NCBI GenBank assembly: GCA_036351295.1
Contig: JAZBOT010000110.1
Coordinates: 3,567 to 67,566 of the forward strand
Length of the DNA stretch: 64,000 nt
Origin: Gammaproteobacteria bacterium
GTDB taxonomy: Bacteria; Pseudomonadota; Gammaproteobacteria; Steroidobacterales; GCA-2729495
Reading direction: 5' to 3'
Position numbers and translations under genes: made by a program. Below, piece after piece: positions 1-64,000 of the stretch. How positions within the stretch are numbered: position 1 is the first letter of the stretch; each line of letters begins with the position of its first letter. The notes beneath the pieces were generated by a model that saw only the letters and a program-made list of their open reading frames with translations, ran no database searches and was not told the DNA's origin.

Positions 1-12
1 ATCCTCCCGCCG

Positions 13-28
13 TGGCACGGTTCTTGCT
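13..28 (+). promoter_or_regulatory. sigma-54 (-24/-12) promoter upstream of fleS
   Basis: TGGCACGGTTCTTGCT matches TGGCAC-N5-TTGC exactly; about 30 nt upstream of the fleS start. Confidence 0.75.
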
Positions 29-57
29 TCTGTTCATGGCAGGTAATGGCCGATTGA

Positions 58-1295
58 GTGCTCATGGACAGAGACAGTGTGCCGGAGAGGGATCTGCAGG
101 CCTTGCGCCGGGCGTTCGAGATCTTCACCGAGGCTTCCGGGCAGCTCGGCAGCTCGTGGCGTGACCTTGAGCTGCAGGTAGCGCGGCTGGAGGAGCAGCT
201 TGCGACCGCCCGCGATGAGCGCCAGCACGAGGCCGAGCGCAACCAGCAGCTGGTTCGCCGGCTGGGCACAGTGCTGGAGACGCTGCCCGGCGGGCTGATC
301 GTCGTGGACGGTGACGGTCGCATCAACGAAGTCAACAGTGTGGCCCGTCAGTTGTTTGGCGAGCCACTGGAGGGCATGGCCTGGTCGGCTGTCAGTGAGC
401 GCGCATTTGCGGGGCGCAGTGACGTTCACGGTGATTTTCTGCTCGCCGACGGCCGCCATTTGAGCCTCGCTCAGCGCACACTCGCCGACGCGGAAGGCGG
501 CACCGCGGGTCGCGTGCTGTTGTTCAACGACATCACGGAGCAGCGCAAAATCGAAAGCCTGCTCGATCGTCACCGACGCCTGGTGTCCATGGGGGAAATG
601 GCCGCCGGGCTGGCCCACCAGGTGCGCACGCCGCTGTCCTCAGCGTTGCTGTATGCATCGAACGCCACCCGCCCGGAGCTTTCGTCCAGCTACCGCGCCG
701 GGCTGCTGGACAAGTCGATTGCCTGTCTGCGCGACCTGGAGCAACTGGTGAGCGACATGCTGAGCTTTGCGCGCGGCGCGAGCTATGTCGATGCGCGGTT
801 CACGCTTGACGATGTGCTGGCTGCGCTGGGGACTTCGGTGGCACCGGTGCTCGGTGAACAGCAGGAGCTGGTGATTACAACCGCGCCGGTTGCGATGGAG
901 CTGCAGGGCAACCGCGAGGCTATTGTCGGTGCGCTCATTAACCTGGTGCGCAACGCTCTGCAGGCTGCCGGCAGCGAGGCGCGCGTAACCGTTAGCGCGT
1001 TCGAGTGCCCGCGCGGCGTGGAGCTGCATGTTGCGGACAACGGTCCCGGCGTGGCGCCTGAACAAGTCGAGAAAATATTCGAACCGTTTGTCAGTTTGCG
1101 CTCCGATGGCACCGGTCTCGGGCTGGCGGTGGTTCGCTCGGTGGCGCGCGCCCACGGTGGTGAAGTGCGCCTCGCCGACAACAGCGCCGCCGGCGCCACG
1201 TTCGTGTTGCAGCTGCCGCTGCGCTCCGCGGCGCAGCCGGCCACCGAGCCGGCTGCTGCGACAGCCCGCCAGACGCTGGAGGAGGGTGCTGCGGC

Positions 1296-1299
<4 letters not shown>
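58..1299 (+). CDS. fleS: Flagellar two-component sensor histidine kinase, FleS/FlrB type (soluble PAS-HisKA-HATPase)
   Basis: 413-aa ORF with no TM segment; H-box MGEMAAGLAHQVRTPL; ATP-lid motifs DNGPGV and GTGLGLAVV; directly precedes a REC-AAA+ sigma-54 regulator and fliE. Start is GTG 58 or ATG 64. Confidence 0.8.
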
Positions 1300-2672
<1,373 letters not shown>

Positions 2673-2720
2673 GCGCACGGTTGATGACAGTTTTTGGCGA
2701 TAGATGGAGCGATACACACG

Positions 2721-3056
2721 ATGAGCAGTCCTGAAATCAATAGCGTGCTGGCGCAGATGCGTTTGCTCTCGCAGGAGATTCAGTCGCCGCCAGGGGTGGC
2801 ATCAGCGAATTCGGCCACGGGGCCGGTCGACGGGTCGGGTTTCGCCGCGGCCATGCAGGAGGCCGTGGAGAAGGTGAATCTGCAGCAGTCCTCTGCCGCC
2901 GCCACACTGCAGCGCTTCGAGACCGGAGTCGACGATACGAGCGTGGCCGAGGTGATGATCGAAATGCAGAAGGCCAGCGTTTCGTTTCAGGCGATGACCG
3001 AAGTGCGCAATCGACTGGTCGAGGCGTATCGCGAAATCATGAGCATGCCGCTGTAG
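2721..3056 (+). CDS. fliE: Flagellar hook-basal body complex protein FliE
   Basis: 111 aa from ATG 2721 (GGAG at 2706-2709; track ORF starts at 2694); FliE-like C-terminus MIEMQKASVSFQAMTEVRNRLVEAYREIM; sits before fliF. Confidence 0.85.
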   Translation: MSSPEINSVLAQMRLLSQEIQSPPGVASANSATGPVDGSGFAAAMQEAVEKVNLQQSSAAATLQRFETGVDDTSVAEVMIEMQKASVSFQAMTEVRNRLVEAYREIMSMPL

Positions 3057-3081
3057 CGGTGTGCTGAACGGGTTGTAAGGC

Positions 3082-4674
3082 ATGGCAGAGCAGGCAGCAG
3101 GCGGCAATTTACTGGTTAACCTGGCCAACGTTCCCGGCGGTCGCCAGATGGCGTTGCTGATCGGACTTTCCATGAGCATCGCGATTGGTGTGACCGCTGC
3201 GTTCTGGATGCGCGAGCCCAGCTACGAATTGCTGTACAGCAATCTGTCCGAGCGCGATACCGGTGCCATTATGGATGCGCTCCGGGCTGACGATGTCCCC
3301 TACCGTCTGGACAACGGCGCGCTGCTGGTGCCATCAAAAGATGTCTACGCCACGCGGCTGCGGATGTCGTCCCAGGGCCTCCCGCGCGGTGCCGGCTTCG
3401 GCCTCGAAATGATCGAGGGGCAAAGTGATTTTTCGACCAGCCAGTTCATGGAAAATGCCCGCTACCATCATGCGCTCGAAACCGAGCTGGCGCGGACCAT
3501 AAGCAACCTGCAGCCGGTGCAAAGTGCGCGGGTCCACCTGGCCCTGCCCAAACCCAGCGTTTTCGTGCGCAAAAGTAACAAGCCGAGCGCCTCCGTGCTG
3601 CTCGACCTGTACCCGGGTCGCAACCTTGAGGAGACTCAGGTGGCTTCCATCGTGCATCTTGTTGCTTCGTCGATTCCCGAGCTTGAATCGTCGCACGTCA
3701 CGGTGGTAGACCAGCGCGGCCGGCTGCTCAACTCACCCGGCAGCTCCGATGCAGCGGCGCTTAGCAGTCGCGAGTTCGAGTACGTGCAGCGGGTGCAGGA
3801 TACTTACGCTGAGCGCATCGTAAACCTGCTGACACCGATGATGGGCCCTGACCGGGTGCGGGCAACTGTCAACGCGGACATCGACTTTACGGTGCGGGAG
3901 GAAACTCGCGAAGTCTATGACCCGGAGGCGACGGTCATCCGCAGCGAGCAGCTCAGTCAGGACACCCAGCGTGATGGCAGCAATGCTGCCGGGGTTTCCA
4001 GGGGTGTCCCGGGCGCGCTGAGCAACCAGCCCCCGGCCGACACAGGCACCGGCACCGGAGAGGACCCCGCGGAGGAGCCGCCGCTGCGGGTGTCGACCCA
4101 AAGCACCCGTAATTTTGAAATTGACCGCTCAATGAGCCACGTCAAGGAGGCGGCGAACAGCATTACCCGCATTTCGGTCGCGGTGCTGGTCGACAACCTC
4201 ACTGAGCTTGATGAAGACGGTGAAGTGACCCGGCGCCAGCTCACCGCGGAAGAGCTCGCCGAAATTACCAGCCTGGTCAAGGGGGCCGTCGGTTTCAACG
4301 AAGCCCGGGGTGACAGCGTCAGTATCACCAATGTCTCGTTCTACGAAAGCCCGGAACTGCCGGAGCCTGAAGGACCCGGTTTCATGGCGCAGCCGCTGGT
4401 GCGCGACATCCTGCGCCAGCTGCCCGCGGCGGCGCTGCTGTTTGTCATTGCTTTTGGCATCGTGCGACCGGTGGTGTTGCTGCTGAGTCGCGGTATGGCG
4501 GGTGGCACCGCAGCGGCGTTGCCCAGTCAGGGTAGCGGCGCCGGTGCGCCGGCAGCGGCGATGCCGGCCACCCTGAGTTTTGATGACAAGGTCAATGTTG
4601 CCAAGCAGCTGGCCAGCAACGATCCCGAGCGCGTCGCCCAGGTGGTGCGTGCCTGGGTTCAGGAAGGCAAGTAG
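3082..4674 (+). CDS. fliF: Flagellar MS-ring protein FliF
   Basis: 530 aa; N-terminal TM MALLIGLSMSIAIGVTAAFWM and C-terminal TM; YELLYSNLSERDTGAIMDAL motif; synteny fliE-fliF-fliG. Confidence 0.95.
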   Translation: MAEQAAGGNLLVNLANVPGGRQMALLIGLSMSIAIGVTAAFWMREPSYELLYSNLSERDTGAIMDALRADDVPYRLDNGALLVPSKDVYATRLRMSSQGLPRGAGFGLEMIEGQSDFSTSQFMENARYHHALETELARTISNLQPVQSARVHLALPKPSVFVRKSNKPSASVLLDLYPGRNLEETQVASIVHLVASSIPELESSHVTVVDQRGRLLNSPGSSDAAALSSREFEYVQRVQDTYAERIVNLLTPMMGPDRVRATVNADIDFTVREETREVYDPEATVIRSEQLSQDTQRDGSNAAGVSRGVPGALSNQPPADTGTGTGEDPAEEPPLRVSTQSTRNFEIDRSMSHVKEAANSITRISVAVLVDNLTELDEDGEVTRRQLTAEELAEITSLVKGAVGFNEARGDSVSITNVSFYESPELPEPEGPGFMAQPLVRDILRQLPAAALLFVIAFGIVRPVVLLLSRGMAGGTAAALPSQGSGAGAPAAAMPATLSFDDKVNVAKQLASNDPERVAQVVRAWVQEGK

Positions 4675-4683
4675 GCGCCCCCG

Positions 4684-5667
4684 ATGAGTGGAGTTGAGCA
4701 AGCCGCAATCTTCCTGATGTCGCTCGGCGAGCGGGAGGCGGCCGAAGTCCTGAAGCACATGTCGGTCGGTGAGGTGCAGCGACTCGGCAAGGCCATGGCG
4801 TCCATGAAGAAGGTGACGCGGGATCAGGCCGACAACGCGTTGAAGCTGTTTACCGACAATGTGATTAGCGATGCACCGCTGGCCGGCGGCTCGCCGCGGT
4901 TCTTGCGGCGCCTGCTGACGTCCTCGCTGGGCGAGGAGCAGGCCGAGAAAATGCTCGATCGGCTGATGGAGGATGGTCAGGCCGGACTCGATTCGCTGCA
5001 GCTAATGGACGCCAAGGAGATCGCCGACGTGATCTACTCTGAGCATCCGCAGGTCGTGGCAATTGTGATGGCGGGGCTTGACCCGGCCAAGTCCGCGCAA
5101 GTGCTCGACCTGATGCCCAAGACGCGCGCCACCGATATCGTCCGACGCATCGCTTTGCTCAACGAAGTGCCGCAAGATTCCATTGAGGAGCTCGACACGC
5201 TGATGCAGCAGAACATCTCGTCAAGCAGCGCTTCGCGCGTTGCGCAGATGGGTGGGGTGCGCTGTGTAGCGGATATCCTGAATGCAGTTGGCAAGCCTAC
5301 CGAGGAGCGCATTTTCGAGCAGCTTAACGAACTGGATGCGGTGCTCAGCCAGGAGATTCAGGACAACATGTTTGTCTTTGAAAGCCTGATCGATGTCGAC
5401 GATCGTGGCATGCAGATGCTCGCGCGTGAAGTCACCACGGATCAGCTGGTGGTGGCTCTCAAAGGCGCTGACGAGAAACTGGCTAACAAGTTTTACAGCA
5501 ATATGTCCAAGCGGGCAGCGGAGATGCTCAAGTCGGACCTCGAGGCCAAGGGTCCGGTGCGGCTGGCCGAAGTTGAAGAAGCGCAGCGCGAGATTGTGAC
5601 GATTGCCCGCAAACTGGCCGATGACGGTACCCTGATACTGGGTAACGAAGCCAATGACTTCGTCTAG
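4684..5667 (+). CDS. fliG: Flagellar motor switch protein FliG
   Basis: 327 aa; GVEQAAIFLMSLGEREAAEVLKHM N-terminus and EVEEAQREIVTIARKLADDG C-terminus typical of FliG. Confidence 0.95.
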   Translation: MSGVEQAAIFLMSLGEREAAEVLKHMSVGEVQRLGKAMASMKKVTRDQADNALKLFTDNVISDAPLAGGSPRFLRRLLTSSLGEEQAEKMLDRLMEDGQAGLDSLQLMDAKEIADVIYSEHPQVVAIVMAGLDPAKSAQVLDLMPKTRATDIVRRIALLNEVPQDSIEELDTLMQQNISSSSASRVAQMGGVRCVADILNAVGKPTEERIFEQLNELDAVLSQEIQDNMFVFESLIDVDDRGMQMLAREVTTDQLVVALKGADEKLANKFYSNMSKRAAEMLKSDLEAKGPVRLAEVEEAQREIVTIARKLADDGTLILGNEANDFV

Positions 5668-6289
5668 CCGGATTATCCGCGAGGCCGAAGTGCCGCCGGA
5701 GATGGCGACCTGGCATGCGCCGCGCGTCGTTGAGAAGGCGCGTGAGCAAACCGCACCCGCGGAGCCTGCGCAGCCCGATCCCGCCATCCTCCGCGAGCAG
5801 GCCTGGCAGGAGGGTTTTGAACAGGGGCGTGCCGAAGGAATCGCTGCCGGCCGCGCCGACCTGGCACAGCATGCGGATCTGCTGCGCCGGGTCCTGGACG
5901 GGCTGGCGCGGCCGGTGCAAACGCTCGACCTGCAGTTTGAGGAAGAGATGCTCGCGCTGGTCACGGCGATTGCGCGCCAGCTCGTGCGCCGTGAGCTCAA
6001 ACTTGACCCGACCCACCTGGTAGCGATCGTGCGCGAAGGCCTCGCCGCTTTGCCGGCCGCCTCGGTCGACATCCAGGTGCGGCTGCATCCTCAGGACGCT
6101 GAGGTTATCGCTGAGTTATTGCAACCCGGGGATGACGGTCGGCGCTGGACGATCGAGCCGGACCCGCTGATGGAACAGGGCGGCTGCCGTGTGGTGACGG
6201 ATACCGCACAGATTGACGGCCGGCTTGATACCCAGCTGGGTCGCGTGGTTGCAGCGATGCTGGAAGACGAGCGTGCTGCCGGCGACTGA
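5654..6289 (+). CDS. fliH: Flagellar assembly protein FliH
   Basis: 211 aa; overlaps fliG end; FEQGRAEG...[16 protein letters not shown] pattern; sits between fliG and fliI. Confidence 0.85.
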
Positions 6290-7679
6290 AGCCCAGATTG
6301 CTGATGTCGTTTTGCAGCGTTCAGCCCGCTGGACCGACCGGCTACAGCGGCTGCGGGCTCGCGTCGCTGCCCCTGGAACCATTGTGGAAGGCAAGCTTGC
6401 GCGTGCGACCGGCATGGCCCTCGAAGCGGTCGGTTGCGAAATTGCGGTGGGCGGGCGCTGCCATATTGAGGGCATGGACGGCGAGCGCGTCGAGGCCGAG
6501 GTGGTCGGTTTTGCGGGTGACCGCCTTTACCTGATGCCCACCGGCGAACTCCGCGGCGTCAGCCCGAATGCCCGGGTCATACCGGCGCGATCAGCGGCGC
6601 GGGTCAAGGTGGGGCCGGAACTGCTGGGGCGGGTAATAGACGGCGCCGGCAAGCCGCTGGATGGCCGCGGTCCGCTGCTGTGTGATGACCCTGTGCAGCT
6701 GGAGGGTTCGGCGATCAACCCCCTGTCACGCGAACCCATCAGCGAGCCGCTCGATGTCGGCGTGCGCGCGATCAACGCGCTGCTGACGGCCGGTCGCGGA
6801 CAGCGGCTGGGCCTGTTTGCCGGCAGCGGTATCGGCAAGAGCAGTCTGCTGGCCATGATGACGCGTTATACCCGTGCGGACGTGATCGTGGTGGGGCTCG
6901 TCGGTGAACGGGGTCGTGAGGTGAAGGAGTTCGTCGAAGATAACCTCGGTGATGAAGGCTTGCGACGTTCTGTGGTCGTGGCAACGCCGGCTGATTGTTC
7001 ACCCCTGATGCGTATTCACGGTGCCTGGCTTGCCACCAGCATCGCCGAGTATTTTCGGGATCGCGGCAAGGATGTCCTGCTCCTGATGGATTCGCTGACA
7101 CGCTTTGCCCAGGCCCAGCGCGAGATCGGGCTCGCCATTGGCGAGCCGCCGGCCACCAAGGGCTACCCGCCGTCAGTCTTCGCCCGGCTGCCGCAGCTCG
7201 TCGAGCGCGCCGGCCAGGGGGTGCGGGGGCAGGGCTCGATAACCGCGATCTATACGGTGCTGGCGGAAGGCGACGATGAGCACGATCCGATCGTCGACGC
7301 AGCGCGAGCGATACTGGACGGGCATATCATGCTGTCGCGGGAAATTGCCGAAGCCGGTGTTTATCCACCCATCGATATTGAAGCATCAGTGAGCCGGTCC
7401 ATGCCACGCGTTGCCAACCCGCAGCATCTCGCGTGGGCGCGCAGTTTTCGCGATCTGTATTCTTACTACAACCGCCACCGTGATCTGATCACGGTGGGCG
7501 CCTATCAGTCCGGCTCCGATCCGCGACTGGATGAGGCGATTGCTGTATGGCCCGCCATTCAGGCTTTCCTGAGTCAGCCGATGCATGCTGACGTCAGTCT
7601 GCAGGACAGCATTGCGGGCTTGCAGAAAGTGGTTGAGGCCAGCCAGACCGCGGGCGCGCGACGCAACAGGGCGGGCTGA
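6273..7679 (+). CDS. fliI: Flagellum-specific ATP synthase FliI
   Basis: Walker [11 protein letters not shown], Walker [13 protein letters not shown]. Track ORF begins at 6213 inside fliH; GTG 6273 (468 aa) is my preferred start and is uncertain. Confidence 0.9.
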
Positions 7680-7684
7680 AGACC

Positions 7685-8128
7685 ATGGCACGCAAGCAAC
7701 CCTTTGGGTCACTGCAGACGCTGGCGCGGGGACATGAGACACGCTGGCAGCGGAATCTGAGCGCTAAATTAAAAACGCTGCAGGTTGAGGAACAGCGACT
7801 GGATCAGCTCACGCGGTTTGCCGAGGAGTACGGTGCGAACGCTACTGAAGCCCCGAGCAGCCAGAGCATCATGGCGGTGCGCGGACGGCGTCAGTTTGTT
7901 GACCGGCTGCGCGATGCGGTCGGGCAGCAGCGCAAGGCCGTGGCTGTGCAGCAAGCTGCGGCTGATCGCGATCTCGCAAAATGGCAGCAGGCGCGGGCGC
8001 AACGGCTGGCTCTCGATAGGTACGCAGATCGTCAGCTCGACGCGGAAGCCCGCAAGCGCGAGCGCAGCGCTCAGCGGCAGCTGGATGAAGTGGGCAATCG
8101 CACGTTCCTGAGGCGTCGCGACCCGTAG
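7685..8128 (+). CDS. fliJ: Flagellar export chaperone FliJ
   Basis: 147-aa charged coiled-coil protein immediately after fliI. Confidence 0.8.
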   Translation: MARKQPFGSLQTLARGHETRWQRNLSAKLKTLQVEEQRLDQLTRFAEEYGANATEAPSSQSIMAVRGRRQFVDRLRDAVGQQRKAVAVQQAAADRDLAKWQQARAQRLALDRYADRQLDAEARKRERSAQRQLDEVGNRTFLRRRDP

Positions 8129-8147
8129 GCTGACGGCCAGTCTGTGT

Positions 8148-8163
8148 TGGCACGCGACTTGCT
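8148..8163 (+). promoter_or_regulatory. sigma-54 (-24/-12) promoter upstream of fliK
   Basis: TGGCACGCGACTTGCT = TGGCAC-N5-TTGC; 36 nt upstream of the fliK GTG start. Confidence 0.75.
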
Positions 8164-8198
8164 AGGTATAGCAAGGGTTCAGTCGCCGAAGTGGGTTT

Positions 8199-9551
8199 GT
8201 GGCCGAGAATTTGGCAGCACTACAGTTATTCAGCGCCCAGCTGTTGCAGGGCGCTGACCCGGCTGTGCGTGCCCGGCCGCCAATGGCAGCTGGGCCTGCA
8301 AATGATGCTGCGCAAGGATTCCCGGCGCAGCTGCAGGCCCTGCTGACGCTGCCCGGCGCCAGCGAAGGCGGTGGCCTGCAGCGTGCCGTCACGCTGACGG
8401 AGCGCACCGGTTCGCTAACCGCGGATGCGCCGGAGTTTGCCGCGGAATGGCTCGAGCAGCCAGCGACGGGGCCGGCAGACGGCAGCTTGTTGCCACCCAC
8501 CGGCAAAGATTTGCCGCCCGCCGGGCTGCCACAGTGGAGTAGCCCGCGACTAATGCTGACGGCGCAGCCCGGCGCCGGCACGCCGGCTGCCGCCGGAGGC
8601 CCGGCGCCGGAATTGCCCAACACCGGGTCCCCGCTACCCGCGGGTTCGGACCCGCAAGCGGTCGCTAGCCCAGCCTCCGCGACGGCGACCACGGCCCGCA
8701 TGGCTGCAGAGTCTGCTGCATGGGCTGCGGACGCGGATGCCGGCGCTCAGTCGCGGCTCGAATTGCCACCGGCAGTGGCGCGCGGGGCGGCAGGTCCGCC
8801 CGTGGCGGAGACGGCCGCCGCGTTGGTGCCTAACCCGGCTGCCGCGGGTACGGCGGCTCCGGCTATGGCCGGCTCCGGCCCGGCGCGTGAGATGCCCGGC
8901 CGCCAGCGCGCGGCCGCTGCGAGCTGGGCTGCGGCCGCGCCGGATGCCGCGCGCACGGCGGCTGAGCGCCTGGACTCTGTGCGGGTCAGCGCGCTGACCG
9001 AAACGGCCGGCAGTCAGTTCAGCCTGGCGGCGCGCCCGACCGATGGAGCGCTGCCGCTGGCCGGCAGCGCCGACGCAGCCGGCTTGCCGGCCCCGCCGTC
9101 AGCCGCCGCGCAGCTGACGGCAAGCCTGCGCACTCCGGTCGGCGACCGCGATTGGTCGCAGGGCCTCGGGCAGCGTTTGCTGGTGATGGCGGAGCAAGGT
9201 ATCGATGCAGCCCGGCTCCGGCTCAATCCGGCCAGCCTGGGGCCGCTCGATATTCAGATTAGCGTGGAAGATGATCGCGCTCAGGTATTTTTCGGCGCAC
9301 AGCATGCGGCCACTCGGGAAGCCCTTGAAGCGGCCTTGCCGCGCCTGCGCGAGCTGTTCGCGGCGCAGGGCATGGAGCTGGTCCAGGCCGAGGTGAGTGA
9401 CCGGAATCCGGATGCGTCCGCGCAGCAAGGCGGCTCCGGGCCGCTTGGTTCCGACTGGCCCGCACCGGTCAGCACTGCGGTGGCCGGCATCGAGACCGGA
9501 ATCAGTCTGGGCACGGGCCCTACCCGGGGCACCGTCGATATCTACGTGTAG
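8199..9551 (+). CDS. fliK: Flagellar hook-length control protein FliK
   Basis: 450 aa, Ala/Pro-rich; C-terminal hook-length domain LRLNPASLGPLDIQISVEDDRAQVFFGAQHAATREALEAALPRLRELF; GTG start. Confidence 0.85.
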   Translation: MAENLAALQLFSAQLLQGADPAVRARPPMAAGPANDAAQGFPAQLQALLTLPGASEGGGLQRAVTLTERTGSLTADAPEFAAEWLEQPATGPADGSLLPPTGKDLPPAGLPQWSSPRLMLTAQPGAGTPAAAGGPAPELPNTGSPLPAGSDPQAVASPASATATTARMAAESAAWAADADAGAQSRLELPPAVARGAAGPPVAETAAALVPNPAAAGTAAPAMAGSGPAREMPGRQRAAAASWAAAAPDAARTAAERLDSVRVSALTETAGSQFSLAARPTDGALPLAGSADAAGLPAPPSAAAQLTASLRTPVGDRDWSQGLGQRLLVMAEQGIDAARLRLNPASLGPLDIQISVEDDRAQVFFGAQHAATREALEAALPRLRELFAAQGMELVQAEVSDRNPDASAQQGGSGPLGSDWPAPVSTAVAGIETGISLGTGPTRGTVDIYV

Positions 9552-9681
9552 TGCCGGGCGCAGGCCAATAATTTGGCGACGGCCCTTGCGCCCAGCCAAG
9601 CGATTGGCAGCCGCTCGTCGGGCCCCGAATTTAGATATGTAACTAGCTGTTTTAAATAAATAAAAATTGTCTGCCTCAGGT

Positions 9682-9697
9682 TGGCACGAGTCTTGCT
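9682..9697 (+). promoter_or_regulatory. sigma-54 (-24/-12) promoter upstream of fliL
   Basis: TGGCACGAGTCTTGCT = TGGCAC-N5-TTGC; preceded by an AT-rich tract (about 9629-9670); 46 nt upstream of fliL ATG. Confidence 0.75.
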
Positions 9698-9742
9698 ACC
9701 TAGATCTCAGGTACCTCGTAGCGCGTCCCGGAAGCAAACCTT

Positions 9743-10309
9743 ATGGCAGATGAATCGGCAGATGGAAAGGCCGCCAAGGCGGCGAAGTCAGGTGGCATAG
9801 GCGGCAAACTGGTTAACGCCATCGGCATACTCGTGCTGGTTGTGGGTGGCAACCTGCTGGCCAACGTCATTGTCCGCGACTTCCTTCCGCAGCTGGCGCC
9901 TGCCGCTGCAGTCATGGCGGAAGACGGCAAAGGCGGCAAGGCAGCCAAGTCCAAGAAAGAGAAGAAGCAGGGGCCACCGATCTACCTGGCCCTTGACCCC
10001 CCGCTGGTGGCCAGTGTTGATGACGGGCAGGCGATCCGTTTCGTGCAGATTACTGTCGAGGTCATGGGCCGCGAGCAGCAGACCCTGGACGCGGTGGTGG
10101 CGCATACACCGGTCATTCGCAACAACCTTCTGATGCTGCTTGGACGCAAGAGCATTGCCGAGCTCACCAGTAGCGAAGGTAAAGAAGCGTTGCGCGCCGA
10201 AGCGCTCGAAGAGGTTCGCAGCATTCTGGAAAAGATGGGTCCGGCGGACCCGGATCTGCCGCTGGGTGAACTTGAGGACCTTTATTTCACTTCGTTTGTA
10301 GTGCAGTAG
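9743..10309 (+). CDS. fliL: Flagellar basal body-associated protein FliL
   Basis: 188 aa; single N-terminal TM; PIYLALDPPLVASV...FVQITVEV motif; sits before fliM. Confidence 0.85.
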   Translation: MADESADGKAAKAAKSGGIGGKLVNAIGILVLVVGGNLLANVIVRDFLPQLAPAAAVMAEDGKGGKAAKSKKEKKQGPPIYLALDPPLVASVDDGQAIRFVQITVEVMGREQQTLDAVVAHTPVIRNNLLMLLGRKSIAELTSSEGKEALRAEALEEVRSILEKMGPADPDLPLGELEDLYFTSFVVQ

Positions 10310-10365
10310 CCGGCTGCAGTCGCCGGCCGCCCCGAGTCGAAACTCTGTAGAGCGCATAGACAGGC

Positions 10366-11355
10366 ATGGAATCCAACGAAGTACTGACCGGAGAGGAGTC
10401 TGAGGCGCTGCGCGACAGCGGAGCGGCTGACGTCTCTGCCCCGACGCCCGATGCGGGCGGGGTGCGTGCCCTGGATCCGGATCACTGGGATCGTATTTTC
10501 AAGGATCGCGCTCCGGCGCTTGAGTCTATTGCCGAGCGGATGGTCAGCCGCTTCAAACAAACCGGCCGACGGTTCTTTCGCGAGCCTGTGAGCGTCACGG
10601 CCGGGCCGGCGGAACGCGTCCGCTGGGGTGTTTACATGCGCAAGCTGGCGGTGCCGGCCAGTATGCACGAGATAGCAATCGCGCCCCTGGGTCTCAGCGG
10701 CGTGATCTGCCTGGACGCCAACTTCGTATTCTCGCTGGCCGACAAATTTTTCGGCGGTAATGGCCAGGCGGAACGGCCCGTGGAGCTTGCCGAATTTACG
10801 CCGATGGAAGATCGGCTCGTGCGTCGTTTTATCACCGCTCTCGTCGAGGACATGGAGTCTTCCTGGAAGCCGCTGGTGGAACTCAAGTTCACGATGGGGC
10901 GATCCGAAAGCAACCCGCTGTTTCTCTCGATCGCGGCTGACTCCGACACATTGTCGCTGACAACTTTTACCTTCGACTATGCAGGGCGCCAGTTCCAACT
11001 CGATATCGCCCTTCCGGGCGTGTTGATCGAGCCCATGCAGTTTGTCGGCAAGAAAGCTTCCCAGGGCAGCAGTATGAGCAACCGTGGGTGGCACAGCCAG
11101 ATTCGCGAGGACATGCAGGAAGCGCGAGTCACCCTGCGCGCCGTGCTGGCAGAGACCCAGATTAATTTGCGGGATCTGACGACCGGCCGGCCAGGTGATG
11201 TGATTCCTATCGCCGCACCCCGGTCGGTGCGCTTGCTGACCGGCGAGCAGGCGGTCTTTGAAGGGACCTTCGGAATTATTCGCGAGCATCATGCGGTCCA
11301 GGTGACCCGTCAGATCAGCGGCGAGAAAAAATCAGGAGACAAGAAATATGGTTGA
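10366..11355 (+). CDS. fliM: Flagellar motor switch protein FliM
   Basis: 329 aa; N-terminal LTGEESEALR (CheY-P-binding-like) peptide; synteny fliL-fliM-fliN. Confidence 0.9.
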   Translation: MESNEVLTGEESEALRDSGAADVSAPTPDAGGVRALDPDHWDRIFKDRAPALESIAERMVSRFKQTGRRFFREPVSVTAGPAERVRWGVYMRKLAVPASMHEIAIAPLGLSGVICLDANFVFSLADKFFGGNGQAERPVELAEFTPMEDRLVRRFITALVEDMESSWKPLVELKFTMGRSESNPLFLSIAADSDTLSLTTFTFDYAGRQFQLDIALPGVLIEPMQFVGKKASQGSSMSNRGWHSQIREDMQEARVTLRAVLAETQINLRDLTTGRPGDVIPIAAPRSVRLLTGEQAVFEGTFGIIREHHAVQVTRQISGEKKSGDKKYG

Positions 11356-11716
11356 TTCCAACACCACCGAGCCCGGCGCGGCGGGTGCTGCAGGTACCGG
11401 TTTCCAAGCGCCCGATTTTGAGGAAGTCGCGCAGACCCAGGCTGGCAAATCGGCCGGCGCTGAGCCCGACCTCGATGTGATTCTCGATGTGCCGGTGACG
11501 CTGTCGCTTGAAGTCGGCCGCGCCCAGATGAGCGTCGGCGAATTGCTGCGGCTGAGTCACGGCGCCGTGGTCGAGCTCGACCGCAAAGCGGGGGAGCCGC
11601 TGGATGTGCTGGTCAATGGCGCGCTGGTAGCGCGGGGCGAAATTGTGGTGGTCAACGACAAATTTGGTATTCGGCTGACCGAGGTTGTGTCGCAGCGGAA
11701 ACAGCTGCCGGCGTAA
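11348..11716 (+). CDS. fliN: Flagellar motor switch protein FliN
   Basis: 122 aa; SpoA-type C-terminus LDVLVNGALVARGEIVVVNDKFGIRLTEVV; overlaps fliM end. Confidence 0.92.
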   Translation: MVDSNTTEPGAAGAAGTGFQAPDFEEVAQTQAGKSAGAEPDLDVILDVPVTLSLEVGRAQMSVGELLRLSHGAVVELDRKAGEPLDVLVNGALVARGEIVVVNDKFGIRLTEVVSQRKQLPA

Positions 11717-12244
11717 ATGAGCATGTGCAGCAACAGTGTGGGTTTACGGGCTGTGGCCATGGTGTTCGCCATCGCACTGCTCATGGCGTACAGCGGCCTG
11801 AGTCAGGCTGAGACAGAAGCCGACTCGGTGTCGCCCCCGGCAGCCGAACCGGAAGCCGGCACGCCTGCAAGCAGCCCGCCGGCGGCGCGGACTGCGAAAA
11901 ATGTGGTGCCGGGCGGTGACCTCGACGGCATGTCGGGACCGCTGGTGCGAATGCTGTTGAGCCTCCTTGCGGTGCTGGCTGTGCTCGGCGCATGCGCCTG
12001 GGTGGCCCGGCGCGTGCGCGGCACACAAATTCAGGGCGGCCTCATACAAATTGTCAGCGGTTTGTCGCTGGGCCCCAAGGAGAAAGTAGTGCTGCTGCGG
12101 GTAGGCGACGACCAGGTCCTCGTGGGCCTGAGTGCGGCAGGCATGCAGCCGCTGCACGTGATGGGCAAGACCGCGCCGCAGGCTTTCTCACTGCGCATGG
12201 CGGAAGCGGCGGACCATGAGAAACTGAAGGAGCAAGCGTCGTGA
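11717..12244 (+). CDS. fliO: Flagellar biosynthesis protein FliO
   Basis: 175 aa; position between fliN and fliP; central TM LLSLLAVLAVLGACAWVA; N-terminal hydrophobic segment plus Pro/Ala-rich linker is longer than usual. Confidence 0.7.
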   Translation: MSMCSNSVGLRAVAMVFAIALLMAYSGLSQAETEADSVSPPAAEPEAGTPASSPPAARTAKNVVPGGDLDGMSGPLVRMLLSLLAVLAVLGACAWVARRVRGTQIQGGLIQIVSGLSLGPKEKVVLLRVGDDQVLVGLSAAGMQPLHVMGKTAPQAFSLRMAEAADHEKLKEQAS

Positions 12245-12990
12245 GACTGATGGCGTTTCTGTTGGTGCTGGTTTTTGTCGGTGACGGTGCCATGGCTCAG
12301 GAGGCGGGCGGCGGCATCCCTGCCGTTTCGCTGATCGAGGGCGCTGACGGCGGCCGTACATGGTCGGTCAGTCTGCAGATTCTGTTTATCATGACGGCGC
12401 TTACGGTGTTGCCGTCGCTGGTGCTGGCTACCACTTCGTTCACCCGCATCATTATCGTGCTGGCGATTTTGCGTCAGGCGCTGGGTATGCCCCAGACTCC
12501 CCCGAACAACGTGCTGGTCGGTCTGGCGTTGTTCCTGAGCTTATTTGTCATGAGCCCGGTGCTGACGGAGGTCTATGACAACGCAATCGGGCCGTATGCC
12601 GAGGGCGTAATGGAAATCGACGAGGCAGCGCTGGCGGCGCAGATTCCCATGCGCGAGTTCATGCTGGGACAAACTCGTGAGCCGGATATCGCGCTGTTTG
12701 CAGGCCTTGCCGGCGATGAAGGTTATGCCGACGTCAACGATATACCGCTGACGGTGCTCATGCCGAGTTTTCTTACCAGCGAGCTGAAAACGGCGTTTCA
12801 GATTGGCTTTCTGACGTTCATACCGTTCCTGATTATCGACCTCGTCGTCTCGAGCGTCCTGATGTCGATGGGCATGATGATGCTGTCGCCCATGCTCATC
12901 TCGCTGCCGTTCAAGATCATGCTGTTTGTGCTGGTCGATGGCTGGACTTTGCTTATGGGCACCCTGGCCTCCAGTTTTGCTATTGCGTGA
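12241..12990 (+). CDS. fliP: Flagellar type III export apparatus protein FliP
   Basis: 249 aa; signal peptide; MMMLSPMLISLPFKIMLFVLVDGW motif. Confidence 0.95.
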   Translation: MRLMAFLLVLVFVGDGAMAQEAGGGIPAVSLIEGADGGRTWSVSLQILFIMTALTVLPSLVLATTSFTRIIIVLAILRQALGMPQTPPNNVLVGLALFLSLFVMSPVLTEVYDNAIGPYAEGVMEIDEAALAAQIPMREFMLGQTREPDIALFAGLAGDEGYADVNDIPLTVLMPSFLTSELKTAFQIGFLTFIPFLIIDLVVSSVLMSMGMMMLSPMLISLPFKIMLFVLVDGWTLLMGTLASSFAIA

Positions 12991-13013
12991 AGCGTTTGTT
13001 TCAGGAGAAACCG

Positions 13014-13283
13014 ATGACCCCCGAATCCGTTCTGACTATTGCCCGTGAGTCTCTCACCGTGGCAAGTATGCTGGCGGCACCCATGCTAATCAGCGCTCTG
13101 GCGACCGGTGTGTTCATCGGCGTGCTGCAGGCGGCGACCCAGATCAACGAAATGACGCTCAGCTTTATTCCCAAGCTGCTGGTACTCGTCATCACGCTGG
13201 TCGCCGCAGGGCCGTGGATGCTGCAGCTCATCACCAACTATACGCAGGCACTGTTCACCAACATTCCTGCGATGATCGGTTAG
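13014..13283 (+). CDS. fliQ: Flagellar type III export apparatus protein FliQ
   Basis: 89 aa from ATG 13014 (AGGAG at 13003-13007; track ORF starts at 12987); two TM helices; sits between fliP and fliR. Confidence 0.9.
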   Translation: MTPESVLTIARESLTVASMLAAPMLISALATGVFIGVLQAATQINEMTLSFIPKLLVLVITLVAAGPWMLQLITNYTQALFTNIPAMIG

Positions 13284-13319
13284 TGTCCGGGTGGCGCGGG
13301 TGCGGGCGAATTCCCACTA

Positions 13320-14099
13320 ATGGCCAGTCTGGCAGAACTTGCTGACCTGGTGTTCAGCATGATGTGGACGCTGCTGCGCGTGTCGGGCGTGGCATTGATC
13401 TCGCCGGTGCTCGGTTCGCTGATGGTCCCCGTGCGTATCCGCGTCATCATCAGCGTCGCCCTTGCGATTGCCATGTTGCCCCTCGTCGACTCCATTCCCG
13501 ACTACCCGATACTCAGCGTGAGCGGGCTGTTCGCGGCAGCCCGCGAGCTCGGCATCGGCCTGGCGATGGGTTTCGTGTTCCGGCTGGCGGTCGATGCCGC
13601 CTTGATTGCGGGGCAGGTCGTTTCGATGGGCATGGGCCTCGCGTTTGCGACGGTGGTCGATCCCAACAGTGGCGGCGTGCCGCTGCTCGGGCGTTTCTAC
13701 GTTGTTATCGCCACACTGCTGTTGCTGGCCGCTAATGCGCACCTGATGCTGATTGAGGTGCTCGGTCGCAGCTACGAGTTTTTGCCGATTGGTTCGCTGG
13801 CGTTCGGCCTGCCCGGAATCGCGGAGATAGTCGGCTTTGGCTCCGTGATGTTCGCCGGTGCAATACACCTGGCGCTGCCTTCAGTGGTAGCTATCCTGAT
13901 GGTGAACATCGCGTTTGGCGTCATCAGTCGCGCAGCGCCGACGCTGAATCTATTTGCTGTGGGCTTCCCCATCGCGATCCTGATGGGTTTTGTTGTGCTG
14001 GTGCTGGGTATCGGCAATCACGGGTTGTTCTGGGACGGCCAGACGCAGCAGGCGCTCGACCTCCTCGGCGTAATCACAGGAGCGTCCGGCGGTGGCTGA
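13320..14099 (+). CDS. fliR: Flagellar type III export apparatus protein FliR
   Basis: 259-aa polytopic membrane protein between fliQ and flhB. Confidence 0.9.
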   Translation: MASLAELADLVFSMMWTLLRVSGVALISPVLGSLMVPVRIRVIISVALAIAMLPLVDSIPDYPILSVSGLFAAARELGIGLAMGFVFRLAVDAALIAGQVVSMGMGLAFATVVDPNSGGVPLLGRFYVVIATLLLLAANAHLMLIEVLGRSYEFLPIGSLAFGLPGIAEIVGFGSVMFAGAIHLALPSVVAILMVNIAFGVISRAAPTLNLFAVGFPIAILMGFVVLVLGIGNHGLFWDGQTQQALDLLGVITGASGGG

Positions 14100-15237
14100 A
14101 CAACAGGCTCAGGAACGCACCGAACAGGCGACCCCCAAGCGCCTCGAGGAGGCGCGGCGCAAAGGCCAGATTCCCCGCTCGCGGGAGCTGAACATGGCCG
14201 CCGTGATGATCGGCGGGGCGCTGGTGATGTTTGTATCCGGGCCGGCCATGGTCAGCGCGCTGATTGACCTGATGCGGCGTGGGCTGACCATCGACCCTGC
14301 GCACATCCAGTACCCGGGAGCCCTGGTCGCCGCACTGTCGGCCGCCACCTGGGAATCACTGGCGGCTATCGCCCCGCTGCTGGTGGTGGTCATGATCGCC
14401 GCGATCGCCGGCGGGGTGGCGCTTGGCGGGTGGGCGTTCAGCGCGACTCCGCTGGCCCCTAAGCTGAGCAAACTCGATCCGCTCAAAGGCCTGCAGCGCG
14501 TTTTCGGGCTTAAAGGCCTGGTTGAAGTGGCCAAGGCGCTGGGCAAGGCCGGCATAGTCGGCGCCGCAGCTGCGGTGGTGCTGTACGCGGGCGCGCAGCA
14601 GTTGCTCAACCTTAACCTGATGCCGCTGCCGGAAGCGTTGGGTGCGGCGAGTCTGCTGATGACTACCGTCTTTATGGTGGCCTGTGTTTCGCTGCTCGTG
14701 ATTGCGCTCTTCGATGTGCCGTTCCAGATGTGGAACCACCAGAAAGAACTGCGCATGACGCGCAAGGAAGTGCAGGACGAACTCAAGGAGTCGGAGGGCC
14801 GTCCGGAGGTCAAGAACCGCGTCCGCGCCCTGCAGCAGGAAATAGCCAACCGGCGGATGCTGCGTGACGTGCCCGATGCGGACGTTATCGTGACCAACCC
14901 CGAACACTTTGCAGTGGCGCTCCGCTATGACGACGGGAAGATGAGCGCACCGGTTGTCGTCGCCAGCGGGGTCGACTTTATGGCCGCGAAGATTCGCGAG
15001 ATAGCCGCGGCGCACAACGTGCCGGTGTTTGCGGCGCCGCCGCTCGCGCGCGCCCTGTACTGGAGTACTCCGGTGGGCAGCGCTATACCCGAGAAACTGT
15101 ATGTCGCGGTCGCGCAGGTCCTCACCTACGTATTGCGGCTGCGGGCCTACGCCGAGGGCAGTGCCCCGTATCCCGACCGGCCTGCTGTAGAAGTAGATCG
15201 CGACTACCTCGAATCTGTCAGTGAGGCCGACCGATGA
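14092..15237 (+). CDS. flhB: Flagellar export switch protein FlhB
   Basis: 381 aa; N-terminus EQATPKRLEEARRKGQIPRSREL; autocleavage-type motif as NPEH (VTNPEHFAVAL); GTG start overlapping fliR stop. Confidence 0.95.
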   Translation: MAEQQAQERTEQATPKRLEEARRKGQIPRSRELNMAAVMIGGALVMFVSGPAMVSALIDLMRRGLTIDPAHIQYPGALVAALSAATWESLAAIAPLLVVVMIAAIAGGVALGGWAFSATPLAPKLSKLDPLKGLQRVFGLKGLVEVAKALGKAGIVGAAAAVVLYAGAQQLLNLNLMPLPEALGAASLLMTTVFMVACVSLLVIALFDVPFQMWNHQKELRMTRKEVQDELKESEGRPEVKNRVRALQQEIANRRMLRDVPDADVIVTNPEHFAVALRYDDGKMSAPVVVASGVDFMAAKIREIAAAHNVPVFAAPPLARALYWSTPVGSAIPEKLYVAVAQVLTYVLRLRAYAEGSAPYPDRPAVEVDRDYLESVSEADR

Positions 15238-17309
15238 ACGCTGCCCTGGCACGGTTAAACCTGGTGGCCCGCTCAGGGATCGCACTGCCGATCGGCTTGC
15301 TGGCCATGCTGTCAATGATCGTGCTGCCGCTGCCGGCGATCATGCTGGATGCGCTCTTTACCTTTAACATCTGCCTGTCGTTGATCGTCATCCTTGCGGT
15401 CATCTATGTCATGCGGCCTCTGGATCTGGCCGCGTTCCCGACCATTCTGCTGATCGCAACGCTGCTGCGGCTCGCGCTGAACGTAGCATCAACCCGGGTT
15501 GTGTTGCTGGACCGTCATACCGGCACCGATGCGGCCGGTAAAGTCATCGAGGCGTTCGGTGAGTTTGTGATCGGTGGCAACTATGCAGTCGGCCTCGTCG
15601 TGTTTGCGATCCTGGTGATTATCAATTTCGTGGTGGTCACTAAAGGTGCCGGACGCGTGTCCGAGGTGAGTGCCCGTTTTACCCTCGACGCGATGCCCGG
15701 CAAACAGATGGCGATTGATGCCGACCTTAATGCCGGCATTATCAATCAGGCGCAGGCTCAGGAACGCCGCGGCGAGATACGCACGGAAGCTGATTTTTAC
15801 GGTTCCATGGACGGTGCCAGTAAGTTTGTCAAAGGTGATGCGGTCGCCGGCATTCTGATTTTATTTATTAATTTGCTCGGTGGCACCGTCATCGGGATGG
15901 TGCAGCACGGCCTTGATTTCTCCACAGCGGCCGAGACCTATGCCTTGTTGACGATCGGTGACGGTCTGGTGGCCCAGATCCCGTCGCTGCTGCTCGCCAC
16001 CTCGGTTGCGGTCATTGTGACGCGTATGTCGAAGTCGGAAGACATGGGTTCGCAGCTTGCCACGCAGCTCCTTGGCGACCGCCGGGTACTCCGCGTAACC
16101 GCCGGTATCCTGGCCATTCTCGGGCTGATCCCCGGTATGCCCAACGTCGCGTTCCTGCTGATGGCCGCTGTCTGTGGCGGGGCCAGCTGGTACGCGGCAC
16201 GCGAAGACGGCGTCGCAGCCGCCGCCGAAATCGCTGCGCAGCCGGCCGAGGACCCGGTGGCCAGCGCGAGCGCGCGTGAGCTCAGCTGGGATGATGTCGG
16301 GGAAGCCGATGTGGTTGCGCTGGATGTCGGCTATCGCCTGATACCGCTGGTCGACACCGAACAAAGCGGCGAACTCATGCGGCGTATTAAAGGGGTGCGC
16401 AAGCGCCTGTCCACCGAGCTCGGCTTCCTGATTCCCGCCGTACGCATTCGCGACGACCTGGAGCTCAGTCCGGCGGCGTATCGAATCAGCCTGAACGGTT
16501 CGACGCTGGCCGAAGGTGAGGTCATGCTGGATCGTGAGCTGGCGATCAACCCCGGCCATATCACCGAGGCTGTCGACGGGCTTGCTACCAAGGACCCCGC
16601 ATTCGGGCTGGATGCCGTCTGGATCGACCCGGTCGAGCGTGATTCAGCGCAGGCTAAAGGTTACACAGTCGTCGATGTCTCCACCGTGGTAGCGACCCAC
16701 ATGAGTAAGGTGCTGGCCGATAACGCACACGAATTGTTTGGCCATCAGGAAGCGCAGGAGCTGCTGGACCGGCTTGCGCAGCATTCGCCAAAGCTGGTCG
16801 AGGAGCTGGTCCCGAAGACGCTCCCGCTGAGCACGGTGGTGCGCGTGCTGCAGGAGCTGCTGCGCGATCAGGTGCCGGTCAACAATATGCGCACCATCTG
16901 TCAGGTCCTGGCCGAACAGGGGCGCAGTACCCAGGAGCCGGAAGCCCTCGTGGCTGCGGTGCGCGTGGCCTTGGGCAGGACGCTGGTGCAGCGGGCCAGC
17001 CCCGATTCCGCGGAGCTGGCGGTCATCACGCTGGATCCGCAGCTGGAGCAACTGCTGAAGGAAGCCCTGCAGGGTGACGCGGAGGGCGGAATCGAGCCCG
17101 GACTGGCCGAGCAGGTGCAGAACCGGCTGGCAGAAACGGCACAGCGCCAGGAGGTCGCCGGCGAGCCGGCGGTGCTGCTGGTGTCGCCGGCTATCCGCCC
17201 GTGGCTGGCGCGCTTTCTGCGTTTTGCGGTGCCTAATCTGCGGGTGCTGGCCTACAACGAAGTGCCCGACAGCAAACGGGTGAAACTGGTGGCGGCGGTC
17301 GGCGCTTGA
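15234..17309 (+). CDS. flhA: Flagellar export gate protein FlhA
   Basis: 691 aa; FHIPEP-family N-terminal membrane domain and large cytoplasmic domain; ATGA overlap with flhB. Confidence 0.95.
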   Translation: MNAALARLNLVARSGIALPIGLLAMLSMIVLPLPAIMLDALFTFNICLSLIVILAVIYVMRPLDLAAFPTILLIATLLRLALNVASTRVVLLDRHTGTDAAGKVIEAFGEFVIGGNYAVGLVVFAILVIINFVVVTKGAGRVSEVSARFTLDAMPGKQMAIDADLNAGIINQAQAQERRGEIRTEADFYGSMDGASKFVKGDAVAGILILFINLLGGTVIGMVQHGLDFSTAAETYALLTIGDGLVAQIPSLLLATSVAVIVTRMSKSEDMGSQLATQLLGDRRVLRVTAGILAILGLIPGMPNVAFLLMAAVCGGASWYAAREDGVAAAAEIAAQPAEDPVASASARELSWDDVGEADVVALDVGYRLIPLVDTEQSGELMRRIKGVRKRLSTELGFLIPAVRIRDDLELSPAAYRISLNGSTLAEGEVMLDRELAINPGHITEAVDGLATKDPAFGLDAVWIDPVERDSAQAKGYTVVDVSTVVATHMSKVLADNAHELFGHQEAQELLDRLAQHSPKLVEELVPKTLPLSTVVRVLQELLRDQVPVNNMRTICQVLAEQGRSTQEPEALVAAVRVALGRTLVQRASPDSAELAVITLDPQLEQLLKEALQGDAEGGIEPGLAEQVQNRLAETAQRQEVAGEPAVLLVSPAIRPWLARFLRFAVPNLRVLAYNEVPDSKRVKLVAAVGA

Positions 17310-17334
17310 GCGAATTATTGAAGGGGAAGAGCAG

Positions 17335-18504
17335 ATGAATATTAAGCGGTATATCGCATCGGACATGCGCCACGCGCTGCAGATGATACGCGATGAGCTC
17401 GGGACGGATGCTGTCATTCTGGAGACTCAGCGATCGAGCGAAGGCGTCGAGGTCTCGGTGGCGGTCGACTTTGACCCGGCGCTGTACGTCAAGCCGGAAC
17501 CGGTAGCCCCCGCGCGGCCTGCACCGGCACAGCCTCCTGCCGCTGAGGCGCAGCCCGCGCCCGCAGAGCCGGCCGCGGCGCCGGTCAACGCGCGTGACGA
17601 TTCGGTGCGCTGTTTACTTGAGGCACGCCTTTCGCGCCTGATCTGGGACGATATGCGCGCCCGCAACCCGGCTGCGACAAACATCATGCGGAACCTGAGC
17701 CGGCTTGGGCTGACACCCGCCGCAGTCGAGCAGGTGATGTCGCGCGCTCCCGACCTTAGTACCCTCGACAACACGTGGTCGGAGCCGCTCAAATGGCTCG
17801 CCGACAGTATCCCCGTCAGCGGCCAGGACCTGATCATGCATGGGGGTGTGTTCGCTGTTGCAGGTCCAACCGGCGTTGGCAAAACGACTTCCATCGCGAA
17901 GCTGGCAGCCCGTTACGCGTTGCAGAACGGTGTGGCGGGCCTCGCGCTGGTGAGCACCGACAACTACCGGATCGGTGCGCGTGAGCAGCTGGAGACCTTC
18001 GCCCGCATTATTGGCGCACCGGTGTACAGCGTGCCCGATGCCGCGCAGCTGGATGCGACGTTGCGTACCCTGAGCGACAAAAAACTGGTGTTGATTGATA
18101 CCGCTGGCATGAGTCAGCGCGACAGCCGTATGGTCACGCAGCTGGACAGCTTGCAGCGCGCCGCAACGCGCATCGACGTGCTGCTGGCGTTACCCGCCAA
18201 TGTCCAGACGGAGACAGCCCACGAAATCGTCCGCGTATTTGCGTCGGCGCAGCCACTTGGCTGCATCCTGACCAAAGTTGACGAAGCGACTTCGCTGGGA
18301 GGAGTGCTGTCTGCCCTGATGGACGCGCGGCTGCCCCTTGCGTACATCTGTGACGGCCAGCGCGTGCCGGAAGACCTCCACCTCGCTGTCCAGCGCTTGA
18401 CGTGGCTGGTGAAAACCGCGATGGACTGTATGCGTGAGCACAGCCCGCGGCTCGGTAAGGACGAACTGGCAGAGCGCTTTGCCAAGGTGGCGATCAGTGC
18501 TTGA
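17335..18504 (+). CDS. flhF: Flagellar placement SRP-type GTPase FlhF
   Basis: 389 aa; MNIKRYIASDMRHALQMIRDELG N-terminus; G motifs GPTGVGKTT, DTAGMSQRD, TKVDE. Confidence 0.92.
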   Translation: MNIKRYIASDMRHALQMIRDELGTDAVILETQRSSEGVEVSVAVDFDPALYVKPEPVAPARPAPAQPPAAEAQPAPAEPAAAPVNARDDSVRCLLEARLSRLIWDDMRARNPAATNIMRNLSRLGLTPAAVEQVMSRAPDLSTLDNTWSEPLKWLADSIPVSGQDLIMHGGVFAVAGPTGVGKTTSIAKLAARYALQNGVAGLALVSTDNYRIGAREQLETFARIIGAPVYSVPDAAQLDATLRTLSDKKLVLIDTAGMSQRDSRMVTQLDSLQRAATRIDVLLALPANVQTETAHEIVRVFASAQPLGCILTKVDEATSLGGVLSALMDARLPLAYICDGQRVPEDLHLAVQRLTWLVKTAMDCMREHSPRLGKDELAERFAKVAISA

Positions 18505-19381
18505 GGGCAGCGCGATTGTGCGTGATCAGGCTGACGGGCTACGCGAGCGGGTGACCCGGCGGCCCGTTAAAGTTATTGCTGTAACGGGGGGTAAGGGCGG
18601 CGTGGGCAAGACCAATGTCTGCGCGAACCTGGCGCTGGCAATTGCGTCGTTGGGTCGCCAGGTCATGGTCCTCGATGCCGACCTTGGCCTGGCAAACGTT
18701 GACGTGCTTTATGGCTTGCAGCCGCGGATGACACTCGCCGATGTCATCCGCGGGGAGTGCCTGCTCACGGATGTAGTGCTGGACGGGCCTGGCGGAGTTC
18801 GGCTGGTGCCGGGTTCGTCCGGGGTCAGCGAGATGGCGCACCTCGATGCCGCAGGTCTGGCCGGGATCGTGCACGCGTTCAGCGACTACAACGACAGTCT
18901 GGATGTGCTGCTGATCGATACCGCACCGGGTATTACGCATGACGTCTTGCGCTTTGCGGAAGCCGCTCACGAGGTGCTGGTGGTGGTCCGTGATGAACCG
19001 ACCTCGCTCACCGACGCTTACGCGGTCGTGAAAGTGCTGAGCATGGAGCGCAACGTGCAGCGCTTCCGGGTAGTCACCAACATGACGCGCGGTGCCGGGG
19101 ACGGGGTGGCTCTCTTTAACAAGCTGGCCCGGGTCACCGATCGGTTTCTGAACGTGTCGCTGCACCATGCCGGCAGTCTGCCTTTCGACGAGCGCGTCGG
19201 GCGCGCTGTGCAGCAGCAGCGGCCGTTTGTGGCCGCCTATCCGACCAGCATGGCGGCCTTGTCGATGCACCGGCTCGCGGAGCGTGCCGACAGCTGGGAT
19301 ATCCCGGCGCAGGCGCGCGGCAATATTGAGTTCTTCCTGGAGCGTCTGATCGGATTGCCGCGGGCGCCTGCTGCGGTTTAA
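18497..19381 (+). CDS. flhG: MinD/ParA-type flagellar number regulator FlhG (FleN)
   Basis: Deviant Walker A GGKGGVGKT; N-terminal DQADGLR (DQAxxLR) motif. GTG 18497 or GTG 18518 start; track ORF from 18434 overlaps flhF. Confidence 0.88.
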   Translation: MLEGSAIVRDQADGLRERVTRRPVKVIAVTGGKGGVGKTNVCANLALAIASLGRQVMVLDADLGLANVDVLYGLQPRMTLADVIRGECLLTDVVLDGPGGVRLVPGSSGVSEMAHLDAAGLAGIVHAFSDYNDSLDVLLIDTAPGITHDVLRFAEAAHEVLVVVRDEPTSLTDAYAVVKVLSMERNVQRFRVVTNMTRGAGDGVALFNKLARVTDRFLNVSLHHAGSLPFDERVGRAVQQQRPFVAAYPTSMAALSMHRLAERADSWDIPAQARGNIEFFLERLIGLPRAPAAV

Positions 19382-19383
19382 CG

Positions 19384-20121
19384 ATGGATCCCGCAGCCGA
19401 GTACAAATCCGCCGCGGTCACGTCCGCCGACGAGCTGGTCGAAACCTACGCGCCGCTGGTCAAACAGGTTGCGCTGCACTTGCGCGCACGGCTGCCGGCT
19501 GGGACTGAGCTGGACGACCTGATTCAGGTTGGTCTTATGGCGCTGCTGGATGCTGCCCGCAACTACTCGGCGGCGAAAGGCGCCAGTTTCGAAACCTATG
19601 CACGTATTCGACTGCGGGGTGCCATGCTGGACGAGGTACGCAGCAACGACTGGGCACCGCGCTCGGTCTACAAGAAGCAGCGTGACCTGATTGCAGCGAC
19701 GCGCCGGGTGGAGAACCGGACCGGGCAGGAGGCGCAGTCCGCTGAGGTGGCACAGGAAATGGGGGTCAGCCTCGATGAGTACCATGGCATCCTGGCAGAC
19801 GTATCGATGACACGCTTTTTTAGCCTGGACCAGCTGATGGATGATACCGAATACGACCCGCAGAGTCCGCCAGGCGAGCCGGGTCCGCGGAACGAACTCG
19901 AGAACGACGAATTTCAGGCAGCGCTGGCCGCCGCGATTCAGGAGCTGCCGGAACGCGAGGGTCTGGTGCTTTCGCTGTACTACGTGGAGGACCTGAACCT
20001 GAAGGAAATCGGCGCGGTGCTCGGTGTGACCGAATCGCGCGTATCGCAAATACACTCGCAGGCCGTTGTCCGGCTGCGGGCCCGTCTGGGTGATGAGTGG
20101 AGTGACAACAATGATGATTGA
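19384..20121 (+). CDS. fliA: Flagellar sigma factor FliA (sigma-28)
   Basis: 245 aa; sigma-70 family regions 2-4; region 4.2 LNLKEIGAVLGVTESRVSQIHSQAV; follows flhG. Confidence 0.93.
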   Translation: MDPAAEYKSAAVTSADELVETYAPLVKQVALHLRARLPAGTELDDLIQVGLMALLDAARNYSAAKGASFETYARIRLRGAMLDEVRSNDWAPRSVYKKQRDLIAATRRVENRTGQEAQSAEVAQEMGVSLDEYHGILADVSMTRFFSLDQLMDDTEYDPQSPPGEPGPRNELENDEFQAALAAAIQELPEREGLVLSLYYVEDLNLKEIGAVLGVTESRVSQIHSQAVVRLRARLGDEWSDNNDD

Positions 20122-20530
20122 ACCGGATTACTGGCTCGCGGCAGCGGCAGCGGGTAGCCTGATACTTGTCCTGCTGGCCTGCCTGCGCGGTTGGCGCACG
20201 CGCCGGCAGCTGCACCAACGCCTCGCCGCTTGCGAACAATCGCTGGGACAAGTCGAGCAGGCGATTCAGTCGTCGGCGACGATCTTTGCGGCGCTGGAGG
20301 CACGACTTGATGCCGCCTGTGAGCAGATGGACCAGCTGAGTATGCGGCAGGGCGCGATCGACGCCACCGGGCACAAGGCCGCTTTCCAGCAGGCGATCGC
20401 ACTCATGCGGCGCGGGGCCAGTGCGGAAGAACTCGTCTCGGTCTGCGGCGTGAGCCAGGGCGAGGCCCGGTTGATACAGACCATGTACGGCACGCCGGCG
20501 CCGGCCGATGCATCAGCCCGGGCGAATTAG
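20111..20530 (+). CDS. Small membrane-anchored protein, DUF2802-like (family normally at the end of che/mot clusters)
   Basis: 139 aa from ATG 20111, overlapping fliA stop by 11 nt; one N-terminal TM, coiled coil, C-terminal EELVSVCGVSQGEARLIQTMYG. Family assignment is from memory. Confidence 0.55.
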   Translation: MMIEPDYWLAAAAAGSLILVLLACLRGWRTRRQLHQRLAACEQSLGQVEQAIQSSATIFAALEARLDAACEQMDQLSMRQGAIDATGHKAAFQQAIALMRRGASAEELVSVCGVSQGEARLIQTMYGTPAPADASARAN

Positions 20531-20557
20531 TGAATTACTTCACACTTCCGCCGATAT
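20531..20557 (+). promoter_or_regulatory. Candidate sigma-28 (FliA) promoter upstream of the HDOD-GGDEF gene
   Basis: TGAATTAC-N11-GCCGATAT versus TAAAGTTT-N11-GCCGATAA; -10 element matches 7/8, -35 only about 4/8. Confidence 0.35.
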
Positions 20558-20695
20558 ACTGCCAAAAAATGTGACTCAAGGCCGGGTCACCGCCGGCGCA
20601 AGTCTTTACGTTACGGTAAATGGCGCTGGCGCAGCGCCGTGAGCGAGAACCCCCGTGGGGCGCGGGTGGCGCAGACCGACGTTAAGGACACAACC

Positions 20696-22216
20696 ATGGC
20701 CGAACTATCTCCGGAACTTCTGGATAAACTTAAAAACTGCAAGAATCTGCCGACCCTGCCGAAAGCGGCCATGCGTATTATCGAAGTCGCGCAGCAGCCT
20801 GAAATCGACATGGGCATGGTGGCCGACGCGGTCAGCGCCGACCCGGCGATTGCCGCCAAGGTGATGCGCATTGCCAACTCCGCTTTGTATGCCCGCCGGC
20901 GGGAAAGCAGCAACCTGCGCCAGGCGCTCATTACGCTGGGTTTGAATGCGACGCTGACGTTGGCGCTCAGCTTCACCCTGGTGAACAAGTTGCGCAAGGA
21001 CCCCACCAAGGGTTTCGACTTCAACCAGTACTGGAAGCGCGCGATTCTGGCGGGCTCATGGTCACGCATGCTGGCCAGCGAAATCGATTTCGTCGGCGCC
21101 GAAGAGGTCTTCCTGGTCTCCCTGCTCCAGGACATCGGCATGCTGGCCGTAGACCGGGTTGCGCCCGAGGTCTACCAAGATATCTCGCCGTTTGAGATAG
21201 CTCACGTAACGCTCGAGCGCCATGAGGCTAACCAACTGGGCGTTAACCATTGCGACGTGGGTGCGTGGTTGCTGGCCGACTGGAATATGCCTGAGATGCT
21301 GGTCGAAGCGGTGCGTCACAGCAACGATCCCAGCGGCGCCAGCGCCGCCGAGGGGCGGCAAACCTTGGTCAAAATCACCACGCTGTCGGGCTTGCTGGCG
21401 GACAGCTGCATTGCCCCCAGCGGGGCGCGCAACATGGGTGAACTGGGCAGTCTGGTCAAGGCGCACCTCAACCTTGACCCCGAACGGCTGGCGCACCTTT
21501 ATGACATGCTGGTCGAGCAGGTTCCCGAGGCGGAGTCGGTGTTTGAGACCGATTTGATGAATTCCGAGGAGATCGAGACGCTGATGGAGACAGCTCGGGA
21601 GACCCTGCTGGTGCGCAACCTGAGCGTATTCTCACAAGCCGCTGAGCTGGTGGAGCGGGCGGAATCGCTGCAGAGCGAGAACATGCAGCTCAAGCAAGCC
21701 AACCGTCTGGATGAGCTCACGCGGGTCTACAACCGCCGGCATTTCGAGGATGCGCTGGGTGAAGAATACGAGTTTGCCGCGAAACACGGTTCATCGCTGA
21801 GCATGATTTTTGTCGATATTGATTATTTTAAAGCCGCGAACGATACCCATGGCCATATGTCCGGTGACAATGTGCTGAAGAGCATCGCCGATTTGCTGAC
21901 CGGTACAGTGCGCGGTAGCGACATTGTGGCGCGCTACGGGGGCGACGAGTTCGTGATTATTCTCCCGGGCACGGATCGCGAGCGGGCGAAACTCGTGGCG
22001 GGACGCATCGTGGAAGGTGCCCGCGAACTGAAAGTGCGCGCGGAAAGTGGTGAGCTGATGCGCGTCACGCTGTCGATTGGCACAGCGACCCAGGATGCAC
22101 AGCATGATTTTGGCAGCTCTGCCGGCCTGATTCGCGCTGCCGATGCCGCGCTCTACGAGTCCAAGAGCAGGGGCCGCGACTGCCATACGGCGTTTGATGC
22201 CAGCGCGGCGGCCTGA
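20696..22216 (+). CDS. HDOD domain - coiled coil - GGDEF diguanylate cyclase
   Basis: 506 aa from ATG 20696 (AAGGA at 20684-20688; track ORF from GTG 20639); HDOD LPTLPKAAMRIIEVAQ...DPAIAAKVMRIANSALY...LITLGLN; intact GGDEF (RYGGDEFVIILPG) with RxxD I-site (RGSD) 5 residues upstream. Confidence 0.85.
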   Translation: MAELSPELLDKLKNCKNLPTLPKAAMRIIEVAQQPEIDMGMVADAVSADPAIAAKVMRIANSALYARRRESSNLRQALITLGLNATLTLALSFTLVNKLRKDPTKGFDFNQYWKRAILAGSWSRMLASEIDFVGAEEVFLVSLLQDIGMLAVDRVAPEVYQDISPFEIAHVTLERHEANQLGVNHCDVGAWLLADWNMPEMLVEAVRHSNDPSGASAAEGRQTLVKITTLSGLLADSCIAPSGARNMGELGSLVKAHLNLDPERLAHLYDMLVEQVPEAESVFETDLMNSEEIETLMETARETLLVRNLSVFSQAAELVERAESLQSENMQLKQANRLDELTRVYNRRHFEDALGEEYEFAAKHGSSLSMIFVDIDYFKAANDTHGHMSGDNVLKSIADLLTGTVRGSDIVARYGGDEFVIILPGTDRERAKLVAGRIVEGARELKVRAESGELMRVTLSIGTATQDAQHDFGSSAGLIRAADAALYESKSRGRDCHTAFDASAAA

Positions 22217-22222
22217 TTGGTC

Positions 22223-23326
22223 TCAGGTATTGTCGAGGCCGATGCCGTAGCGTTTCATTTTCTCTGACAGCGTGGTGCGGCGTATCTGCAGCCGCTCTGC
22301 CGCATGCGCCACGATGCCGCCGGCATCGCGGAGCGCGGCGTCAATAAGCGCCACTTCGATGCTCTCCAGATAGTCTTTCATCGGCATGCCCCGGCAGGCC
22401 GCAATCAGGTCGTCGGTGCTGGTTGCCGGCGCCATCTCGTCCTGTTCCGAGCCGCCGGCGGTGTGCGTGTGCGGCTGGTCGGTACTGTAACGGGCGGGCA
22501 GCAGCCGCTGGTCGACCCTGCCACCCGGGTACAAAATGCACAAACGCTCCATCAGGTTGGACAGCTCACGGACGTTGCCGGGCCAATCGTAGCCGGCCAG
22601 CGCCTGGCGCGCGGACGGCGTGAGGTTGATCAGCGTCAGGCCTGCCTTTGCGCAGCGCTCGAGGCTGCTGTCAATCAGTTCATCGAGGTCTTCCAGCCGC
22701 TCCCGCAGCGGCGGCAGCTCGACCGGAAACACGTTGAGCCGGTAGTAGAGGTCTTCGCGAAACTGATTGCGGCTGATTTCTTCCTCGAGGTTGCGGTGCG
22801 TCGCCGCAATAATGCGAACATCGGCCGACCGGCTGACGTTGCTGCCCACCCGCTCAAACACGCGTTCCTGCAGAACTCTGAGCAGCTTGACCTGCATCGA
22901 CAGGCTCATGTCGCCAATTTCGTCGAGAAACAGCGTACCGCCCTCGGCGGCTTCAAAGCGACCGACGCGGGCCGTCACCGCGCCGGTGAACGAGCCCTTC
23001 TCGTGACCGAATAATTCGCTTTCCAGCAGCTCGGCAGGGATCGCCCCGCAATTGACGGGGACAAAGGGTTTGTCGCGCCGCGGAGACATTTCGTGGATGC
23101 ACCGGGCCGTCCACTCTTTACCCGTGCCCGACTCCCCCGTGATCAGAACATTGGTATTGAAAGCCGCGACCTGCTCGATCAGTCGCCGCACCACCACCAT
23201 TTTGCGGCTATGTCCGGTGGGAAAATAGGCCAGTTGAGGCTGCAGAGCCGGCGGGCCGGAGGGTGCGGCGGCAGCCGTCGCCGGGCCGGAAAGTTCCGTT
23301 GCTGTGAGCTCGCTACGCTTGGTCAT
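22223..23326 (-). CDS. FleQ/FlrA-family sigma-54 activator lacking any N-terminal regulatory domain (AAA+ plus Fis HTH only)
   Basis: 367 aa. Only about 60 residues precede Walker A GESGTGKE and the ORF cannot extend further upstream. [65 protein letters not shown] and [22 protein letters not shown] closely resemble P. aeruginosa FleQ as I recall it. C-terminal [23 protein letters not shown]. Confidence 0.85.
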
Positions 23327-23738
23327 GCGGCGCTGCGGTCATGCCGCATTGCGGCGATTAACGGCCATCCTTGGTCGTCTGCGGGCATTGTGGTTGTCCC
23401 CTCCGGATCCACGCCGTTTGTAACCGTATATGGTCTTTCCTGACCACATACCTATAAGCATCCATTCTTATATTGTTTTCGGGTGAAGACGGCTGTTTAC
23501 AAAAGCCGCTCAATCCATAACTGTAAAATATACCGGCAGCTTTCGGGCTGCGCAATACTTTTCTCAATGTTTTTTAAGTATTTACTCGCGATTTGTCAGT
23601 CGCGTGCGGCTTGCCGCAGCGCGGCTGCCCAAACAACCCTCCGCGTATTGTCAAATTGTGATCTGCATCAAGTTTGTTCATGAGCCTGCTCGCTAGTATG
23701 AGCCTCACTTGCAGCCGCAGTACCCTGAGGATAAATGG

Positions 23739-24614
23739 ATGGACTCAGAAGCAATCAACCCGACCCCCACCGACGCCGCGACCACGCAGGTGGCCTTCCG
23801 GTTTGTGCAGAAAATGGCGGTGGATCTCGACGCTAGTGATGACCTGAAGCTGCCCGGCTTCCCGGAAGTGGTGGCCAAGCTGCAGAAAGCGCTGAGTGAC
23901 GAGCACGGCTCGCTGAAGCAGGTGGCGGTTATCATCAATTCGGAGCCGGCGCTCGCGGCCAGGATGCTGCAGCTGGCCAATTCGGCCGCGTTTCGCCAGT
24001 CCGCCGAACCCGTCGGTGAACTGCGTACGGCGGTCGCCATGCTGGGCTTTAACGTCGTCCGGGCTACCGCAACCAACTTCGCAATGGCGCAGCTGCAGGA
24101 GCAGGACTGGCTGCGGCCGCTGCACCCCGAGCTGCAAAAAATGTGGCGGCAGGCCATCCTCGTGGCCGCCACTTCGTATGTTGTGGCGAAGCATCTGGAA
24201 GCCATGCCCGCCGACAAGGCGATGGTCGCCGGATTGTTCCATCAGCTGGGCATGCTGTATCTCCTGACCGTTGCGTACCGCGATGACAAGGCGCTGCTCG
24301 ACGACCCGGCCTGGCCGCATATTCAGGCCGAGTGGCATCCGACCGTTACGCGCGCCATCCTCGAATCGTGGGGGTTGCCGGAGGACGTGACCTATGCGAC
24401 AGAAAGTCAGGATGCCGTGCTTGACGGCCAAACCGAGAATCTCGACCGGCTCTCGCTGGTGGTCGCCGCCGCCAAATTCTTTGTCTACGAACCCGCTGCT
24501 GCTGATGCTGCGGACAGCCCGCTGAACGACGTGAAGTTTTCGGGGCAGTCTTTTGCTGATCTGGTCGAGCAGAACCGCAGCGAGATCAAGCAGGTGCTGG
24601 CCACGCTGTCGTAG
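23739..24614 (+). CDS. Stand-alone HDOD domain protein
   Basis: 291 aa from ATG 23739 (GAGGA at 23728-23732; track ORF from TTG 23709); LPGFPEVVAKLQKAL...EPALAARMLQLANSAAF...AVAMLGFN HDOD signature; degenerate HD (FHQLGML). Confidence 0.8.
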   Translation: MDSEAINPTPTDAATTQVAFRFVQKMAVDLDASDDLKLPGFPEVVAKLQKALSDEHGSLKQVAVIINSEPALAARMLQLANSAAFRQSAEPVGELRTAVAMLGFNVVRATATNFAMAQLQEQDWLRPLHPELQKMWRQAILVAATSYVVAKHLEAMPADKAMVAGLFHQLGMLYLLTVAYRDDKALLDDPAWPHIQAEWHPTVTRAILESWGLPEDVTYATESQDAVLDGQTENLDRLSLVVAAAKFFVYEPAAADAADSPLNDVKFSGQSFADLVEQNRSEIKQVLATLS

Positions 24615-24629
24615 CCGCAGCGCAGTCCG

Positions 24630-25079
24630 ATGCACCCGCAGCAACCGACCACTTTCGCTGTCGCGGTGGCACTGCTGCTGGCTGCGCTGATCCCGGCCGG
24701 CTTTACACGACCGCTCGCGGCGGGAGTCCTGGGTTATGAAAACCGGCAAATTCCCAAGCAGGTCGCGCTGATCGTCGAGGACCGGCGGGTCATCGCGTCC
24801 AATACCCGGCTGGGGCGCATGGATCCGGTATTGCTGGAAGCCGACGAGGTGATCGAGACCACGGCTGAGGCCGAGGCTGTACTGCTGGTGATCACCAACC
24901 ACCGGTTGCTGGGCTACGGGCCTGTGATCGGCTGGCGCATGCTGGCCCGCGAGCCCGGCGAGCCTGTCGAGTCAGTCGTGGCCGCGGACTTCGCCGCTTT
25001 CGTTACCACCGGGGCGCGCTACCTTAACTTCAACGCGGCTAACGGCATCTGGGCTGCGGAAGCCCGCAGCTCGCGCTAG
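24630..25079 (+). CDS. Hypothetical exported protein with three internal ~38-aa repeats
   Basis: 149 aa; signal-like N-terminus FAVAVALLLAALIPAG; GC3-rich codons; repeats ALIVEDRRVIASNTRLG / LLVITNHRLLGYGPVIG / AFVTTGARYLNFNAANG. Confidence 0.55.
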   Translation: MHPQQPTTFAVAVALLLAALIPAGFTRPLAAGVLGYENRQIPKQVALIVEDRRVIASNTRLGRMDPVLLEADEVIETTAEAEAVLLVITNHRLLGYGPVIGWRMLAREPGEPVESVVAADFAAFVTTGARYLNFNAANGIWAAEARSSR

Positions 25080-25230
25080 CGCGTCGCGATCCGCCGGCAG
25101 GTCTTATGTCATCTTGTGAAGCAGGTCGCAGTTAGTCCCGCAGCGCGCCTGTAAATTAGTCCACTACAGGGCGTGTATTGGGCATACACGGTCTGGGGCG
25201 TTACAGCTACTGACATAAGCGGAATACACC

Positions 25231-26013
25231 ATGGATCTGGCAACACTCATTGGCCTCGCATGCGGCCTGATCATTATCGTCGCTGCGATGGTCGTCGGTT
25301 CTTCGATCGGCATCTTTATCAACGTTCCCAGTGTCCTGATCGTGCTGGGCGGTACCGCGGCTGCCACACTGATGAAGTTCCCGCTCAGCGACTTTATTTA
25401 TGCGCTTAAAGTCGGAGTCAAACTGTCGTTTGTTAATTCGAACAACCAGCCGAACGAGCTTATTAAGCGCATCATGGACCTGGCCGACAAGGCGCGTAAA
25501 GGCGGTCTCCTGGTTCTTGAGGAAGAACAAATCGACAACACCTTTTTGAAGCGTGGCGTGCAGCTCGGTGTTGACGGCTATGATCCGGAGCTGGTCAAGA
25601 AGTTGCTGCAGAACGAAATGGATTTCGCTGTGGAACGCCAGCAGCTCTCCGAGCAGATTTTTCGCGGCATGGGTGATGCGGCACCGGCCTTCGGCATGGT
25701 GGGCACGCTGGTCGGTCTGGTCCAGATGCTAAGTAACATGAGTGATCCCAGCTCCATCGGCCCGTCCATGGCGGTTGCGTTGCTCACTACGCTTTACGGG
25801 GCCATTATTGCCAACCTGATCTGTATCCCGATTGCCGACAAGATCAGCATTCGCAATGCTGAGGTTATCAAGGTGAAGGGGCTGCTGATTGCCGGTGTCG
25901 GCGGAATTCTCGACGGCGATTCGCCGCGTATTATCGAGGATGTCATGAGCAGCTATCTCGCCGACGACCACGGCGCAGCGCCGGTGGCCGAGCCTGCGGC
26001 TGAGGCCGGCTAA
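25231..26013 (+). CDS. motA: Flagellar stator protein A (PomA/MotA family)
   Basis: 260 aa; MDLATLIGL...SIGIFINVPSVLIVLGG and MVGTLVGLVQMLSNMSDPSSIGPSMAVALLTTLYGAI closely parallel Vibrio PomA as I recall it. Confidence 0.9.
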   Translation: MDLATLIGLACGLIIIVAAMVVGSSIGIFINVPSVLIVLGGTAAATLMKFPLSDFIYALKVGVKLSFVNSNNQPNELIKRIMDLADKARKGGLLVLEEEQIDNTFLKRGVQLGVDGYDPELVKKLLQNEMDFAVERQQLSEQIFRGMGDAAPAFGMVGTLVGLVQMLSNMSDPSSIGPSMAVALLTTLYGAIIANLICIPIADKISIRNAEVIKVKGLLIAGVGGILDGDSPRIIEDVMSSYLADDHGAAPVAEPAAEAG

Positions 26014-26031
26014 CACGCCGGGGCCGCAGCG

Positions 26032-26790
26032 ATGGCGAGGAAAGCGATAGCGAGTTCCGGCGCGCCGGCGTGGATGGCGACCTTCGCCGATCTGATGGCG
26101 CTGATGATGTGCTTCTTCGTGCTGTTGTTCTCGTTCTCACAGATCTACGAGACCAAGTATCGGATGATGGTCGACTCCATGTCGAAGGGATTTGGCAGCG
26201 AGACGACGATTCGTCGGGCCAGTATGGCATCGCCCACGATGGGCACTCCCAGCGCCATTAATTCGCGGCTGAACCAGTTTCAGGCGCCGAGCCGCAGCTC
26301 GCGCTCGCGCAACCGCGTGCTGACGACACAGGCGGCGGAGTCCACCGCAGCGCGGGTCAAACTGGCGCTAAAAACCGACCTGGATGCGGGCAAAATAGCC
26401 GTTGAGACCCAGGGCAACACCGTCATCATCCGACTCCCGGAGGAGGTCGCTTTCCCGCCCGGCAGCGATGTCGTGTCGGCTGAGATCATCGGTATTATCG
26501 ACCGACTGGCCCCCGCCATGCGCGCATCCGAAGGGGTGATCATGGTGACGGGACACACCGACGACCAGCCCATCGCATCGTCCGAGTTTTCGTCCAACTG
26601 GGAGCTCTCTGCGGACCGCGCGGTGGCTGTGATCGAAGAGATTATGGCCTACACCGGTATCCGCGAAGAACGGTTCGCCGCGGTGGGCCATGGCGCCACT
26701 AAACCCATTGCGCCTAACGATACACCGGAGAATCGCGCCAAAAACCGGCGCGTGGAAATCACGATTGTCGAGAATCAGGATGCCCGCTAG
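26032..26790 (+). CDS. motB: Flagellar stator protein B (PomB/MotB family, OmpA-like C-terminus)
   Basis: 252 aa; WMATFADLMALMMCFFVLLFSFS with conserved channel Asp; C-terminal peptidoglycan-binding motif GHTD...NWELSADRA...NRRVEI. Confidence 0.9.
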   Translation: MARKAIASSGAPAWMATFADLMALMMCFFVLLFSFSQIYETKYRMMVDSMSKGFGSETTIRRASMASPTMGTPSAINSRLNQFQAPSRSSRSRNRVLTTQAAESTAARVKLALKTDLDAGKIAVETQGNTVIIRLPEEVAFPPGSDVVSAEIIGIIDRLAPAMRASEGVIMVTGHTDDQPIASSEFSSNWELSADRAVAVIEEIMAYTGIREERFAAVGHGATKPIAPNDTPENRAKNRRVEITIVENQDAR

Positions 26791-27772
26791 CGACGCCGTG
26801 GGAGCAGCGCGCGCGCCGACGACCGCCACAGCCCGCGGGCGCATGTTTGCGCTGGTCGAAGTGGCGGCAGGCCACGGTGGTCTCGCCAGCCGCCTGTTTA
26901 GTGGCTTCGTGGTTGGCCTGATTATTCTGAACGTCCTCGCGGTTATCCTCGAGTCGAATCGCAGTCTCTACGACGATTTCGCGCAGTATTTCTCAGCTTT
27001 CGAAATATTTTCCGTTGCGGTGTTTACCGTTGAGTATTTTGCGCGTGTCTGGGTCGCGCCGGAATATCCGGCGCTGCGAGGGATGTCGGCGTGGCGGGCG
27101 CGGCTGCGCTACATCAGCAAGCCAATGGCCCTGATCGACCTGCTGGCCATTGCGCCGTTTTATCTGGCTCTGGTAGTCCCCATCGACTTGCGCTACCTGC
27201 GCTTGTTCAGGCTGTTGCGCTTGCTGAAGCTGTCCCACTATTTCGATGGGCTGCACATGTTCGTGAAAGTGCTGGGACGCGAGCTCGGGGCGATCGCGGG
27301 CGCGCTGATGACCCTCGTCGTGCTGATCATCATCTCGGCCTGCCTGATGTTCTCTATCGAGAACTCGGCCCAACCCGGACAGTTTGACAGTGTGATGCAG
27401 GCAATCTGGTGGTCGGTGGTCACGTTGACCACGGTGGGCTATGGCGACATTACGCCGGTGACTTTCCTTGGCAAGCTGGTCGCGATGATCATCATGCTGC
27501 TCGGTATCTGCACGATGGCGCTGCCGGCCGGTATTCTGGCCGCCAAGTTTACCGAGGAGCTGCAGCTGCGTCGGGAGCTGATGAATTCCCGCGTGCATGA
27601 AGCGTTGCGCGACGGGGTGCTGGATGACAACGACCTGCGCAGCATCGTCGACCTGCAGGAAAAACTGCGCTTGCCCCCCGAAGTCGTTCAGCAGCTGGTC
27701 GCGCTGAACACGCAGGCGCGCTACGTCAATAATTTTTGCCCGCACTGCGGCGAGCGGCTGGCCACGGACTAG
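26780..27772 (+). CDS. Voltage-gated (Kv-type, 6TM) potassium channel
   Basis: S4 LRYLRLFRLLRLLKLSHYF with Arg/Lys at every third position; selectivity filter TLTTVGYGD. ATG 26780 overlaps motB stop by 11 nt (alternative ATG 26843; track ORF from 26690); C-terminal CPHCGERL. Confidence 0.85.
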   Translation: MPASDAVGAARAPTTATARGRMFALVEVAAGHGGLASRLFSGFVVGLIILNVLAVILESNRSLYDDFAQYFSAFEIFSVAVFTVEYFARVWVAPEYPALRGMSAWRARLRYISKPMALIDLLAIAPFYLALVVPIDLRYLRLFRLLRLLKLSHYFDGLHMFVKVLGRELGAIAGALMTLVVLIIISACLMFSIENSAQPGQFDSVMQAIWWSVVTLTTVGYGDITPVTFLGKLVAMIIMLLGICTMALPAGILAAKFTEELQLRRELMNSRVHEALRDGVLDDNDLRSIVDLQEKLRLPPEVVQQLVALNTQARYVNNFCPHCGERLATD

Positions 27773-27947
27773 GCTGAGCGGCCGGCCCCAACGACGCATA
27801 GCCCGTATCCAAACTCTGCCCGGCGATCGTGAAGGTGCCGGCGCCGTGCGCGTGGCCGGCGTTTCCGCTAATATCACGGGCTCGGTAGAACAATGACGGT
27901 CGCACTGGCTGGATATGCCTGCCCATGCCCACCGCAAGGAAACTAAC

Positions 27948-28826
27948 ATGACGATTAAATTTGAAACCAAGGTCGACTTTAAGAACCCGATCTGGAACCG
28001 TGATGCGTGGTCGCGCATGCAGGGCGACCTCAACCCCGAAAACGAAAAAATTTGCGACGTGCGCGGCGTTATCATGGGCGTGAAGCCCGGCGAGGCCGTC
28101 AAAGAACTGTGTGGTTTTGAGGCCTTTCTGGCGACCCGTCTGGTACCGCAGGAAGACGGCACCATCCGCCGCCTGAATCGCGAAGTGATTTTTTATACCA
28201 ACCTGCGCACCGGGGATATTATCGATACCTGGACCAATCCCTGGACGGGTGAAGAAGTGCGGGTGGTGCAGGTGGCCAATGACCCGTTCAACTACACCAT
28301 CAGTGAGTGGCTGATCCTCGCGCCGGAAGATTTCAAGAGCGCTGACCCGGAGAAATCCAAGCCGCGCAAGCTGCCGCTGATTTTCCCGTGGTATGCCTTT
28401 GGCCCGGACATCCTGAGCCTGTCCACGGACATGCACCTGTATTACCCCAACTCACTCGATCCGCAAAAGTTCGTCCGGGAGTCTTCGGGACCGATGGTGC
28501 AGGTATCCGAGCTCATGCGTTACAACGTGAGTCGCGCCGACCTTGAGAACCCGGCACTCACTTCGGTGCAGTACACCGGCACCTGGATGCGCGTGACCCC
28601 GTGGCTGCCGTGGATGCTGATGGGGCAGGAAGAAGGTCATGTGATCTACAACGGCGCGATGTGCAGCAGCCCCACCACGGATATCATCTCGCCGCAGGCA
28701 CTGGCCTATGCGCAGGAGCACCATCCGGAGTTCCTGACGGCGCCGACCGAAGACTACGGTCCGAGTCATTCCAGCCTCGAAATCTATGCACGGACGCAGG
28801 AGCCGGCGCCGCCGCGAGCCGCTTAG
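27948..28826 (+). CDS. Conserved hypothetical protein (possibly DUF1838 family)
   Basis: 292 aa from ATG 27948 (AAGGA at 27936-27940); GC3-rich coding; followed by a clear terminator. Family name is from memory only. Confidence 0.5.
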   Translation: MTIKFETKVDFKNPIWNRDAWSRMQGDLNPENEKICDVRGVIMGVKPGEAVKELCGFEAFLATRLVPQEDGTIRRLNREVIFYTNLRTGDIIDTWTNPWTGEEVRVVQVANDPFNYTISEWLILAPEDFKSADPEKSKPRKLPLIFPWYAFGPDILSLSTDMHLYYPNSLDPQKFVRESSGPMVQVSELMRYNVSRADLENPALTSVQYTGTWMRVTPWLPWMLMGQEEGHVIYNGAMCSSPTTDIISPQALAYAQEHHPEFLTAPTEDYGPSHSSLEIYARTQEPAPPRAA

Positions 28827-28848
28827 TTGCGTTTGGCAGCAGTTCGTC

Positions 28849-28879
28849 AACGGGCCCCGCGAGGGGCCCGTTTGGTTTG
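28849..28879 (+). terminator. Rho-independent terminator after the DUF1838-like gene
   Basis: AACGGGCCCC-GCGA-GGGGCCCGTT perfect 10-bp stem followed by TGGTTTG. Confidence 0.75.
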
Positions 28880-28956
28880 CAGCGATCGGTGTTCGGCGGG
28901 CTAAGACCGACTGCTGTGCTAACATCAGCGACTCTCAGCTTTGCTTGTGGTCGCGC

Positions 28957-30393
28957 ATGAGCCTCTTCATACCGGATTTCACCAGGCTGTCGGTACTGGT
29001 TGTCGGCGATTTGATGGTCGACCAGTACTGGTTCGGCCCGACTTCGCGCATCTCTCCGGAGGCCCCGGTCCCGGTTGTCCGCGTCACGGCGCGCGAGGAT
29101 CGCGCCGGCGGCGCGGCCAACGTGGTCATGAACCTGCTGCGGCTGGGGGCACAGACGCGCTGTTGCGGGGTGGTCGGCAACGATGCGGCCGGCGACGAGC
29201 TGCAGGCGCTGCTCCAGCGGGAGGGCGCGCAGACACTGCTGGTGCGTTCGCCACGGCACCCTACGATCACCAAGCTCCGCGTGCTCAGCCGCAATCAGCA
29301 GCTGATCAGGCTCGATACCGAGCAGCATTGCCCTACGGCTGACGCGGCTGCTGTTGCCGATCTGGCCGGCTCCGCCGTCGCGGATTGCGATGTCTGTATT
29401 CTGTCTGACTACGGCAAGGGCGCGCTGGCCGAAGTCGCGCAGTTAATCGCTGCCTGCCGCGCCGCCGGCGTGCCTGTGCTGGTGGATCCCAAAGGCACGG
29501 ATTTTTCGCGCTATCGGGGGGCGACCTTGCTGACACCCAACCTGGCCGAATTCGAGGCGGTCGCGGGTCAGGCGACCGACGATGACGACCTCGTCGCACG
29601 CGCCCAGGCGCTGCGCGCCGATCTGGACCTTGAGTATCTGATCGTTACGCTCAGCGAGCGGGGCATGCTGGTAGTGGCCGATGACGTGGCGCGCCGGTTG
29701 CCGGCGCGTGCCCGACAGGTGTTTGACGTAACCGGTGCGGGCGATACGGTCATCGGCTGCCTCGCAACCGGGCTCGCGGCCGGGCTCGGCATTGAGGCAG
29801 CGGCTGAATTGGCCAACCTGGCGGCCAGTCTCGTCGTTGCGAAGATTGGTGCGGCAGCAGTTACCCCGGCCGAGCTGAATCTTGCGCTGCATGAGCAGGG
29901 CGAGGGCGGGCGCGGATTGCTCACTCGCGAACAGGCCATCGCCGTTGCCCGCGAGACCCGCGAGCGGGGCGAGCGTCTGGTGGTGACCAACGGCTGCTTC
30001 GATATTCTGCATAAGGGCCACGTGGCCTATCTGCAGGAGGCGAAACAGCGGGGTGACCGGCTCATGGTGGCGGTAAACACCGATGCTTCAGTGGCGCGCC
30101 TCAAAGGCCCGGAGCGGCCTATCAACCCGCTGGCCGACCGCATGGCTGTGCTGGCAGGCCTCGCGGCAGTCGATTGGGTGGTGCCGTTTGCCGAGGACAC
30201 ACCGGCTGACCTGATTGCTGAGCTGTTGCCGGATGTACTGGTGAAAGGTGGCGACTATGCGCCGGAGGCCATTGCCGGTGCCCGGGCGGTGCTGGAAAAC
30301 GGCGGCACCGTCGAGGTGCTCAGTTTTCACGAGGGCCGTTCGACCAGTGCCCTGGTGGCCGCGATTCGCGGTGACGCTGCGGCTCGCAACTAG
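28957..30393 (+). CDS. hldE: Bifunctional D-beta-D-heptose 7-phosphate kinase / heptose 1-phosphate adenylyltransferase
   Basis: 478 aa from ATG 28957 (track ORF from 28786 has an implausible leader); VLVVGDLMVDQYW N-terminus; DVTGAGDT kinase motif; C-terminal cytidylyltransferase NGCFDILHKGHVAYL. Confidence 0.92.
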   Translation: MSLFIPDFTRLSVLVVGDLMVDQYWFGPTSRISPEAPVPVVRVTAREDRAGGAANVVMNLLRLGAQTRCCGVVGNDAAGDELQALLQREGAQTLLVRSPRHPTITKLRVLSRNQQLIRLDTEQHCPTADAAAVADLAGSAVADCDVCILSDYGKGALAEVAQLIAACRAAGVPVLVDPKGTDFSRYRGATLLTPNLAEFEAVAGQATDDDDLVARAQALRADLDLEYLIVTLSERGMLVVADDVARRLPARARQVFDVTGAGDTVIGCLATGLAAGLGIEAAAELANLAASLVVAKIGAAAVTPAELNLALHEQGEGGRGLLTREQAIAVARETRERGERLVVTNGCFDILHKGHVAYLQEAKQRGDRLMVAVNTDASVARLKGPERPINPLADRMAVLAGLAAVDWVVPFAEDTPADLIAELLPDVLVKGGDYAPEAIAGARAVLENGGTVEVLSFHEGRSTSALVAAIRGDAAARN

Positions 30394-30413
30394 CGGTCGG
30401 GAATCACTGGGCC

Positions 30414-31724
30414 ATGCATATCCTGCTGCGCCTGATCTACAGCGTTGCCACCTATCTGCTGGTGCCGCTGGTGCTGCTGCATCTGTACTGGAAGGGCTTC
30501 GGTAACCCGGCCTACCGGCTCCGTATTCCCGAGCGGTTTGGCTTTTACGCGGGGCGTGCGCCGACCGGTGTGATCTGGGTGCATGCCGTCTCTGTCGGCG
30601 AAGTGCAGGCGGCGGCGGCGCTGGTGCGGGAGCTCCTGCAGCGTTATCCGGCCCACAGAGTACTGGTGACCACGACGACGCCGACCGGGTCCGACCGCGT
30701 CCGCGCGCTGTTCGGTAACACCGTCGAGCATTGCTATGCGCCGTTCGACCTGGGTTGGTCGGTGCGGATGTTTTTCCAGCGTTACGCGCCCTGTGTAGCT
30801 ATCATCATGGAAACCGAAATATGGCCTAACCTGTTTCGGGAGTGCGGTGCGCGGCGTATTCCGCTGGTGCTGGCGAGCGCGCGACTGTCACCTACCTCTA
30901 TTGGCCGCTACCGTGCGCTGGTGAGCCTGTTCAAGGAAACGCTGTCGCACGGCATCGTGATCGCGGCGCAGACGCCCGCGGATGCCGAGCGGTTTATCTC
31001 CCTCGGCGCGGCACCTGAGCGGACGCAGGTGACGGGTAACATCAAATTCGACTTCGATTTGCCTGCCGGCGTGCCGGAAGAGGGCGCTTTACTAAGGCAA
31101 CGCTATGCCGGAGCGCGGCCGGTCTGGATTGCGGCCAGCACCCATGCCGGCGAAGAGGAGATTGTGCTGGCGGCGCACCGCCGGGTGCAGCAGCGGTACG
31201 CCGATGCGCTGCTGGTCCTTGTGCCGCGGCACCCGGAGCGCTTTGACGGAGTGGCTGCCCTGCTGGAGCGGCAGCGCTGGCAAGCCGTGCGGCGGAGTCG
31301 CGAGAGCAAAGCGGATGCGGCCACCGAAGTCCTGCTGGTTGATACCATGGGTGAACTCATGGCGTTTTACGCGGCGGGCGATGTGGCATTCGTCGCCGGC
31401 AGCCTGGTGAAAGTGGGGGGGCATAACCTGCTGGAACCGGCTGCGCTGCGCCTGCCCATGCTGAGCGGCCCGCACACCTTCAACGCGCAGGATATCGCGG
31501 AGCTGCTGCGCGGTGAGGGCGTCGTCACGATCGTTGCAAACGCCGACCAGCTCGCCGAAGCCGTCATCGCGCTTTTTAACGACCCGGCTGAGCGCCTGCG
31601 TCAGGGCAAGCTGGCCGAAGCGCTGATCCGCGACAGTCGCGGCGCGCTGGACCGCCTGCTGGGCCTGATAGACCCGCTGCTCAGCGGCTCGGGTACTGCT
31701 GCTGACCCTCGCCACCCGGATTAG
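30414..31724 (+). CDS. waaA: 3-deoxy-D-manno-octulosonic acid (Kdo) transferase
   Basis: 436 aa; N-terminal anchor; IWVHAVSVGEVQAA motif; GGSLVKVGGHNLLEPA-type C-terminal motif. Confidence 0.9.
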   Translation: MHILLRLIYSVATYLLVPLVLLHLYWKGFGNPAYRLRIPERFGFYAGRAPTGVIWVHAVSVGEVQAAAALVRELLQRYPAHRVLVTTTTPTGSDRVRALFGNTVEHCYAPFDLGWSVRMFFQRYAPCVAIIMETEIWPNLFRECGARRIPLVLASARLSPTSIGRYRALVSLFKETLSHGIVIAAQTPADAERFISLGAAPERTQVTGNIKFDFDLPAGVPEEGALLRQRYAGARPVWIAASTHAGEEEIVLAAHRRVQQRYADALLVLVPRHPERFDGVAALLERQRWQAVRRSRESKADAATEVLLVDTMGELMAFYAAGDVAFVAGSLVKVGGHNLLEPAALRLPMLSGPHTFNAQDIAELLRGEGVVTIVANADQLAEAVIALFNDPAERLRQGKLAEALIRDSRGALDRLLGLIDPLLSGSGTAADPRHPD

Positions 31725-33267
31725 ACGGCACCGAGGTTTCTTCCAGCTGGGCATCCGGTGCGCCACCGCGACCCGGGATTTTCTCGATATCGGTGTTGCG
31801 CGCCAGCCAGTTGTTGAGCTCGGCCACGTCCTCCGGCTCCAGCGTGCCCGAAGCTTGCTTCAGCCGCAGCACGTTAATGAGGTAATCATACTTGGCACGG
31901 GCATACAGCGTCTGGGCGCGAAACAGCGAGTCGCGCGAGTTCAGTACGTCAACCGTGGTCCGCGTGCCCACGTCGTAACCGGCTTCGGTCGCTTCGAGCG
32001 CCACGTTGTTGGACTCGACCGAGCGCGCCAGTGCCTCCACCCGGGCGATTTCTGCGATCACGCCGAGATATGCGTCGCGCGACTCGCGCTCGGTCTGGCG
32101 GGCGACGCGCTCGTAGTTTTCCCGCGCGGCACGATGCAGGTAGACCGCTTCCTGAATTTGCGATGAGACGCCGCCGCCGGAAAACACCGGCAGGGCGAAC
32201 TGCACCCCGTAGCTTAGATCATCTGAGTCTGAGAAATTCGGGTTCGTCCTGTCTACAGTGACTGGCTCGCCTGTAATGGGGTCAAGGACCGGTGCGCCTG
32301 TAACGGGATCCCTTACAGCAACATCGAACGTGGTTTGAGTACCATCGACACGACTGTTGCCGTAGGACGCGACCAAGTCGAGCGTGGGCATTCTTCCCGC
32401 GCGGGCAATTTGCACATCAGCACGAGTGATTTCGGTGCCGATCTTGGCGGATTCCAATAACGCGTTCTGCTGCAGGGCGATATCGACCCAGTCCTGTTCG
32501 ACCTGCGGGTCGGGCGGCACCAGCGGGAACTCCTCGCCGGGCGTGGCCAGCTGTTCGGGGTATTCCCCGGTGACCTCGCGCAGCGCTTCCTTGGCGTTGG
32601 CGAGCGCACGCCGCGCCGCGATCTCGGTGGCGGTAGCATCATCGAAGGCCGCCTGCGATTCCTTAACGTCCGTGATCGCGATCAAACCTACTTCGAAGCG
32701 CCGCTCGGCCTGTTCGAGCTGGCGGCCAATGGCCTCCTTGGCGGCCCGCTCTGCCTCGAGCGTATCCTGCGCTGCCAGCACGTTAAAGTAGGCTTCCGCC
32801 ACGCGCACGACCAGGTCCTGCTCGGCCGCTTCGAAATCGGCCTGCGCCTGCGCGACTTCCTTCGACGACCGCTTCAGGGTGCGCCACTGAGCGGTGTTAA
32901 ACAGCGACTGCCGGAGGTTGAGGTTCCAGCCCCAGCGATCCGACTCTGACTCGCGCGTAAATTGCGGCAGCGTTTCCTCAAAACCGAAACCGAACACTGA
33001 AACGCTTTGCGAATCAAAACGCTCCCAGCGCGCACTCGCATCGATCTGCGGCAGCAGGTTGGCCCGCGCCTGCGGGTAACGTTCCAGCCGTGCCATCATG
33101 TTGGCTTCGGCTTCGCGAATCGCCGGATCGTTGCGGCGCGCTTTCTGATAAGTGGTGACCAGGTCATCGGCCACGGCTGCGCCGCCCGCCAGCAACAGGA
33201 TGCTTAACAGCGCCGCGCGCAGTATTCCGGATTTAGCAGTCAATTCGTTGCTCTTCAATTTAGACAT
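31681..33267 (-). CDS. tolC: TolC-family outer membrane efflux protein
   Basis: 528 aa; signal peptide; DLVTTYQKARRNDPAIREAEA start of mature protein; duplicated OEP repeat; low-complexity C-terminal tail. Confidence 0.88.
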   Translation of the reverse strand: MSKLKSNELTAKSGILRAALLSILLLAGGAAVADDLVTTYQKARRNDPAIREAEANMMARLERYPQARANLLPQIDASARWERFDSQSVSVFGFGFEETLPQFTRESESDRWGWNLNLRQSLFNTAQWRTLKRSSKEVAQAQADFEAAEQDLVVRVAEAYFNVLAAQDTLEAERAAKEAIGRQLEQAERRFEVGLIAITDVKESQAAFDDATATEIAARRALANAKEALREVTGEYPEQLATPGEEFPLVPPDPQVEQDWVDIALQQNALLESAKIGTEITRADVQIARAGRMPTLDLVASYGNSRVDGTQTTFDVAVRDPVTGAPVLDPITGEPVTVDRTNPNFSDSDDLSYGVQFALPVFSGGGVSSQIQEAVYLHRAARENYERVARQTERESRDAYLGVIAEIARVEALARSVESNNVALEATEAGYDVGTRTTVDVLNSRDSLFRAQTLYARAKYDYLINVLRLKQASGTLEPEDVAELNNWLARNTDIEKIPGRGGAPDAQLEETSVPSNPGGEGQQQYPSR

Positions 33268-33348
33268 TCAGCCAACAGCGCTGATGATACTAGAAGTCGG
33301 CGCGATGCAGGCACTCGGATTCTATATCCGCCTGATAGTAGCGTGCCG

Positions 33349-33666
33349 CTAGCGTCTGACCCCGGGGTCCACGTCATCAGCCCATGCCTCGATGCCGCCG
33401 GCCAGGTTGATGACGTCGGCAAAGCCCTGGCTGGCAAGAAAGGCGGCGACCTGGGCGCTCCGCCCACCCAGATGGCACATGCAGACAATGGTTTTATCGC
33501 GGTTGAGCTCATGGAGCCGCGCGGGGATCTCCCCCATGGGGATGTGCAGCGCATCGGCTACCGCGGCGGCAGCTAGTTCAGCCGGCTCGCGGACGTCCAG
33601 CAGCAGAGTCGATTCCGGGTTGCGGCTGAGCAGTTCCGCCGCCTCCTTAGCTGAAATTTCTTGCAT
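33349..33666 (-). CDS. Rhodanese-domain sulfurtransferase (GlpE-like)
   Basis: 105 aa; active-site loop CHLGGRS. Confidence 0.8.
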   Translation of the reverse strand: MQEISAKEAAELLSRNPESTLLLDVREPAELAAAAVADALHIPMGEIPARLHELNRDKTIVCMCHLGGRSAQVAAFLASQGFADVINLAGGIEAWADDVDPGVRR

Positions 33667-33669
33667 GAT

Positions 33670-34329
33670 TTATAACCTGAATGGGGCGGAGTCAGAGGTT
33701 GCTGCGCTGCTGAGCTCCAGCGGCGGCAGCACGGTTTCGAACACAGTTTCGCGGCTGTATCGGGAGTCGACGCGCTGCACCCGCTGCACGGTCATGCACT
33801 GGGCTGCACCGGTCGTTACGACGAGTGCGCCAGTCGGCGTCAGCCAGTCGACCAGGCGCTCGTCCAGTACCGGCAGCGAACCGCTGATCAAAATTCGGTC
33901 AAATTGCCGATCCGGGCGGTACTGCTGATAGTCCACGGTGAGCAGCGTGGCATTGCTGACCGCCGCTGCGGCCAGTTGCGCGGTCGCGGCAGCCGTGAGT
34001 TCCGCATACTTGTCGATGGCAGTGACGCGCTGCGCCAGCCGCGCCAGTACACCAGCCAAGTAGCCGCTGCCGGTGCCGATCAACAGCACTTCAGCATCAG
34101 GCTGCGGGTGCAGCGCTACCAGCAAACGACCCTCAATGGCAGGCCGCAGCATGCACTGCCCATGCGGCAGCGGGATAGCGGTATCGGCAAACGCCAGTGA
34201 GCGGTAGCGTGCCGGAACGAACTGCTCGCGCGGCACCGCGCGCAGCGCCTCCAGCACTGCGGCATCGAACACATGCCAGGGTCTGACCTGCTGGTTAATC
34301 ATCTGCATTCGGTCGGCTTCGGTTAGCAT
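33670..34329 (-). CDS. Protein-L-isoaspartate O-methyltransferase-family protein
   Basis: 219 aa from ATG 34329 (track ORF to 34410); SAM motif VLLIGTGSGYLAGVLA; FVP...AFADTAIPL motif; tolC-adjacent as in other gammaproteobacteria. Confidence 0.75.
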   Translation of the reverse strand: MLTEADRMQMINQQVRPWHVFDAAVLEALRAVPREQFVPARYRSLAFADTAIPLPHGQCMLRPAIEGRLLVALHPQPDAEVLLIGTGSGYLAGVLARLAQRVTAIDKYAELTAAATAQLAAAAVSNATLLTVDYQQYRPDRQFDRILISGSLPVLDERLVDWLTPTGALVVTTGAAQCMTVQRVQRVDSRYSRETVFETVLPPLELSSAATSDSAPFRL

Positions 34330-34627
34330 CGTGTCGGGTGCACCTGTAAAGCTGTCGTTACGCGCGCCTGCGCGGGCGCCAAAGATTACAGCAAGCGCGG
34401 CCCGGCGCAAGCTGGATTATGGTGAATGGCGGGGTTGCGGCCGGGCCCCTTGCTGTATTCTGCATAACTTGATGCGTCTTCGCCGCGACCGTCGATGTGC
34501 GCGTAACCTACTGACATACGGCCCTTTTGTGCGGCACGTCAAATAATGATAACAACACGATGCTGTCAGCTCTTCGCACTTGCTGCCCACCTGTAGTCGA
34601 CCGGCGTCGCCGGCCTGCAGGCTGCCC

Positions 34628-36937
34628 ATGATCGCTTATGGTCCAGTCATCCTGGCTGCGCTCATCGCGGTCGCTTTCGCGATCGCCTGGGTGTATTCGC
34701 GTTATGCCCTGCGCGAATACCGCAAGCGCGTTGACAAGCTGCACGGCGAAGTCGTTGAGGCAGCGGCGAACGCGAGTTTCGGCCGCCGTGTCGAGGGTGT
34801 CGATGATGTGCTGCTGGATCGTCTCGGTGCGGCCTTCAATCAACTGTTTGAGGCGCTTGAAGCCAAAGACTCGCAGTCCCGCCAGCGCGAGGACCTGTTT
34901 CTCGATCTGGCCAACGTGATGCCCGAGGTCGTCCTCGTGCATACCGATACCATCGTGTTTGCCAATGAGCGGGCGGCCGAGTTGCTCGGTGTGCCGGCCG
35001 CAGAGCTGGTGGGTCGTGCCGTGCAGGACTTGATTCGGCCGGCTTACCGCAGGTTCGCCCGGGAAATCATCAGCCAGCAGCTGGAGGGCGATAACGGCGG
35101 CAGGAGTTACGAGCTGCAGTTGATCGATGGCGACGAGCGGGCGCGTTGGGCCGAGGCAACAGGCAAACGTATTCAATTTCGCGGCCGCACGGTCGTGTTG
35201 ACCGTTGCGCGGGACATCACCTACCGAAAGAGTGTCGAGGCGGCTCTGAGCCGCGGCCGGCAGCAGGCACAAATTACGCTCGAATCGCTCGGTGAGGGCG
35301 TCATAACCACCGATACCAGCACGGTTATCGACTACATGAACGCGGCCGCGGAGAAACTCACCGGAGTAGCCCGGGAAACGGGTGTGGGGCAGCCGTTTGC
35401 GGAGGTGGTCAAGCTGGTCGACGAAGGTGACCGCCGCAGCCTTGATAACCCGGTCGCGCGTGCCCTGCAGCAGGGCAGCCGGGTCACCATGGGCCGCCGT
35501 GCACTGCTGATGCAGACTGGCGGCTCGGCGGAGTTCTCCATCGATGCAGCCGCATCACCGATTGTGGCGCCGGACCGCAGTGTGACCGGCGTGGTGGTTA
35601 TGTTGCGTGATGTCAGCGAGCTGCGGGGTATGGCTCGCGAAATGAGCTACCAGGCCACCCACGATGCGCTGACCGGACTGATTAACCGGCGGGAGTTTGA
35701 GCGTCAGGTGAACCTGGCTATGGAGGCCGCACGCAAAGACGATGAGCACCACGTGCTCTGCTACCTCGATCTCGATCGCTTCAAAGTGGTTAACGACACC
35801 TGCGGCCACGCGGCCGGCGACAATCTGCTGCGCGAGATCGCGGCAAAGCTCAGGCAGCAGGTGCGTGATTCGGACGTGGTCGCGCGGCAGGGCGGCGACG
35901 AGTTCGGCATGTTGCTGGTCGGGTGCCCGCTGCCCAAGGCCCGGCAAATTGCCGAAGACGTTTGCGACACGGTGCGCAATTACCGATTTACCTGGCAGGA
36001 CCGCATTTTCGACATTGGCATCAGTATCGGGCTCGTCGAAATCAGCAATCAGTCCAGCTCGCTTGAGGATGTGCTCAGCGCTGCCGACTCGGCCTGTTAC
36101 GTGGCCAAGCAGCGCGGCCGCGGCCGAGTGCACGTGTATTCTGCGCGTGACGAGCTGGCGGCCCGGCAGCGCGGCGAGATCCACTGGTTGCGCAAACTGC
36201 AGACCGCGCTTCGCGAAAACAGTTTCGAGCTATACATCCAGCCGATTATTTCACTGGCGGGCCGCATCCCGCGCGGTCCGGCAACAGAAGTGCTGGTGAG
36301 ATTGCGCGATGAAACTGATGGTCTGGTGCTACCGCGCGAGTTTATTCCGGCCGCGGAGCGCTATCAGCTGATCGGTGCGGTCGATCGCTGGGTTCTGCAA
36401 ACGGCGCTGGCGGCGGTTGCCAGCGGCACGATCCGGCTGCCTGACGCGCGCAGTATGGCAATCAATATCTCGGGGCAGACGATGGCCGAAGAAGGCTTTC
36501 TCGACTTTGTCGTTCAGGCCCTCGATCACACGGGCGTCAATCCTGAGCAGTTGTGCTTCGAGGTACGCGAGAGCTCGGTGCTGCGGGATATCGATCACGC
36601 GCGGCGGTTCATCGGGGTGCTGCACGGCATGGGCTGCACGTTTGGGCTGGATGATTTCGGCAGCGATGTGGGGTCACTGGCCAGCCTGCAGGGTCTCGGT
36701 ATCGACTTCCTGAAGCTCGATGGCTCCTGCACTCGCAACCTGGTGGTTGACAGCGTGAACCATGAGCTGGTGGCGGCCGTGACGCGCCTGTCGCGGGCCG
36801 TGGGTTTCAAGGTGGTGGCCGAGCAGGTTGAAGATGAGCTGACGTTCAGCAACCTGCGCCAGCTGGGTGTGAATTTTGTTCAGGGCAACTACGTAGAGCC
36901 GCCGCGTGCACTCGGCAGCCAGCCGGCAAGTAGCTGA
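34628..36937 (+). CDS. Membrane-anchored PAS-PAS-GGDEF-EAL c-di-GMP signalling protein
   Basis: 769 aa from ATG 34628; one N-terminal TM; GGDEF intact (ARQGGDEFGML) with RDSD I-site; EAL domain with EVLVR, NISGQT, GLDDFGSD, FLKLDGS motifs. Confidence 0.88.
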   Translation: MIAYGPVILAALIAVAFAIAWVYSRYALREYRKRVDKLHGEVVEAAANASFGRRVEGVDDVLLDRLGAAFNQLFEALEAKDSQSRQREDLFLDLANVMPEVVLVHTDTIVFANERAAELLGVPAAELVGRAVQDLIRPAYRRFAREIISQQLEGDNGGRSYELQLIDGDERARWAEATGKRIQFRGRTVVLTVARDITYRKSVEAALSRGRQQAQITLESLGEGVITTDTSTVIDYMNAAAEKLTGVARETGVGQPFAEVVKLVDEGDRRSLDNPVARALQQGSRVTMGRRALLMQTGGSAEFSIDAAASPIVAPDRSVTGVVVMLRDVSELRGMAREMSYQATHDALTGLINRREFERQVNLAMEAARKDDEHHVLCYLDLDRFKVVNDTCGHAAGDNLLREIAAKLRQQVRDSDVVARQGGDEFGMLLVGCPLPKARQIAEDVCDTVRNYRFTWQDRIFDIGISIGLVEISNQSSSLEDVLSAADSACYVAKQRGRGRVHVYSARDELAARQRGEIHWLRKLQTALRENSFELYIQPIISLAGRIPRGPATEVLVRLRDETDGLVLPREFIPAAERYQLIGAVDRWVLQTALAAVASGTIRLPDARSMAINISGQTMAEEGFLDFVVQALDHTGVNPEQLCFEVRESSVLRDIDHARRFIGVLHGMGCTFGLDDFGSDVGSLASLQGLGIDFLKLDGSCTRNLVVDSVNHELVAAVTRLSRAVGFKVVAEQVEDELTFSNLRQLGVNFVQGNYVEPPRALGSQPASS

Positions 36938-36992
36938 AATGTCGCGCGCAATGGGTTAGCCTGAACCATCAGCATCTGTCGGGTTGGTCTCC

Positions 36993-37706
36993 ATGCTCTC
37001 GTTTGTGTTTCTCGCCTTTGCGGCCATTCATTTAGCGATTTGGTTTTACGGCTGGTACGCCTGGTCGCGCAATGAGCGCCCGCGTGCGCTGTTTCTGATC
37101 CTGTTCAGCGGCACGCTGCTGTTTTTCGACAACCTGCGGATCGGCAGCGGCCGTTTCATTGGTGAGGGGGAAGTGCTTGAGGCAATGACTGTCGCGGCCT
37201 TTGCCTGGCACTGGACCATGTTGCCGCTACTGGTGATTGCCGCCGGCATCATTGCCCGCCGCGCAGGCCTGCGCTTTGCGCAAAGCAGATTGGCCATCGG
37301 TGCGTTTTGCCTGGTTGCCAGCGTGCTCATTGCGCTGGACCTGCCCAAAATCTTTGAACTTGAGCTGCACCCCGCGTGCGTCGCCGACACGGTGCGCTAC
37401 ACCACCAACGTGAGCGAGCAGCAGCTCTGTCGCCCGACAGACTCGGTAGTTTCGGACGGCGCCGGCGCCGCGTTCGTTGCCATTGCCACCAACGTGATCG
37501 TGCTGCTGGTCGGGATAGCTATCTGGGTGCGGCGCAAGTGGCCGTGGATGGCTCTGGGTGCCGGTGCCATGTTCGTTGCGGCCGGCGCATTTGCCGGCTC
37601 GTACTACGCGTTGCCGATCGCCAATTTCGGCGAGATACTGATCACGCTGGGCCTCATCGCCTCGGCTATTCGGTTTCGCGGGGAGCCCGAAGCCCGGCCG
37701 GCCTGA
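36993..37706 (+). CDS. Hypothetical polytopic membrane protein
   Basis: About 237 aa (ATG 36993 or TTG 36984); 6-7 hydrophobic helices; no family recognised. Confidence 0.5.
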   Translation: MLSFVFLAFAAIHLAIWFYGWYAWSRNERPRALFLILFSGTLLFFDNLRIGSGRFIGEGEVLEAMTVAAFAWHWTMLPLLVIAAGIIARRAGLRFAQSRLAIGAFCLVASVLIALDLPKIFELELHPACVADTVRYTTNVSEQQLCRPTDSVVSDGAGAAFVAIATNVIVLLVGIAIWVRRKWPWMALGAGAMFVAAGAFAGSYYALPIANFGEILITLGLIASAIRFRGEPEARPA

Positions 37707-37733
37707 CGGAATTGTGCGGCTGCGCGCAGGTCA

Positions 37734-39002
37734 TCAGCGCAGGCTAAAGTCGCCTTCGAGCTTGCGTTTAACAGCGATGTTTTTGAGCGTTACATACACC
37801 GGCAAACCGTCCTTATACGGCGGATAGTCCTCGCCCTTTATCAGCGGTTGCAGATACCGGCGGCAGGCAGCGGTAATGCCGAATCCGTCGGCGCTAATGT
37901 AGCGCTTGGGCATCATCTTCTCGCGGTTGGCAACCCGACTCAGAGGTGCTTCGCCAATGGTCCAGCGGTAGGGCCTGTCCGACTTGCGCACAATGGTTGG
38001 CATGACGGAGTTAGCCCCGCGCAGCGCCATTTCGACGGCGGCTTTGCCAACCGCGTAGGCCTGCTCGACATCAGTTTTCGAGGCGATATGTCGCGCTGAA
38101 CGCTGCAGGTAATCCGCAATAGCGTAGTGGTACTTGTAGCCGAGTTTGTCCTTTACCAGCTGGGCAACCACCTGCGCGGCTCCGCCCAGCTGCTTATGGC
38201 CGAATGCATCGGTGGTTCCGGCATCGGCCAGAAAAGTCCCGTCTTTATGCGCTGCGCCTTCACTGACGACAACCACGCAATATTCATATTCGGCGACACA
38301 GGTTTTTACCCGCTGTAAAAAGGCCTGCTCGTCAAACGGAACCTCCGGGAACAGGATAACGTGCGGTGCTTCTGCCGGGCCGCTGCCGGCCAGGCCGGCG
38401 GCGGCGGCGATCCAGCCCGCGTGGCGGCCCATCACCTCCAGCACAAAAACCTTGGTGGAAGTCCGTGCCATTGAGGCGACATCAAGCGCAGCCTCGCGTG
38501 TCGATACGGCCGTATATTTGGCGACCGAACCGAATCCGGGACAGGTATCAGTCAACGGCAGGTCGTTGTCCACAGTTTTGGGCACATGGATGGCCTGCAC
38601 CGGAAAGCCGAGCTTGCGTGACAACTGCGAAACCTTGAAACAGGTGTCGGCCGAGTCACCGCCGCCGTTGTAGAAAAAGTAGCCGATATTGTGGGCACGG
38701 AAGACCTCGATGAGGCGTTCATACTCCGCGCGGTTTTCTTCTAGACTGCGCAGCTTGTAGCGTGCTGAACCGAAGCAGCCCCCCGGCGTGTGCCGCAGCG
38801 CCGCGATGTCGCGGGTGCTTTCTTTACTGGTATCGATGAGGTCTTCGGTTAGCGCGCCGATGATGCCGTTGCGCCCGGCATAGACCTTGCCAATCCGGTC
38901 TTTATGTTTGCGAGCCGTTTCAATGACCCCGCAGGCACTCGCGTTAATGACGGCGGTAACGCCGCCGGACTGCGCATAAAAGGCGTTCTTGCGACCGGAC
39001 AT
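37734..39002 (-). CDS. pfp: 6-phosphofructokinase, long PfkA family (probably the PPi-dependent subgroup)
   Basis: 422 aa; KNAFYAQSGGVTAVINAS N-terminus; YNGGGDSADT and PKTVDNDL motifs; length and motifs resemble methanotroph/Xanthomonas PPi-PFK. Phosphoryl-donor call is tentative. Confidence 0.75.
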   Translation of the reverse strand: MSGRKNAFYAQSGGVTAVINASACGVIETARKHKDRIGKVYAGRNGIIGALTEDLIDTSKESTRDIAALRHTPGGCFGSARYKLRSLEENRAEYERLIEVFRAHNIGYFFYNGGGDSADTCFKVSQLSRKLGFPVQAIHVPKTVDNDLPLTDTCPGFGSVAKYTAVSTREAALDVASMARTSTKVFVLEVMGRHAGWIAAAAGLAGSGPAEAPHVILFPEVPFDEQAFLQRVKTCVAEYEYCVVVVSEGAAHKDGTFLADAGTTDAFGHKQLGGAAQVVAQLVKDKLGYKYHYAIADYLQRSARHIASKTDVEQAYAVGKAAVEMALRGANSVMPTIVRKSDRPYRWTIGEAPLSRVANREKMMPKRYISADGFGITAACRRYLQPLIKGEDYPPYKDGLPVYVTLKNIAVKRKLEGDFSLR

Positions 39003-39206
39003 AGTGGGTAAGCATCCTCATGAGCCGCGGCCGGCGACAAGCGAGCCGCAGATTAAAGCGTGTAAACAAGTTTGATACTGCCCGACCTGTCGCTGACCGG
39101 CAACCCGTCACAGACGTTGACCTGTCAGGACACCCACGTTAGCCTCACTTCTGGACCCTGTTTCGCAACCCGCGCGACTCGGTAGATTTAGCGGCGGATC
39201 ATCATC

Positions 39207-39866
39207 ATGCGTATCGTTTTTCTGGGCGCGCCAGGTTCTGGCAAGGGCACACAGGCCAAGCGCCTGATGGCCGAATTTGGCTTACCGCAGGTATCGACCG
39301 GCGACTTGCTCCGCGAGGCGGTGGCCACGGGTACGGAACTGGGCCGGCGTGCAAAGTCTGCTATGGATGCGGGCGATCTGGTGAGCGACGAGATCGTGCT
39401 CGGCATTATTGCCGAGCGTCTCTCCCGCGAAGACTGCGCGGCGGGCTTTATCCTGGACGGTTTTCCGCGCAATCTTGCGCAGGCTGCAGAGCTCGAGCCC
39501 GTGCTGGAGCGCGTCGGCCAGAGCCTGGATGCAGCGGTGCTGATAGAGGTCGGTACGGATATGCTCATGAAGCGGTTGACGGGACGGCGCACCTGTTCAA
39601 TCACGGGCAAGCTGTTGAACGTGTATTTCTCTCCGCAGGAAGCCCTGGACGAATGCCTGCAGCAAGGCGGCGAGCTGATTCAGCGTGACGATGACAATGA
39701 GGACGTGATCGCTAACCGTCTGCAGGTCTATGCCCGGGAAACCGAGCCGCTGGTTGATTATTATGCCGCGGCGGGACTGTTAGTGCGGGTTGCCGGGGAG
39801 GGTGATCCCGATGACGTCTACGCGGCGTTAAAGCGCACGCTTAACCTGCCCGCAGCACTGTCCTGA
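39207..39866 (+). CDS. adk: Adenylate kinase
   Basis: 219 aa; MRIVFLGAPGSGKGTQAKRL; GFILDGFPRN. Confidence 0.95.
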   Translation: MRIVFLGAPGSGKGTQAKRLMAEFGLPQVSTGDLLREAVATGTELGRRAKSAMDAGDLVSDEIVLGIIAERLSREDCAAGFILDGFPRNLAQAAELEPVLERVGQSLDAAVLIEVGTDMLMKRLTGRRTCSITGKLLNVYFSPQEALDECLQQGGELIQRDDDNEDVIANRLQVYARETEPLVDYYAAAGLLVRVAGEGDPDDVYAALKRTLNLPAALS

Positions 39867-39871
39867 GGGGG

Positions 39872-40981
39872 TCAGGCCGCCGCCTGCAATTCCCTGCCAA
39901 TAATCTCGCTGCGCCAGCCGTTCAGCACCCGACAACGCTCGGCACCCCGCAGCATGTCGTTGATGTCGCGTTTACTGGCCAGCACCTCCGGCTCCATACC
40001 CAGTTCAGCTGCTTTGGCGCGAACTTTTTGCATCAGCCTTTTCAGGCGCGCCTTCTCCTGATCACCGTCCGGTGTACTCTGCACAAAGTGTTCCGGTGCC
40101 TGCGCGTACAGTTCGTTGCCGGCTGCGAGTGCCGCCAACAGCGCATCACCGTGCTTGCGTGCCACGCTGGCGGGCAGGTCGCCGAGGGCTGCCAGCGCAG
40201 CGGGTGACTGCGGGTCTCTGGCCGCCAGGTCCAGCAATACCGCATCGGTGAGTATCCATTGCCGGGGTTTGTCCAGGCTGACGGCTTGCTGTTCGCGCCA
40301 GGCGGCAAGGGCCCTGGCGCGCGCCTGTTGCTCGCCCGGCAGGTACGGCACGCTTTTGATACGTTGCCAGGCGCCGTCAGGATCCGGTTCATACAGCGCC
40401 GGATCACTGAGCGCTGCGCTGTCTTCGAGTGCCCAGCCGTAGCGGTCCTGCGCGATCAAGCGTTCGCGGAGCAGTTCATGCAGCGGGTGCAAATGGGCAA
40501 CATCTTCGGCGGCATAGCTGAGTTGCGCATCGGAAAGCGGGCGGCGAGTCCAGTCGGTGCGGGTTTGTTCCTTGCTGACGGTGATGCCCAGCAGTTCCTG
40601 AACGAGGCCGGCGTAGCCGATTTGTGCCGGATAGCCCAGGAGAGCGGCACACGCCTGCGTATCGACGAGATTACCCAGCACCGCGCCCCGTTCGAACCAC
40701 AGGACCTCCATATCCTGTTTGCCGGAATGCAGGATAACGCTTCGCTCAGGATCGTACAGCAGCGCCCACATGCGGCTCATGTCAGCGTCGCTGAGCGGGT
40801 CGACACACAGCTTCAGCCCGTTGACCGCAATCTGCACCAGTCCGAGTTGCGGCGCGTAAGTTCGGGTGCGGACGAACTCGGTATCGATGGCAAGCGAAGG
40901 GCTCGCCTCGATCTCGTCGCACGCCTTGTCGATTTCAGGCTGGTTAACAAGTAGCGGCGGGAATGCTGGGCTGGGTGGCAT
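39872..40981 (-). CDS. rnd: Ribonuclease D
   Basis: 369 aa from ATG 40981 (track ORF to 41080); DEDDy exonuclease motifs LAIDTEF, HSGKQDMEVL, YAAEDVAHL; HRDC region. Confidence 0.85.
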   Translation of the reverse strand: MPPSPAFPPLLVNQPEIDKACDEIEASPSLAIDTEFVRTRTYAPQLGLVQIAVNGLKLCVDPLSDADMSRMWALLYDPERSVILHSGKQDMEVLWFERGAVLGNLVDTQACAALLGYPAQIGYAGLVQELLGITVSKEQTRTDWTRRPLSDAQLSYAAEDVAHLHPLHELLRERLIAQDRYGWALEDSAALSDPALYEPDPDGAWQRIKSVPYLPGEQQARARALAAWREQQAVSLDKPRQWILTDAVLLDLAARDPQSPAALAALGDLPASVARKHGDALLAALAAGNELYAQAPEHFVQSTPDGDQEKARLKRLMQKVRAKAAELGMEPEVLASKRDINDMLRGAERCRVLNGWRSEIIGRELQAAA

Positions 40982-41034
40982 AGCGGCACAGTGTAGTGGA
41001 TGATTAGCCGCTAGCCTACGTCGCGGACCAAAAA

Positions 41035-41523
41035 ATGCTGACCCTGTTGCAGGCGTTCTGGCGCATAACGCTGTTGACACTCGGACCCGAAGACTTGCCG
41101 GGTTCGCGGTTCTTCATGGCCGTCGCCGCCGCATTCTTTGTGCTGGCCGAGGCGCTGGTGGTGCTGAGCCTATATCCCCTCGAGCTGGTTGTGCCGATCG
41201 TCGTCCTGGATACCCTGTTACTCACCGTGTGGGTGGTGGCGGGTTTGGCGGTTGCGGGCCACCTGAGCCGCCTTGCGCCAACTCTTGCGGCCCTGTTCGG
41301 CGCCTCCGGCGTGTTGCAGCTGGTGTCTTACCCACTGGTCGTGTTCCTGAGTCAGGAGGCGAGCGTGCTGCCGCTGGTGCTGGTACTCTTGTGGTCCATT
41401 GCGGTATACGCCCACATCATTTCCAGAGCAACCGACTGGACTTACGCGAGCGGGGTTTGGGCTGCCGTGGCGTATGTTGTAGTGAGTTTTCAACTGATTG
41501 GCGCAGTCTTGCCGGACACCTGA
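41035..41523 (+). CDS. Hypothetical membrane protein (about 5 TM)
   Basis: 162 aa, hydrophobic, stop abutting the mpl start; no family recognised. Confidence 0.5.
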   Translation: MLTLLQAFWRITLLTLGPEDLPGSRFFMAVAAAFFVLAEALVVLSLYPLELVVPIVVLDTLLLTVWVVAGLAVAGHLSRLAPTLAALFGASGVLQLVSYPLVVFLSQEASVLPLVLVLLWSIAVYAHIISRATDWTYASGVWAAVAYVVVSFQLIGAVLPDT

Positions 41524-42891
41524 ATGCACATTCATATACTCGGTATCTGCGGTACCTTCATGGGCGGTATCGCGGCTCTGGCCCGCGCTGCGGGCCACAC
41601 AGTGACCGGCAGCGACCGCGGCGTGTACCCGCCGATGAGTACCCAGCTGGAGGCGCTCGGCATCGAGTTGATCGACGGTTTTGAGCCCGGTCAGCTGGAC
41701 GGCCGGCCGGATCTGGTCGTGGTCGGCAACGTGATGACCCGCGGCATGCCCATTATTGAAAGACTGCTCAACAGCGGCATGCCCTATACCTCGGGACCTG
41801 CCTGGCTGGCCCGGCATGTGCTCCGCGATCGTCATGTGATTGCGATCGCCGGCACGCACGGCAAGACCACCACGGCCAGCATGACCGCATGGTTGCTTGA
41901 GCACGCCGGCTTGCAGCCGGGCTTTCTGATTGGTGGCGTTCCCGCCAATTTTGCCACCACCGCGCGCCTTGGTACGGGCGAGTTTTTTGTCATCGAGGCG
42001 GACGAATACGACACCGCTTTTTTTGACAAGCGTGCCAAGTTCCTCCACTACGGGCCGCGGACGCTGGTCATCAACAACCTCGAGTTTGATCATGCGGACA
42101 TTTACGCGGATATGTCCGCCATTCTCTGGCAATTCCACCAACTGCTGCGGATGATGCCCGGCTCCGCACGCCTGATTGTGAATGCGGCCGAACCCGCCAT
42201 CGATGAACTGCTCGAGATGGGTTGCTGGAGCGAGGTGGAGCGTTACAGCAGCGCGCCCGGCGCTGCGAATGCCTGGAGCCTGCAAGTGCAGCAAGGGGGT
42301 TTCCGCCTCGAATCACCTGACGCCAGGTTGTCTGGTGAGGCGCGCCTGCAGCTGCCAGGCGCGCACAATGCCGAGAATGCTGTCGCGGCGACCCTCGCAG
42401 CTCGCCATGTCGGCGTCGATATGGCCACGGCGCTGGCCGGTCTCGCGGCGTTCCGAGGTGTGCAGCGGCGCATGGAGCATCTCGGTGACTTCGCCGGCGT
42501 ATCGCTGTATGACGATTTTGCGCATCACCCGACTGCGATCAGGCGCACACTCGAGGCAGCGCGCGGGGCGTTCAGCGGCCGTATTCTCGCGGTGCTGGAA
42601 CCGCGTTCCAACAGCATGAAGCTCGGGGCGCATCGCGCGGAGCTGCCGGCGGCACTCGGCAGCGCCGACCGGGCCTGGGTGTTTGCGCCGCCGGACCTGC
42701 CCTGGAGCCTGGAAACGGAGCTGGCTCCGGTTGCCGGTTGTTCTGTCATGCACGACATTCCGGAGCTGGTTGCAGCCGTTGTTGCTGAGGTGCGGCCCGG
42801 CGACGCCGTCATCATCATGAGTAACGGTGGTTTTGCCGGCATGCGCGAGCGTCTGCCGGCAGCTGTGGCCGGGCGATTTCGCCCTGATTGA
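41524..42891 (+). CDS. mpl: UDP-N-acetylmuramate:L-alanyl-gamma-D-glutamyl-meso-diaminopimelate ligase
   Basis: 455 aa; MHIHILGICGTFMGGIAALA N-terminus; GTHGKTTT P-loop. Confidence 0.9.
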   Translation: MHIHILGICGTFMGGIAALARAAGHTVTGSDRGVYPPMSTQLEALGIELIDGFEPGQLDGRPDLVVVGNVMTRGMPIIERLLNSGMPYTSGPAWLARHVLRDRHVIAIAGTHGKTTTASMTAWLLEHAGLQPGFLIGGVPANFATTARLGTGEFFVIEADEYDTAFFDKRAKFLHYGPRTLVINNLEFDHADIYADMSAILWQFHQLLRMMPGSARLIVNAAEPAIDELLEMGCWSEVERYSSAPGAANAWSLQVQQGGFRLESPDARLSGEARLQLPGAHNAENAVAATLAARHVGVDMATALAGLAAFRGVQRRMEHLGDFAGVSLYDDFAHHPTAIRRTLEAARGAFSGRILAVLEPRSNSMKLGAHRAELPAALGSADRAWVFAPPDLPWSLETELAPVAGCSVMHDIPELVAAVVAEVRPGDAVIIMSNGGFAGMRERLPAAVAGRFRPD

Positions 42892-42965
42892 ATTTCCGCG
42901 CGACCGCCCGCATGATGACTGGCATGAAGCGAATTCACGTGAACCCGCCGCGCAGGTAGCCGGTT

Positions 42966-43565
42966 TTGACCACCCAGACTGTCCCCCTGTTTCCGTTGCG
43001 TACTGTCTTATTGCCAGGCGGTCCACTACCGCTGCGACTGTTCGAAACGCGTTACATCGATATGGTCAGCCGGTGCATGAAGAACGACACCCCGTTTGGT
43101 GTTGTGCTGATTGCCGATGGCGCCGAGGTCGGGGCGGGGAATTTGGCGAGCACTGCGGCGGTGGGTACGCTGGCACGCATCGCCGACTGGTATCAGGGCA
43201 CTGACGGCTTGCTCGGCATTACCGCGCTGGGTACGGAACGCTTTAGCCTGGTGGAGGTGGAGCAGCAGCAGGACGGCCTGAATGTGGGTGAAATCGAGTT
43301 GCTGCCGGCCGAGCCCGCGCAGCCGCTCCCCGAAGACTACATTGGTTGGCCGAATCTGCTGCAAGCGGTTATCGAAGACCTCGGGCGTTTGTATGAGCTG
43401 GTGGAAAAACACTACGATGACGCCAGCTGGGTCAGCTATCGCTTTGCCGAGATCCTCCCGCTGGATGTCACGGCACGGCAGCGCTGCCTGGAGATGAATG
43501 ATCCGCTGGAGCGACTCAGCTTTTTGCGGCCCATGTTGCGTCAGGTCAGGGAAGGAGACGCATGA
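42966..43565 (+). CDS. LON substrate-binding (Lon N-terminal, PUA-like) domain protein
   Basis: 199 aa; LFPLRTVLLPGGPLPLRLFETRYIDMV motif; TTG start, uncertain. Confidence 0.75.
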   Translation: MTTQTVPLFPLRTVLLPGGPLPLRLFETRYIDMVSRCMKNDTPFGVVLIADGAEVGAGNLASTAAVGTLARIADWYQGTDGLLGITALGTERFSLVEVEQQQDGLNVGEIELLPAEPAQPLPEDYIGWPNLLQAVIEDLGRLYELVEKHYDDASWVSYRFAEILPLDVTARQRCLEMNDPLERLSFLRPMLRQVREGDA

Positions 43566-43732
43566 AAACCTGGATGTGTCTGATTTGCGGCTACGTATAC
43601 GACGAGGAGCAGGGCGACCCTGATCATGGTATTGCACCGGGCACGCGGTGGGCGGATGTGCCGCTGTCCTGGCGTTGCCCGGATTGCGGGGCGGGCAAAG
43701 AAGATTTTGAGATGGCCGAAGTCGGCGTCTGA
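43562..43732 (+). CDS. Rubredoxin (56 aa; below the ORF-track length cut-off)
   Basis: My translation: MKTWMCLICGYVYDEEQGDPDHGIAPGTRWADVPLSWRCPDCGAGKEDFEMAEVGV, with both CxxCG knuckles; ATGA overlap with the preceding gene. Confidence 0.88.
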   Translation: MKTWMCLICGYVYDEEQGDPDHGIAPGTRWADVPLSWRCPDCGAGKEDFEMAEVGV

Positions 43733-43741
43733 CGGCCCGAC

Positions 43742-44641
43742 TCAGAAATCGCTGTCGTCCAGTTGACGCGACTTGATGCCGGCCTCTTCCAGCATGGCCA
43801 GTACGCTGTCCTCGCCAACCAGATGCATGGCCCCGACGATGACCAGGTAGTTGCCGCGACGCCGGGTCAAGTCGCGGATCGGTGCCACCCAGTTGCGGTT
43901 CCTGCGCACCAGTAAAGCCTCATAGAGTCCAGGCGCTTCCTGCAGTCCATCCAGCAAGGATTGTTCCAGTGCCGCGGCATCGCCGTCGCGCCAGGCGCTG
44001 ATGATGGTTTCAACCTCGGCTTGCAGCTGCGCGGCATCGTCCAGTGACTGCATCAGGAAAGCTTCCTGCGTGGCGGGATCCAGGGTGTCGAGAAAGCCCA
44101 GCTGCTCGGCCAGAGTTTCGAGTCCCAGTGTGTCTTTCCCGTCGGCGGCCGCCCGCGCGCCAATGCGGGTCTCGACGCCCCAGGCCGGATCGAAGCCCAG
44201 TTGCAGCATCCGCAGCTGGGTTATTGCGAGCGCAGCAAACCACGGTTCAACCTGCTGAAACATCAGCTCAGGGATACCCAGTGCGGTGGCCTTGCGCGCG
44301 ACCTCTGCGTAGTCAGATTGGCCGATCAATGCGGCGAGACCGCGGCCCTCGGGGTCAATGCTGAGCTCGGCTAACGTTGCCTGGGTTGTCACTGGGTCGG
44401 TCGATGCGAGGTCGATTTCCATCACGATGGTGTCCGCCAGCTCATAAGCGGACTCGATGCCGGGCCGCAGCGGATAGTCCCCGGGGCGCAGAAAATGCAC
44501 GGAACCCATCAGCAGCACCCGGTTGTCGCCCGCCTCGAGTTCCCACAGCGGCAGTGGTTTAGCAAATCCGAGTGCCGGTGCCGCCGCCGCCACGCAGAGC
44601 AACAGCGCACGCAGACTCAACCTGCTTGTTACGACAGCCAT
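43742..44641 (-). CDS. TraB/GumN family protein (exported)
   Basis: 299 aa from ATG 44641; signal peptide; VLLMGSVHFLRPGDYPL and NYLVIVGAMHLVGEDSV motifs. Confidence 0.75.
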   Translation of the reverse strand: MAVVTSRLSLRALLLCVAAAAPALGFAKPLPLWELEAGDNRVLLMGSVHFLRPGDYPLRPGIESAYELADTIVMEIDLASTDPVTTQATLAELSIDPEGRGLAALIGQSDYAEVARKATALGIPELMFQQVEPWFAALAITQLRMLQLGFDPAWGVETRIGARAAADGKDTLGLETLAEQLGFLDTLDPATQEAFLMQSLDDAAQLQAEVETIISAWRDGDAAALEQSLLDGLQEAPGLYEALLVRRNRNWVAPIRDLTRRRGNYLVIVGAMHLVGEDSVLAMLEEAGIKSRQLDDSDF

Positions 44642-45435
44642 ACAACCTCCGTGTTGATGGACCCATCCGGCAGTAAATTGATCCACCGATAGCCCGGTGG
44701 CTTGGAGTCCATCATAAACGCATCGCTGTTGGGCAGGAACTGTGACCCTGTCGAGGGGGTGCTGAACATGAGTGCGCCGTTGCGCAGCGTCTGGCGTGCC
44801 TGGTGGACGTGGCCCCAGGCCACCGCCCGCACCATCGGAAAACGATCGAGAACCGCCAGGAATTCCGCGCTGTTGCGCAGGCTGAGGCCATCAAGCCAGA
44901 GGCTGCCGGTAGGCAGCGGATGGTGATGCAGGGCGACCAGGGCGTAGTGATCGGGATAGCGACGCAGTGAGTCTTCAAGAGTCTGCAGCTGATCTTCGTC
45001 CAGTCGCCCGCCGTCGTCCCAGCGAATGGCCGAGTTCAGCATTACCAGGCACCAGTTGCCGTAAATACCGGTGCCGCAGAAATGAAACGGCGGCGAGCTC
45101 AGCATCTCGGCCATGATGCGCGGCGAGTCATGATTGCCGGGTATACAGTGCACCGGCACACCGAGCGGACTGAGCAGGGCAACAAAGCGTTCGTAGCCCT
45201 GCCGGGTTTCGTCCTGCACGAGATCGCCGGTTGCAATCACCGCATCCGGCTGCAGCGGTCCGGCCAGAACGCTCTCGATGACCGCCTGGCATGACTCAAA
45301 CGTATTGAGCCCGCGCATCCGCGCATCGGTGTGCGCGTGCAGGTGAGGGTCGGTAATGTGCAGGAGTCTGATGGGGGCGTCTGTCACGGTCAGCCAGTCC
45401 GGTAGCAACACCGCAAATATAGCCCAGAGCCGCAT
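44629..45435 (-). CDS. cpdA: 3',5'-cyclic-nucleotide phosphodiesterase (CpdA, calcineurin-like metallophosphoesterase)
   Basis: 268 aa; LLHITDPHL, TGDLVQD, IPGNHD, ALHHHP, WGHVHQ metallophosphoesterase motifs. Confidence 0.85.
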   Translation of the reverse strand: MRLWAIFAVLLPDWLTVTDAPIRLLHITDPHLHAHTDARMRGLNTFESCQAVIESVLAGPLQPDAVIATGDLVQDETRQGYERFVALLSPLGVPVHCIPGNHDSPRIMAEMLSSPPFHFCGTGIYGNWCLVMLNSAIRWDDGGRLDEDQLQTLEDSLRRYPDHYALVALHHHPLPTGSLWLDGLSLRNSAEFLAVLDRFPMVRAVAWGHVHQARQTLRNGALMFSTPSTGSQFLPNSDAFMMDSKPPGYRWINLLPDGSINTEVVWLS

Positions 45436-45498
45436 CCGGGCCTAACGACGCAGGTCACATGCCGGGCATTGGGTTTGGCTGTTCCCACATGCAGAAAC

Positions 45499-45526
45499 CA
45501 TCAGGGCGCCCGCAGGCGCCCTGATG
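45499..45526 (-). terminator. Rho-independent terminator downstream of ahcY
   Basis: Perfect 12-bp stem CATCAGGGCGCC-(4 nt)-GGCGCCCTGATG; on the minus strand it is followed by GTTTCTG. Confidence 0.7.
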
Positions 45527-45547
45527 CCGTGTCTGAGCCGCGCGGGC

Positions 45548-46966
45548 TTAGTAGCGGTAGTGCTCCGGTTTGTAAGGGCCTTCTACCTTGACGCCGATAT
45601 ACTTGGCCTGCTCCGGTGACAGCTCGGTCAGATGAGCGCCCAGCTGCTTCAGATGCAGACGCGCGACCCTCTCGTCGAGATGCTTGGGCAGCACGTAGAC
45701 CTCGTTTTTGTAATTCTCCGGGCGCTTCCAGAGCTCTATCTGGGCCATTACCTGGTTGGTGAACGAATTGGACATCACAAAACTGGGGTGGCCGGTACCG
45801 CAGCCGAGGTTCACCAGCCGGCCCTCGGCAAGCAGGATAATACGCTTGCCGTCCGGGAAAATAATGTGGTCGACCTGCGGTTTAATGTTTTCCCATTCGT
45901 ACTGCTTGAGGGCGGCAACGTCGATTTCGTTATCGAAGTGACCGATATTGCACACGATCGCCTGATCCCGCATGGCTGCCATGTGGTCATGGGTAATGAC
46001 TTTAAAGTTGCCCGTGGTGGTGACGAAGATGTTGGCCTGCGGCGCGGCCTCGTCCATGGTCACAATCCTGAAGCCCTCCATCGCAGCCTGCAGCGCGCAG
46101 ATCGGATCGATCTCAGTGACCCACACCGTTGCGCCAAGGCCCTTAAGCGACTGCGCACAGCCTTTGCCCACATCACCGTAGCCGCAGACAACCGCGATCT
46201 TACCGGCGATCATCACATCGGTCGCGCGCTTGATACCGTCCACCAGTGACTCGCGGCAGCCATACAGGTTGTCGAATTTCGACTTGGTTACGGAGTCGTT
46301 GACATTGATGGCCGGGAACGGCAAGTCACCTGCCGTCTGCATCTGGTAGAGTCGCTGCACACCGGTGGTGGTTTCTTCGGTCACACCGCCGATCGCATCG
46401 CGGCGTTTGGTGTACCAGCCGGGCTGAGTCTCGAGCCGCTTGCGAATGGACTTGAACAGCGCCACTTCTTCTTCGCTGCCCGGGTTGTCGAGAATGCCAG
46501 GATTTTTCTCGGCTTTCGCGCCCAAAATCAGCAGCAGCGTGGCGTCACCGCCATCATCCAGAATCCGGTTGGGGACACCGCCGTCGTGCCATTCCATGGC
46601 TAAATGCGTGAACTCCCAGTATTCGTCCAGCGTTTCACCCTTGTAGGCAAACACCGGTACGCCGCTAGCTGCGATCGCCGCAGCGGCATGATCCTGGGTG
46701 GAGAAGATGTTGCACGATACCCAGCGTACTTCAGCGCCCAGTTCCACCAGCGTCTCGATCAGTACGGCCGTTTGAATGGTCATGTGCAGCGAACCCATGA
46801 TGCGCGCACCCTTAAGCGGCTGCTGTCCGGCATATTCCTCGCGCACGGCCATCAGTCCCGGCATTTCTGTTTCGGCAATCGCTATTTCACGACGCCCCCA
46901 GTTAGCTAGCGACAGATCGGCGACCCGAAAGTCATCCTTCAGGGCAATGGCGGGGTCGGTACTCAT
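45548..46966 (-). CDS. ahcY: Adenosylhomocysteinase
   Basis: 472 aa; [24 protein letters not shown]-terminus; NAD motif [12 protein letters not shown]. Confidence 0.95.
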
Positions 46967-47044
46967 GGGTAGTGCTCCGTTTGGTCTATCTAACAGTGGT
47001 TTCGCTGAAAATGCTTAAGTGGTTTTCACGGGCCGGTGTCGCGT

Positions 47045-48205
47045 TCAGGCAGCAACGTCGGACTGCAGCTGTTCTACTTTGTTCGTTTTTTCCCAGCCAA
47101 ACCCTTCATTCTCGCGGCCAAAGTGTCCGTAGGCCGCCGTTGCCCGGTAGCCCGGGCGCAGTAAATCCAGCATTTCCAGGATTCCGTAGGGCGTGAGGTC
47201 GAAGTGCTCGCGCACCAGCGCGGTCAGCTGCGCCTGCGAGAGTTTACCTGTGCCAAAGGTCTCTACGGTGATTGAGGTGGGTTCAGCAACGCCGATGGCA
47301 TAGGATACCTGAACCTCGCAGCGTTCCGCGAGGCCGGCCGCCACGATGTTTTTGGCCACATACCGCGCGGCGTAGGCTGCTGAACGGTCGACTTTGGACG
47401 GGTCTTTGCCCGAAAAAGCTCCGCCGCCGTGCCGTGCCATGCCCCCATACGTGTCGACAATAATTTTGCGGCCGGTCAGGCCGCAGTCGCCCACCGGACC
47501 GCCGATTTCAAAGCGGCCGGTCGGGTTGATGTGGTATTGGGTGGACTTTGTCAGCCATTCGGCCGGCAGAATGGGCTTGATGATGCATTCCATCACCCCT
47601 TCCTGAATATCGGCATTGGTGACCTCCGGCGAATGCTGGGTGGACAGCACCACCGCGTCAATCGCTACCGGCCTGCCGTCTTCGTAGACCAGCGTGATCT
47701 GGCTTTTCGCGTCCGGGCGCAGCCAGCTCAGCTCGCCCGATTTACGCACCTGAGCCTGCTTCTCGACCAGCCGGTGGGACAGCTGGATCGCCGCAGGCAT
47801 CAGCACTTCCGTCTCATTGGTGGCATAGCCGAACATCAGGCCCTGATCGCCCGCGCCCTGCTGCCGCGGGTCGCCGCGATCCACACCCTGGGCAATGTCC
47901 GGCGACTGTTTGCCGATTGCGTTCAACACCGCGCAGCTGGCGCCGTCAAAACCCATCGACGAATCGTTATAGCCGATATCCAGCACAACCTGCCGGATGA
48001 TCTCCTCGGCCTCAATCATAGCCGTTGAGGTCACTTCACCGGCCACCATGACGAAACCGGTCTTGACCATCGTCTCGACCGCGACACGCGCTGCTGTATC
48101 GCGCTGCAGGAAGGCATCAAGGATGGCGTCCGATATCTGGTCTGCCATCTTGTCCGGATGACCTTCGGATACGGATTCGGAGGTGAACTGGTAGCGATTG
48201 CTCAT
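47045..48205 (-). CDS. metK: S-adenosylmethionine synthase
   Basis: 386 aa; [24 protein letters not shown]; [12 protein letters not shown]; [19 protein letters not shown]. Confidence 0.97.
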
Positions 48206-48270
48206 AATCTAAGGTTCTCTGCGACAAGGCTCTGCGGTGGTAGTTTTGGCGGCCATTATACCCGAGCGGC

Positions 48271-49011
48271 TCAGGATTCAGCGTCGGCAGTTTTCACGGC
48301 AATAATCCCCGCATGTTCGTTGCCCCGCGACCGCGGGCCGGCGCTGCCCAGAAACTCGCTCGACAGCGTCTTAAACCCTGCCGCGGTGCAGGTTCGCTGC
48401 AGCAAATCCGGATCCAGCGGGTTGATAAACCGCGGGTGACCCTCCGGATCCGCACCGGCGGGCAGCAGCGCCCGATAGTCACTGACCCGTCCCGGCCAGC
48501 GTTCACCGGCCGCTTTGCGCGCTTCGTACTCGCTGGCGAGGCGATACCAGGGCCCGGTGTAGGGCGTGTCGGCCACCAGATAAACTCGCCCGCCGGGACG
48601 CAGCCATGCGTGCATGCTCCGAACCGCCGCTTCGATGTCCTCGCCCTCCAGAAAATGCAGCACCCGGCTGGCCAGAATGGCGCTAAAGCTGTGCGGCGGG
48701 AACTCAACGTCGGGCATCACGCCGGTGCAGCAGCGGAGCCGGCCCCGCAAATGCTCCGGGGTCCGGCGCTGCAGGATATCGAGATGCCGCGGTTCCATGT
48801 CGCAAGCGCAGACCTGCGCCCCCTGCTCAAGCGCCGCCAGCGTTGCAACACCGTAGGCACACCCGATGTCCAGCGCTTCGCCACCGCAGCTGCCGGCATA
48901 CTCCGCAAAGGCGCGCGAGTATTCGTCCAGTTCCTCGGTCATCCAGCCGGTTTTGTTGAGCGTTGGAATCAGTCCGGCCACGGGTGATGCCGGCAGGTAG
49001 GGATCGTTCAT
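48271..49011 (-). CDS. Class I SAM-dependent methyltransferase (substrate unknown)
   Basis: 246 aa; motif I ALDIGCAYGVAT; co-oriented directly upstream of metK. Confidence 0.7.
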   Translation of the reverse strand: MNDPYLPASPVAGLIPTLNKTGWMTEELDEYSRAFAEYAGSCGGEALDIGCAYGVATLAALEQGAQVCACDMEPRHLDILQRRTPEHLRGRLRCCTGVMPDVEFPPHSFSAILASRVLHFLEGEDIEAAVRSMHAWLRPGGRVYLVADTPYTGPWYRLASEYEARKAAGERWPGRVSDYRALLPAGADPEGHPRFINPLDPDLLQRTCTAAGFKTLSSEFLGSAGPRSRGNEHAGIIAVKTADAES

Positions 49012-49170
49012 AAGCGGTTATTCACGGTCGCGACTCGGTTGCGGACTGACATAATAATAGCCTTAGCCGGGCGGGCTTCGAACTGAATTTGCGGCGGGGG
49101 CACGCATAGGCGAAAATGCGCCGCGACGGGCCGCTTTCCGGCCCGATAACCCACAGTCAGCAGATCAATC

Positions 49171-51198
49171 ATGGCCTCTACACCCCAACCCGCTGCAACG
49201 CAGCCGAACCGCCGCGACCTCGCCAATGCCATCCGCGCGCTCTCCATGGATGCGGTTCAGGCCGCCAACTCCGGGCATCCCGGCGCGCCGATGGGCATGG
49301 CGGATATTGCGGAGGTGCTGTGGAACGATTTTCTGCGGCACAACCCGGCGAATCCGCGCTGGGTAAATCGTGATCGCTTTGTGCTTTCTAACGGCCACGG
49401 GTCAATGCTGCTGTACTCGTTGTTGCATCTCTCGGGCTATCCGCTGTCGATGGATGAACTGCGTAATTTTCGCCAGCTCGGCGCGCATACAGCGGGCCAT
49501 CCTGAATACGCCCCGGACCTCGGCATCGAGACCACCACCGGTCCGCTGGGGCAGGGCATCGGCAATGCTGTCGGCATGGCCCTGGCGGAAAAAATTCTGG
49601 CGGCGCAGTTCAATCGGCCCGGAATGCCGGTGGTCGATCACCGCACCTATGTGTTCCTCGGCGACGGCTGTTTGATGGAGGGTATTTCCCACGAAGCCTG
49701 CTCTCTGGCCGGCACGCTGGGTCTGGGCAAGCTCATCGTGTTTTACGATGACAACGGCATTTCGATTGACGGCCACGTGCACGGCTGGTTCGCAGATGAC
49801 ACGCCGCAGCGTTTTGCGGCGTATGGCTGGCAAGTCATACCCGAGGTCGACGGCCATGACGCCGTGGCCATCGGTGCCGCCGTGACTGCTGCTCTGGCGA
49901 ATGAAGCCCAGCCGACGCTGATATGCTGCAAGACGGTGATCGGTTTCGGGGCGCCTAACAAGCAGGGCAGTGAGGCCACGCATGGCGCGCCGCTGGGCGA
50001 TGCTGAAATCGCCGCGGCCCGTGAGTTTCTCAACTGGCACGCGGCACCGTTTACCATTCCGGCTGAGATTGCGGCGGCCTGGGATGCGCGGGCGCGCGGC
50101 GCCGCATCCGAGGCCGCATGGGACGAGTTGTTTACTGCTTATGCTGCGGCTCATCCGGAGCTTGCCGCAGAGCTGCACCGGCGTCTGGCCGGCGAGCTGC
50201 CGCCGGACTGGGAGCAGCAGTCATGGGCGGCTATTCGCGAAATTGCCGGCGCCGACAAGCCGCTGGCAACGCGTAAAGACTCGCAGGTGGCGCTCAACGC
50301 CTTTGCGCCATTGCTGCCGGAACTGCTGGGCGGTTCCGCTGACCTGACCGGATCCAACCTGACCATGCACAGTGCTTCGGTCCCTGTTACCCGGGAAAGT
50401 GCAGCCGGCAACTACATCTATTTCGGCGTGCGCGAGTTTGCGATGGCGGCCATGATGAACGGTTTTACCCTGCATGGCGGCTTTATCCCCTACGGCGGCA
50501 CCTTCCTGACCTTTTCCGACTACGCCCGCAACGCGCTGCGCATGGCAGCATTGATGCGCATTCAAAGCATTTTTGTGTTCACGCACGACTCGATCGGGCT
50601 GGGTGAAGACGGGCCGACGCATCAACCGGTCGAGCATATCGAGAGCCTGCGGATCATGCCGAACATGGAGGTCTGGCGGCCCTGCGACGGTGCTGAAACC
50701 GCTGTTGCGTGGAAGGCCGCGATCGAGCGGCGCACGGGGCCGACGAGCCTGATATTGAGCCGGCAGTCGACCCCGCGTCTGCAGCGTACTGAGGCTCAGC
50801 TGCAGGATATTCAGCGCGGTGGCTATATCGTCGCGGCTGACAGCGATCCGCAGGTATTGCTCATTGCGACCGGCTCGGAGGTGGGCCTGGCCGTGGATGC
50901 GGCGGCCGAACTGCGGGCGGCGGGCATCCGGGTACAGGTGGTGTCCATGCCCTGCGTGTCACGGTTTGCAGCGCAGGATGCCGGCTATCACGACGCGGTC
51001 CTGCCGCCCGCCGTAACCTGCCGCGTGGCCATTGAGGCGGGGGTGGAAAATGGCTGGCTGCCGCTGGTCGGGCCGCAAGGTAGCGTCATCTCGATTGATA
51101 CCTTTGGCGAGTCGGCGCCCGCCGAACAGTTGTTCGAGAAATTCGGCTTTACGGTGGAACGGGTCGTGAGCACCGCACGTGAGCTCCTGACCGCCTGA
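49171..51198 (+). CDS. tkt: Transketolase
   Basis: 675 aa; [27 protein letters not shown]; [13 protein letters not shown]; [16 protein letters not shown]. Confidence 0.97.
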
Positions 51199-51304
51199 TT
51201 CTGGTGCACGTCCGGGCAACCCCCGGCATGCTGTCAGCCCAACTAACTGCTGATGATTGACTAACAAAAGCCGGCAATGAGCACGGCTACAACGGAGTAA
51301 GACG

Positions 51305-52318
51305 ATGACAGTAAAACTGGCTATTAACGGTTACGGACGCATCGGCCGCAACGTGTTGCGCGCAATTTTCGAAAGCGGACGCACCGGCGAAATCGACATC
51401 GTTGCGATCAACGATCTCGGTGATGCCAACACCAACGCGCACCTCACTAAATATGACACCGCGCATGGCCGGTTTCCGTTTGACGTTAGCGTCGATGGCG
51501 ACAGCATGGTGGTTGCGGGCGACCGGATTCGCGTGTTTGCTGAGCGAGACCCGGCGAAACTGCCGTGGGGTGAGCTGGGCGTTGATGTGGTCCTCGAATG
51601 CACCGGGTTTTTTGCCAGTAAGCAGAAAGCCCAGCCGCATCTAGATGCCGGTGCCAAAAAAGTGCTGATCTCAGCACCGGCCGGCAAAGACGTGGACGCC
51701 ACCGTGGTGTACGGCGTCAATGAGAGCGTTTTGCGCGCCTCGCACACCGTGGTGTCGAATGCATCTTGCACCACCAACTGCCTCGCGCCGCTGGTCAAGC
51801 CCTTGCATGAGAAAATCGGCCTCGAACGCGGCATCATGACAACGATCCACGCCTATACCAACGATCAGGTGCTGACTGATGTCTACCACTCTGACTTGCG
51901 GCGGGCGCGGTCGGCAACGATGTCAATGATCCCGACCAAGACCGGTGCTGCGGCTGCAGTCGGCCTGGTCTTGCCTGAACTGGATGGCCGGCTCGATGGT
52001 TTTGCGGTGCGCGTGCCGACCATCAATGCATCGATGGTTGATCTGACTTTTCTGGCATCACGCGATACCAGCGTCGACGAGATTAACCAGATTCTCAAGG
52101 CTGCGAGCGAAGGCGAGCTGCAGGGCGTGCTGGAATACAGCGACGGGCCGCTGGTGTCCGTGGACTTCAATCACAACCCGGCTTCATCGTCGTACGACGC
52201 GACGCTGACCAAGGTGATGGGCGGTAACCTGGTCAAGGTTTGTTCCTGGTACGACAACGAATGGGGCTTTTCCAACCGCATGCTCGATACGACCCTGGCG
52301 ATGATGCGCGCAACCTGA
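51305..52318 (+). CDS. gap: Glyceraldehyde-3-phosphate dehydrogenase
   Basis: 337 aa; [14 protein letters not shown]; active site [12 protein letters not shown]. Confidence 0.95.
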
Positions 52319-53475
52319 TGGGCATGCTGCGGATGGCTGACCTGGATCTGCGCGGCAAGCGCGTCATGATCCGGTTTGATTTCAACGTCCCGGTCATGGA
52401 CGGTCACGTGACCAGCGATGCGCGCATGCGCGCGGCGTTGCCGACTATTCGGCTCGCGCTGGAGGGTGGTGCGGCCGTAATCCTGCTGTCGCACCTGGGG
52501 CGGCCGACGGAGGGGGAATTTGAGGAGCAGTTTTCGCTTGACCCGATAGCGCGGCACCTCAGTGTCTTGCTGGGTAAGGCGGTGCGGCTTGAGCCGAATT
52601 GGCTGGATGGCGTAGCAGTAGAGCCGGGCCAGGTCGTGATGTGCGAAAACGTGCGCTTCAACGTGGGCGAGAAGCGCAACGACCCGGAGTTATCGCAACG
52701 CATGGCCAGGCTTTGCGACGTATTCGTAATGGACGCCTTCGGGACGGCCCATCGCGCGCAGGCCAGCACCTACGGCGTGGCCGAGTATGCGCCGGTCGCG
52801 TGCGGCGGACCCCTGCTGGTCGAAGAGCTGGAAGCGCTCGGCAATGCTCTGGAGGCGCCCGCGCGCCCTATGGTCGCTATTGTGGGTGGGTCCAAGGTGT
52901 CAACCAAGCTCAATATTCTCGCGGCCCTGTCGGCTAAAGTGGATCACCTTATTGTCGGCGGCGGCATCGCCAACACGTTCATCGCGGCGGCCGGTTATCC
53001 GGTCGGCAAGTCCTTGTACGAGGAGAGCATGGTCGCTGAGGCACGCCGCTTGCTTGACTCGGCGGCGATTCCGCTGCCGTCCGACGTTGTGGTGGCCGAT
53101 GAATTCAGCTCCGCCGCTGCCGCGACTGTCCGTCGGGTCGATGAGACGCGTCCGGATGAGTTGATTCTGGATATTGGTCCGGAAACGGCCGAAGCGTATG
53201 CGGAACTGCTGCGGGCCTCGGGCACGATTGTCTGGAATGGCCCGGTGGGCGTATTCGAGATTGACCAGTTCAGCCACGGCACCGAGGTGGTCGGTCGCGC
53301 CGTCGCCACCAGCCGGGCATTCTCTATCGCGGGCGGCGGTGATACATTGGCGGCCCTGGAGAAATTCAAGATTGGCAACAAAATCTCCTATATCTCAACA
53401 GGCGGCGGTGCCTTCCTCGAGTTACTGGAGGGCAAGAAACTGCCTGCAGTAGCTATCCTGGAAGCACGAGCTTAA
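52318..53475 (+). CDS. pgk: Phosphoglycerate kinase
   Basis: 385 aa from ATG 52318 (TGATG overlap with gap; track ORF from 52240); [16 protein letters not shown]; SHLGRP; GGGDT. Confidence 0.95.
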
Positions 53476-54902
53476 TGCGCCGAACAAAAATTATCGCCAC
53501 GCTGGGTCCGGCTACGGAGGACCCCGCGGTGCTTGAGCGCCTGATTCGGGCCGGCACCGACGTGGTCCGCGTCAACTTCTCCCACGGCGACTGGGCCGAC
53601 CAGGAGCGCAGTATCCGGCTGGTTCGCGAAGTCTCCGAGCGCGTCGGCCGCTATGTGGCAGTGCTGGCTGATTTGCAGGGCCCGAAGATCCGCATTCGTC
53701 GCTTTGCCGACGGTCCGGTGCAGCTCGCGGAAGGCGACGCCTTTTTTCTGGACTCTGCGCTGCCGCGCGACCAGGGTACAGCGGCGGGGGTGGGTGTTGC
53801 CTATGAAGGCCTGCACGGGGACCTCCGCAGCGGCGATATGCTGTTGCTGGATGATGGCAAGCTGACGCTGCGGGTCGAAGCCGTTAACGGTACCCGCGTG
53901 AATTGCCGCGTGCTGGTCGGCGGGCAGCTGGATGACAACAAGGGCATCAACAAGCACGGTGGCGGCCTGTCCGCGCCAGCTCTGACAGATAAGGACCGTG
54001 ACGACATCGTCCACGCTGCCGCCGCCCAGGTCGACTGGCTGGCGGTCTCGTTTGTGCGCGGTCCTAACGATATTCACGAAGCCCGTAGTTTGCTCCGCAA
54101 CGCCGGCGGTACTGCTCATTTAGTCGCCAAAATTGAGCGCGCAGAAGCTGTGGAGAATCTTGATGCGGTGATTGATGCGAGCGATGCCGTCATGGTGGCG
54201 CGCGGTGATCTCGCTGTCGAAACCGGTTATGCCAGCCTGACCGGGCTGCAGAAACGCATTATCCGGCGTGCCCGCAATCGTCACAAGGTTGCCATCACGG
54301 CGACGCAGATGATGGAGTCTATGATCAGCAGCAAGGTACCGACCCGCGCTGAGGTTTCCGATGTTGCCAATGCCGTAATGGATGGCACCGATGCCGTTAT
54401 GCTGTCCGCCGAGAGCGCCGTCGGGCGTAACCCCGTGCGCGCGGTTGAGGTCATGGCCGATGTCTGCGTCGGCGCAGAGGCCTATCGGTTGCAAAGCAGC
54501 CGCTCCCGTCGTAACGATGAGCACTTCCAGTTTGTTGACCAGGCCATCGCGATGTCGGTCATGTACGCGGCAAATCACATGGATGTGCATGCTATTATTG
54601 CGCTCACCGAGTCGGGTTCGACCGCGCTGTGGATGTCACGAATTCGCTCCGACATCCCGATTTTTGCGTTTACCCGTCACGAGACTACGTTGCGCCGGGT
54701 GGCGCTGTATCGCGGGGTGTATCCGGTCGCGTTTGATCCGACCTCGACGCTCGGCGATGACCTTTATCAGAGTATTTTTTCGCGCCTGCTAGACCTCGGG
54801 CATGTCCGGGAAGGTGACTTGCTTATTTTCACCAAAGGCGACATGTCGGGTGTATCGGGCGGCACCAACTCGATGACAATATTGCGAGTCATCAGTCCGT
54901 AG
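53475..54902 (+). CDS. pyk: Pyruvate kinase
   Basis: 475 aa; [14 protein letters not shown]; MVARGDLAVE; TAATG-type 1-nt overlap with pgk stop. Confidence 0.95.
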   Translation: MRRTKIIATLGPATEDPAVLERLIRAGTDVVRVNFSHGDWADQERSIRLVREVSERVGRYVAVLADLQGPKIRIRRFADGPVQLAEGDAFFLDSALPRDQGTAAGVGVAYEGLHGDLRSGDMLLLDDGKLTLRVEAVNGTRVNCRVLVGGQLDDNKGINKHGGGLSAPALTDKDRDDIVHAAAAQVDWLAVSFVRGPNDIHEARSLLRNAGGTAHLVAKIERAEAVENLDAVIDASDAVMVARGDLAVETGYASLTGLQKRIIRRARNRHKVAITATQMMESMISSKVPTRAEVSDVANAVMDGTDAVMLSAESAVGRNPVRAVEVMADVCVGAEAYRLQSSRSRRNDEHFQFVDQAIAMSVMYAANHMDVHAIIALTESGSTALWMSRIRSDIPIFAFTRHETTLRRVALYRGVYPVAFDPTSTLGDDLYQSIFSRLLDLGHVREGDLLIFTKGDMSGVSGGTNSMTILRVISP

Positions 54903-54955
54903 CCGTTGCGATCGCTGTGCGTATTTATTGTGTTTGTTTGCGTGTTTGTTGAGGT

Positions 54956-55747
54956 ATGTTCATGACAAGTTTTCGTCTAACAGGTGCGTTGGCCGCTGCC
55001 GCGATCGCGGCGCTGATGCTGTTGGCCGGTTGCGCAATGGGCGCGGGCGAGTCCACCGGAAACACCTCCGGAACGCGCGGTGTCGCACTGGTCGCTGGCG
55101 CAACGGGCGGCACCGGCCGGGCGCTGGTGCGGAATCTGCGCGAGCAGGGCTATCAGGTGCGGGCGCTGGTGCGCGATGCTGACGGGGCGCGGCAGGTTCT
55201 GGGCGATGCGGTCGACATCCGGCAGGGCGATGTTCGCGAGCTCGACACGCTACTGCCGGCTATGGCCGGGGTCGATTACGTCATCTCCGCAATCGGCGCC
55301 AGCCAGTCCGACCCTGAGAACGGACCGGAAGCCGTGGACTACGGTGGCGTAAAGAACCTGACCGAGGCGGCCCGCCGCTCAGGCGTGCGCCAGTTCGTGC
55401 TGGTGTCTTCCGCAGGCGCTACGCAGGAAGATCACTACCTGAACAAGATGTTCAACAACATCCTGCGCTGGAAGTTTAAGGGTGAAGAAGCACTGCGCAA
55501 CAGCGGCCTGACCTATACCGTCGTGCGGCCCGGGGGCCTTGTTAACATTCCGGGTGGCGAACAGCGGCTGGTATTTGCGCAGGGTGATACCACCAATGGC
55601 AGGATCAGCCGTGAGGACGTTGCGCTGATCTGTATTCAGGCTCTGCAGGAACCTGCCGCCCGCAACAAGACCTTTGAGACCTATAGCTCCGAAGAACCGG
55701 GCAGCAATGATTGGCCGGCGATGTTCGCCGCTCTTGAGCAGGATTGA
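54956..55747 (+). CDS. NAD(P)-binding (atypical SDR / NmrA-like) protein with a lipoprotein-type signal peptide
   Basis: 263 aa; lipobox LLAGC after a hydrophobic leader; Rossmann motif VAGATGGTGRALV. Start ATG 54956 or 54962. Confidence 0.7.
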   Translation: MFMTSFRLTGALAAAAIAALMLLAGCAMGAGESTGNTSGTRGVALVAGATGGTGRALVRNLREQGYQVRALVRDADGARQVLGDAVDIRQGDVRELDTLLPAMAGVDYVISAIGASQSDPENGPEAVDYGGVKNLTEAARRSGVRQFVLVSSAGATQEDHYLNKMFNNILRWKFKGEEALRNSGLTYTVVRPGGLVNIPGGEQRLVFAQGDTTNGRISREDVALICIQALQEPAARNKTFETYSSEEPGSNDWPAMFAALEQD

Positions 55748-55761
55748 CCAGGTAAGCGGTG

Positions 55762-57090
55762 ATGAATGACAAACAACCGGGTTTTTTTGCGCGCTTTATG
55801 AAGTCTGCCTCACAAATTGAGCATCATGAACTGCGCTCGGTGCTGCTGTCATTTTTTCTGGTCTTCACTCTGATGTCGGCCTGGTACATATTGCGACCGG
55901 TTCGTGACGCCATGGCGAGCGACTGGAGCGATACCGAGGTGAGCTTCCTCTTTAACATTACCTTTGCGGTCAGTGTGGTGGTGGTAGCCCTGTATGGCGT
56001 AGCCGTATCGCGAGTGGCGTTCCGCTACCTGGTGCCCGGGGTCTACGGGTTTTTCGGCTGCAGCTTCGTCGCGTTTTATTTTGGTGTGAGCGGCGTTGAA
56101 GACCGGGTGCTTATCGACAAGATTTTCTATGTCTGGGTAAGCGTGTTCAGCCTGTTCCATGTTTCGGTCTTCTGGAGCCTGATGTCGGACCTGTTTACCA
56201 AGGAGCAGTCCAACCGGCTGTTCGCATTTATCGCTGTGGGTTCGACTGTCGGCGCGCTGGTGGGGCCACTCATTCCCGCACTGTTTGCCGATGATCTGGG
56301 CACCGACAAATTGATGTTGATAGCGTCGGTCGCGCTGCTTGTGCCGATCGCCCTCGTGCTTTACCTCGAGCGGCTCAAATCGATTGACTTACGCAATGAG
56401 GGCGTGCACGCAGACCTGAGCGCGGCGCGGATTGGCGGCAACCCTTTTGCCGGGTTCAAAATGTTTGTGACAAACCCGTACCTGCTGGCAATAGGGGTGT
56501 TTATTTTGCTCTACACCACGATCGGGTCGTTTGTGTATTTTGAGCAGAAAAACCTACTTGCCGATTTCAGCCGCGAGGAGCGCACCTCGATTCTGGCAAG
56601 CGTGGATCTGGTCGTGAACATACTGACGTTCACGATTGGCTTGTTCGCAACCAGCCGCATCATCAAGAACTTTGGTATGGCTGCAACGCTGGCAATGGTG
56701 CCGGTCTTCATCGCCGCAGGGCTGCTGATTCTGGCGTTTGCGCCGGTGCTCATTGTGGTGCTGGCGCTGCAGGTAGCCCGTCGCGCCGGAAACTATGCGA
56801 TCACCCGGCCAGGCCGCGAAATGTTGTTCACCGCTGTCGATCGTGAAACCCGCTTCAAGGCCAAGCCGGTAATCGATATCGCCGTTTACCGCGGCGGCGA
56901 TGCGCTGAGCAGTATCGCGTTTGCGGGCCTGACGGACGGGCTTGGCTTTGGCCTTGCCGCGATGGCCGGGATAGGCGCCGGCATCGCTGCTGTCTGGGCC
57001 GCCGTTGGCGTGTATCTGGGCCGGGTATTCGTGGGGCGCGACGCGGCTGCAACCGCCGCTGCTATCAAGTCGACGCCACAGGAAGCCTGA
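55762..57090 (+). CDS. MFS-type transporter, possibly ATP/ADP-translocase (TLC)-like family
   Basis: 442 aa; about 12 TM; N-terminus ELRSVLLSFFLVFTLMSAWYILRPVRDAM resembles TLC-like MFS proteins. Subfamily is tentative. Confidence 0.6.
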   Translation: MNDKQPGFFARFMKSASQIEHHELRSVLLSFFLVFTLMSAWYILRPVRDAMASDWSDTEVSFLFNITFAVSVVVVALYGVAVSRVAFRYLVPGVYGFFGCSFVAFYFGVSGVEDRVLIDKIFYVWVSVFSLFHVSVFWSLMSDLFTKEQSNRLFAFIAVGSTVGALVGPLIPALFADDLGTDKLMLIASVALLVPIALVLYLERLKSIDLRNEGVHADLSAARIGGNPFAGFKMFVTNPYLLAIGVFILLYTTIGSFVYFEQKNLLADFSREERTSILASVDLVVNILTFTIGLFATSRIIKNFGMAATLAMVPVFIAAGLLILAFAPVLIVVLALQVARRAGNYAITRPGREMLFTAVDRETRFKAKPVIDIAVYRGGDALSSIAFAGLTDGLGFGLAAMAGIGAGIAAVWAAVGVYLGRVFVGRDAAATAAAIKSTPQEA

Positions 57091-57108
57091 CCGCCCCGGC
57101 CGCAGCGG

Positions 57109-57651
57109 CTAGCCGGCCTCGGCGGTCTTGCCTTCGCCCAGCGCGCGCAGATCTGCCAGGACTTCTTCGGTGTGCGTGTTCGGGTTCACGCTGGAGTAGT
57201 GCTTCACGACCACCCCGTTCGGGTCGATCAAAAACGACTCGCGTTTAGCGAGTTTCATTGGGCCTATCTTCATGATCACGCCGTAGGCTTCTGCGGCCTG
57301 TTTGTCACTGTCGGCCAGAATTGAAAACGGCAGGCTGTACTTCTCGGCAAACTCGGCATGCGAGTCGACGTCGTCAAGGCTCACGCCCAGCACAACCGCG
57401 TTCAGCGCATCGAAGGCAAAAATATTGTCGCGAAACGAGCAGGCTTCGGTGGTGCATCCCGGCGTGTCGTCTTTCGGGTAGAAATACAGCGCCACCCATT
57501 TGCCGCGATATTGCTCCAGGTCATGCCATTCGCCCTGCTGGTCCTGCAGCCGGAACTCCGGTGCGGCACTGCCTACCAGGTCGGCACCGTGAGTGCTGAT
57601 CGAAAATACCAGCCCGGCGAGTGCCGCCAGTGGCTTAAGATAACGGTTCAT
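57109..57651 (-). CDS. Exported peroxiredoxin (Bcp / AhpC-TSA family)
   Basis: 180 aa from ATG 57651 (track ORF to 57774); signal peptide; peroxidatic motif PKDDTPGCTTEAC. Confidence 0.85.
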   Translation of the reverse strand: MNRYLKPLAALAGLVFSISTHGADLVGSAAPEFRLQDQQGEWHDLEQYRGKWVALYFYPKDDTPGCTTEACSFRDNIFAFDALNAVVLGVSLDDVDSHAEFAEKYSLPFSILADSDKQAAEAYGVIMKIGPMKLAKRESFLIDPNGVVVKHYSSVNPNTHTEEVLADLRALGEGKTAEAG

Positions 57652-57781
57652 TGTTTCGCTCCTCGGTTGCGCCATGTCGATGTTGCCCACAGCAGCTGCG
57701 ATGGAAGTCCGGGCCGTGCTCGCTTGTGAGCCCTGCGCAGGTGTGCTGTGATTGCGACTTTTACGGGTTACCACTTATAGC

Positions 57782-59047
57782 ATGGATCAAGGGCAGCACA
57801 AGCGGGTTATTCGTTTCTCTGGTGACTGCCGGATCGGCCTGGTCCTGCCGGGCGGCGGTGCTCGCGGGGCCTACCAGGTCGGTGTGCTGAAGGCCGTATC
57901 GGAGTTGCTGCCGCGCCGCTCGCCGAGCCCGTTTTCGGTGCTGAGCGGCACCTCGGCCGGCGCTGTCAATACGGTAGTGCTTGCGAGCCGCGCGCGCCTG
58001 CTGCACGTCGCTGTGGCGGAGCTGGAACATGTCTGGGGCAATTTCCGCTCAGAAGAAGTCTTCAAGTCGGACGCCAGCACCATGATGCGCAACACGCTGC
58101 GATGGGCTTATGCGGTTCTGACCGGCAGTCTGCACGGTCACCAGTCGCTGGCGCTGCTCGACAATTCGCCGTTGCGCGAACTGCTCAGCACGCGGGTCAA
58201 TTTCGATGCCATCCAGGAATCCATAGACGCGGGTTACGTGGACGGCGTATCCATTACCGCAGCGGGCTACAGTTCGTCCCGCTCGGTGGCGTTCTATCAA
58301 GGGGCCGAGGAGGTAGACCCGTGGCTGCGCGTTCGCCGTGTCGGGCGCCGGACCCGGCTGACGCTCGATCATGTGATGGCCAGCATTGCGGTGCCAATAG
58401 TCTTTCCGCCGGTGCGTATCGGCCACGAATATTTCGGCGATGGCGCCATGCGTCAGGCAACGCCGCTGTCACCGGCTGTGCATTTGGGTGCCGAACGAAT
58501 TCTCGTTGTCGGTGTCCGTAATGAACAGCCTGATTTGCCTGCCGACGGAGACGCGGCGTACCCGAGTTTGGGGCGCGTCGCCGGCTACATGCTGGATGCA
58601 TTGTTTATGGACGGGCTTTCGGCTGATCTTGAGCGTATGGCGCGCATCAACACCATGCTGCGGCAGATCCCCGGTACCTCGCCCAGTGGTGATACTGGCC
58701 CGCTGCGGTCTATCGATGCGTTTGTCATGCTGCCCTCCCGCGATATTCGTGAGATTGCGCAGCGCCATATTGGCGAGGTGCCGCGACCGGTACGGATTTT
58801 GCTGCGCGGGCTGGGGGCGATGAATAAAGGCGGCATGCAGCTGGCGAGCTATTTGTTGTTCGAGTCGGGCTATACGCGCGAACTGATCGAGTTGGGTTAC
58901 GGTGATGCCATGGAACGCCGTGAAGAACTGCTGCAGTTTTTGCGTGGTGAACCGATGGACGCACCGTCGGGCATCACCGGCTGGAACGAGCTGAGTTCGG
59001 AATACACGAGCCGCCTGCCGGTGCTGAACATCTCAGAGCAGGAATAA
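57782..59047 (+). CDS. Patatin-like phospholipase
   Basis: 421 aa from ATG 57782; oxyanion GGGARGAYQVG; nucleophile GTSAGA; Asp motif GDGAM. Confidence 0.88.
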   Translation: MDQGQHKRVIRFSGDCRIGLVLPGGGARGAYQVGVLKAVSELLPRRSPSPFSVLSGTSAGAVNTVVLASRARLLHVAVAELEHVWGNFRSEEVFKSDASTMMRNTLRWAYAVLTGSLHGHQSLALLDNSPLRELLSTRVNFDAIQESIDAGYVDGVSITAAGYSSSRSVAFYQGAEEVDPWLRVRRVGRRTRLTLDHVMASIAVPIVFPPVRIGHEYFGDGAMRQATPLSPAVHLGAERILVVGVRNEQPDLPADGDAAYPSLGRVAGYMLDALFMDGLSADLERMARINTMLRQIPGTSPSGDTGPLRSIDAFVMLPSRDIREIAQRHIGEVPRPVRILLRGLGAMNKGGMQLASYLLFESGYTRELIELGYGDAMERREELLQFLRGEPMDAPSGITGWNELSSEYTSRLPVLNISEQE

Positions 59048-60382
59048 CGTTCCGAGGCCGAGAAAGGTCATAAAGCCGACGACATCCGTGACGGTCGTCA
59101 GCACCACGCCACCGGCGATGGCCGGGTCTATGCCCAGCCGCGGCAGTATCAGCGGGATTACCGATCCCGCGAGAGCTGCGACGACGAGGTTGATGGCGAC
59201 GGCCGCACCGATGATCAGGCCGACGTCCCAGCCGCCGAAAAATGCCACGCTGATCAGCGCGACAATGCTCGACCACAGCAGGCCATTGACCGCTCCCACC
59301 AGGAACTCCTTGCTCAGCAGCCAGCGGGCGTTGCTCGGGCCGACCTTGCCAAGCGCCATGCTGCGCACCATCAGCGTAAGTGTCTGCGTTCCGGCAATAC
59401 CGCCCATGCTTGCGACCACCGGCATCAGCACCGCCAGTACCACGACCTCGGCCAGCGTGGCTTCGAACATGCCCACCACCGCAGCCGCCAGAAAGGCCGT
59501 TGCCAGGTTAATGCCGAGCCACAGTGAGCGTCGCGCCACGCTGGTTACGACCGGGGCGAAGATGTCGTCCTCTTCATCAAGTCCCGCCTTGCCCAGAATT
59601 TCGTGCTCGGCCTGTTCCCGAATAACGTCCACGACGTCATCCACAGTGATCTGGCCGAGCAGTTTGCCGGTATCGTCGATGACCGGGGCCGCAACAAGAT
59701 CGTTGGTTTCAAACAGGCGTGCCACCTCAGCAGCCGACGTGGATGCATGAATACCCTCGACGGCGGTGTCCATCACATCGACAACACTGGCTTCAGGGTC
59801 GTGTGTAATAAGGCGTGCGATCGACAGCGTGCCGCGATAATTGTCATTACGGTCAACCACAAACAACATGTTGGTGTTGCGCGGCAGCTCGCCGAGAAAG
59901 CGCAGGTAACGGAGTACGACTTCGAGTGTTACGTTGCGCCGTACCGCAATCGTATCGGGGTTCATGAGGCCGCCCGCACTGTCTTCCGCATAGGACAGCA
60001 CCGCTTCCAGCCGTTCGCGATCGCGCCGATTTAGTGACCTGATCAGCTGTTGCGTCAGCGACTCCGGCAGGCCGGCAATCACGTCAGCGAGGTCGTCGAG
60101 CTCCATGCCTTCGGTAGCGGCCACCAGATCCTGGGCGTCCATGGAAGACATCAGCAGGGTCCGGACTTCGTCGTTGAGCTCGGCCAGAACGTCGCCTTCG
60201 TCTTCGGGGGGTAGCAGCTTCCAGACGACTTCGCGCTTTGCCGGCGGCAGTGACTCAAGCAGCAGGGCGGCCTCGGCCGGGTTCAGATCGGCGAGCATCT
60301 GCTCTGCCCGCAGCATCATTCCCTGCGACAGAGCATCCCGTAAACCGGCGAGGTCGACCTTCGCCTTGATCGCCGGTTCCAT
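59033..60382 (-). CDS. mgtE: Magnesium transporter MgtE
   Basis: 449 aa from ATG 60382 (track ORF to 60418); N-domain, CBS pair, C-terminal 5-TM domain with DPAIAGGVVLTTVTDVVGF. Confidence 0.92.
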   Translation of the reverse strand: MEPAIKAKVDLAGLRDALSQGMMLRAEQMLADLNPAEAALLLESLPPAKREVVWKLLPPEDEGDVLAELNDEVRTLLMSSMDAQDLVAATEGMELDDLADVIAGLPESLTQQLIRSLNRRDRERLEAVLSYAEDSAGGLMNPDTIAVRRNVTLEVVLRYLRFLGELPRNTNMLFVVDRNDNYRGTLSIARLITHDPEASVVDVMDTAVEGIHASTSAAEVARLFETNDLVAAPVIDDTGKLLGQITVDDVVDVIREQAEHEILGKAGLDEEDDIFAPVVTSVARRSLWLGINLATAFLAAAVVGMFEATLAEVVVLAVLMPVVASMGGIAGTQTLTLMVRSMALGKVGPSNARWLLSKEFLVGAVNGLLWSSIVALISVAFFGGWDVGLIIGAAVAINLVVAALAGSVIPLILPRLGIDPAIAGGVVLTTVTDVVGFMTFLGLGTLFLL

Positions 60383-60383
60383 C

Positions 60384-61259
60384 TCAGCTGACCGCCGCTG
60401 ACCGGTCGAGGCGATCATGGCGAATCAGCACATTGGCATATCGCTCAGCCAGCTGGGCGCCGATTTTTTCCACCACATACACAGAGCGATGCTGTCCACC
60501 TGTGCAGCCCACTGCAGCCGTGAGGTAGTTCCTGTTGTGCTCACGGTACTCAGGAATGCGGTTGCTGAGAAACCCCACAATGTCATCGATCATCCGCTGG
60601 GTAATGGTGCTTGCGGCCAGGAAGCGGATAATTTCCGGGTCTTTACCGTTGAGTGCGCGCAGCTCGGGTACCCAATACGGATTGGGCAGGCAGCGCACAT
60701 CAAAGACGAAGTCCGCATCGTATGGCACGCCATATTTGAAGCCGAATGATTCGATCTGCACCGACAGCTCGGCTTGCTGCCGTTCAGCTACCCGCGCACG
60801 CAGTGTCGTTCGCAGCTCGTGAATGCTGGTCGAACTGGTGTTGATGACCAGGTCGGCCGAGTAAATGATCGGGCCCAGCAGCTCGCGCTCTTCGCTGATG
60901 GCATCCTGCAGGCTCATCTCCGGAGTGCGTAACGGATGCCGCCGCCGCGTTTCCCTGTAGCGCTGCAGGAGTACCTCGTCGTCGGAGTGTAAAAAAAGTA
61001 TTTCGCAGCGAACGCCCTGCGACTTGAGCCCTTGCAGCAACGCCGGCAATGACTGCAGATCCGCTTCCCGGTTGCGCGCGTCAACCCCCACCGCCATGTT
61101 GTCGTAGAGCGCATCGCGGGCTTCGATTGTCTGCGTAATCAAGCCACCCAGCAGGGCAGCAGGGACGTTGTCGATGCAGAAAAAGCCCATGTCCTCCAGG
61201 GCGTCCAGCGCGACAGATTTGCCGGAGCCCGAAAGGCCACTGACAATGATGAGGCGCAT
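60384..61259 (-). CDS. rapZ: RNase adapter protein RapZ (YhbJ)
   Basis: 291 aa; MRLIIVSGLSGSGKSVALDALEDMGFFCIDNVP; C-terminal GCTGGQHRSV. Confidence 0.93.
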   Translation of the reverse strand: MRLIIVSGLSGSGKSVALDALEDMGFFCIDNVPAALLGGLITQTIEARDALYDNMAVGVDARNREADLQSLPALLQGLKSQGVRCEILFLHSDDEVLLQRYRETRRRHPLRTPEMSLQDAISEERELLGPIIYSADLVINTSSTSIHELRTTLRARVAERQQAELSVQIESFGFKYGVPYDADFVFDVRCLPNPYWVPELRALNGKDPEIIRFLAASTITQRMIDDIVGFLSNRIPEYREHNRNYLTAAVGCTGGQHRSVYVVEKIGAQLAERYANVLIRHDRLDRSAAVS

Positions 61260-61261
61260 TG

Positions 61262-61582
61262 TCAGTCGAAGCTGCGCTTCACGCTCTCGCGCGCATGATG
61301 GTCTGTAATCTTGCCCTTGTGCCGTCTGACCTGCCGGTCAAGTTTATCCACCATGGCGTCAATCGCCGCGTACATGTCCGCTTCCACCGAATGCGCGTGC
61401 AGGGAGTTGCCACTCAGGTAAACGGTGGCTTCCGCTTTGTGCTCAAGTTTCTCAACGGTGAGCACACAGTGAATGTCGGTGATGTGTTCAAAGTGGCGCT
61501 CAATGCGCTGCAGCTTTTCGTTCACGTAGTCGCGGAGGGCAGACGTTATCTCTACATGATGGCCGGATATAGTAATTTGCAT
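61262..61582 (-). CDS. hpf: Ribosome hibernation promoting factor (sigma-54 modulation protein family)
   Basis: 106 aa; MQITISGHHVEITSALRDYV N-terminus; immediately downstream of rpoN. Confidence 0.9.
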   Translation of the reverse strand: MQITISGHHVEITSALRDYVNEKLQRIERHFEHITDIHCVLTVEKLEHKAEATVYLSGNSLHAHSVEADMYAAIDAMVDKLDRQVRRHKGKITDHHARESVKRSFD

Positions 61583-61662
61583 CGTTGCTGTGCTCCTGTT
61601 GTTGCTCTGGTTGGGGCCGAATGTATTACGCGAAGTTCGAGCCGGATGTCTGGCGCTGCAGA

Positions 61663-63051
61663 TCAGACGCGCTGTTTGCGCTCGTTTGACGGAGCTATCT
61701 GCATGGCCTCCCGGTATTTTGCCACGGTTCGGCGCGCTACCTGAACGCCTTGTTCCGCAAGTAATTTGGCGATTTTGCTGTCACTCAGCGGTTTCGTCGG
61801 GTTCTCGGCGCCTATCATGCGCTTGATGCGCGCACGAATAGCCGTGGAAGACTGGCCCGACCCATCGTCCGCGGTCAGCTGGCTGGAGAAAAAGTATTTA
61901 AATTCGAATACGCCGCGAGGGGTATGCATAAATTTGTTGGTGGTTACGCGCGAAATCGTGGATTCATGCATGTCGAGCATCTCGGCGATATCCTTGAGGA
62001 TCATGGGTCGCATGCGCTCCTCACCGTGTTCCAGGAAGTCGACCTGACGTTCAACGATCGACATCGCCACTTTCATCAGGGTCTCGTGGCGTATTTCCAG
62101 GCTGCGCACCAGCCAGCGAGCCTCCTGCAGCTGACCCCGCAGCGTAGAATGATTGTTACTTCCGCGCAGCATGTTGGCGTATGCCTGATTAACTTTAAGC
62201 TGTGGCGAGCTGCCCCGGTTGACTTCGACAATCCACTGGCCGTCCTGCTTGCGCACGTAGACGTCCGGAATAACGTATTGGGTGCTGTTGGACTGGATCG
62301 TTGAGCCCGGCTTCGGGTGGCAGGCCCTAATGAGCAGGATGGCGTCGTCGAGCTCCGCATCGCTGACGCCGAGCTTGCGACGCATGGCCGCGAGGTCATG
62401 CGCGGCCAGCGTGTCCAGTTCTTCGGCTGCGATCCGCAGCGCCAGATCGCGGGCCCCGTCACCCGTGTGCAGCTGCCGCAGCTGCAAACTGATGCACTCG
62501 CTCAGGTCACGTGCCGCAATGCCCGCCGGGTCAAGCTGTTGCACTTTGCCGAGGGCCCGCTCGACTTCAGCCAACGAGAAACTGGCATCCTGCGGCAGTG
62601 TCTGCAGCAACTCTTCGAGGCTTACTGTCAGGTAGCCATCGTCATTGATGGCATCGACGATGGCTTCGCCAATGGCTGACTCACGTGGGCTGAAGTCGTC
62701 CATTTGCAGCTGCCACAACAGGTGGTCCTGCAGCGATTCACCACTGGTGTCCGGCAGGTCTATTTGGGGTTGCTCGGCGCCCGAATAATTGTCGCCTTTG
62801 CGGCCGTTGCCGTAGATGTCTTCCCAGTCGCCGCGTTCCAGCTCGCCACCATCTACAATCTCTGGTTGCTCCGCGGGGGTCTCATTATCAGCCGGCTCTT
62901 CCTGCTCCAGCATGACATTTTCTTCAAGCGCTTCGGCCAGCTGTGTATTGAGCTCGAGCACCGGCATTTGCAGCAAGCGAATTGCCTGCTGGAGTTGCGG
63001 CGTCATGGTCAGTTGCTGACCCAGCTTTAGCTGCAGCGATAGTTTTGCCAT
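61663..63051 (-). CDS. rpoN: RNA polymerase sigma-54 factor
   Basis: 462 aa from ATG 63051 (track ORF to 63066); LTMTPQLQQAIRLLQ region I; RpoN box ARRTVAKYRE. Confidence 0.96.
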   Translation of the reverse strand: MAKLSLQLKLGQQLTMTPQLQQAIRLLQMPVLELNTQLAEALEENVMLEQEEPADNETPAEQPEIVDGGELERGDWEDIYGNGRKGDNYSGAEQPQIDLPDTSGESLQDHLLWQLQMDDFSPRESAIGEAIVDAINDDGYLTVSLEELLQTLPQDASFSLAEVERALGKVQQLDPAGIAARDLSECISLQLRQLHTGDGARDLALRIAAEELDTLAAHDLAAMRRKLGVSDAELDDAILLIRACHPKPGSTIQSNSTQYVIPDVYVRKQDGQWIVEVNRGSSPQLKVNQAYANMLRGSNNHSTLRGQLQEARWLVRSLEIRHETLMKVAMSIVERQVDFLEHGEERMRPMILKDIAEMLDMHESTISRVTTNKFMHTPRGVFEFKYFFSSQLTADDGSGQSSTAIRARIKRMIGAENPTKPLSDSKIAKLLAEQGVQVARRTVAKYREAMQIAPSNERKQRV

Positions 63052-63122
63052 AGTGTGCGCGGTCATCCTAACCGCTATTGATGAAATGCTCAGCCCGCGT
63101 TCCGGCGCCTGACGTAGTGTAC

Positions 63123-63848
63123 CTAAAGCGCGAAGTCGTCGCCGAGATACACTTCTCGAACCTGCTGGTTGGCCAGCACCTCAGCGGGTTCGCCGGCCGC
63201 GATAACCGCACCGTCATTGACGATGTACGCCCGGCTGCATATGCCCAGTGTTTCGCGCACATTGTGGTCGGTTATCAATACCCCGATGCCGCGCTGGCTC
63301 AAATGCCGGATGATGCGCTGTATATCAAGTATCGAGATCGGGTCGACGCCGGCAAAAGGTTCGTCCAGCAATATAAAGCGCGGCTCTACCGCCAGCGCCC
63401 GCGCAATCTCAACGCGCCGCCGCTCGCCGCCCGACAGGCTCATGCCGAGGCTGTTGCGAACGTGCCCGATATGCAGCTCTTCCAGTAATTCTTCCAGCAG
63501 CCGTTCGCGGTCGGCCTGGGTCAGTTCGTCGCGGGTTTCAAGGATCGCCATGATGTTGTTGGCGACCGTAAGCTTGCGGAAGATCGAAGCTTCCTGCGGC
63601 AGATAGCCGATACCCTGCTTGGCCCGCAAGTACATCGGCAGCGCGGTGACGTCCTTGCCGTCGAGAAGTATGCGCCCCTTGTCGGCCGTGACGAGCCCGA
63701 CAACCATATAAAACGCCGTGGTTTTCCCGGCGCCATTGGGCCCGAGAAGGCCGACGACCTCGCCGCTCTGAATCTCGAAGCCGATGTTCTTGACGACCTC
63801 GCGCAGCTTGAACTTTTTACTCAGGTTTTCGGCGCTTAATACACTCAT
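63123..63848 (-). CDS. lptB: LPS export ABC transporter ATP-binding protein LptB
   Basis: 241 aa; Walker [10 protein letters not shown]; signature LSGGERRR; Walker B ILLDEP; upstream of rpoN. Confidence 0.95.
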
Positions 63849-64000
63849 TCCGGGCTGGTTCCGCCGTCGTTGGGCAAACCCGGTGCAGTCCCCGGCTCGC
63901 TGTCGCTGTCAGGCAGCCGCGTGCCCGGGTCTATCAGTATCGTCACCGGGCCGCTCTCGCCGGACCCCGCAGTCAGTCGCTGGGCCGTGAGGTCGTAGGT
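63845..64000 (-). CDS. lptA: LptA (C-terminal fragment; gene continues beyond the window)
   Basis: Open frame to the window edge, read by hand (...[21 protein letters not shown]...TSPE*); ATGA overlap with lptB start. Call rests mainly on conserved lptA-lptB-rpoN synteny. Confidence 0.6.

Follow-up and report, generated by a model that had tools for sequence, protein, structure and literature searches.

A short FleQ-type activator convergent with an HDOD-GGDEF gene beyond fliA in a polar-flagellum gene cluster

What could a sigma-54 activator without a sensory domain be doing between two HDOD genes, one of them fused to a GGDEF domain, just beyond fliA in a flagellar gene cluster? The question is raised by a 64-kb stretch of DNA (the window, analysed at its full length), and the segment concerned lies at the far end of a polar-flagellum cluster of the Pseudomonas/Vibrio type (FleQ -> FleSR -> FliA) from an uncultured gammaproteobacterial lineage. 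Domains were assigned with Pfam and NCBIfam profiles, and the view of the genome was that given by the window; related loci are referred to by their numbers (L081 and so on).

Gene order and the end of the fliA operon

The features needed for the argument are the following:

13-28, + strand, perfect sigma-54 promoter TGGCACGGTTCTTGCT (0 mismatches), upstream of the fleS-like kinase gene
8148-8163, + strand, perfect sigma-54 promoter upstream of fliK
9682-9697, + strand, perfect sigma-54 promoter upstream of fliL
17335-18504, flhF (Pfam/NCBIfam)
18434-19381, + strand, flhG/fleN, MinD-type ATPase (Pfam/NCBIfam)
19384-20121, + strand, fliA (sigma-28; NF005413, 291 bits against a cut-off of 201)
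20111-20530, + strand, DUF2802 membrane protein, probable FlrD orthologue (PF10975; open reading frame 20066-20530, probable start 20111)
20531-20557, + strand, sigma-28-like element TGAA-N15-GCCGATAT in the spacer between flrD and the HDOD-GGDEF gene
20696-22216, + strand, HDOD - coiled-coil - GGDEF protein (open reading frame 20639-22216, probable start 20696)
22223-23326, - strand, short FleQ/FlrA-type sigma-54 activator (enhancer-binding protein, EBP), 367 aa
23327-23738, AT-rich divergent control region, short fleQ to stand-alone HDOD gene
23739-24614, + strand, stand-alone HDOD protein (open reading frame 23709-24614; NCBI start 23739, 291 aa; HDOD E 4e-34)
24630-25079, + strand, small protein with an N-terminal hydrophobic segment
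25231-26790, + strand, stator pair (PomA-like 25231-26013, MotB-like 26032-26790)

The five genes previously described between fliA and the stator genes were all found in place with their domains, and coordinates and profiles agree on a divergent stand-alone HDOD gene with the stator genes downstream. The PomA-like protein scored 315 bits, under the NCBIfam PomA equivalog cut-off of 341, and the stator genes are referred to as a PomA-like MotA/MotB pair. The small protein, probably co-transcribed with the stand-alone HDOD gene (15-nt gap), had been described as an exported repeat protein. Its N-terminus is indeed hydrophobic; the case for a repeat is weak, the best internal self-alignment (score 38) lying within the range of shuffled sequences (24.6 +/- 4.6, maximum 50). 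The protein belongs to a conserved family of 104 representative clusters and has an orthologue in L081 (E 2e-34). It gave no Pfam match, and its AF2 model (pLDDT 48) was unusable.

It had also been proposed that this module replaces the che genes at their usual position, and profile searches found no che genes within the 64-kb window. The gene directly behind fliA encodes a protein with a DUF2802 match (PF10975, E 1.2e-11, 45 bits against a cut-off of 33.5) and a hydrophobic N-terminal membrane segment (YWLAAAAAGSLILVLLACL). By domain and gene position it is probably the orthologue of FlrD, an accessory factor in FlrBC/FleSR regulation that is encoded by the final gene of the flhA-...-fliA-...-cheW-flrD operon in P. 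putida (PP_4331) and V. cholerae (VC2058). The likeness lies in a small membrane protein encoded at the end of a fliA-containing string; the difference is that in the window this gene adjoins fliA, and no che, mot or par genes separate the two. In relatives, motAB still lies between fliA and flrD. Because the DUF2802 gene is an operon end of the FlrD type, the new genes are placed beyond the normal end of the cluster and not in the che slot, and the proposed replacement is not upheld.

Sigma-54 promoters at the same positions have been described for P. putida fleS, fliK and fliL, and for the cascade to start, the one ahead of fleS has to be served by an EBP distinct from FleR. This promoter is among the points in favour of a FleQ identity for the short activator discussed below. 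FleQ-box-like palindromes occur ~250 bp upstream of the fliK promoter (GTCAACAAACTGAC, 7890-7903) and ~105 bp upstream of the fliL promoter (GCCAATAATTTGGC, 9564-9577); both are weak and their counts are not above chance. The sigma-28-like element, one of two matches to a relaxed pattern in 64 kb, is likewise weak and is not conserved in L081. In the divergent control region the blocks TTAACGGCCATCCTTGGTCGT, AAAATATACCG, TTGTCAWATTGTGA and CTAGTAT are conserved in L081, and neither a sigma-54 or sigma-70 consensus nor an Rfam family was found there.

Identity of the short activator

The product of the convergent gene is made up of Sigma54_activat (residues 38-202; PF00158, E 1.9e-73), AAA_lid_14 and HTH_8 domains (Pfam). 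The REC-like N-domain of FleQ is absent: there is room for only 37 residues before the AAA+ domain, and a domain at the N-terminus is excluded by the stop codon ahead of the first ATG, with which the open reading frame begins. Residues 1-30 are rich in Ala, Pro and Ser and disordered in the AF2 model (pLDDT <50, 44 sequences), and relatives of the protein are 340-390 aa long. The window protein has GSFTGA as its sigma-54 contact loop; 92 of 117 relatives have GAFTGA. Among solved structures the best match was P. aeruginosa FleQ (8p53, E 4e-112; 5exx, E about 1e-112), ahead of V. cholerae FlrA (2.4e-98), with ZraR (8e-78), NifA (2e-75) and NtrC1 well behind FleQ/FlrA. Identity to FleQ/FlrA-type activators across the AAA+ and HTH regions is ~59% (best locus), and many family members carry the JGI annotation 'flagellar transcriptional regulator A'. 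Domains, reading-frame limits and top structural match thus confirm a FleQ-family AAA+ activator without a sensory domain.

Its position is unusual. The short fleQ is not upstream of fleS-fleR but ~21 kb downstream, at the opposite end of the cluster. The usual slot, from fliS/fliT to fleS, is empty in L114 (same genome as L081) and L115 (same contig as L086), where fleS directly follows fliS or fliT. N-domain-less FleQ-like genes occur elsewhere in the canonical slot (fliS/fliD - EBP - fleS - fleR - fliE; L001, L007, L016) or directly ahead of fleR (L022, L034, L037). Most probably the 'domain-less' protein is the FleQ/FlrA master activator that belongs to this lineage, relocated, and not an accessory regulator; a full-length FleQ may be present elsewhere in the same MAG, of which 64 kb were viewed. 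The structural match, the empty slot and the short FleQs occupying that slot in other genomes all speak against the additional control unit of the original prediction.

With FleQ of P. aeruginosa and P. putida and FlrA-FlaK of Vibrio the window protein shares the AAA+ sigma-54 domain, the lid and the Fis-type HTH, in a polar flagellar cluster with fleSR, flhF, flhG/fleN and fliA; with the P. putida system it also shares sigma-54 promoters ahead of fleS, fliK and fliL. It differs from them in lacking the REC-like N-domain, in the replacement of the LFRS 'R-switch', N186 and E330, and in the location of its gene at the far cluster end, convergent with the HDOD-GGDEF gene. EBPs that have no regulatory domain and are controlled in trans are known from PspF-PspA and HrpR/S-HrpV. 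The window EBP, like PspF and HrpR/S, consists of AAA+ and HTH only, so that its activity must be set by another protein or by how strongly it is expressed; in contrast to those systems the candidate partners are the HDOD proteins and FlhG, not proteins of the PspA/HrpV type.

The c-di-GMP contacts of FleQ are reportedly R144 of the LFRS motif, R185, N186, E330 and R334 (Matsuyama et al., 2016). In the subfamily of the short FleQ this pocket is altered, LFRS reading YFPTG, KEVVARN reading KEW·AR(Y/C), and E330 being N or S. Among the 117 homologues that share at least 60% identity, (Y/H/F)(F/Y)PTG stands in place of LFRS, V182 has become an invariant W, N186 is Y, C or A and E330 is N or S; R185 and R334 are retained. 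The window protein has Y34/F35 at R144/S145, the aromatic W72, C76 (Y in most relatives) at N186 and S220 (N in most) at E330, with R75 and R224 corresponding to the retained R185 and R334. As three of the five contact residues are replaced, the known c-di-GMP route to FleQ is unsupported. The aromatic changes (YFPTG, W72, Y76) fall precisely in FleQ's regulatory pocket.

The two HDOD proteins and the conserved gene pair

The fused protein carries a full HDOD domain (PF08668, positions 1-196, E 5e-50) and a GGDEF domain (E 3e-43; TIGR00254, E 8e-49). An intact GGDEF motif and RxxD I-site had been read from its translation, correctly so (RGSD-IVARY-GGDEF). The RxxD-x5-GGDEF pattern, that is an intact active site and a canonical I-site, is kept in all six orthologues examined, and these motifs make the protein a probable diguanylate cyclase, active and subject to product inhibition. 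Orthologues in L081-L086 are 45-73% identical and retain RxxD-x5-GGDEF, LLQDIG and ANSAxYAxRR. The HD dyad is degenerate in 6/6 fused orthologues, reading QD (LLQDIG), and an intact His-Asp dyad is absent.

The stand-alone protein also has a full HDOD domain (PF08668, positions 1-196, E 4e-34). Its dyad reads HQ, and in its family HQ, HG, HL and others were found, never HD (72 of 120 members, those in which the motif could be located). The two HDOD domains of the window are 24% identical to each other and are therefore distant paralogues. Homologues of the stand-alone protein at 41-45% identity are encoded beside flgN-flgM-flgA or behind cheB, far from any EBP (L116, L118, L120), and its sequence places it in a flagellar-cluster-associated subfamily.

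HDOD domains are widespread and have repeatedly been linked to motility phenotypes (SadB, PSPTO_4229, PFL_0554/PFL_5871, GsmR, Cj0248). The window proteins are likened to these by kind, not by orthology, and none of them has been reported to adjoin fleQ or to form part of a GGDEF fusion within a flagellar cluster. The stand-alone HDOD protein PSPTO_4229 (273 aa) is close in size to that of the window and depends on two adjacent arginines (RR) for which protein contacts are predicted; the RR just after the ANSA motif of the fused HDOD is a candidate counterpart. Among solved structures, the fused HDOD is most closely related to MmoQ (E 1e-24), a REC-HDOD protein of the Methylococcus MmoS/MmoQ/MmoR system that is encoded with the sigma-54 EBP MmoR and is its presumed regulator. 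It is alike in having an EBP as presumed partner and differs in carrying a receiver domain instead of GGDEF and in controlling methane monooxygenase genes. SadB (YbaK-HDOD) serves, without needing a ligand, as an adaptor in the proteolysis of AmrZ, which itself regulates upstream of fleQ (PMC12075610), and the earlier statement that HDOD domains have no defined biochemical function no longer holds in full.

An HDOD-GGDEF gene behind flrD and convergent with a short fleQ was found in all five other lineages examined (L081, L082, L083/84, L085, L086-88), with EBPs 61-77% identical to that of the window. The whole gene set recurs in L081 and the core pair in the four further lineages. Loci with a full-length FleQ (Dyella, Shewanella, Photobacterium, Pseudomonas) lack an HDOD gene beside fleQ, which counts for the linkage. 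The arrangement is thus not due to chance, and the objection that it might be confined to this genome falls away.

A feedback model and its alternatives

The explanation that we favour, on which, taken whole, we are evenly balanced between belief and doubt, joins a relocated short FleQ to feedback on motility control by the HDOD-GGDEF protein, with HDOD as docking module. fleQ would have moved from the fliS/fliT-fleS slot to the far cluster end, with loss of the REC-like N-domain and remodelling of the c-di-GMP pocket. Together with sigma-54, the short FleQ would fire the class II promoters (the perfect sites at fleS, fliK and fliL) and would be restrained by FlhG/FleN; two reports describe FleN as the anti-activator of FleQ in Pseudomonas (PMC8528422, PMC10723142). 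The HDOD-GGDEF gene, apparently appended behind flrD, would be expressed together with the fliA string, and its cyclase would feed the flagellar expression state back onto motility control. The non-catalytic HDOD of the cyclase may be a protein-docking or regulatory module with the short FleQ as its likeliest partner, and a direct HDOD-FleQ interaction is plausible; the degenerate dyads, the kinship with MmoQ and the examples of SadB and PSPTO_4229 favour a contact role for HDOD. HDOD-GGDEF would then supply in trans the control for which Pseudomonas relies on the cis domain lost here and on the standard c-di-GMP site. Like SadB and PSPTO_4229, the stand-alone HDOD probably works through protein contact, with a target in the flagellar or chemotaxis system; FleQ and the neighbouring stator operon are candidates in the window's clade.

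A bolder version, offered tentatively since we consider it unlikely, makes HDODs trans-acting modules for AAA+ EBPs. The cyclase HDOD, and in the window's clade also the stand-alone one, would dock on the YFPTG/W72/Y76 pocket of the N-domain-less FleQ, replacing the REC-like domain and the c-di-GMP site and coupling local c-di-GMP synthesis to the flagellar switch.

A real possibility, if short of probable, is that there is no direct HDOD-FleQ link. HDOD-GGDEF would be a cyclase of the flagellar regulon whose c-di-GMP acts on other effectors such as a PilZ brake, the stators or other regulators, and fleQ would be its neighbour by block inheritance. The two genes are convergent and therefore on separate transcripts, and most of the residues with which FleQ normally contacts c-di-GMP are gone. 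All pair-bearing loci come from related Gammaproteobacteria/Chromatiales MAGs, and the pair may have stayed adjacent because one large clade inherited the gene order at the boundary of the cluster. An HDOD neighbour is absent at the short FleQs of L007, L016, L022, L034 and L037, so that loss of the N-domain needs no HDOD partner; the stand-alone HDOD family, too, sits at various other cluster edges. Against this, the pair endures although the other flank of fleQ differs in every pair-bearing lineage and the presence of motAB and the spacing also vary; the aromatic remodelling coincides with the regulatory pocket; and the L001 MAG independently has an orthologous stand-alone HDOD gene directly upstream of its short fleQ.

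Taken literally, the original prediction had two HDODs bracketing an accessory EBP as its sensory or partner-switch module in place of the che genes, which now looks quite unlikely. The architecture is present in the window and L081, and seven further contigs, paired by their matching lengths and one of them of 3181 bp, carry both the EBP and the stand-alone HDOD. Bracketing by two HDOD paralogues holds only in the window's clade (EBP identity of at least ~76%); at 61-69% the stand-alone gene is absent from its place beside fleQ, and among the loci examined it adjoins fleQ only in the window's clade, L081 included, and in the L001 MAG. The low identity of the two HDODs, the resemblance of the EBP to FleQ itself and the location after the FlrD operon end also count against it.

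Coupling by convergent transcription, in which antisense read-through between the fliA-flrD-HDOD-GGDEF string and fleQ sets early against late genes without protein contact, we consider very improbable. The stop-to-stop gap is indeed short (6 nt in the window; 1, 17, 46 and 68 nt in relatives), and at the junction there is no convincing intrinsic terminator, the fold being not more stable than shuffles (z -0.26); yet in L085 an extra GGDEF-EAL gene sits between the pair, and the remodelled pocket is left unexplained. Alternatively, the short FleQ would bind c-di-GMP from HDOD-GGDEF just as P. aeruginosa FleQ or V. cholerae FlrA do, with site and mode of binding unchanged. This would suit the close overall match to these proteins, the conserved R185 and R334 equivalents and the cyclase gene next door, but we strongly doubt it with R144, N186 and E330 replaced throughout the subfamily and R144 (FlrA R135) reportedly essential for binding (Matsuyama 2016; Srivastava 2013).

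FleQ is the model for the c-di-GMP switch between swimming and biofilm, a model that rests on its N-terminal domain and a defined c-di-GMP pocket. In a large uncultured gammaproteobacterial group FleQ is without the N-domain, its pocket is rebuilt and its gene lies beside that of an HDOD-GGDEF cyclase in the lineages examined, a pairing that amounts to a natural experiment on the rewiring of the FleQ switch. HDOD domains are, to our knowledge, still without a general mechanism. The pairing points to the short FleQ as a specific candidate HDOD partner, and the proteins are expressible heterologously. If true, the docking reading would be the first defined molecular function of HDOD in transcription control, and it would also explain MmoQ-MmoR.

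The end of the flagellar cluster

The window (GC ≈62%) starts with a gene for a FleS-like kinase and one for a FleR-like response regulator, followed in order by fliF-G-H-I, fliK, fliL-M, fliO, flhB, flhA, flhF, flhG and fliA. The next five genes are present with the domains originally predicted:

20111–20530 (probable start 20111): DUF2802 protein, after fliA
20639–22216 (probable start 20696): HDOD–coiled-coil–GGDEF protein
22223–23326, minus strand, convergent: sigma-54 activator (EBP), 367 aa
23739–24614, divergent: stand-alone HDOD protein
24630–25079: small ORF, with PomA-like and MotB-like genes after it

In the GGDEF domain, RGSD-IVARY-GGDEF comprises an intact active site and a canonical I-site. 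Both HDOD domains are there, but with just 24% identity between them the paralogues are not close kin. The five genes had been placed in the slot usually held by che genes; no che genes were found within the 64-kb window, and che, par and (in the window's clade) mot genes are absent from the fliA string, the HDOD-GGDEF and EBP genes being instead appended past the string's usual end. In P. putida this string ends with PP_4331, whose V. cholerae orthologue FlrD (VC2058) is a membrane protein with a stimulating effect on FlrBC/FleSR. The DUF2802 protein of the window shares with FlrD its position and a membrane segment, and its gene is probably the ordinary end of the operon. In L082, L083 and L085, comparison loci from more distant relatives, motAB still separate fliA from the DUF2802 gene.

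Directly 3' of the PomA/MotB-like pair lies a gene for a voltage-gated type K+ channel (Ion_trans; 26690–27772, plus strand, probable start near 26843) with the S4 segment RYLRLFRLLRLLK and the selectivity filter TTVGYGD; the same order is seen in the relative L081 (channel at 5023–6009). A PAS-PAS-GGDEF-EAL protein encoded 10 kb downstream (34580–36937, plus strand) is a further c-di-GMP enzyme near the cluster. DUF1838 genes occur within a few kb of flagellar-cluster ends in several related genomes:

Window, 27915–28826: DUF1838
L081, 4005–4883: DUF1838
L082, 5–1027: DUF1838
L083, 2919–4930: DUF1838, two copies
L116, 46–1119: DUF1838

A short FleQ at an unusual place

In the EBP, Sigma54_activat begins at residue 38 and is followed by the lid and HTH_8, leaving no room for an N-terminal domain. 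In the AlphaFold2 model (44 family members) residues 1–30 have pLDDT <50 and the AAA+ fold is confident beyond them. The best matches among all PDB sequences are P. aeruginosa FleQ (8p53, E 4e-112; 5exx) and V. cholerae FlrA, far above ZraR, NifA, FlrC and NtrC1. Domain layout and PDB matches thus agree with a FleQ-family activator that lacks a sensory domain. Its homologues form a large family of 340–390 aa at 60–90% identity, all without the N-domain and many labelled 'flagellar transcriptional regulator A' by JGI; those bearing an organism name come from Gammaproteobacteria or Chromatiales MAGs. Truncation or an assembly artefact was rejected, since over 100 homologues agree in length and in a conserved YFPTG at the start of the AAA+ domain.

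The matches listed in a genome-contig search with the EBP were mostly full-length FleQ or unrelated EBPs (≤59% identity), which served as comparators, and L001 and other short FleQs were taken from the same matches. A metagenome-contig search with FleS gave no close relative among the matches listed. N-domain-less FleQ-like genes occupy the canonical place in L001, Haliea (L007) and Thiomicrospira cyclica (L016), in the order fliS/fliD-EBP-fleS-fleR-fliE-fliF, and stand immediately ahead of fleR in a Legionellales MAG (L022), L034 and OM182 (L037). Short forms of FleQ thus recur.

The window itself begins at fleS, and the fleQ slot was read in L114, from the window's closest sequenced relative (the genome of L081), and in the more distant L115, on the same contig as L086. 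In both (...fliD-fliS-(fliT)-fleS-fleR-fliE...) the slot is empty. In L114 (11254–12616; GCA_942490785.1) fleR is called in two pieces, a 410-aa REC-AAA+ protein and a detached HTH_8 of 62 aa, which is a frameshift or assembly error. Perfect sigma-54 promoters are found in the window at three positions, the same as those noted in P. putida:

13–28: fleS
8148–8163: fliK
9682–9697: fliL

Since fleSR has a sigma-54 promoter, it needs an activator that is not FleR; within the window, the short EBP alone qualifies. The EBP is most likely FleQ, the class I activator of its lineage.

HDOD proteins next to the short FleQ

The entire set is kept in L081 (EBP 77% identical), including the stand-alone HDOD, small ORF, stator pair, ion channel, DUF1838, hldE, kdtA and tolC. 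In L082, L083/84, L085 and L086–88 (EBP 61–69%), fliA-(motAB)-small ORF-DUF2802-HDOD-GGDEF is convergent with the short EBP, and the far flank of the EBP differs in every one of these lineages (aminotransferase/GATase, GATase/HMA-ATPase, PHO4, unknowns). The proposed co-occurrence of an HDOD-GGDEF and a short EBP thus extends beyond the window's genome. The HDOD-GGDEF orthologues (45–73% identity) keep RxxD-x5-GGDEF, LLQDIG, in which the His of the HD dyad is replaced by Gln, and, beyond the ANSA motif, an RR pair. No HDOD gene adjoins the full-length FleQ loci of Dyella, Shewanella, Photobacterium and Pseudomonas. The HDOD-GGDEF/short-FleQ pair is conserved in this FleQ subfamily. Every case falls within one broad group of related MAGs, so that common descent fits as well as selection; that the pair reflects nothing but synteny and that c-di-GMP acts through other effectors is a reading of some weight, if not a probable one.

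Close homologues of the stand-alone HDOD (63–86% identity) lie on contigs with close EBP homologues; seven HDOD/EBP homologue pairs are on contigs of equal length in bp, one of them of 3181 bp. The HDOD orthologue in L001 (E 4e-42) is encoded directly 5' of, and co-directional with, the short fleQ in its canonical slot. Homologues at 41–45% identity sit at other flagellar-cluster edges: convergent with flgN-flgM-flgA in L116 and L118, and, in a Steroidobacteraceae genome (L120/L121, 8001–9841), as two tandem genes behind cheA-cheW-MCP-cheY-cheR-cheD-cheB and convergent with flgM-flgN-flgM-flgA. The HD dyad was never found among family members in which the motif could be located. This protein is best described as a subfamily tied to flagellar clusters and adjoining fleQ only in some lineages; in the window's clade a flagellar-cluster HDOD protein is on FleQ's other side. 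The original prediction, in which two HDOD paralogues bracket the EBP as its sensory or partner-switch module, matches the arrangement in the window and L081 but not that in L082–L088, and taken literally is improbable.

The 15-nt spacing from the stand-alone HDOD to the small ORF and the position upstream of the stator genes make one operon of all these genes likely. No sigma-54 promoter was found between 20.0 and 25.3 kb of the window, including ahead of the stand-alone HDOD; hence it is not obvious that the EBP drives the divergent HDOD-small-pomAB genes via sigma-54. With no Pfam match, the small ORF represents a domain family without annotation, ≈100 aa long and comprising 104 representative clusters (proteins P0390–P0493). 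In some members the domain is repeated two or three times in tandem, and a low-complexity protein of 967 aa has six weak partial matches. The 'repeat' character ascribed to the window's small protein is itself weakly supported, and its AF2 model (pLDDT 48) is too low to use.

Interference by convergent transcription, across the 6 nt that separate HDOD-GGDEF and EBP in the window and the 17–68 nt in L082, L083/84, L085 and L086–88 (with a GGDEF-EAL gene inserted in L085), is very doubtful.

Regulatory pocket, regulatory sequences and a proposed feedback

When 117 family members are aligned with FleQ/FlrA of Pseudomonas, Shewanella and Photobacterium, a conserved (Y/H/F)(F/Y)PTG stands in place of LFRS, the motif holding the 'R-switch' arginine for c-di-GMP. 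KEVVARN has become KEW(A/T/V)AR(Y/C/A) with an invariant Trp, and E330 of ExxxR is N or S; the equivalents of R185 and R334 are retained. Three of the five c-di-GMP contact residues of FleQ (as reported by Matsuyama et al., 2016) are thus changed, by family-consistent, aromatic-rich replacements. Judged from the alignment, the regulatory pocket is clearly rebuilt, not decayed. With three contacts replaced across the family, canonical c-di-GMP binding by the short FleQ is without support and highly unlikely. The short FleQs L007, L016, L022, L034 and L037 lack both the YFPTG/KEW and the LFRS-type signatures; that of L001 retains FR and the Asn.

A perfect sigma-28 promoter, TCAAG-N15-GCCGATAA, lies within the 3' end of flhG, just ahead of fliA, in four relatives. 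The element is degraded to GCCGACAG, with no -35 element, in the window (19266–19300) and L081. A weak sigma-28-like element ahead of the window's HDOD-GGDEF gene is not conserved in L081. Two FleQ-box-like palindromes are candidate enhancer sites, their positions alone being suggestive; counts of the FleQ box and of the motif TGTCAnnnTTGTGA showed no excess over chance.

L082, 15946–15973, L083, 16031–16058, L085, 17862–17889, and L086, 14249–14276 (minus strand): perfect sigma-28 promoter
Window, 7890–7903: palindrome GTCAACAAACTGAC, ≈250 bp upstream of the fliK sigma-54 promoter
Window, 9564–9577: palindrome GCCAATAATTTGGC, ≈105 bp upstream of the fliL sigma-54 promoter
Window, 23648–23661, plus strand: TGTCAnnnTTGTGA, ≈80 nt upstream of the HDOD start, conserved in L081
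Window, 25106–25119, plus strand: TGTCAnnnTTGTGA, ≈110 nt upstream of pomA

The divergent region between fleQ and the stand-alone HDOD (412 bp) is AT-rich and conserved. Just 5' of the fleQ start codon, a 21-nt block, TTAACGGCCATCCTTGGTCGT (window 23356–23378, minus-strand fleQ leader), is identical in L081; read on the fleQ strand, it includes the ATG of a uORF of 9 codons (MAVNRRNAA) and could be a leader or regulatory element. Rfam, including its c-di-GMP riboswitches, gave no match at the gathering threshold or at E ≤1.

According to the model that we favour, the short FleQ, most likely as class I activator, would be controlled by FlhG/FleN and by its expression from the divergent region. 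The HDOD-GGDEF protein would be a product-inhibited cyclase, expressed along with the fliA-flrD string, that feeds back on the flagellar switch and docks through its degenerate HDOD. We give this feedback and docking, taken together, about an even chance; direct contact between HDOD and FleQ is rather unlikely.

The best solved-structure relative of the fused HDOD is MmoQ, which is encoded with the sigma-54 activator MmoR. To our knowledge, neither a YFPTG-type short FleQ nor the association of such a FleQ with an HDOD cyclase has been described. A literature search outside subscription journals found no paper joining HDOD, flagellar and sigma-54. Motility effects are on record for the HDOD proteins GsmR (Xanthomonas), Cj0248, PFL_0554/PFL_5871, SadB and the stand-alone PSPTO_4229, whose inhibition of motility requires R84/R85, predicted protein-contact residues. 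SadB is a ligand-independent adaptor in AmrZ proteolysis (PMC12075610), and a census of 2010 counted 28 HDOD-GGDEF fusion proteins.

The arrangement is a variation within the FleQ system and not categorically new. What differs is an N-domain-less, pocket-remodelled FleQ, moved to the cluster end and conserved beside an HDOD-GGDEF cyclase, and this pairing suggests a specific partner for HDOD domains that can be put to the test.

Follow-up and report, generated by a model that had tools for sequence, protein, structure and literature searches.

The gene at positions 22223..23326 (minus strand) of the window, by which we mean the whole 64-kb stretch of DNA analysed, encodes a FleQ-like sigma-54 activator that lacks the N-terminal domain of FleQ. 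Its ORF is intact, with 367 aa as the longest possible reading, and comparison with its homologues confirmed that the short form is natural. FleQ is the textbook switch of motility and biofilm genes under the control of c-di-GMP and FleN. The short family offers a natural experiment on the purpose of the N-domain and on how the FleQ core works without it, and also raises the question of whether second-messenger control can be moved to another site or to a partner protein. From its sequence, we consider it probable that the protein is a functional member of the FleQ/FlrA lineage, acting in the flagellar cascade as a class-I activator that has no N-domain and is controlled in trans.

Domain architecture of the activator

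The protein consists of a disordered leader of 37 aa, an AAA+ core, a lid and a Fis-type HTH. Pfam matched the AAA+ sigma-54 interaction domain (Sigma54_activat, PF00158, E = 1.9e-73) at residues 38-202 (22721..23215, minus strand), the AAA+ lid (AAA_lid_14) at residues 208-290 (22457..22705, minus strand) and the HTH (HTH_8, PF02954, E = 2.3e-12), already recognised in the first-pass annotation, at residues 320-360 (22247..22369, minus strand). No N-terminal domain was matched by Pfam, including the FleQ model PF06490, which in a positive control detected the domain in the full-length relative L006. The Walker A motif (GESGTGKE, residues 64-71) is preceded by 63 residues, in good agreement with the 60 or so estimated earlier, and the Walker B motif reads DEIGD. 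The AAA+ domain also carries Trp72, Arg75 and Cys76, and its L1 loop is GSFTGA (residues 111-116), compared to GAFTGA in 49 of 56 family members.

The leader (residues 1-37; 23216..23326, minus strand) is Ala/Pro-rich and conserved neither in length nor in sequence. Residues 1-29 had pLDDT values below 50 in the AlphaFold model of the activator, and the corresponding region in homologues spans 0-70 aa, the exceptions being two over-extended gene calls. The starting sequence MTKRSEL is common to the activator and to P0002 (90% identical). A putative fusion protein, P0084, was discarded, as its N-terminal extension of 235 aa contains no domain and looks like an over-extended gene call. Where FleQ has the linker motif (LF)RSLVG, the activator has the signature Y-F-P-T-G (residues 34-38; 23213..23227, minus strand).

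Relationship to FleQ and FlrA

When the activator was searched against the sequences of the PDB, FleQ scored highest (378 bits), followed by FlrA (333), FlrC (244), NtrC1 (228) and PspF (179). The top 11 fold matches of the AlphaFold model were all AAA+ chains of FleQ, with 61-62% identity and TM scores of 0.55-0.83 on target length, and the best solved relatives were Pseudomonas aeruginosa FleQ and Vibrio FlrA, 61-62% identical over the AAA+ domain. The alignment with FleQ runs to residue 363, the HTH being near-identical to the FleQ recognition region. Overall identity was 54-60% to canonical FleQs, 43-44% to FleR and 41% to Escherichia coli LafK. In the tree, the short proteins formed a clade with 100/100 bootstrap support that was as near to the canonical FleQs as those are to one another's outliers, the order of branching between the two having a bootstrap of only 41%. 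No other activator subfamily is as close to the activator in sequence as FleQ/FlrA, and the kinship proposed for it previously holds in the PDB and fold rankings as well as in the identities, with the above limit on the branching order.

A family of short proteins

The best 120 database matches comprised the activator itself and 119 clusters of homologues, giving at least 119 clusters at 60-90% identity, all of them short among the matches listed. The natural absence of the FleQ domain, claimed at first for the one gene, holds in this way for over 100 clusters of homologues and for some 40 species. These are GTDB species represented exclusively by uncultured gammaproteobacterial MAGs. An earlier scan that used the activator protein as the query was dominated by motifs common to activators in general; the close family escaped it, and its best match was 59% identical. 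A family-specific DNA pattern (YFPTG-N94-KEW) run on GTDB returned 43 stretches; matches in Marinospirillum, Saccharibacteria and Desulfobacterales were shown to be due to chance, as probably was that in L122, where tblastn with the query found nothing, and the 39 or so stretches that remained come from uncultured gammaproteobacterial MAGs. The 130 columns that are invariant in the family are a sign of purifying selection. As a BLAST with the N-domain is insensitive across lineages (the full-length L017, L023 and L028 gave no matches), the assignment of proteins as short rests on stop codons, spacer lengths and Pfam. Full-text literature searches found no description of the short YFPTG clade. 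Annotation pipelines name these proteins "FlrA", with no mark of either the domain loss or the altered ligand site.

The region upstream of the activator gene

The activator gene is separated by a spacer of 382 bp, with a GC content of 50.5% (62.1% in the window), from a divergent gene for a stand-alone HDOD protein of 301 aa identified by Pfam (23709..24614, plus strand). When 11 canonical FleQ N-domains were used as tblastn queries, no remnant of such a domain was found in the spacer or in any other part of the window; the sole weak match fell in the FleR receiver domain (E = 0.34). The spacer offers neither room nor coding potential for an N-domain, which bears out the previous reading that no FleQ-domain ORF exists in the approximately 380 bp upstream.

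A small ORF of 21 codons (23323..23388, minus strand), preceded by GGAGGGG, precedes the activator gene, its TGA overlapping the ATG of the latter (ATGA). Its N-terminal peptide recurs in relatives as an ORF of its own that ends in ATGA (L081/L133 and L124), in a shorter version (L149) or fused in frame to the activator (L147). The possibility that this ORF is what remains of a displaced N-domain, or an N-terminus put out of frame, was rejected, since the fused version of L147 adds at most about 55 residues of low complexity without a FleQ or REC fold. A three-way alignment with relatives of 76-77% protein identity also revealed a conserved box, TCACAATTTGACAATAC (23645..23661, minus strand), in the divergent promoter region. 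No sigma-70 promoter was detected in the upstream spacer by a strict scan.

The c-di-GMP pocket and the FleN-contact residues

Residues were mapped by HMMER alignment to P. aeruginosa FleQ (8p53), with 56 family members and 17 canonical FleQs for comparison, and the FleQ contacts with c-di-GMP, other than N186, were taken from PMC10723142. Six of the eight reported contacts are changed in the activator (R144, N186, E330, R138, R151 and E332), and only R185 and R334 are retained, two arginines that also serve in ATP binding. The FleQ motif LFRS aligns with L32-A33-Y34-F35, placing Tyr34 at the position of R144, and the motif KEVVAR aligns with KEWTAR, in which Arg75 corresponds to R185. These are the same replacement and the same conserved arginine that had been proposed by eye in the first-pass annotation. 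The R144 position holds Tyr in 48 of the 56 family members and Arg in 12 of the 17 canonical FleQs, and within the adjoining signature P36 and G38 never vary and T37 hardly does. Position N186 of FleQ, reportedly a c-di-GMP contact (Matsuyama et al. 2016), is Cys76 in the activator and Tyr in most of the family, whereas Trp72, where FleQ has Val, is invariant (56/56). Further along, E330 is replaced by Ser220 in the activator and by Asn in the family, and R334 is kept as Arg224.

As the family strongly conserves the residues now found at the replaced positions (Trp72 and Tyr34 among them), some function has apparently been kept at this site, suggesting that the pocket was rebuilt family-wide through conserved replacements and did not simply decay. 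The rebuilt pocket would be made up of Tyr34, Trp72, Tyr/Cys76 and Asn/Ser220, with Arg75 and Arg224 kept. This change of the ligand site, like the loss of the domain, matters when c-di-GMP effectors are predicted from homology.

Three lid residues at positions contacted by FleN are also conserved. FleN binds the AAA+ domain of FleQ (PMC8528422) through E370, R371 and K389 in the lid, besides a larger interface in the alpha/beta subdomain, and the residues of the activator that correspond to these three are Glu260 and Arg261, each present in 56/56 sequences, and Arg279, in 54/56.

Position of the gene in the flagellar cluster

The activator gene lies at the far end of a polar-flagellum cluster, 19.5 kb away from the fleS-fleR two-component pair (58..2672, plus strand, Pfam; fleS at 58..1299), and converges on the string flhA-flhF-flhG-fliA-DUF2802-HDOD/GGDEF, so that its described displacement from fleSR and its orientation towards the flagellar genes were both as stated. 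In L083 and L084, the two closest relatives on long contigs, the order is fliC-flaG-fliD-fliS-orf108, a sigma-54 box and fleS-fleR-fliF, with no activator gene in the slot between fliS and fleS, a slot that is filled by full-length canonical FleQs in 8 other lineages. In the carrier lineage the activator gene has left this slot for the far end of the cluster, where it stands tail-to-tail with a gene for an HDOD-GGDEF cyclase. A tblastn search with the query revealed as sigma-54 activators of the window only the activator itself and FleR, 44% identical to each other.

The convergent HDOD-GGDEF gene (20639..22216, plus strand) encodes 525 aa with both domains matched by Pfam, and ends 6 bp from the stop codon of the activator gene. 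The GGDEF motif and the RxxD I-site are intact, with the motif RGSDIVARYGGDEF at residue 425. The same tail-to-tail pair was found in 27 of the 28 evaluable family loci, with GGDEF and I-site present in 26 of those 27. The stand-alone HDOD gene, on the other side of the activator gene, is restricted to the subclade of the query (L081/L133, L124, L147 and L149). Further upstream in the convergent string, flhG (18434..19381, plus strand) encodes FlhG/FleN, a MinD/ParA-type ATPase (Pfam ParA/CbiA/AAA_31) and candidate anti-activator.

Three sigma-54 promoters had been described in this window, and exactly three boxes matching TGGCAC-N5-TTGC were found, each of them 31-47 bp before a flagellar ORF on the plus strand. 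The first one, TGGCACGGTTCTTGC (13..27, plus strand), is a -24/-12 box located 31 bp before fleS and conserved as TGGCACGTTTCTTGC in L083 and L084. The other two exact boxes (8148..8162 and 9682..9696, both plus strand) precede the ORFs 8199..9551 and 9743..10309, assumed from position only to be fliK and fliL, respectively. The FleQ box GTCA-N6-TGAC was matched 3 times in the window, where 0.75 matches would be expected; two or more of these are inside long ORFs, none adjoins the activator gene, and the enrichment is not convincing.

Proposed role and alternative explanations

The above data point to a probable class-I activator that would work without an N-terminal switch. The protein would bind FleQ-type enhancer sites through its FleQ-like HTH, would assemble into an active ATPase in the same way as PspF, and would open early flagellar sigma-54 promoters, that of fleSR among them, at the top of the cascade. 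FlhG/FleN may restrain it by docking on the AAA+ domain, where the three contact positions are conserved, and the neighbouring cyclase may control it either by means of c-di-GMP bound in the rebuilt, aromatic-lined pocket or by direct HDOD-mediated contact. Conservation gives indirect support to both FlhG and the HDOD-GGDEF protein as the candidate trans-acting partners proposed earlier. With its gene downstream of fliA and in the same orientation, the cyclase could form a negative feedback from flagellar expression to the activator. In P. aeruginosa, FleQ is reported to need its REC-like domain to be active, and its AAA+ domain alone to have weak ATPase activity (PMC10723142, PMC8528422), implying that activity without this domain needs compensation. 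A more speculative proposal, to which we give a rather low probability, is that the pocket formed by Tyr34, Trp72, Tyr76 and Asn220 is a new regulatory site that lets the adjacent HDOD-GGDEF cyclase control a REC-less FleQ, through local c-di-GMP stacked on aromatic residues or through docking of the HDOD domain.

Alternatively, the short protein could be an accessory paralogue, with a canonical full-length FleQ encoded outside the window as the master regulator. In such a scenario, the short protein would tune a subset of genes (e.g. motAB, the HDOD genes or adhesion and biofilm loci) or would co-oligomerise with FleQ as FleT does in Cereibacter sphaeroides. The displacement of the gene from the regulatory slot, the reported need of P. 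aeruginosa FleQ for its REC domain and the existence of hetero-oligomeric activator pairs such as FleQ/FleT and HrpR/HrpS (PMC10084136) are compatible with this explanation, and the sequence surveyed for this genome was the 64-kb window. Nevertheless, the slot between fliS and fleS is devoid of an activator in L083 and L084, the flagellar cluster of about 45 kb in the window and in its relatives has only the activator and FleR as sigma-54 activators, the short clade is no further from the canonical FleQs than their own outliers, and the HTH is intact, unlike that of FleT. We therefore regard an accessory role as unlikely.

Less likely still is a constitutively active protein independent of c-di-GMP, controlled only at the transcriptional or translational level, for instance by the coupled upstream ORF, with the cyclase as a late-operon passenger that has other targets. 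The loss of six of the eight c-di-GMP contacts would fit, as would the conservation of the promoter region and of the ATGA-coupled ORF in the subclade, but the strong conservation of the replaced pocket positions does not, and the pairing in 27 of 28 loci, maintained across 60-79% identity, is tighter than a passenger would show.

A LafK-type role for the activator, in a lateral or secondary flagellar system, was suggested by the fact that LafK is a known domain-less flagellar sigma-54 activator (PMC3162934), but we consider it very improbable, given the 41% identity to LafK of E. coli 042, the position of LafK far outside the clade in the tree and the location of its gene directly upstream of fliE-fliF, where the activator gene is not found. 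The cluster carries, moreover, flhF, flhG and a fleSR pair. These genes mark the polar systems of the Pseudomonas and Vibrio types. Finally, a frameshift, misassembly or recent pseudogene is hardly credible, even though the contig is probably metagenome-derived and insertional truncation can happen, as is illustrated by the unrelated short fleQ of L016 next to an MmeI fragment and a toxin-antitoxin pair, because the same architecture is present in more than 100 independent clusters from about 40 species, the 382-bp spacer has no coding potential for an N-domain in any frame and the invariant columns indicate purifying selection.

Comparison with known systems

The preferred reading, that of a domain-less FleQ/FlrA-lineage activator controlled in trans, has its closest counterparts in FleQ of P. 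aeruginosa and FlrA/FlaK of Vibrio. It shares with them an AAA+ domain of 61-62% identity, a near-identical HTH recognition region and a polar flagellar cluster with fleSR, flhF, flhG, fliA and sigma-54 promoters, and with FleQ also the ATPase-linked R185 and R334 and the FleN-contact positions E370, R371 and K389. In contrast, the PF06490 FleQ/REC-like domain is missing, the gene is at the distal end of the cluster and not between fliS and fleS, and, compared to FleQ, most c-di-GMP contacts are replaced and an HDOD-GGDEF gene is paired with that of the activator.

In its architecture, AAA+ plus HTH without an N-terminal sensor, the activator resembles PspF and HrpR/HrpS, domain-less activators that are controlled in trans by PspA and HrpV, respectively (PMC10084136, PMC3162934). 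By its sequence features it fits the domain-less group Ic (PspF, HrpR/S, LafK), whose members have an AAA+ domain, with or without an HTH, and no N-terminal signal-recognition domain (PMC3162934), and by analogy with PspF and HrpR/HrpS a constitutive activity restrained by a partner protein would be expected. PspF differs in its much lower score (179 bits versus 378 for FleQ) and in its regulon context, and no PspA- or HrpV-like gene was found near the activator gene.

Domain-less flagellar activators are already on record. LafK of Vibrio parahaemolyticus, Aeromonas and the E. coli Flag-2 system is a lateral flagellar sigma-54 activator without an N-domain (PMC3162934), the copy of E. coli 042 having 326 aa, but it forms a separate and distant branch at 41% identity and heads the fliE-fliF operon of the lateral system. 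FleQ-like AAA+-HTH proteins of Acidithiobacillus, in flagellar or c-di-GMP contexts, were also reported to lack the FleQ domain while keeping most c-di-GMP-binding residues (PMC6416229); by this description they are set apart from the present family, in which most of these residues have been replaced.

Other short FleQs without the N-domain were found in the gammaproteobacterium Ww579 (L001), Haliea (L007) and a Thiomicrospira cyclica MAG (L016). These are placed outside the YFPTG clade and are still located upstream of fleS, in the canonical slot, and they look like independent losses of the N-domain. L001 keeps Arg and Asn at the positions of R144 and N186 and has, directly upstream of the short FleQ, an HDOD gene whose product is 36% identical to the stand-alone HDOD protein of the window, and in L007 a gene for an atypical PilZ protein occupies the equivalent position. 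If the rebuilt pocket does mediate control by the adjacent cyclase, then, together with the HDOD and PilZ pairings of L001 and L007, it would mean that a separately encoded partner linked to c-di-GMP can replace the N-domain of FleQ.

A conserved FleQ-lineage activator without the N-terminal domain

The activator is an intact and conserved FleQ-lineage AAA+-HTH protein that lacks the N-terminal FleQ/REC-like domain (PF06490), and its gene has been relocated and is paired with an HDOD-GGDEF gene. The ORF (22223..23326, minus strand) starts with ATG, encodes 367 aa and is the longest possible at the locus. Pfam assigned a sigma-54 interaction domain (residues 38-202, E = 1.9e-73), an AAA+ lid (residues 208-290) and a Fis-type HTH (residues 320-360), with no domain ahead of residue 38; Walker A (GESGTGKE) occupies residues 64-71. 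In an AlphaFold model with 56 family sequences as input, the AAA+ core and HTH were confident, and residues 1-29 and the linker 285-304 were disordered. The sigma-54-contacting L1 loop (residues 111-116; 22979..22996, minus strand) reads GSFTGA, as in 7 of the 56 family members, query included, the other 49 having the canonical GAFTGA.

The 382-bp spacer between the activator and the divergent HDOD gene (23709..24614) has 50.5% GC vs. 62.1% for the window. When eleven canonical FleQ N-terminal domains were used as tblastn queries, no trace of the domain was detected in this spacer or in the rest of the 64 kb; the sole marginal match was the receiver domain of FleR. This negative result is meaningful because the Pfam FleQ model recognised the domain in L006, a full-length relative used as positive control. 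Thus, the first-pass annotation, which had described a FleQ homologue with no such domain within or upstream of it, was right in every detail that ORF, Pfam, spacer, tblastn and AlphaFold analyses could check, including the domains and the Walker A position.

The best 120 database matches listed comprised the window's own protein and 119 homologue clusters with 60-90% identity, all 119 being short (320-433 aa), with leaders of 0-70 residues except for two over-extended gene calls; many bear the JGI name 'sigma-54 specific flagellar transcriptional regulator A'. A family DNA pattern (codons for YFPTG, 94 nt, KEW) matched 43 stretches among 185,579 GTDB species genomes. Three of these were shown to have arisen by chance, and another (L122) is doubtful and unconfirmed; the other ~39 all belong to uncultured gammaproteobacterial or 'Chromatiales' MAGs. 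The short-family alignment contains 130 invariant columns. Frameshift, misassembly and recent decay are ruled out by this conservation across at least 119 short clusters, ~39 MAGs and the invariant columns, so that the absence of the domain is natural, as first proposed, and not an assembly error.

Kinship to FleQ was evident by several approaches. In a sequence search of solved structures, bit scores were 378 for P. aeruginosa FleQ, 333 for Vibrio FlrA, 244 for FlrC, about 228 for NtrC1 and about 179 for PspF, and in a fold search the top 11 matches were all FleQ AAA+ chains (61-62% identity; TM 0.80-0.83 when normalised to the length of the target, an isolated AAA+ domain). In a trimmed alignment of 325 columns, canonical full-length FleQ/FlrA sequences, among them those of Pseudomonas, Photobacterium, Shewanella, Dyella and Methylomarinum, shared 54-60% identity with the activator, compared with 43-44% for FleR and 41% for LafK of E. 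coli 042. By neighbour-joining, the short proteins grouped into a single clade (100/100 bootstraps) that adjoins, or falls inside, the canonical FleQ radiation, short and canonical proteins branching together in 41% and canonical FleQ monophyly having 3% bootstrap.

Relocation of the gene, and its HDOD-GGDEF neighbour

The window holds a Pseudomonas/Vibrio-type polar flagellar cluster, with fleS (58..1299), fleR (1296..2672), fliF, fliG, fliI and intervening ORFs (3082..7679), flhA (15234..17309), flhF (17335..18504), flhG (18434..19381), fliA (19384..20121), a DUF2802 gene (20066..20530), the HDOD-GGDEF gene (20639..22216), the convergent activator, the HDOD gene and motA-motB (25231..26790). 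Directly after motA-motB comes a gene for an ion channel of the voltage-gated type (Ion_trans, Ion_trans_2; 26690..27772, plus strand), which holds the same place in a relative with 77% identity (L081:5023-6009).

In eight lineages with full-length fleQ the order is fliD-fliS-[fleQ]-fleS-fleR-fliF. The two closest long-contig relatives (L083 and L084; FleS 75-76% identical) show fliC-flaG-fliD-fliS-orf108, a conserved sigma-54 box and fleS-fleR-fliF, with no activator gene between fliS and fleS; precisely as in the window, their short gene lies ~20 kb off, following flhA-flhF-flhG-fliA-DUF2802-HDOD/GGDEF. Three exact TGGCAC-N5-TTGC boxes were found in the window, 31-47 bp ahead of fleS and of the ORFs at 8199 and 9743. 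Since fleS has a sigma-54 box in front, an activator acting upstream of FleR is implied. Besides FleR, the window encodes a single sigma-54 activator, the short protein, which is the only candidate for this role seen in the window and the relatives' contigs; a second, full-length fleQ may exist elsewhere in any of these genomes, beyond the sequence examined.

Further exact boxes in the relatives L083 and L084 (positions 7584-7598 and about 18042), one ahead of fliD and another farther downstream, indicate that sigma-54 controls the cluster broadly in this lineage. In L084, fleR appeared as two tblastn segments (11257-12426 and 12437-12616), with a called 410-aa product without HTH_8 match; fleR is continuous in L083, and the split (11257-12616) is probably an assembly frameshift of that MAG.

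In 27 of the 28 family loci having enough downstream sequence (L160 being the exception), an HDOD-GGDEF gene and the activator are arranged tail-to-tail, about 2-330 bp apart, over 60-79% activator identity. Of the 27 neighbour cyclases, 26 retain GGDEF together with the inhibitory RxxD site, and the cyclase paired with the activator appears to be catalytically competent. The stand-alone HDOD gene upstream is found only in the query's own subclade; HDOD proteins (SadB, GsmR) were linked earlier to flagellar gene expression, by a mechanism not known (PMC6543031).

Also limited to this subclade (the window, L081/L133, L124, L147 and L149) is a small upstream ORF (23323..23388, minus strand; 21 codons, starting MP(x)(H/D)DQGWPL), preceded by a Shine-Dalgarno-like GGAGGGG run and with its TGA overlapping the activator ATG (ATGA). 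It has 54 codons in L081 and L124, with the same overlap, and 23 in L149, and in L147 an in-frame fusion makes it the N-terminus of the activator. Synonymous codon differences with residues kept suggest that it is translated, possibly with translational coupling to the activator. In the divergent promoter region (minus strand), the boxes TCACAATTTGACAATAC (23645..23661), CGGTATATTTT (23525..23535) and AGACCATATA (about 23428..23437) are kept in relatives at 76-77% protein identity; neither a sigma-54 box nor a strict sigma-70 consensus was found there.

Three short FleQs outside the clade appear to be independent cases. The first (L001:1211-2332, 373 aa) occupies the canonical slot before fleS-fleR-fliF, with a stand-alone HDOD gene directly upstream on the same strand (L001:159-1004) whose product shares 36% identity with the HDOD protein of the window. 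A Haliea MAG encodes a 344-aa protein (L007:1324-2358) between fliS and fleS, directly downstream of an atypical PilZ domain gene of c-di-GMP receptor type (PF16823; L007:651-1214). In a Thiomicrospira cyclica MAG (L016:8211-10969), an MmeI restriction-enzyme fragment and a toxin-antitoxin-like pair (Gp49/HTH_3) adjoin the upstream side of a short fleQ (330 aa) that itself lies before fleS; this neighbourhood resembles an insertion scar and suggests loss of the N-terminal part through insertion.

Remodelling of the ligand site

In FleQ, the cis contacts to c-di-GMP are R138, R144, R185, E330 and R334, and those made in trans are R151 and E332; three of these residues (R144, R185 and R334) have a second role in ATP binding (PMC10723142). 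In a gap-free HMMER alignment (query number = FleQ number - 110), R144 corresponds to Tyr34 (Tyr in 48/56 family members) and R185 to Arg75 (Arg in 54/56), as the first reading had noted for the LFRS and post-Walker-A arginines. E330 is replaced by Ser220 (family Asn 38/56, Ser 13/56) and E332 by Leu222 (Leu 45/56), R334 is kept as Arg224 (Arg 51/56), and the equivalents of R138 and R151 are variable in the family. N186, reportedly also a c-di-GMP contact in a 2016 crystal-structure paper, is Cys76 (family Tyr 43/56), and V182, placed by the offset, is Trp72 (Trp 56/56). Among 17 canonical FleQs sampled, Arg/Asn/Glu or Asp/Arg at R144/N186/E330/R334 were kept in 12-16. Thus, the canonical site is not preserved in the short family; rather than having decayed, it has been swapped for other, aromatic-rich residues that are themselves conserved.

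The positions of the FleN-contact residues of FleQ, E370, R371 and K389 (PMC8528422), are kept in the family, with Glu260 and Arg261 invariant and Arg279 in 54/56.

Discussion

The short protein would be the class-I activator of the sigma-54 flagellar promoters, active by default and restrained in trans as PspF is. One restraint could be exerted by FlhG on the conserved AAA+ surface, and another by the HDOD-GGDEF protein, either via c-di-GMP bound to the rebuilt pocket or by direct contact; as the cyclase gene lies downstream of fliA in the same orientation, negative feedback is conceivable. The main caveat to this mechanism is that P. aeruginosa FleQ requires its REC-like domain for activity (PMC10723142).

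A full-text literature search found no description of the short clade. What appears to be new is the definition of this clade, the systematically remodelled c-di-GMP site of its members, the near-invariant HDOD-GGDEF pairing and the move of the gene out of the fliS-fleS slot. A FleQ without the N-terminal domain is by itself no great surprise for specialists; the rebuilt pocket and conserved partner pose a concrete, testable question.

Sigma-54 activators without an N-terminal domain form a well-known class, with PspF, HrpR/S and LafK as members (PMC3162934), the short clade being distinct from LafK. FleQ-like proteins of Acidithiobacillus have also been mentioned as lacking the FleQ domain, but these are described as keeping most of the c-di-GMP residues (PMC6416229), whereas in the short clade they are mostly replaced.
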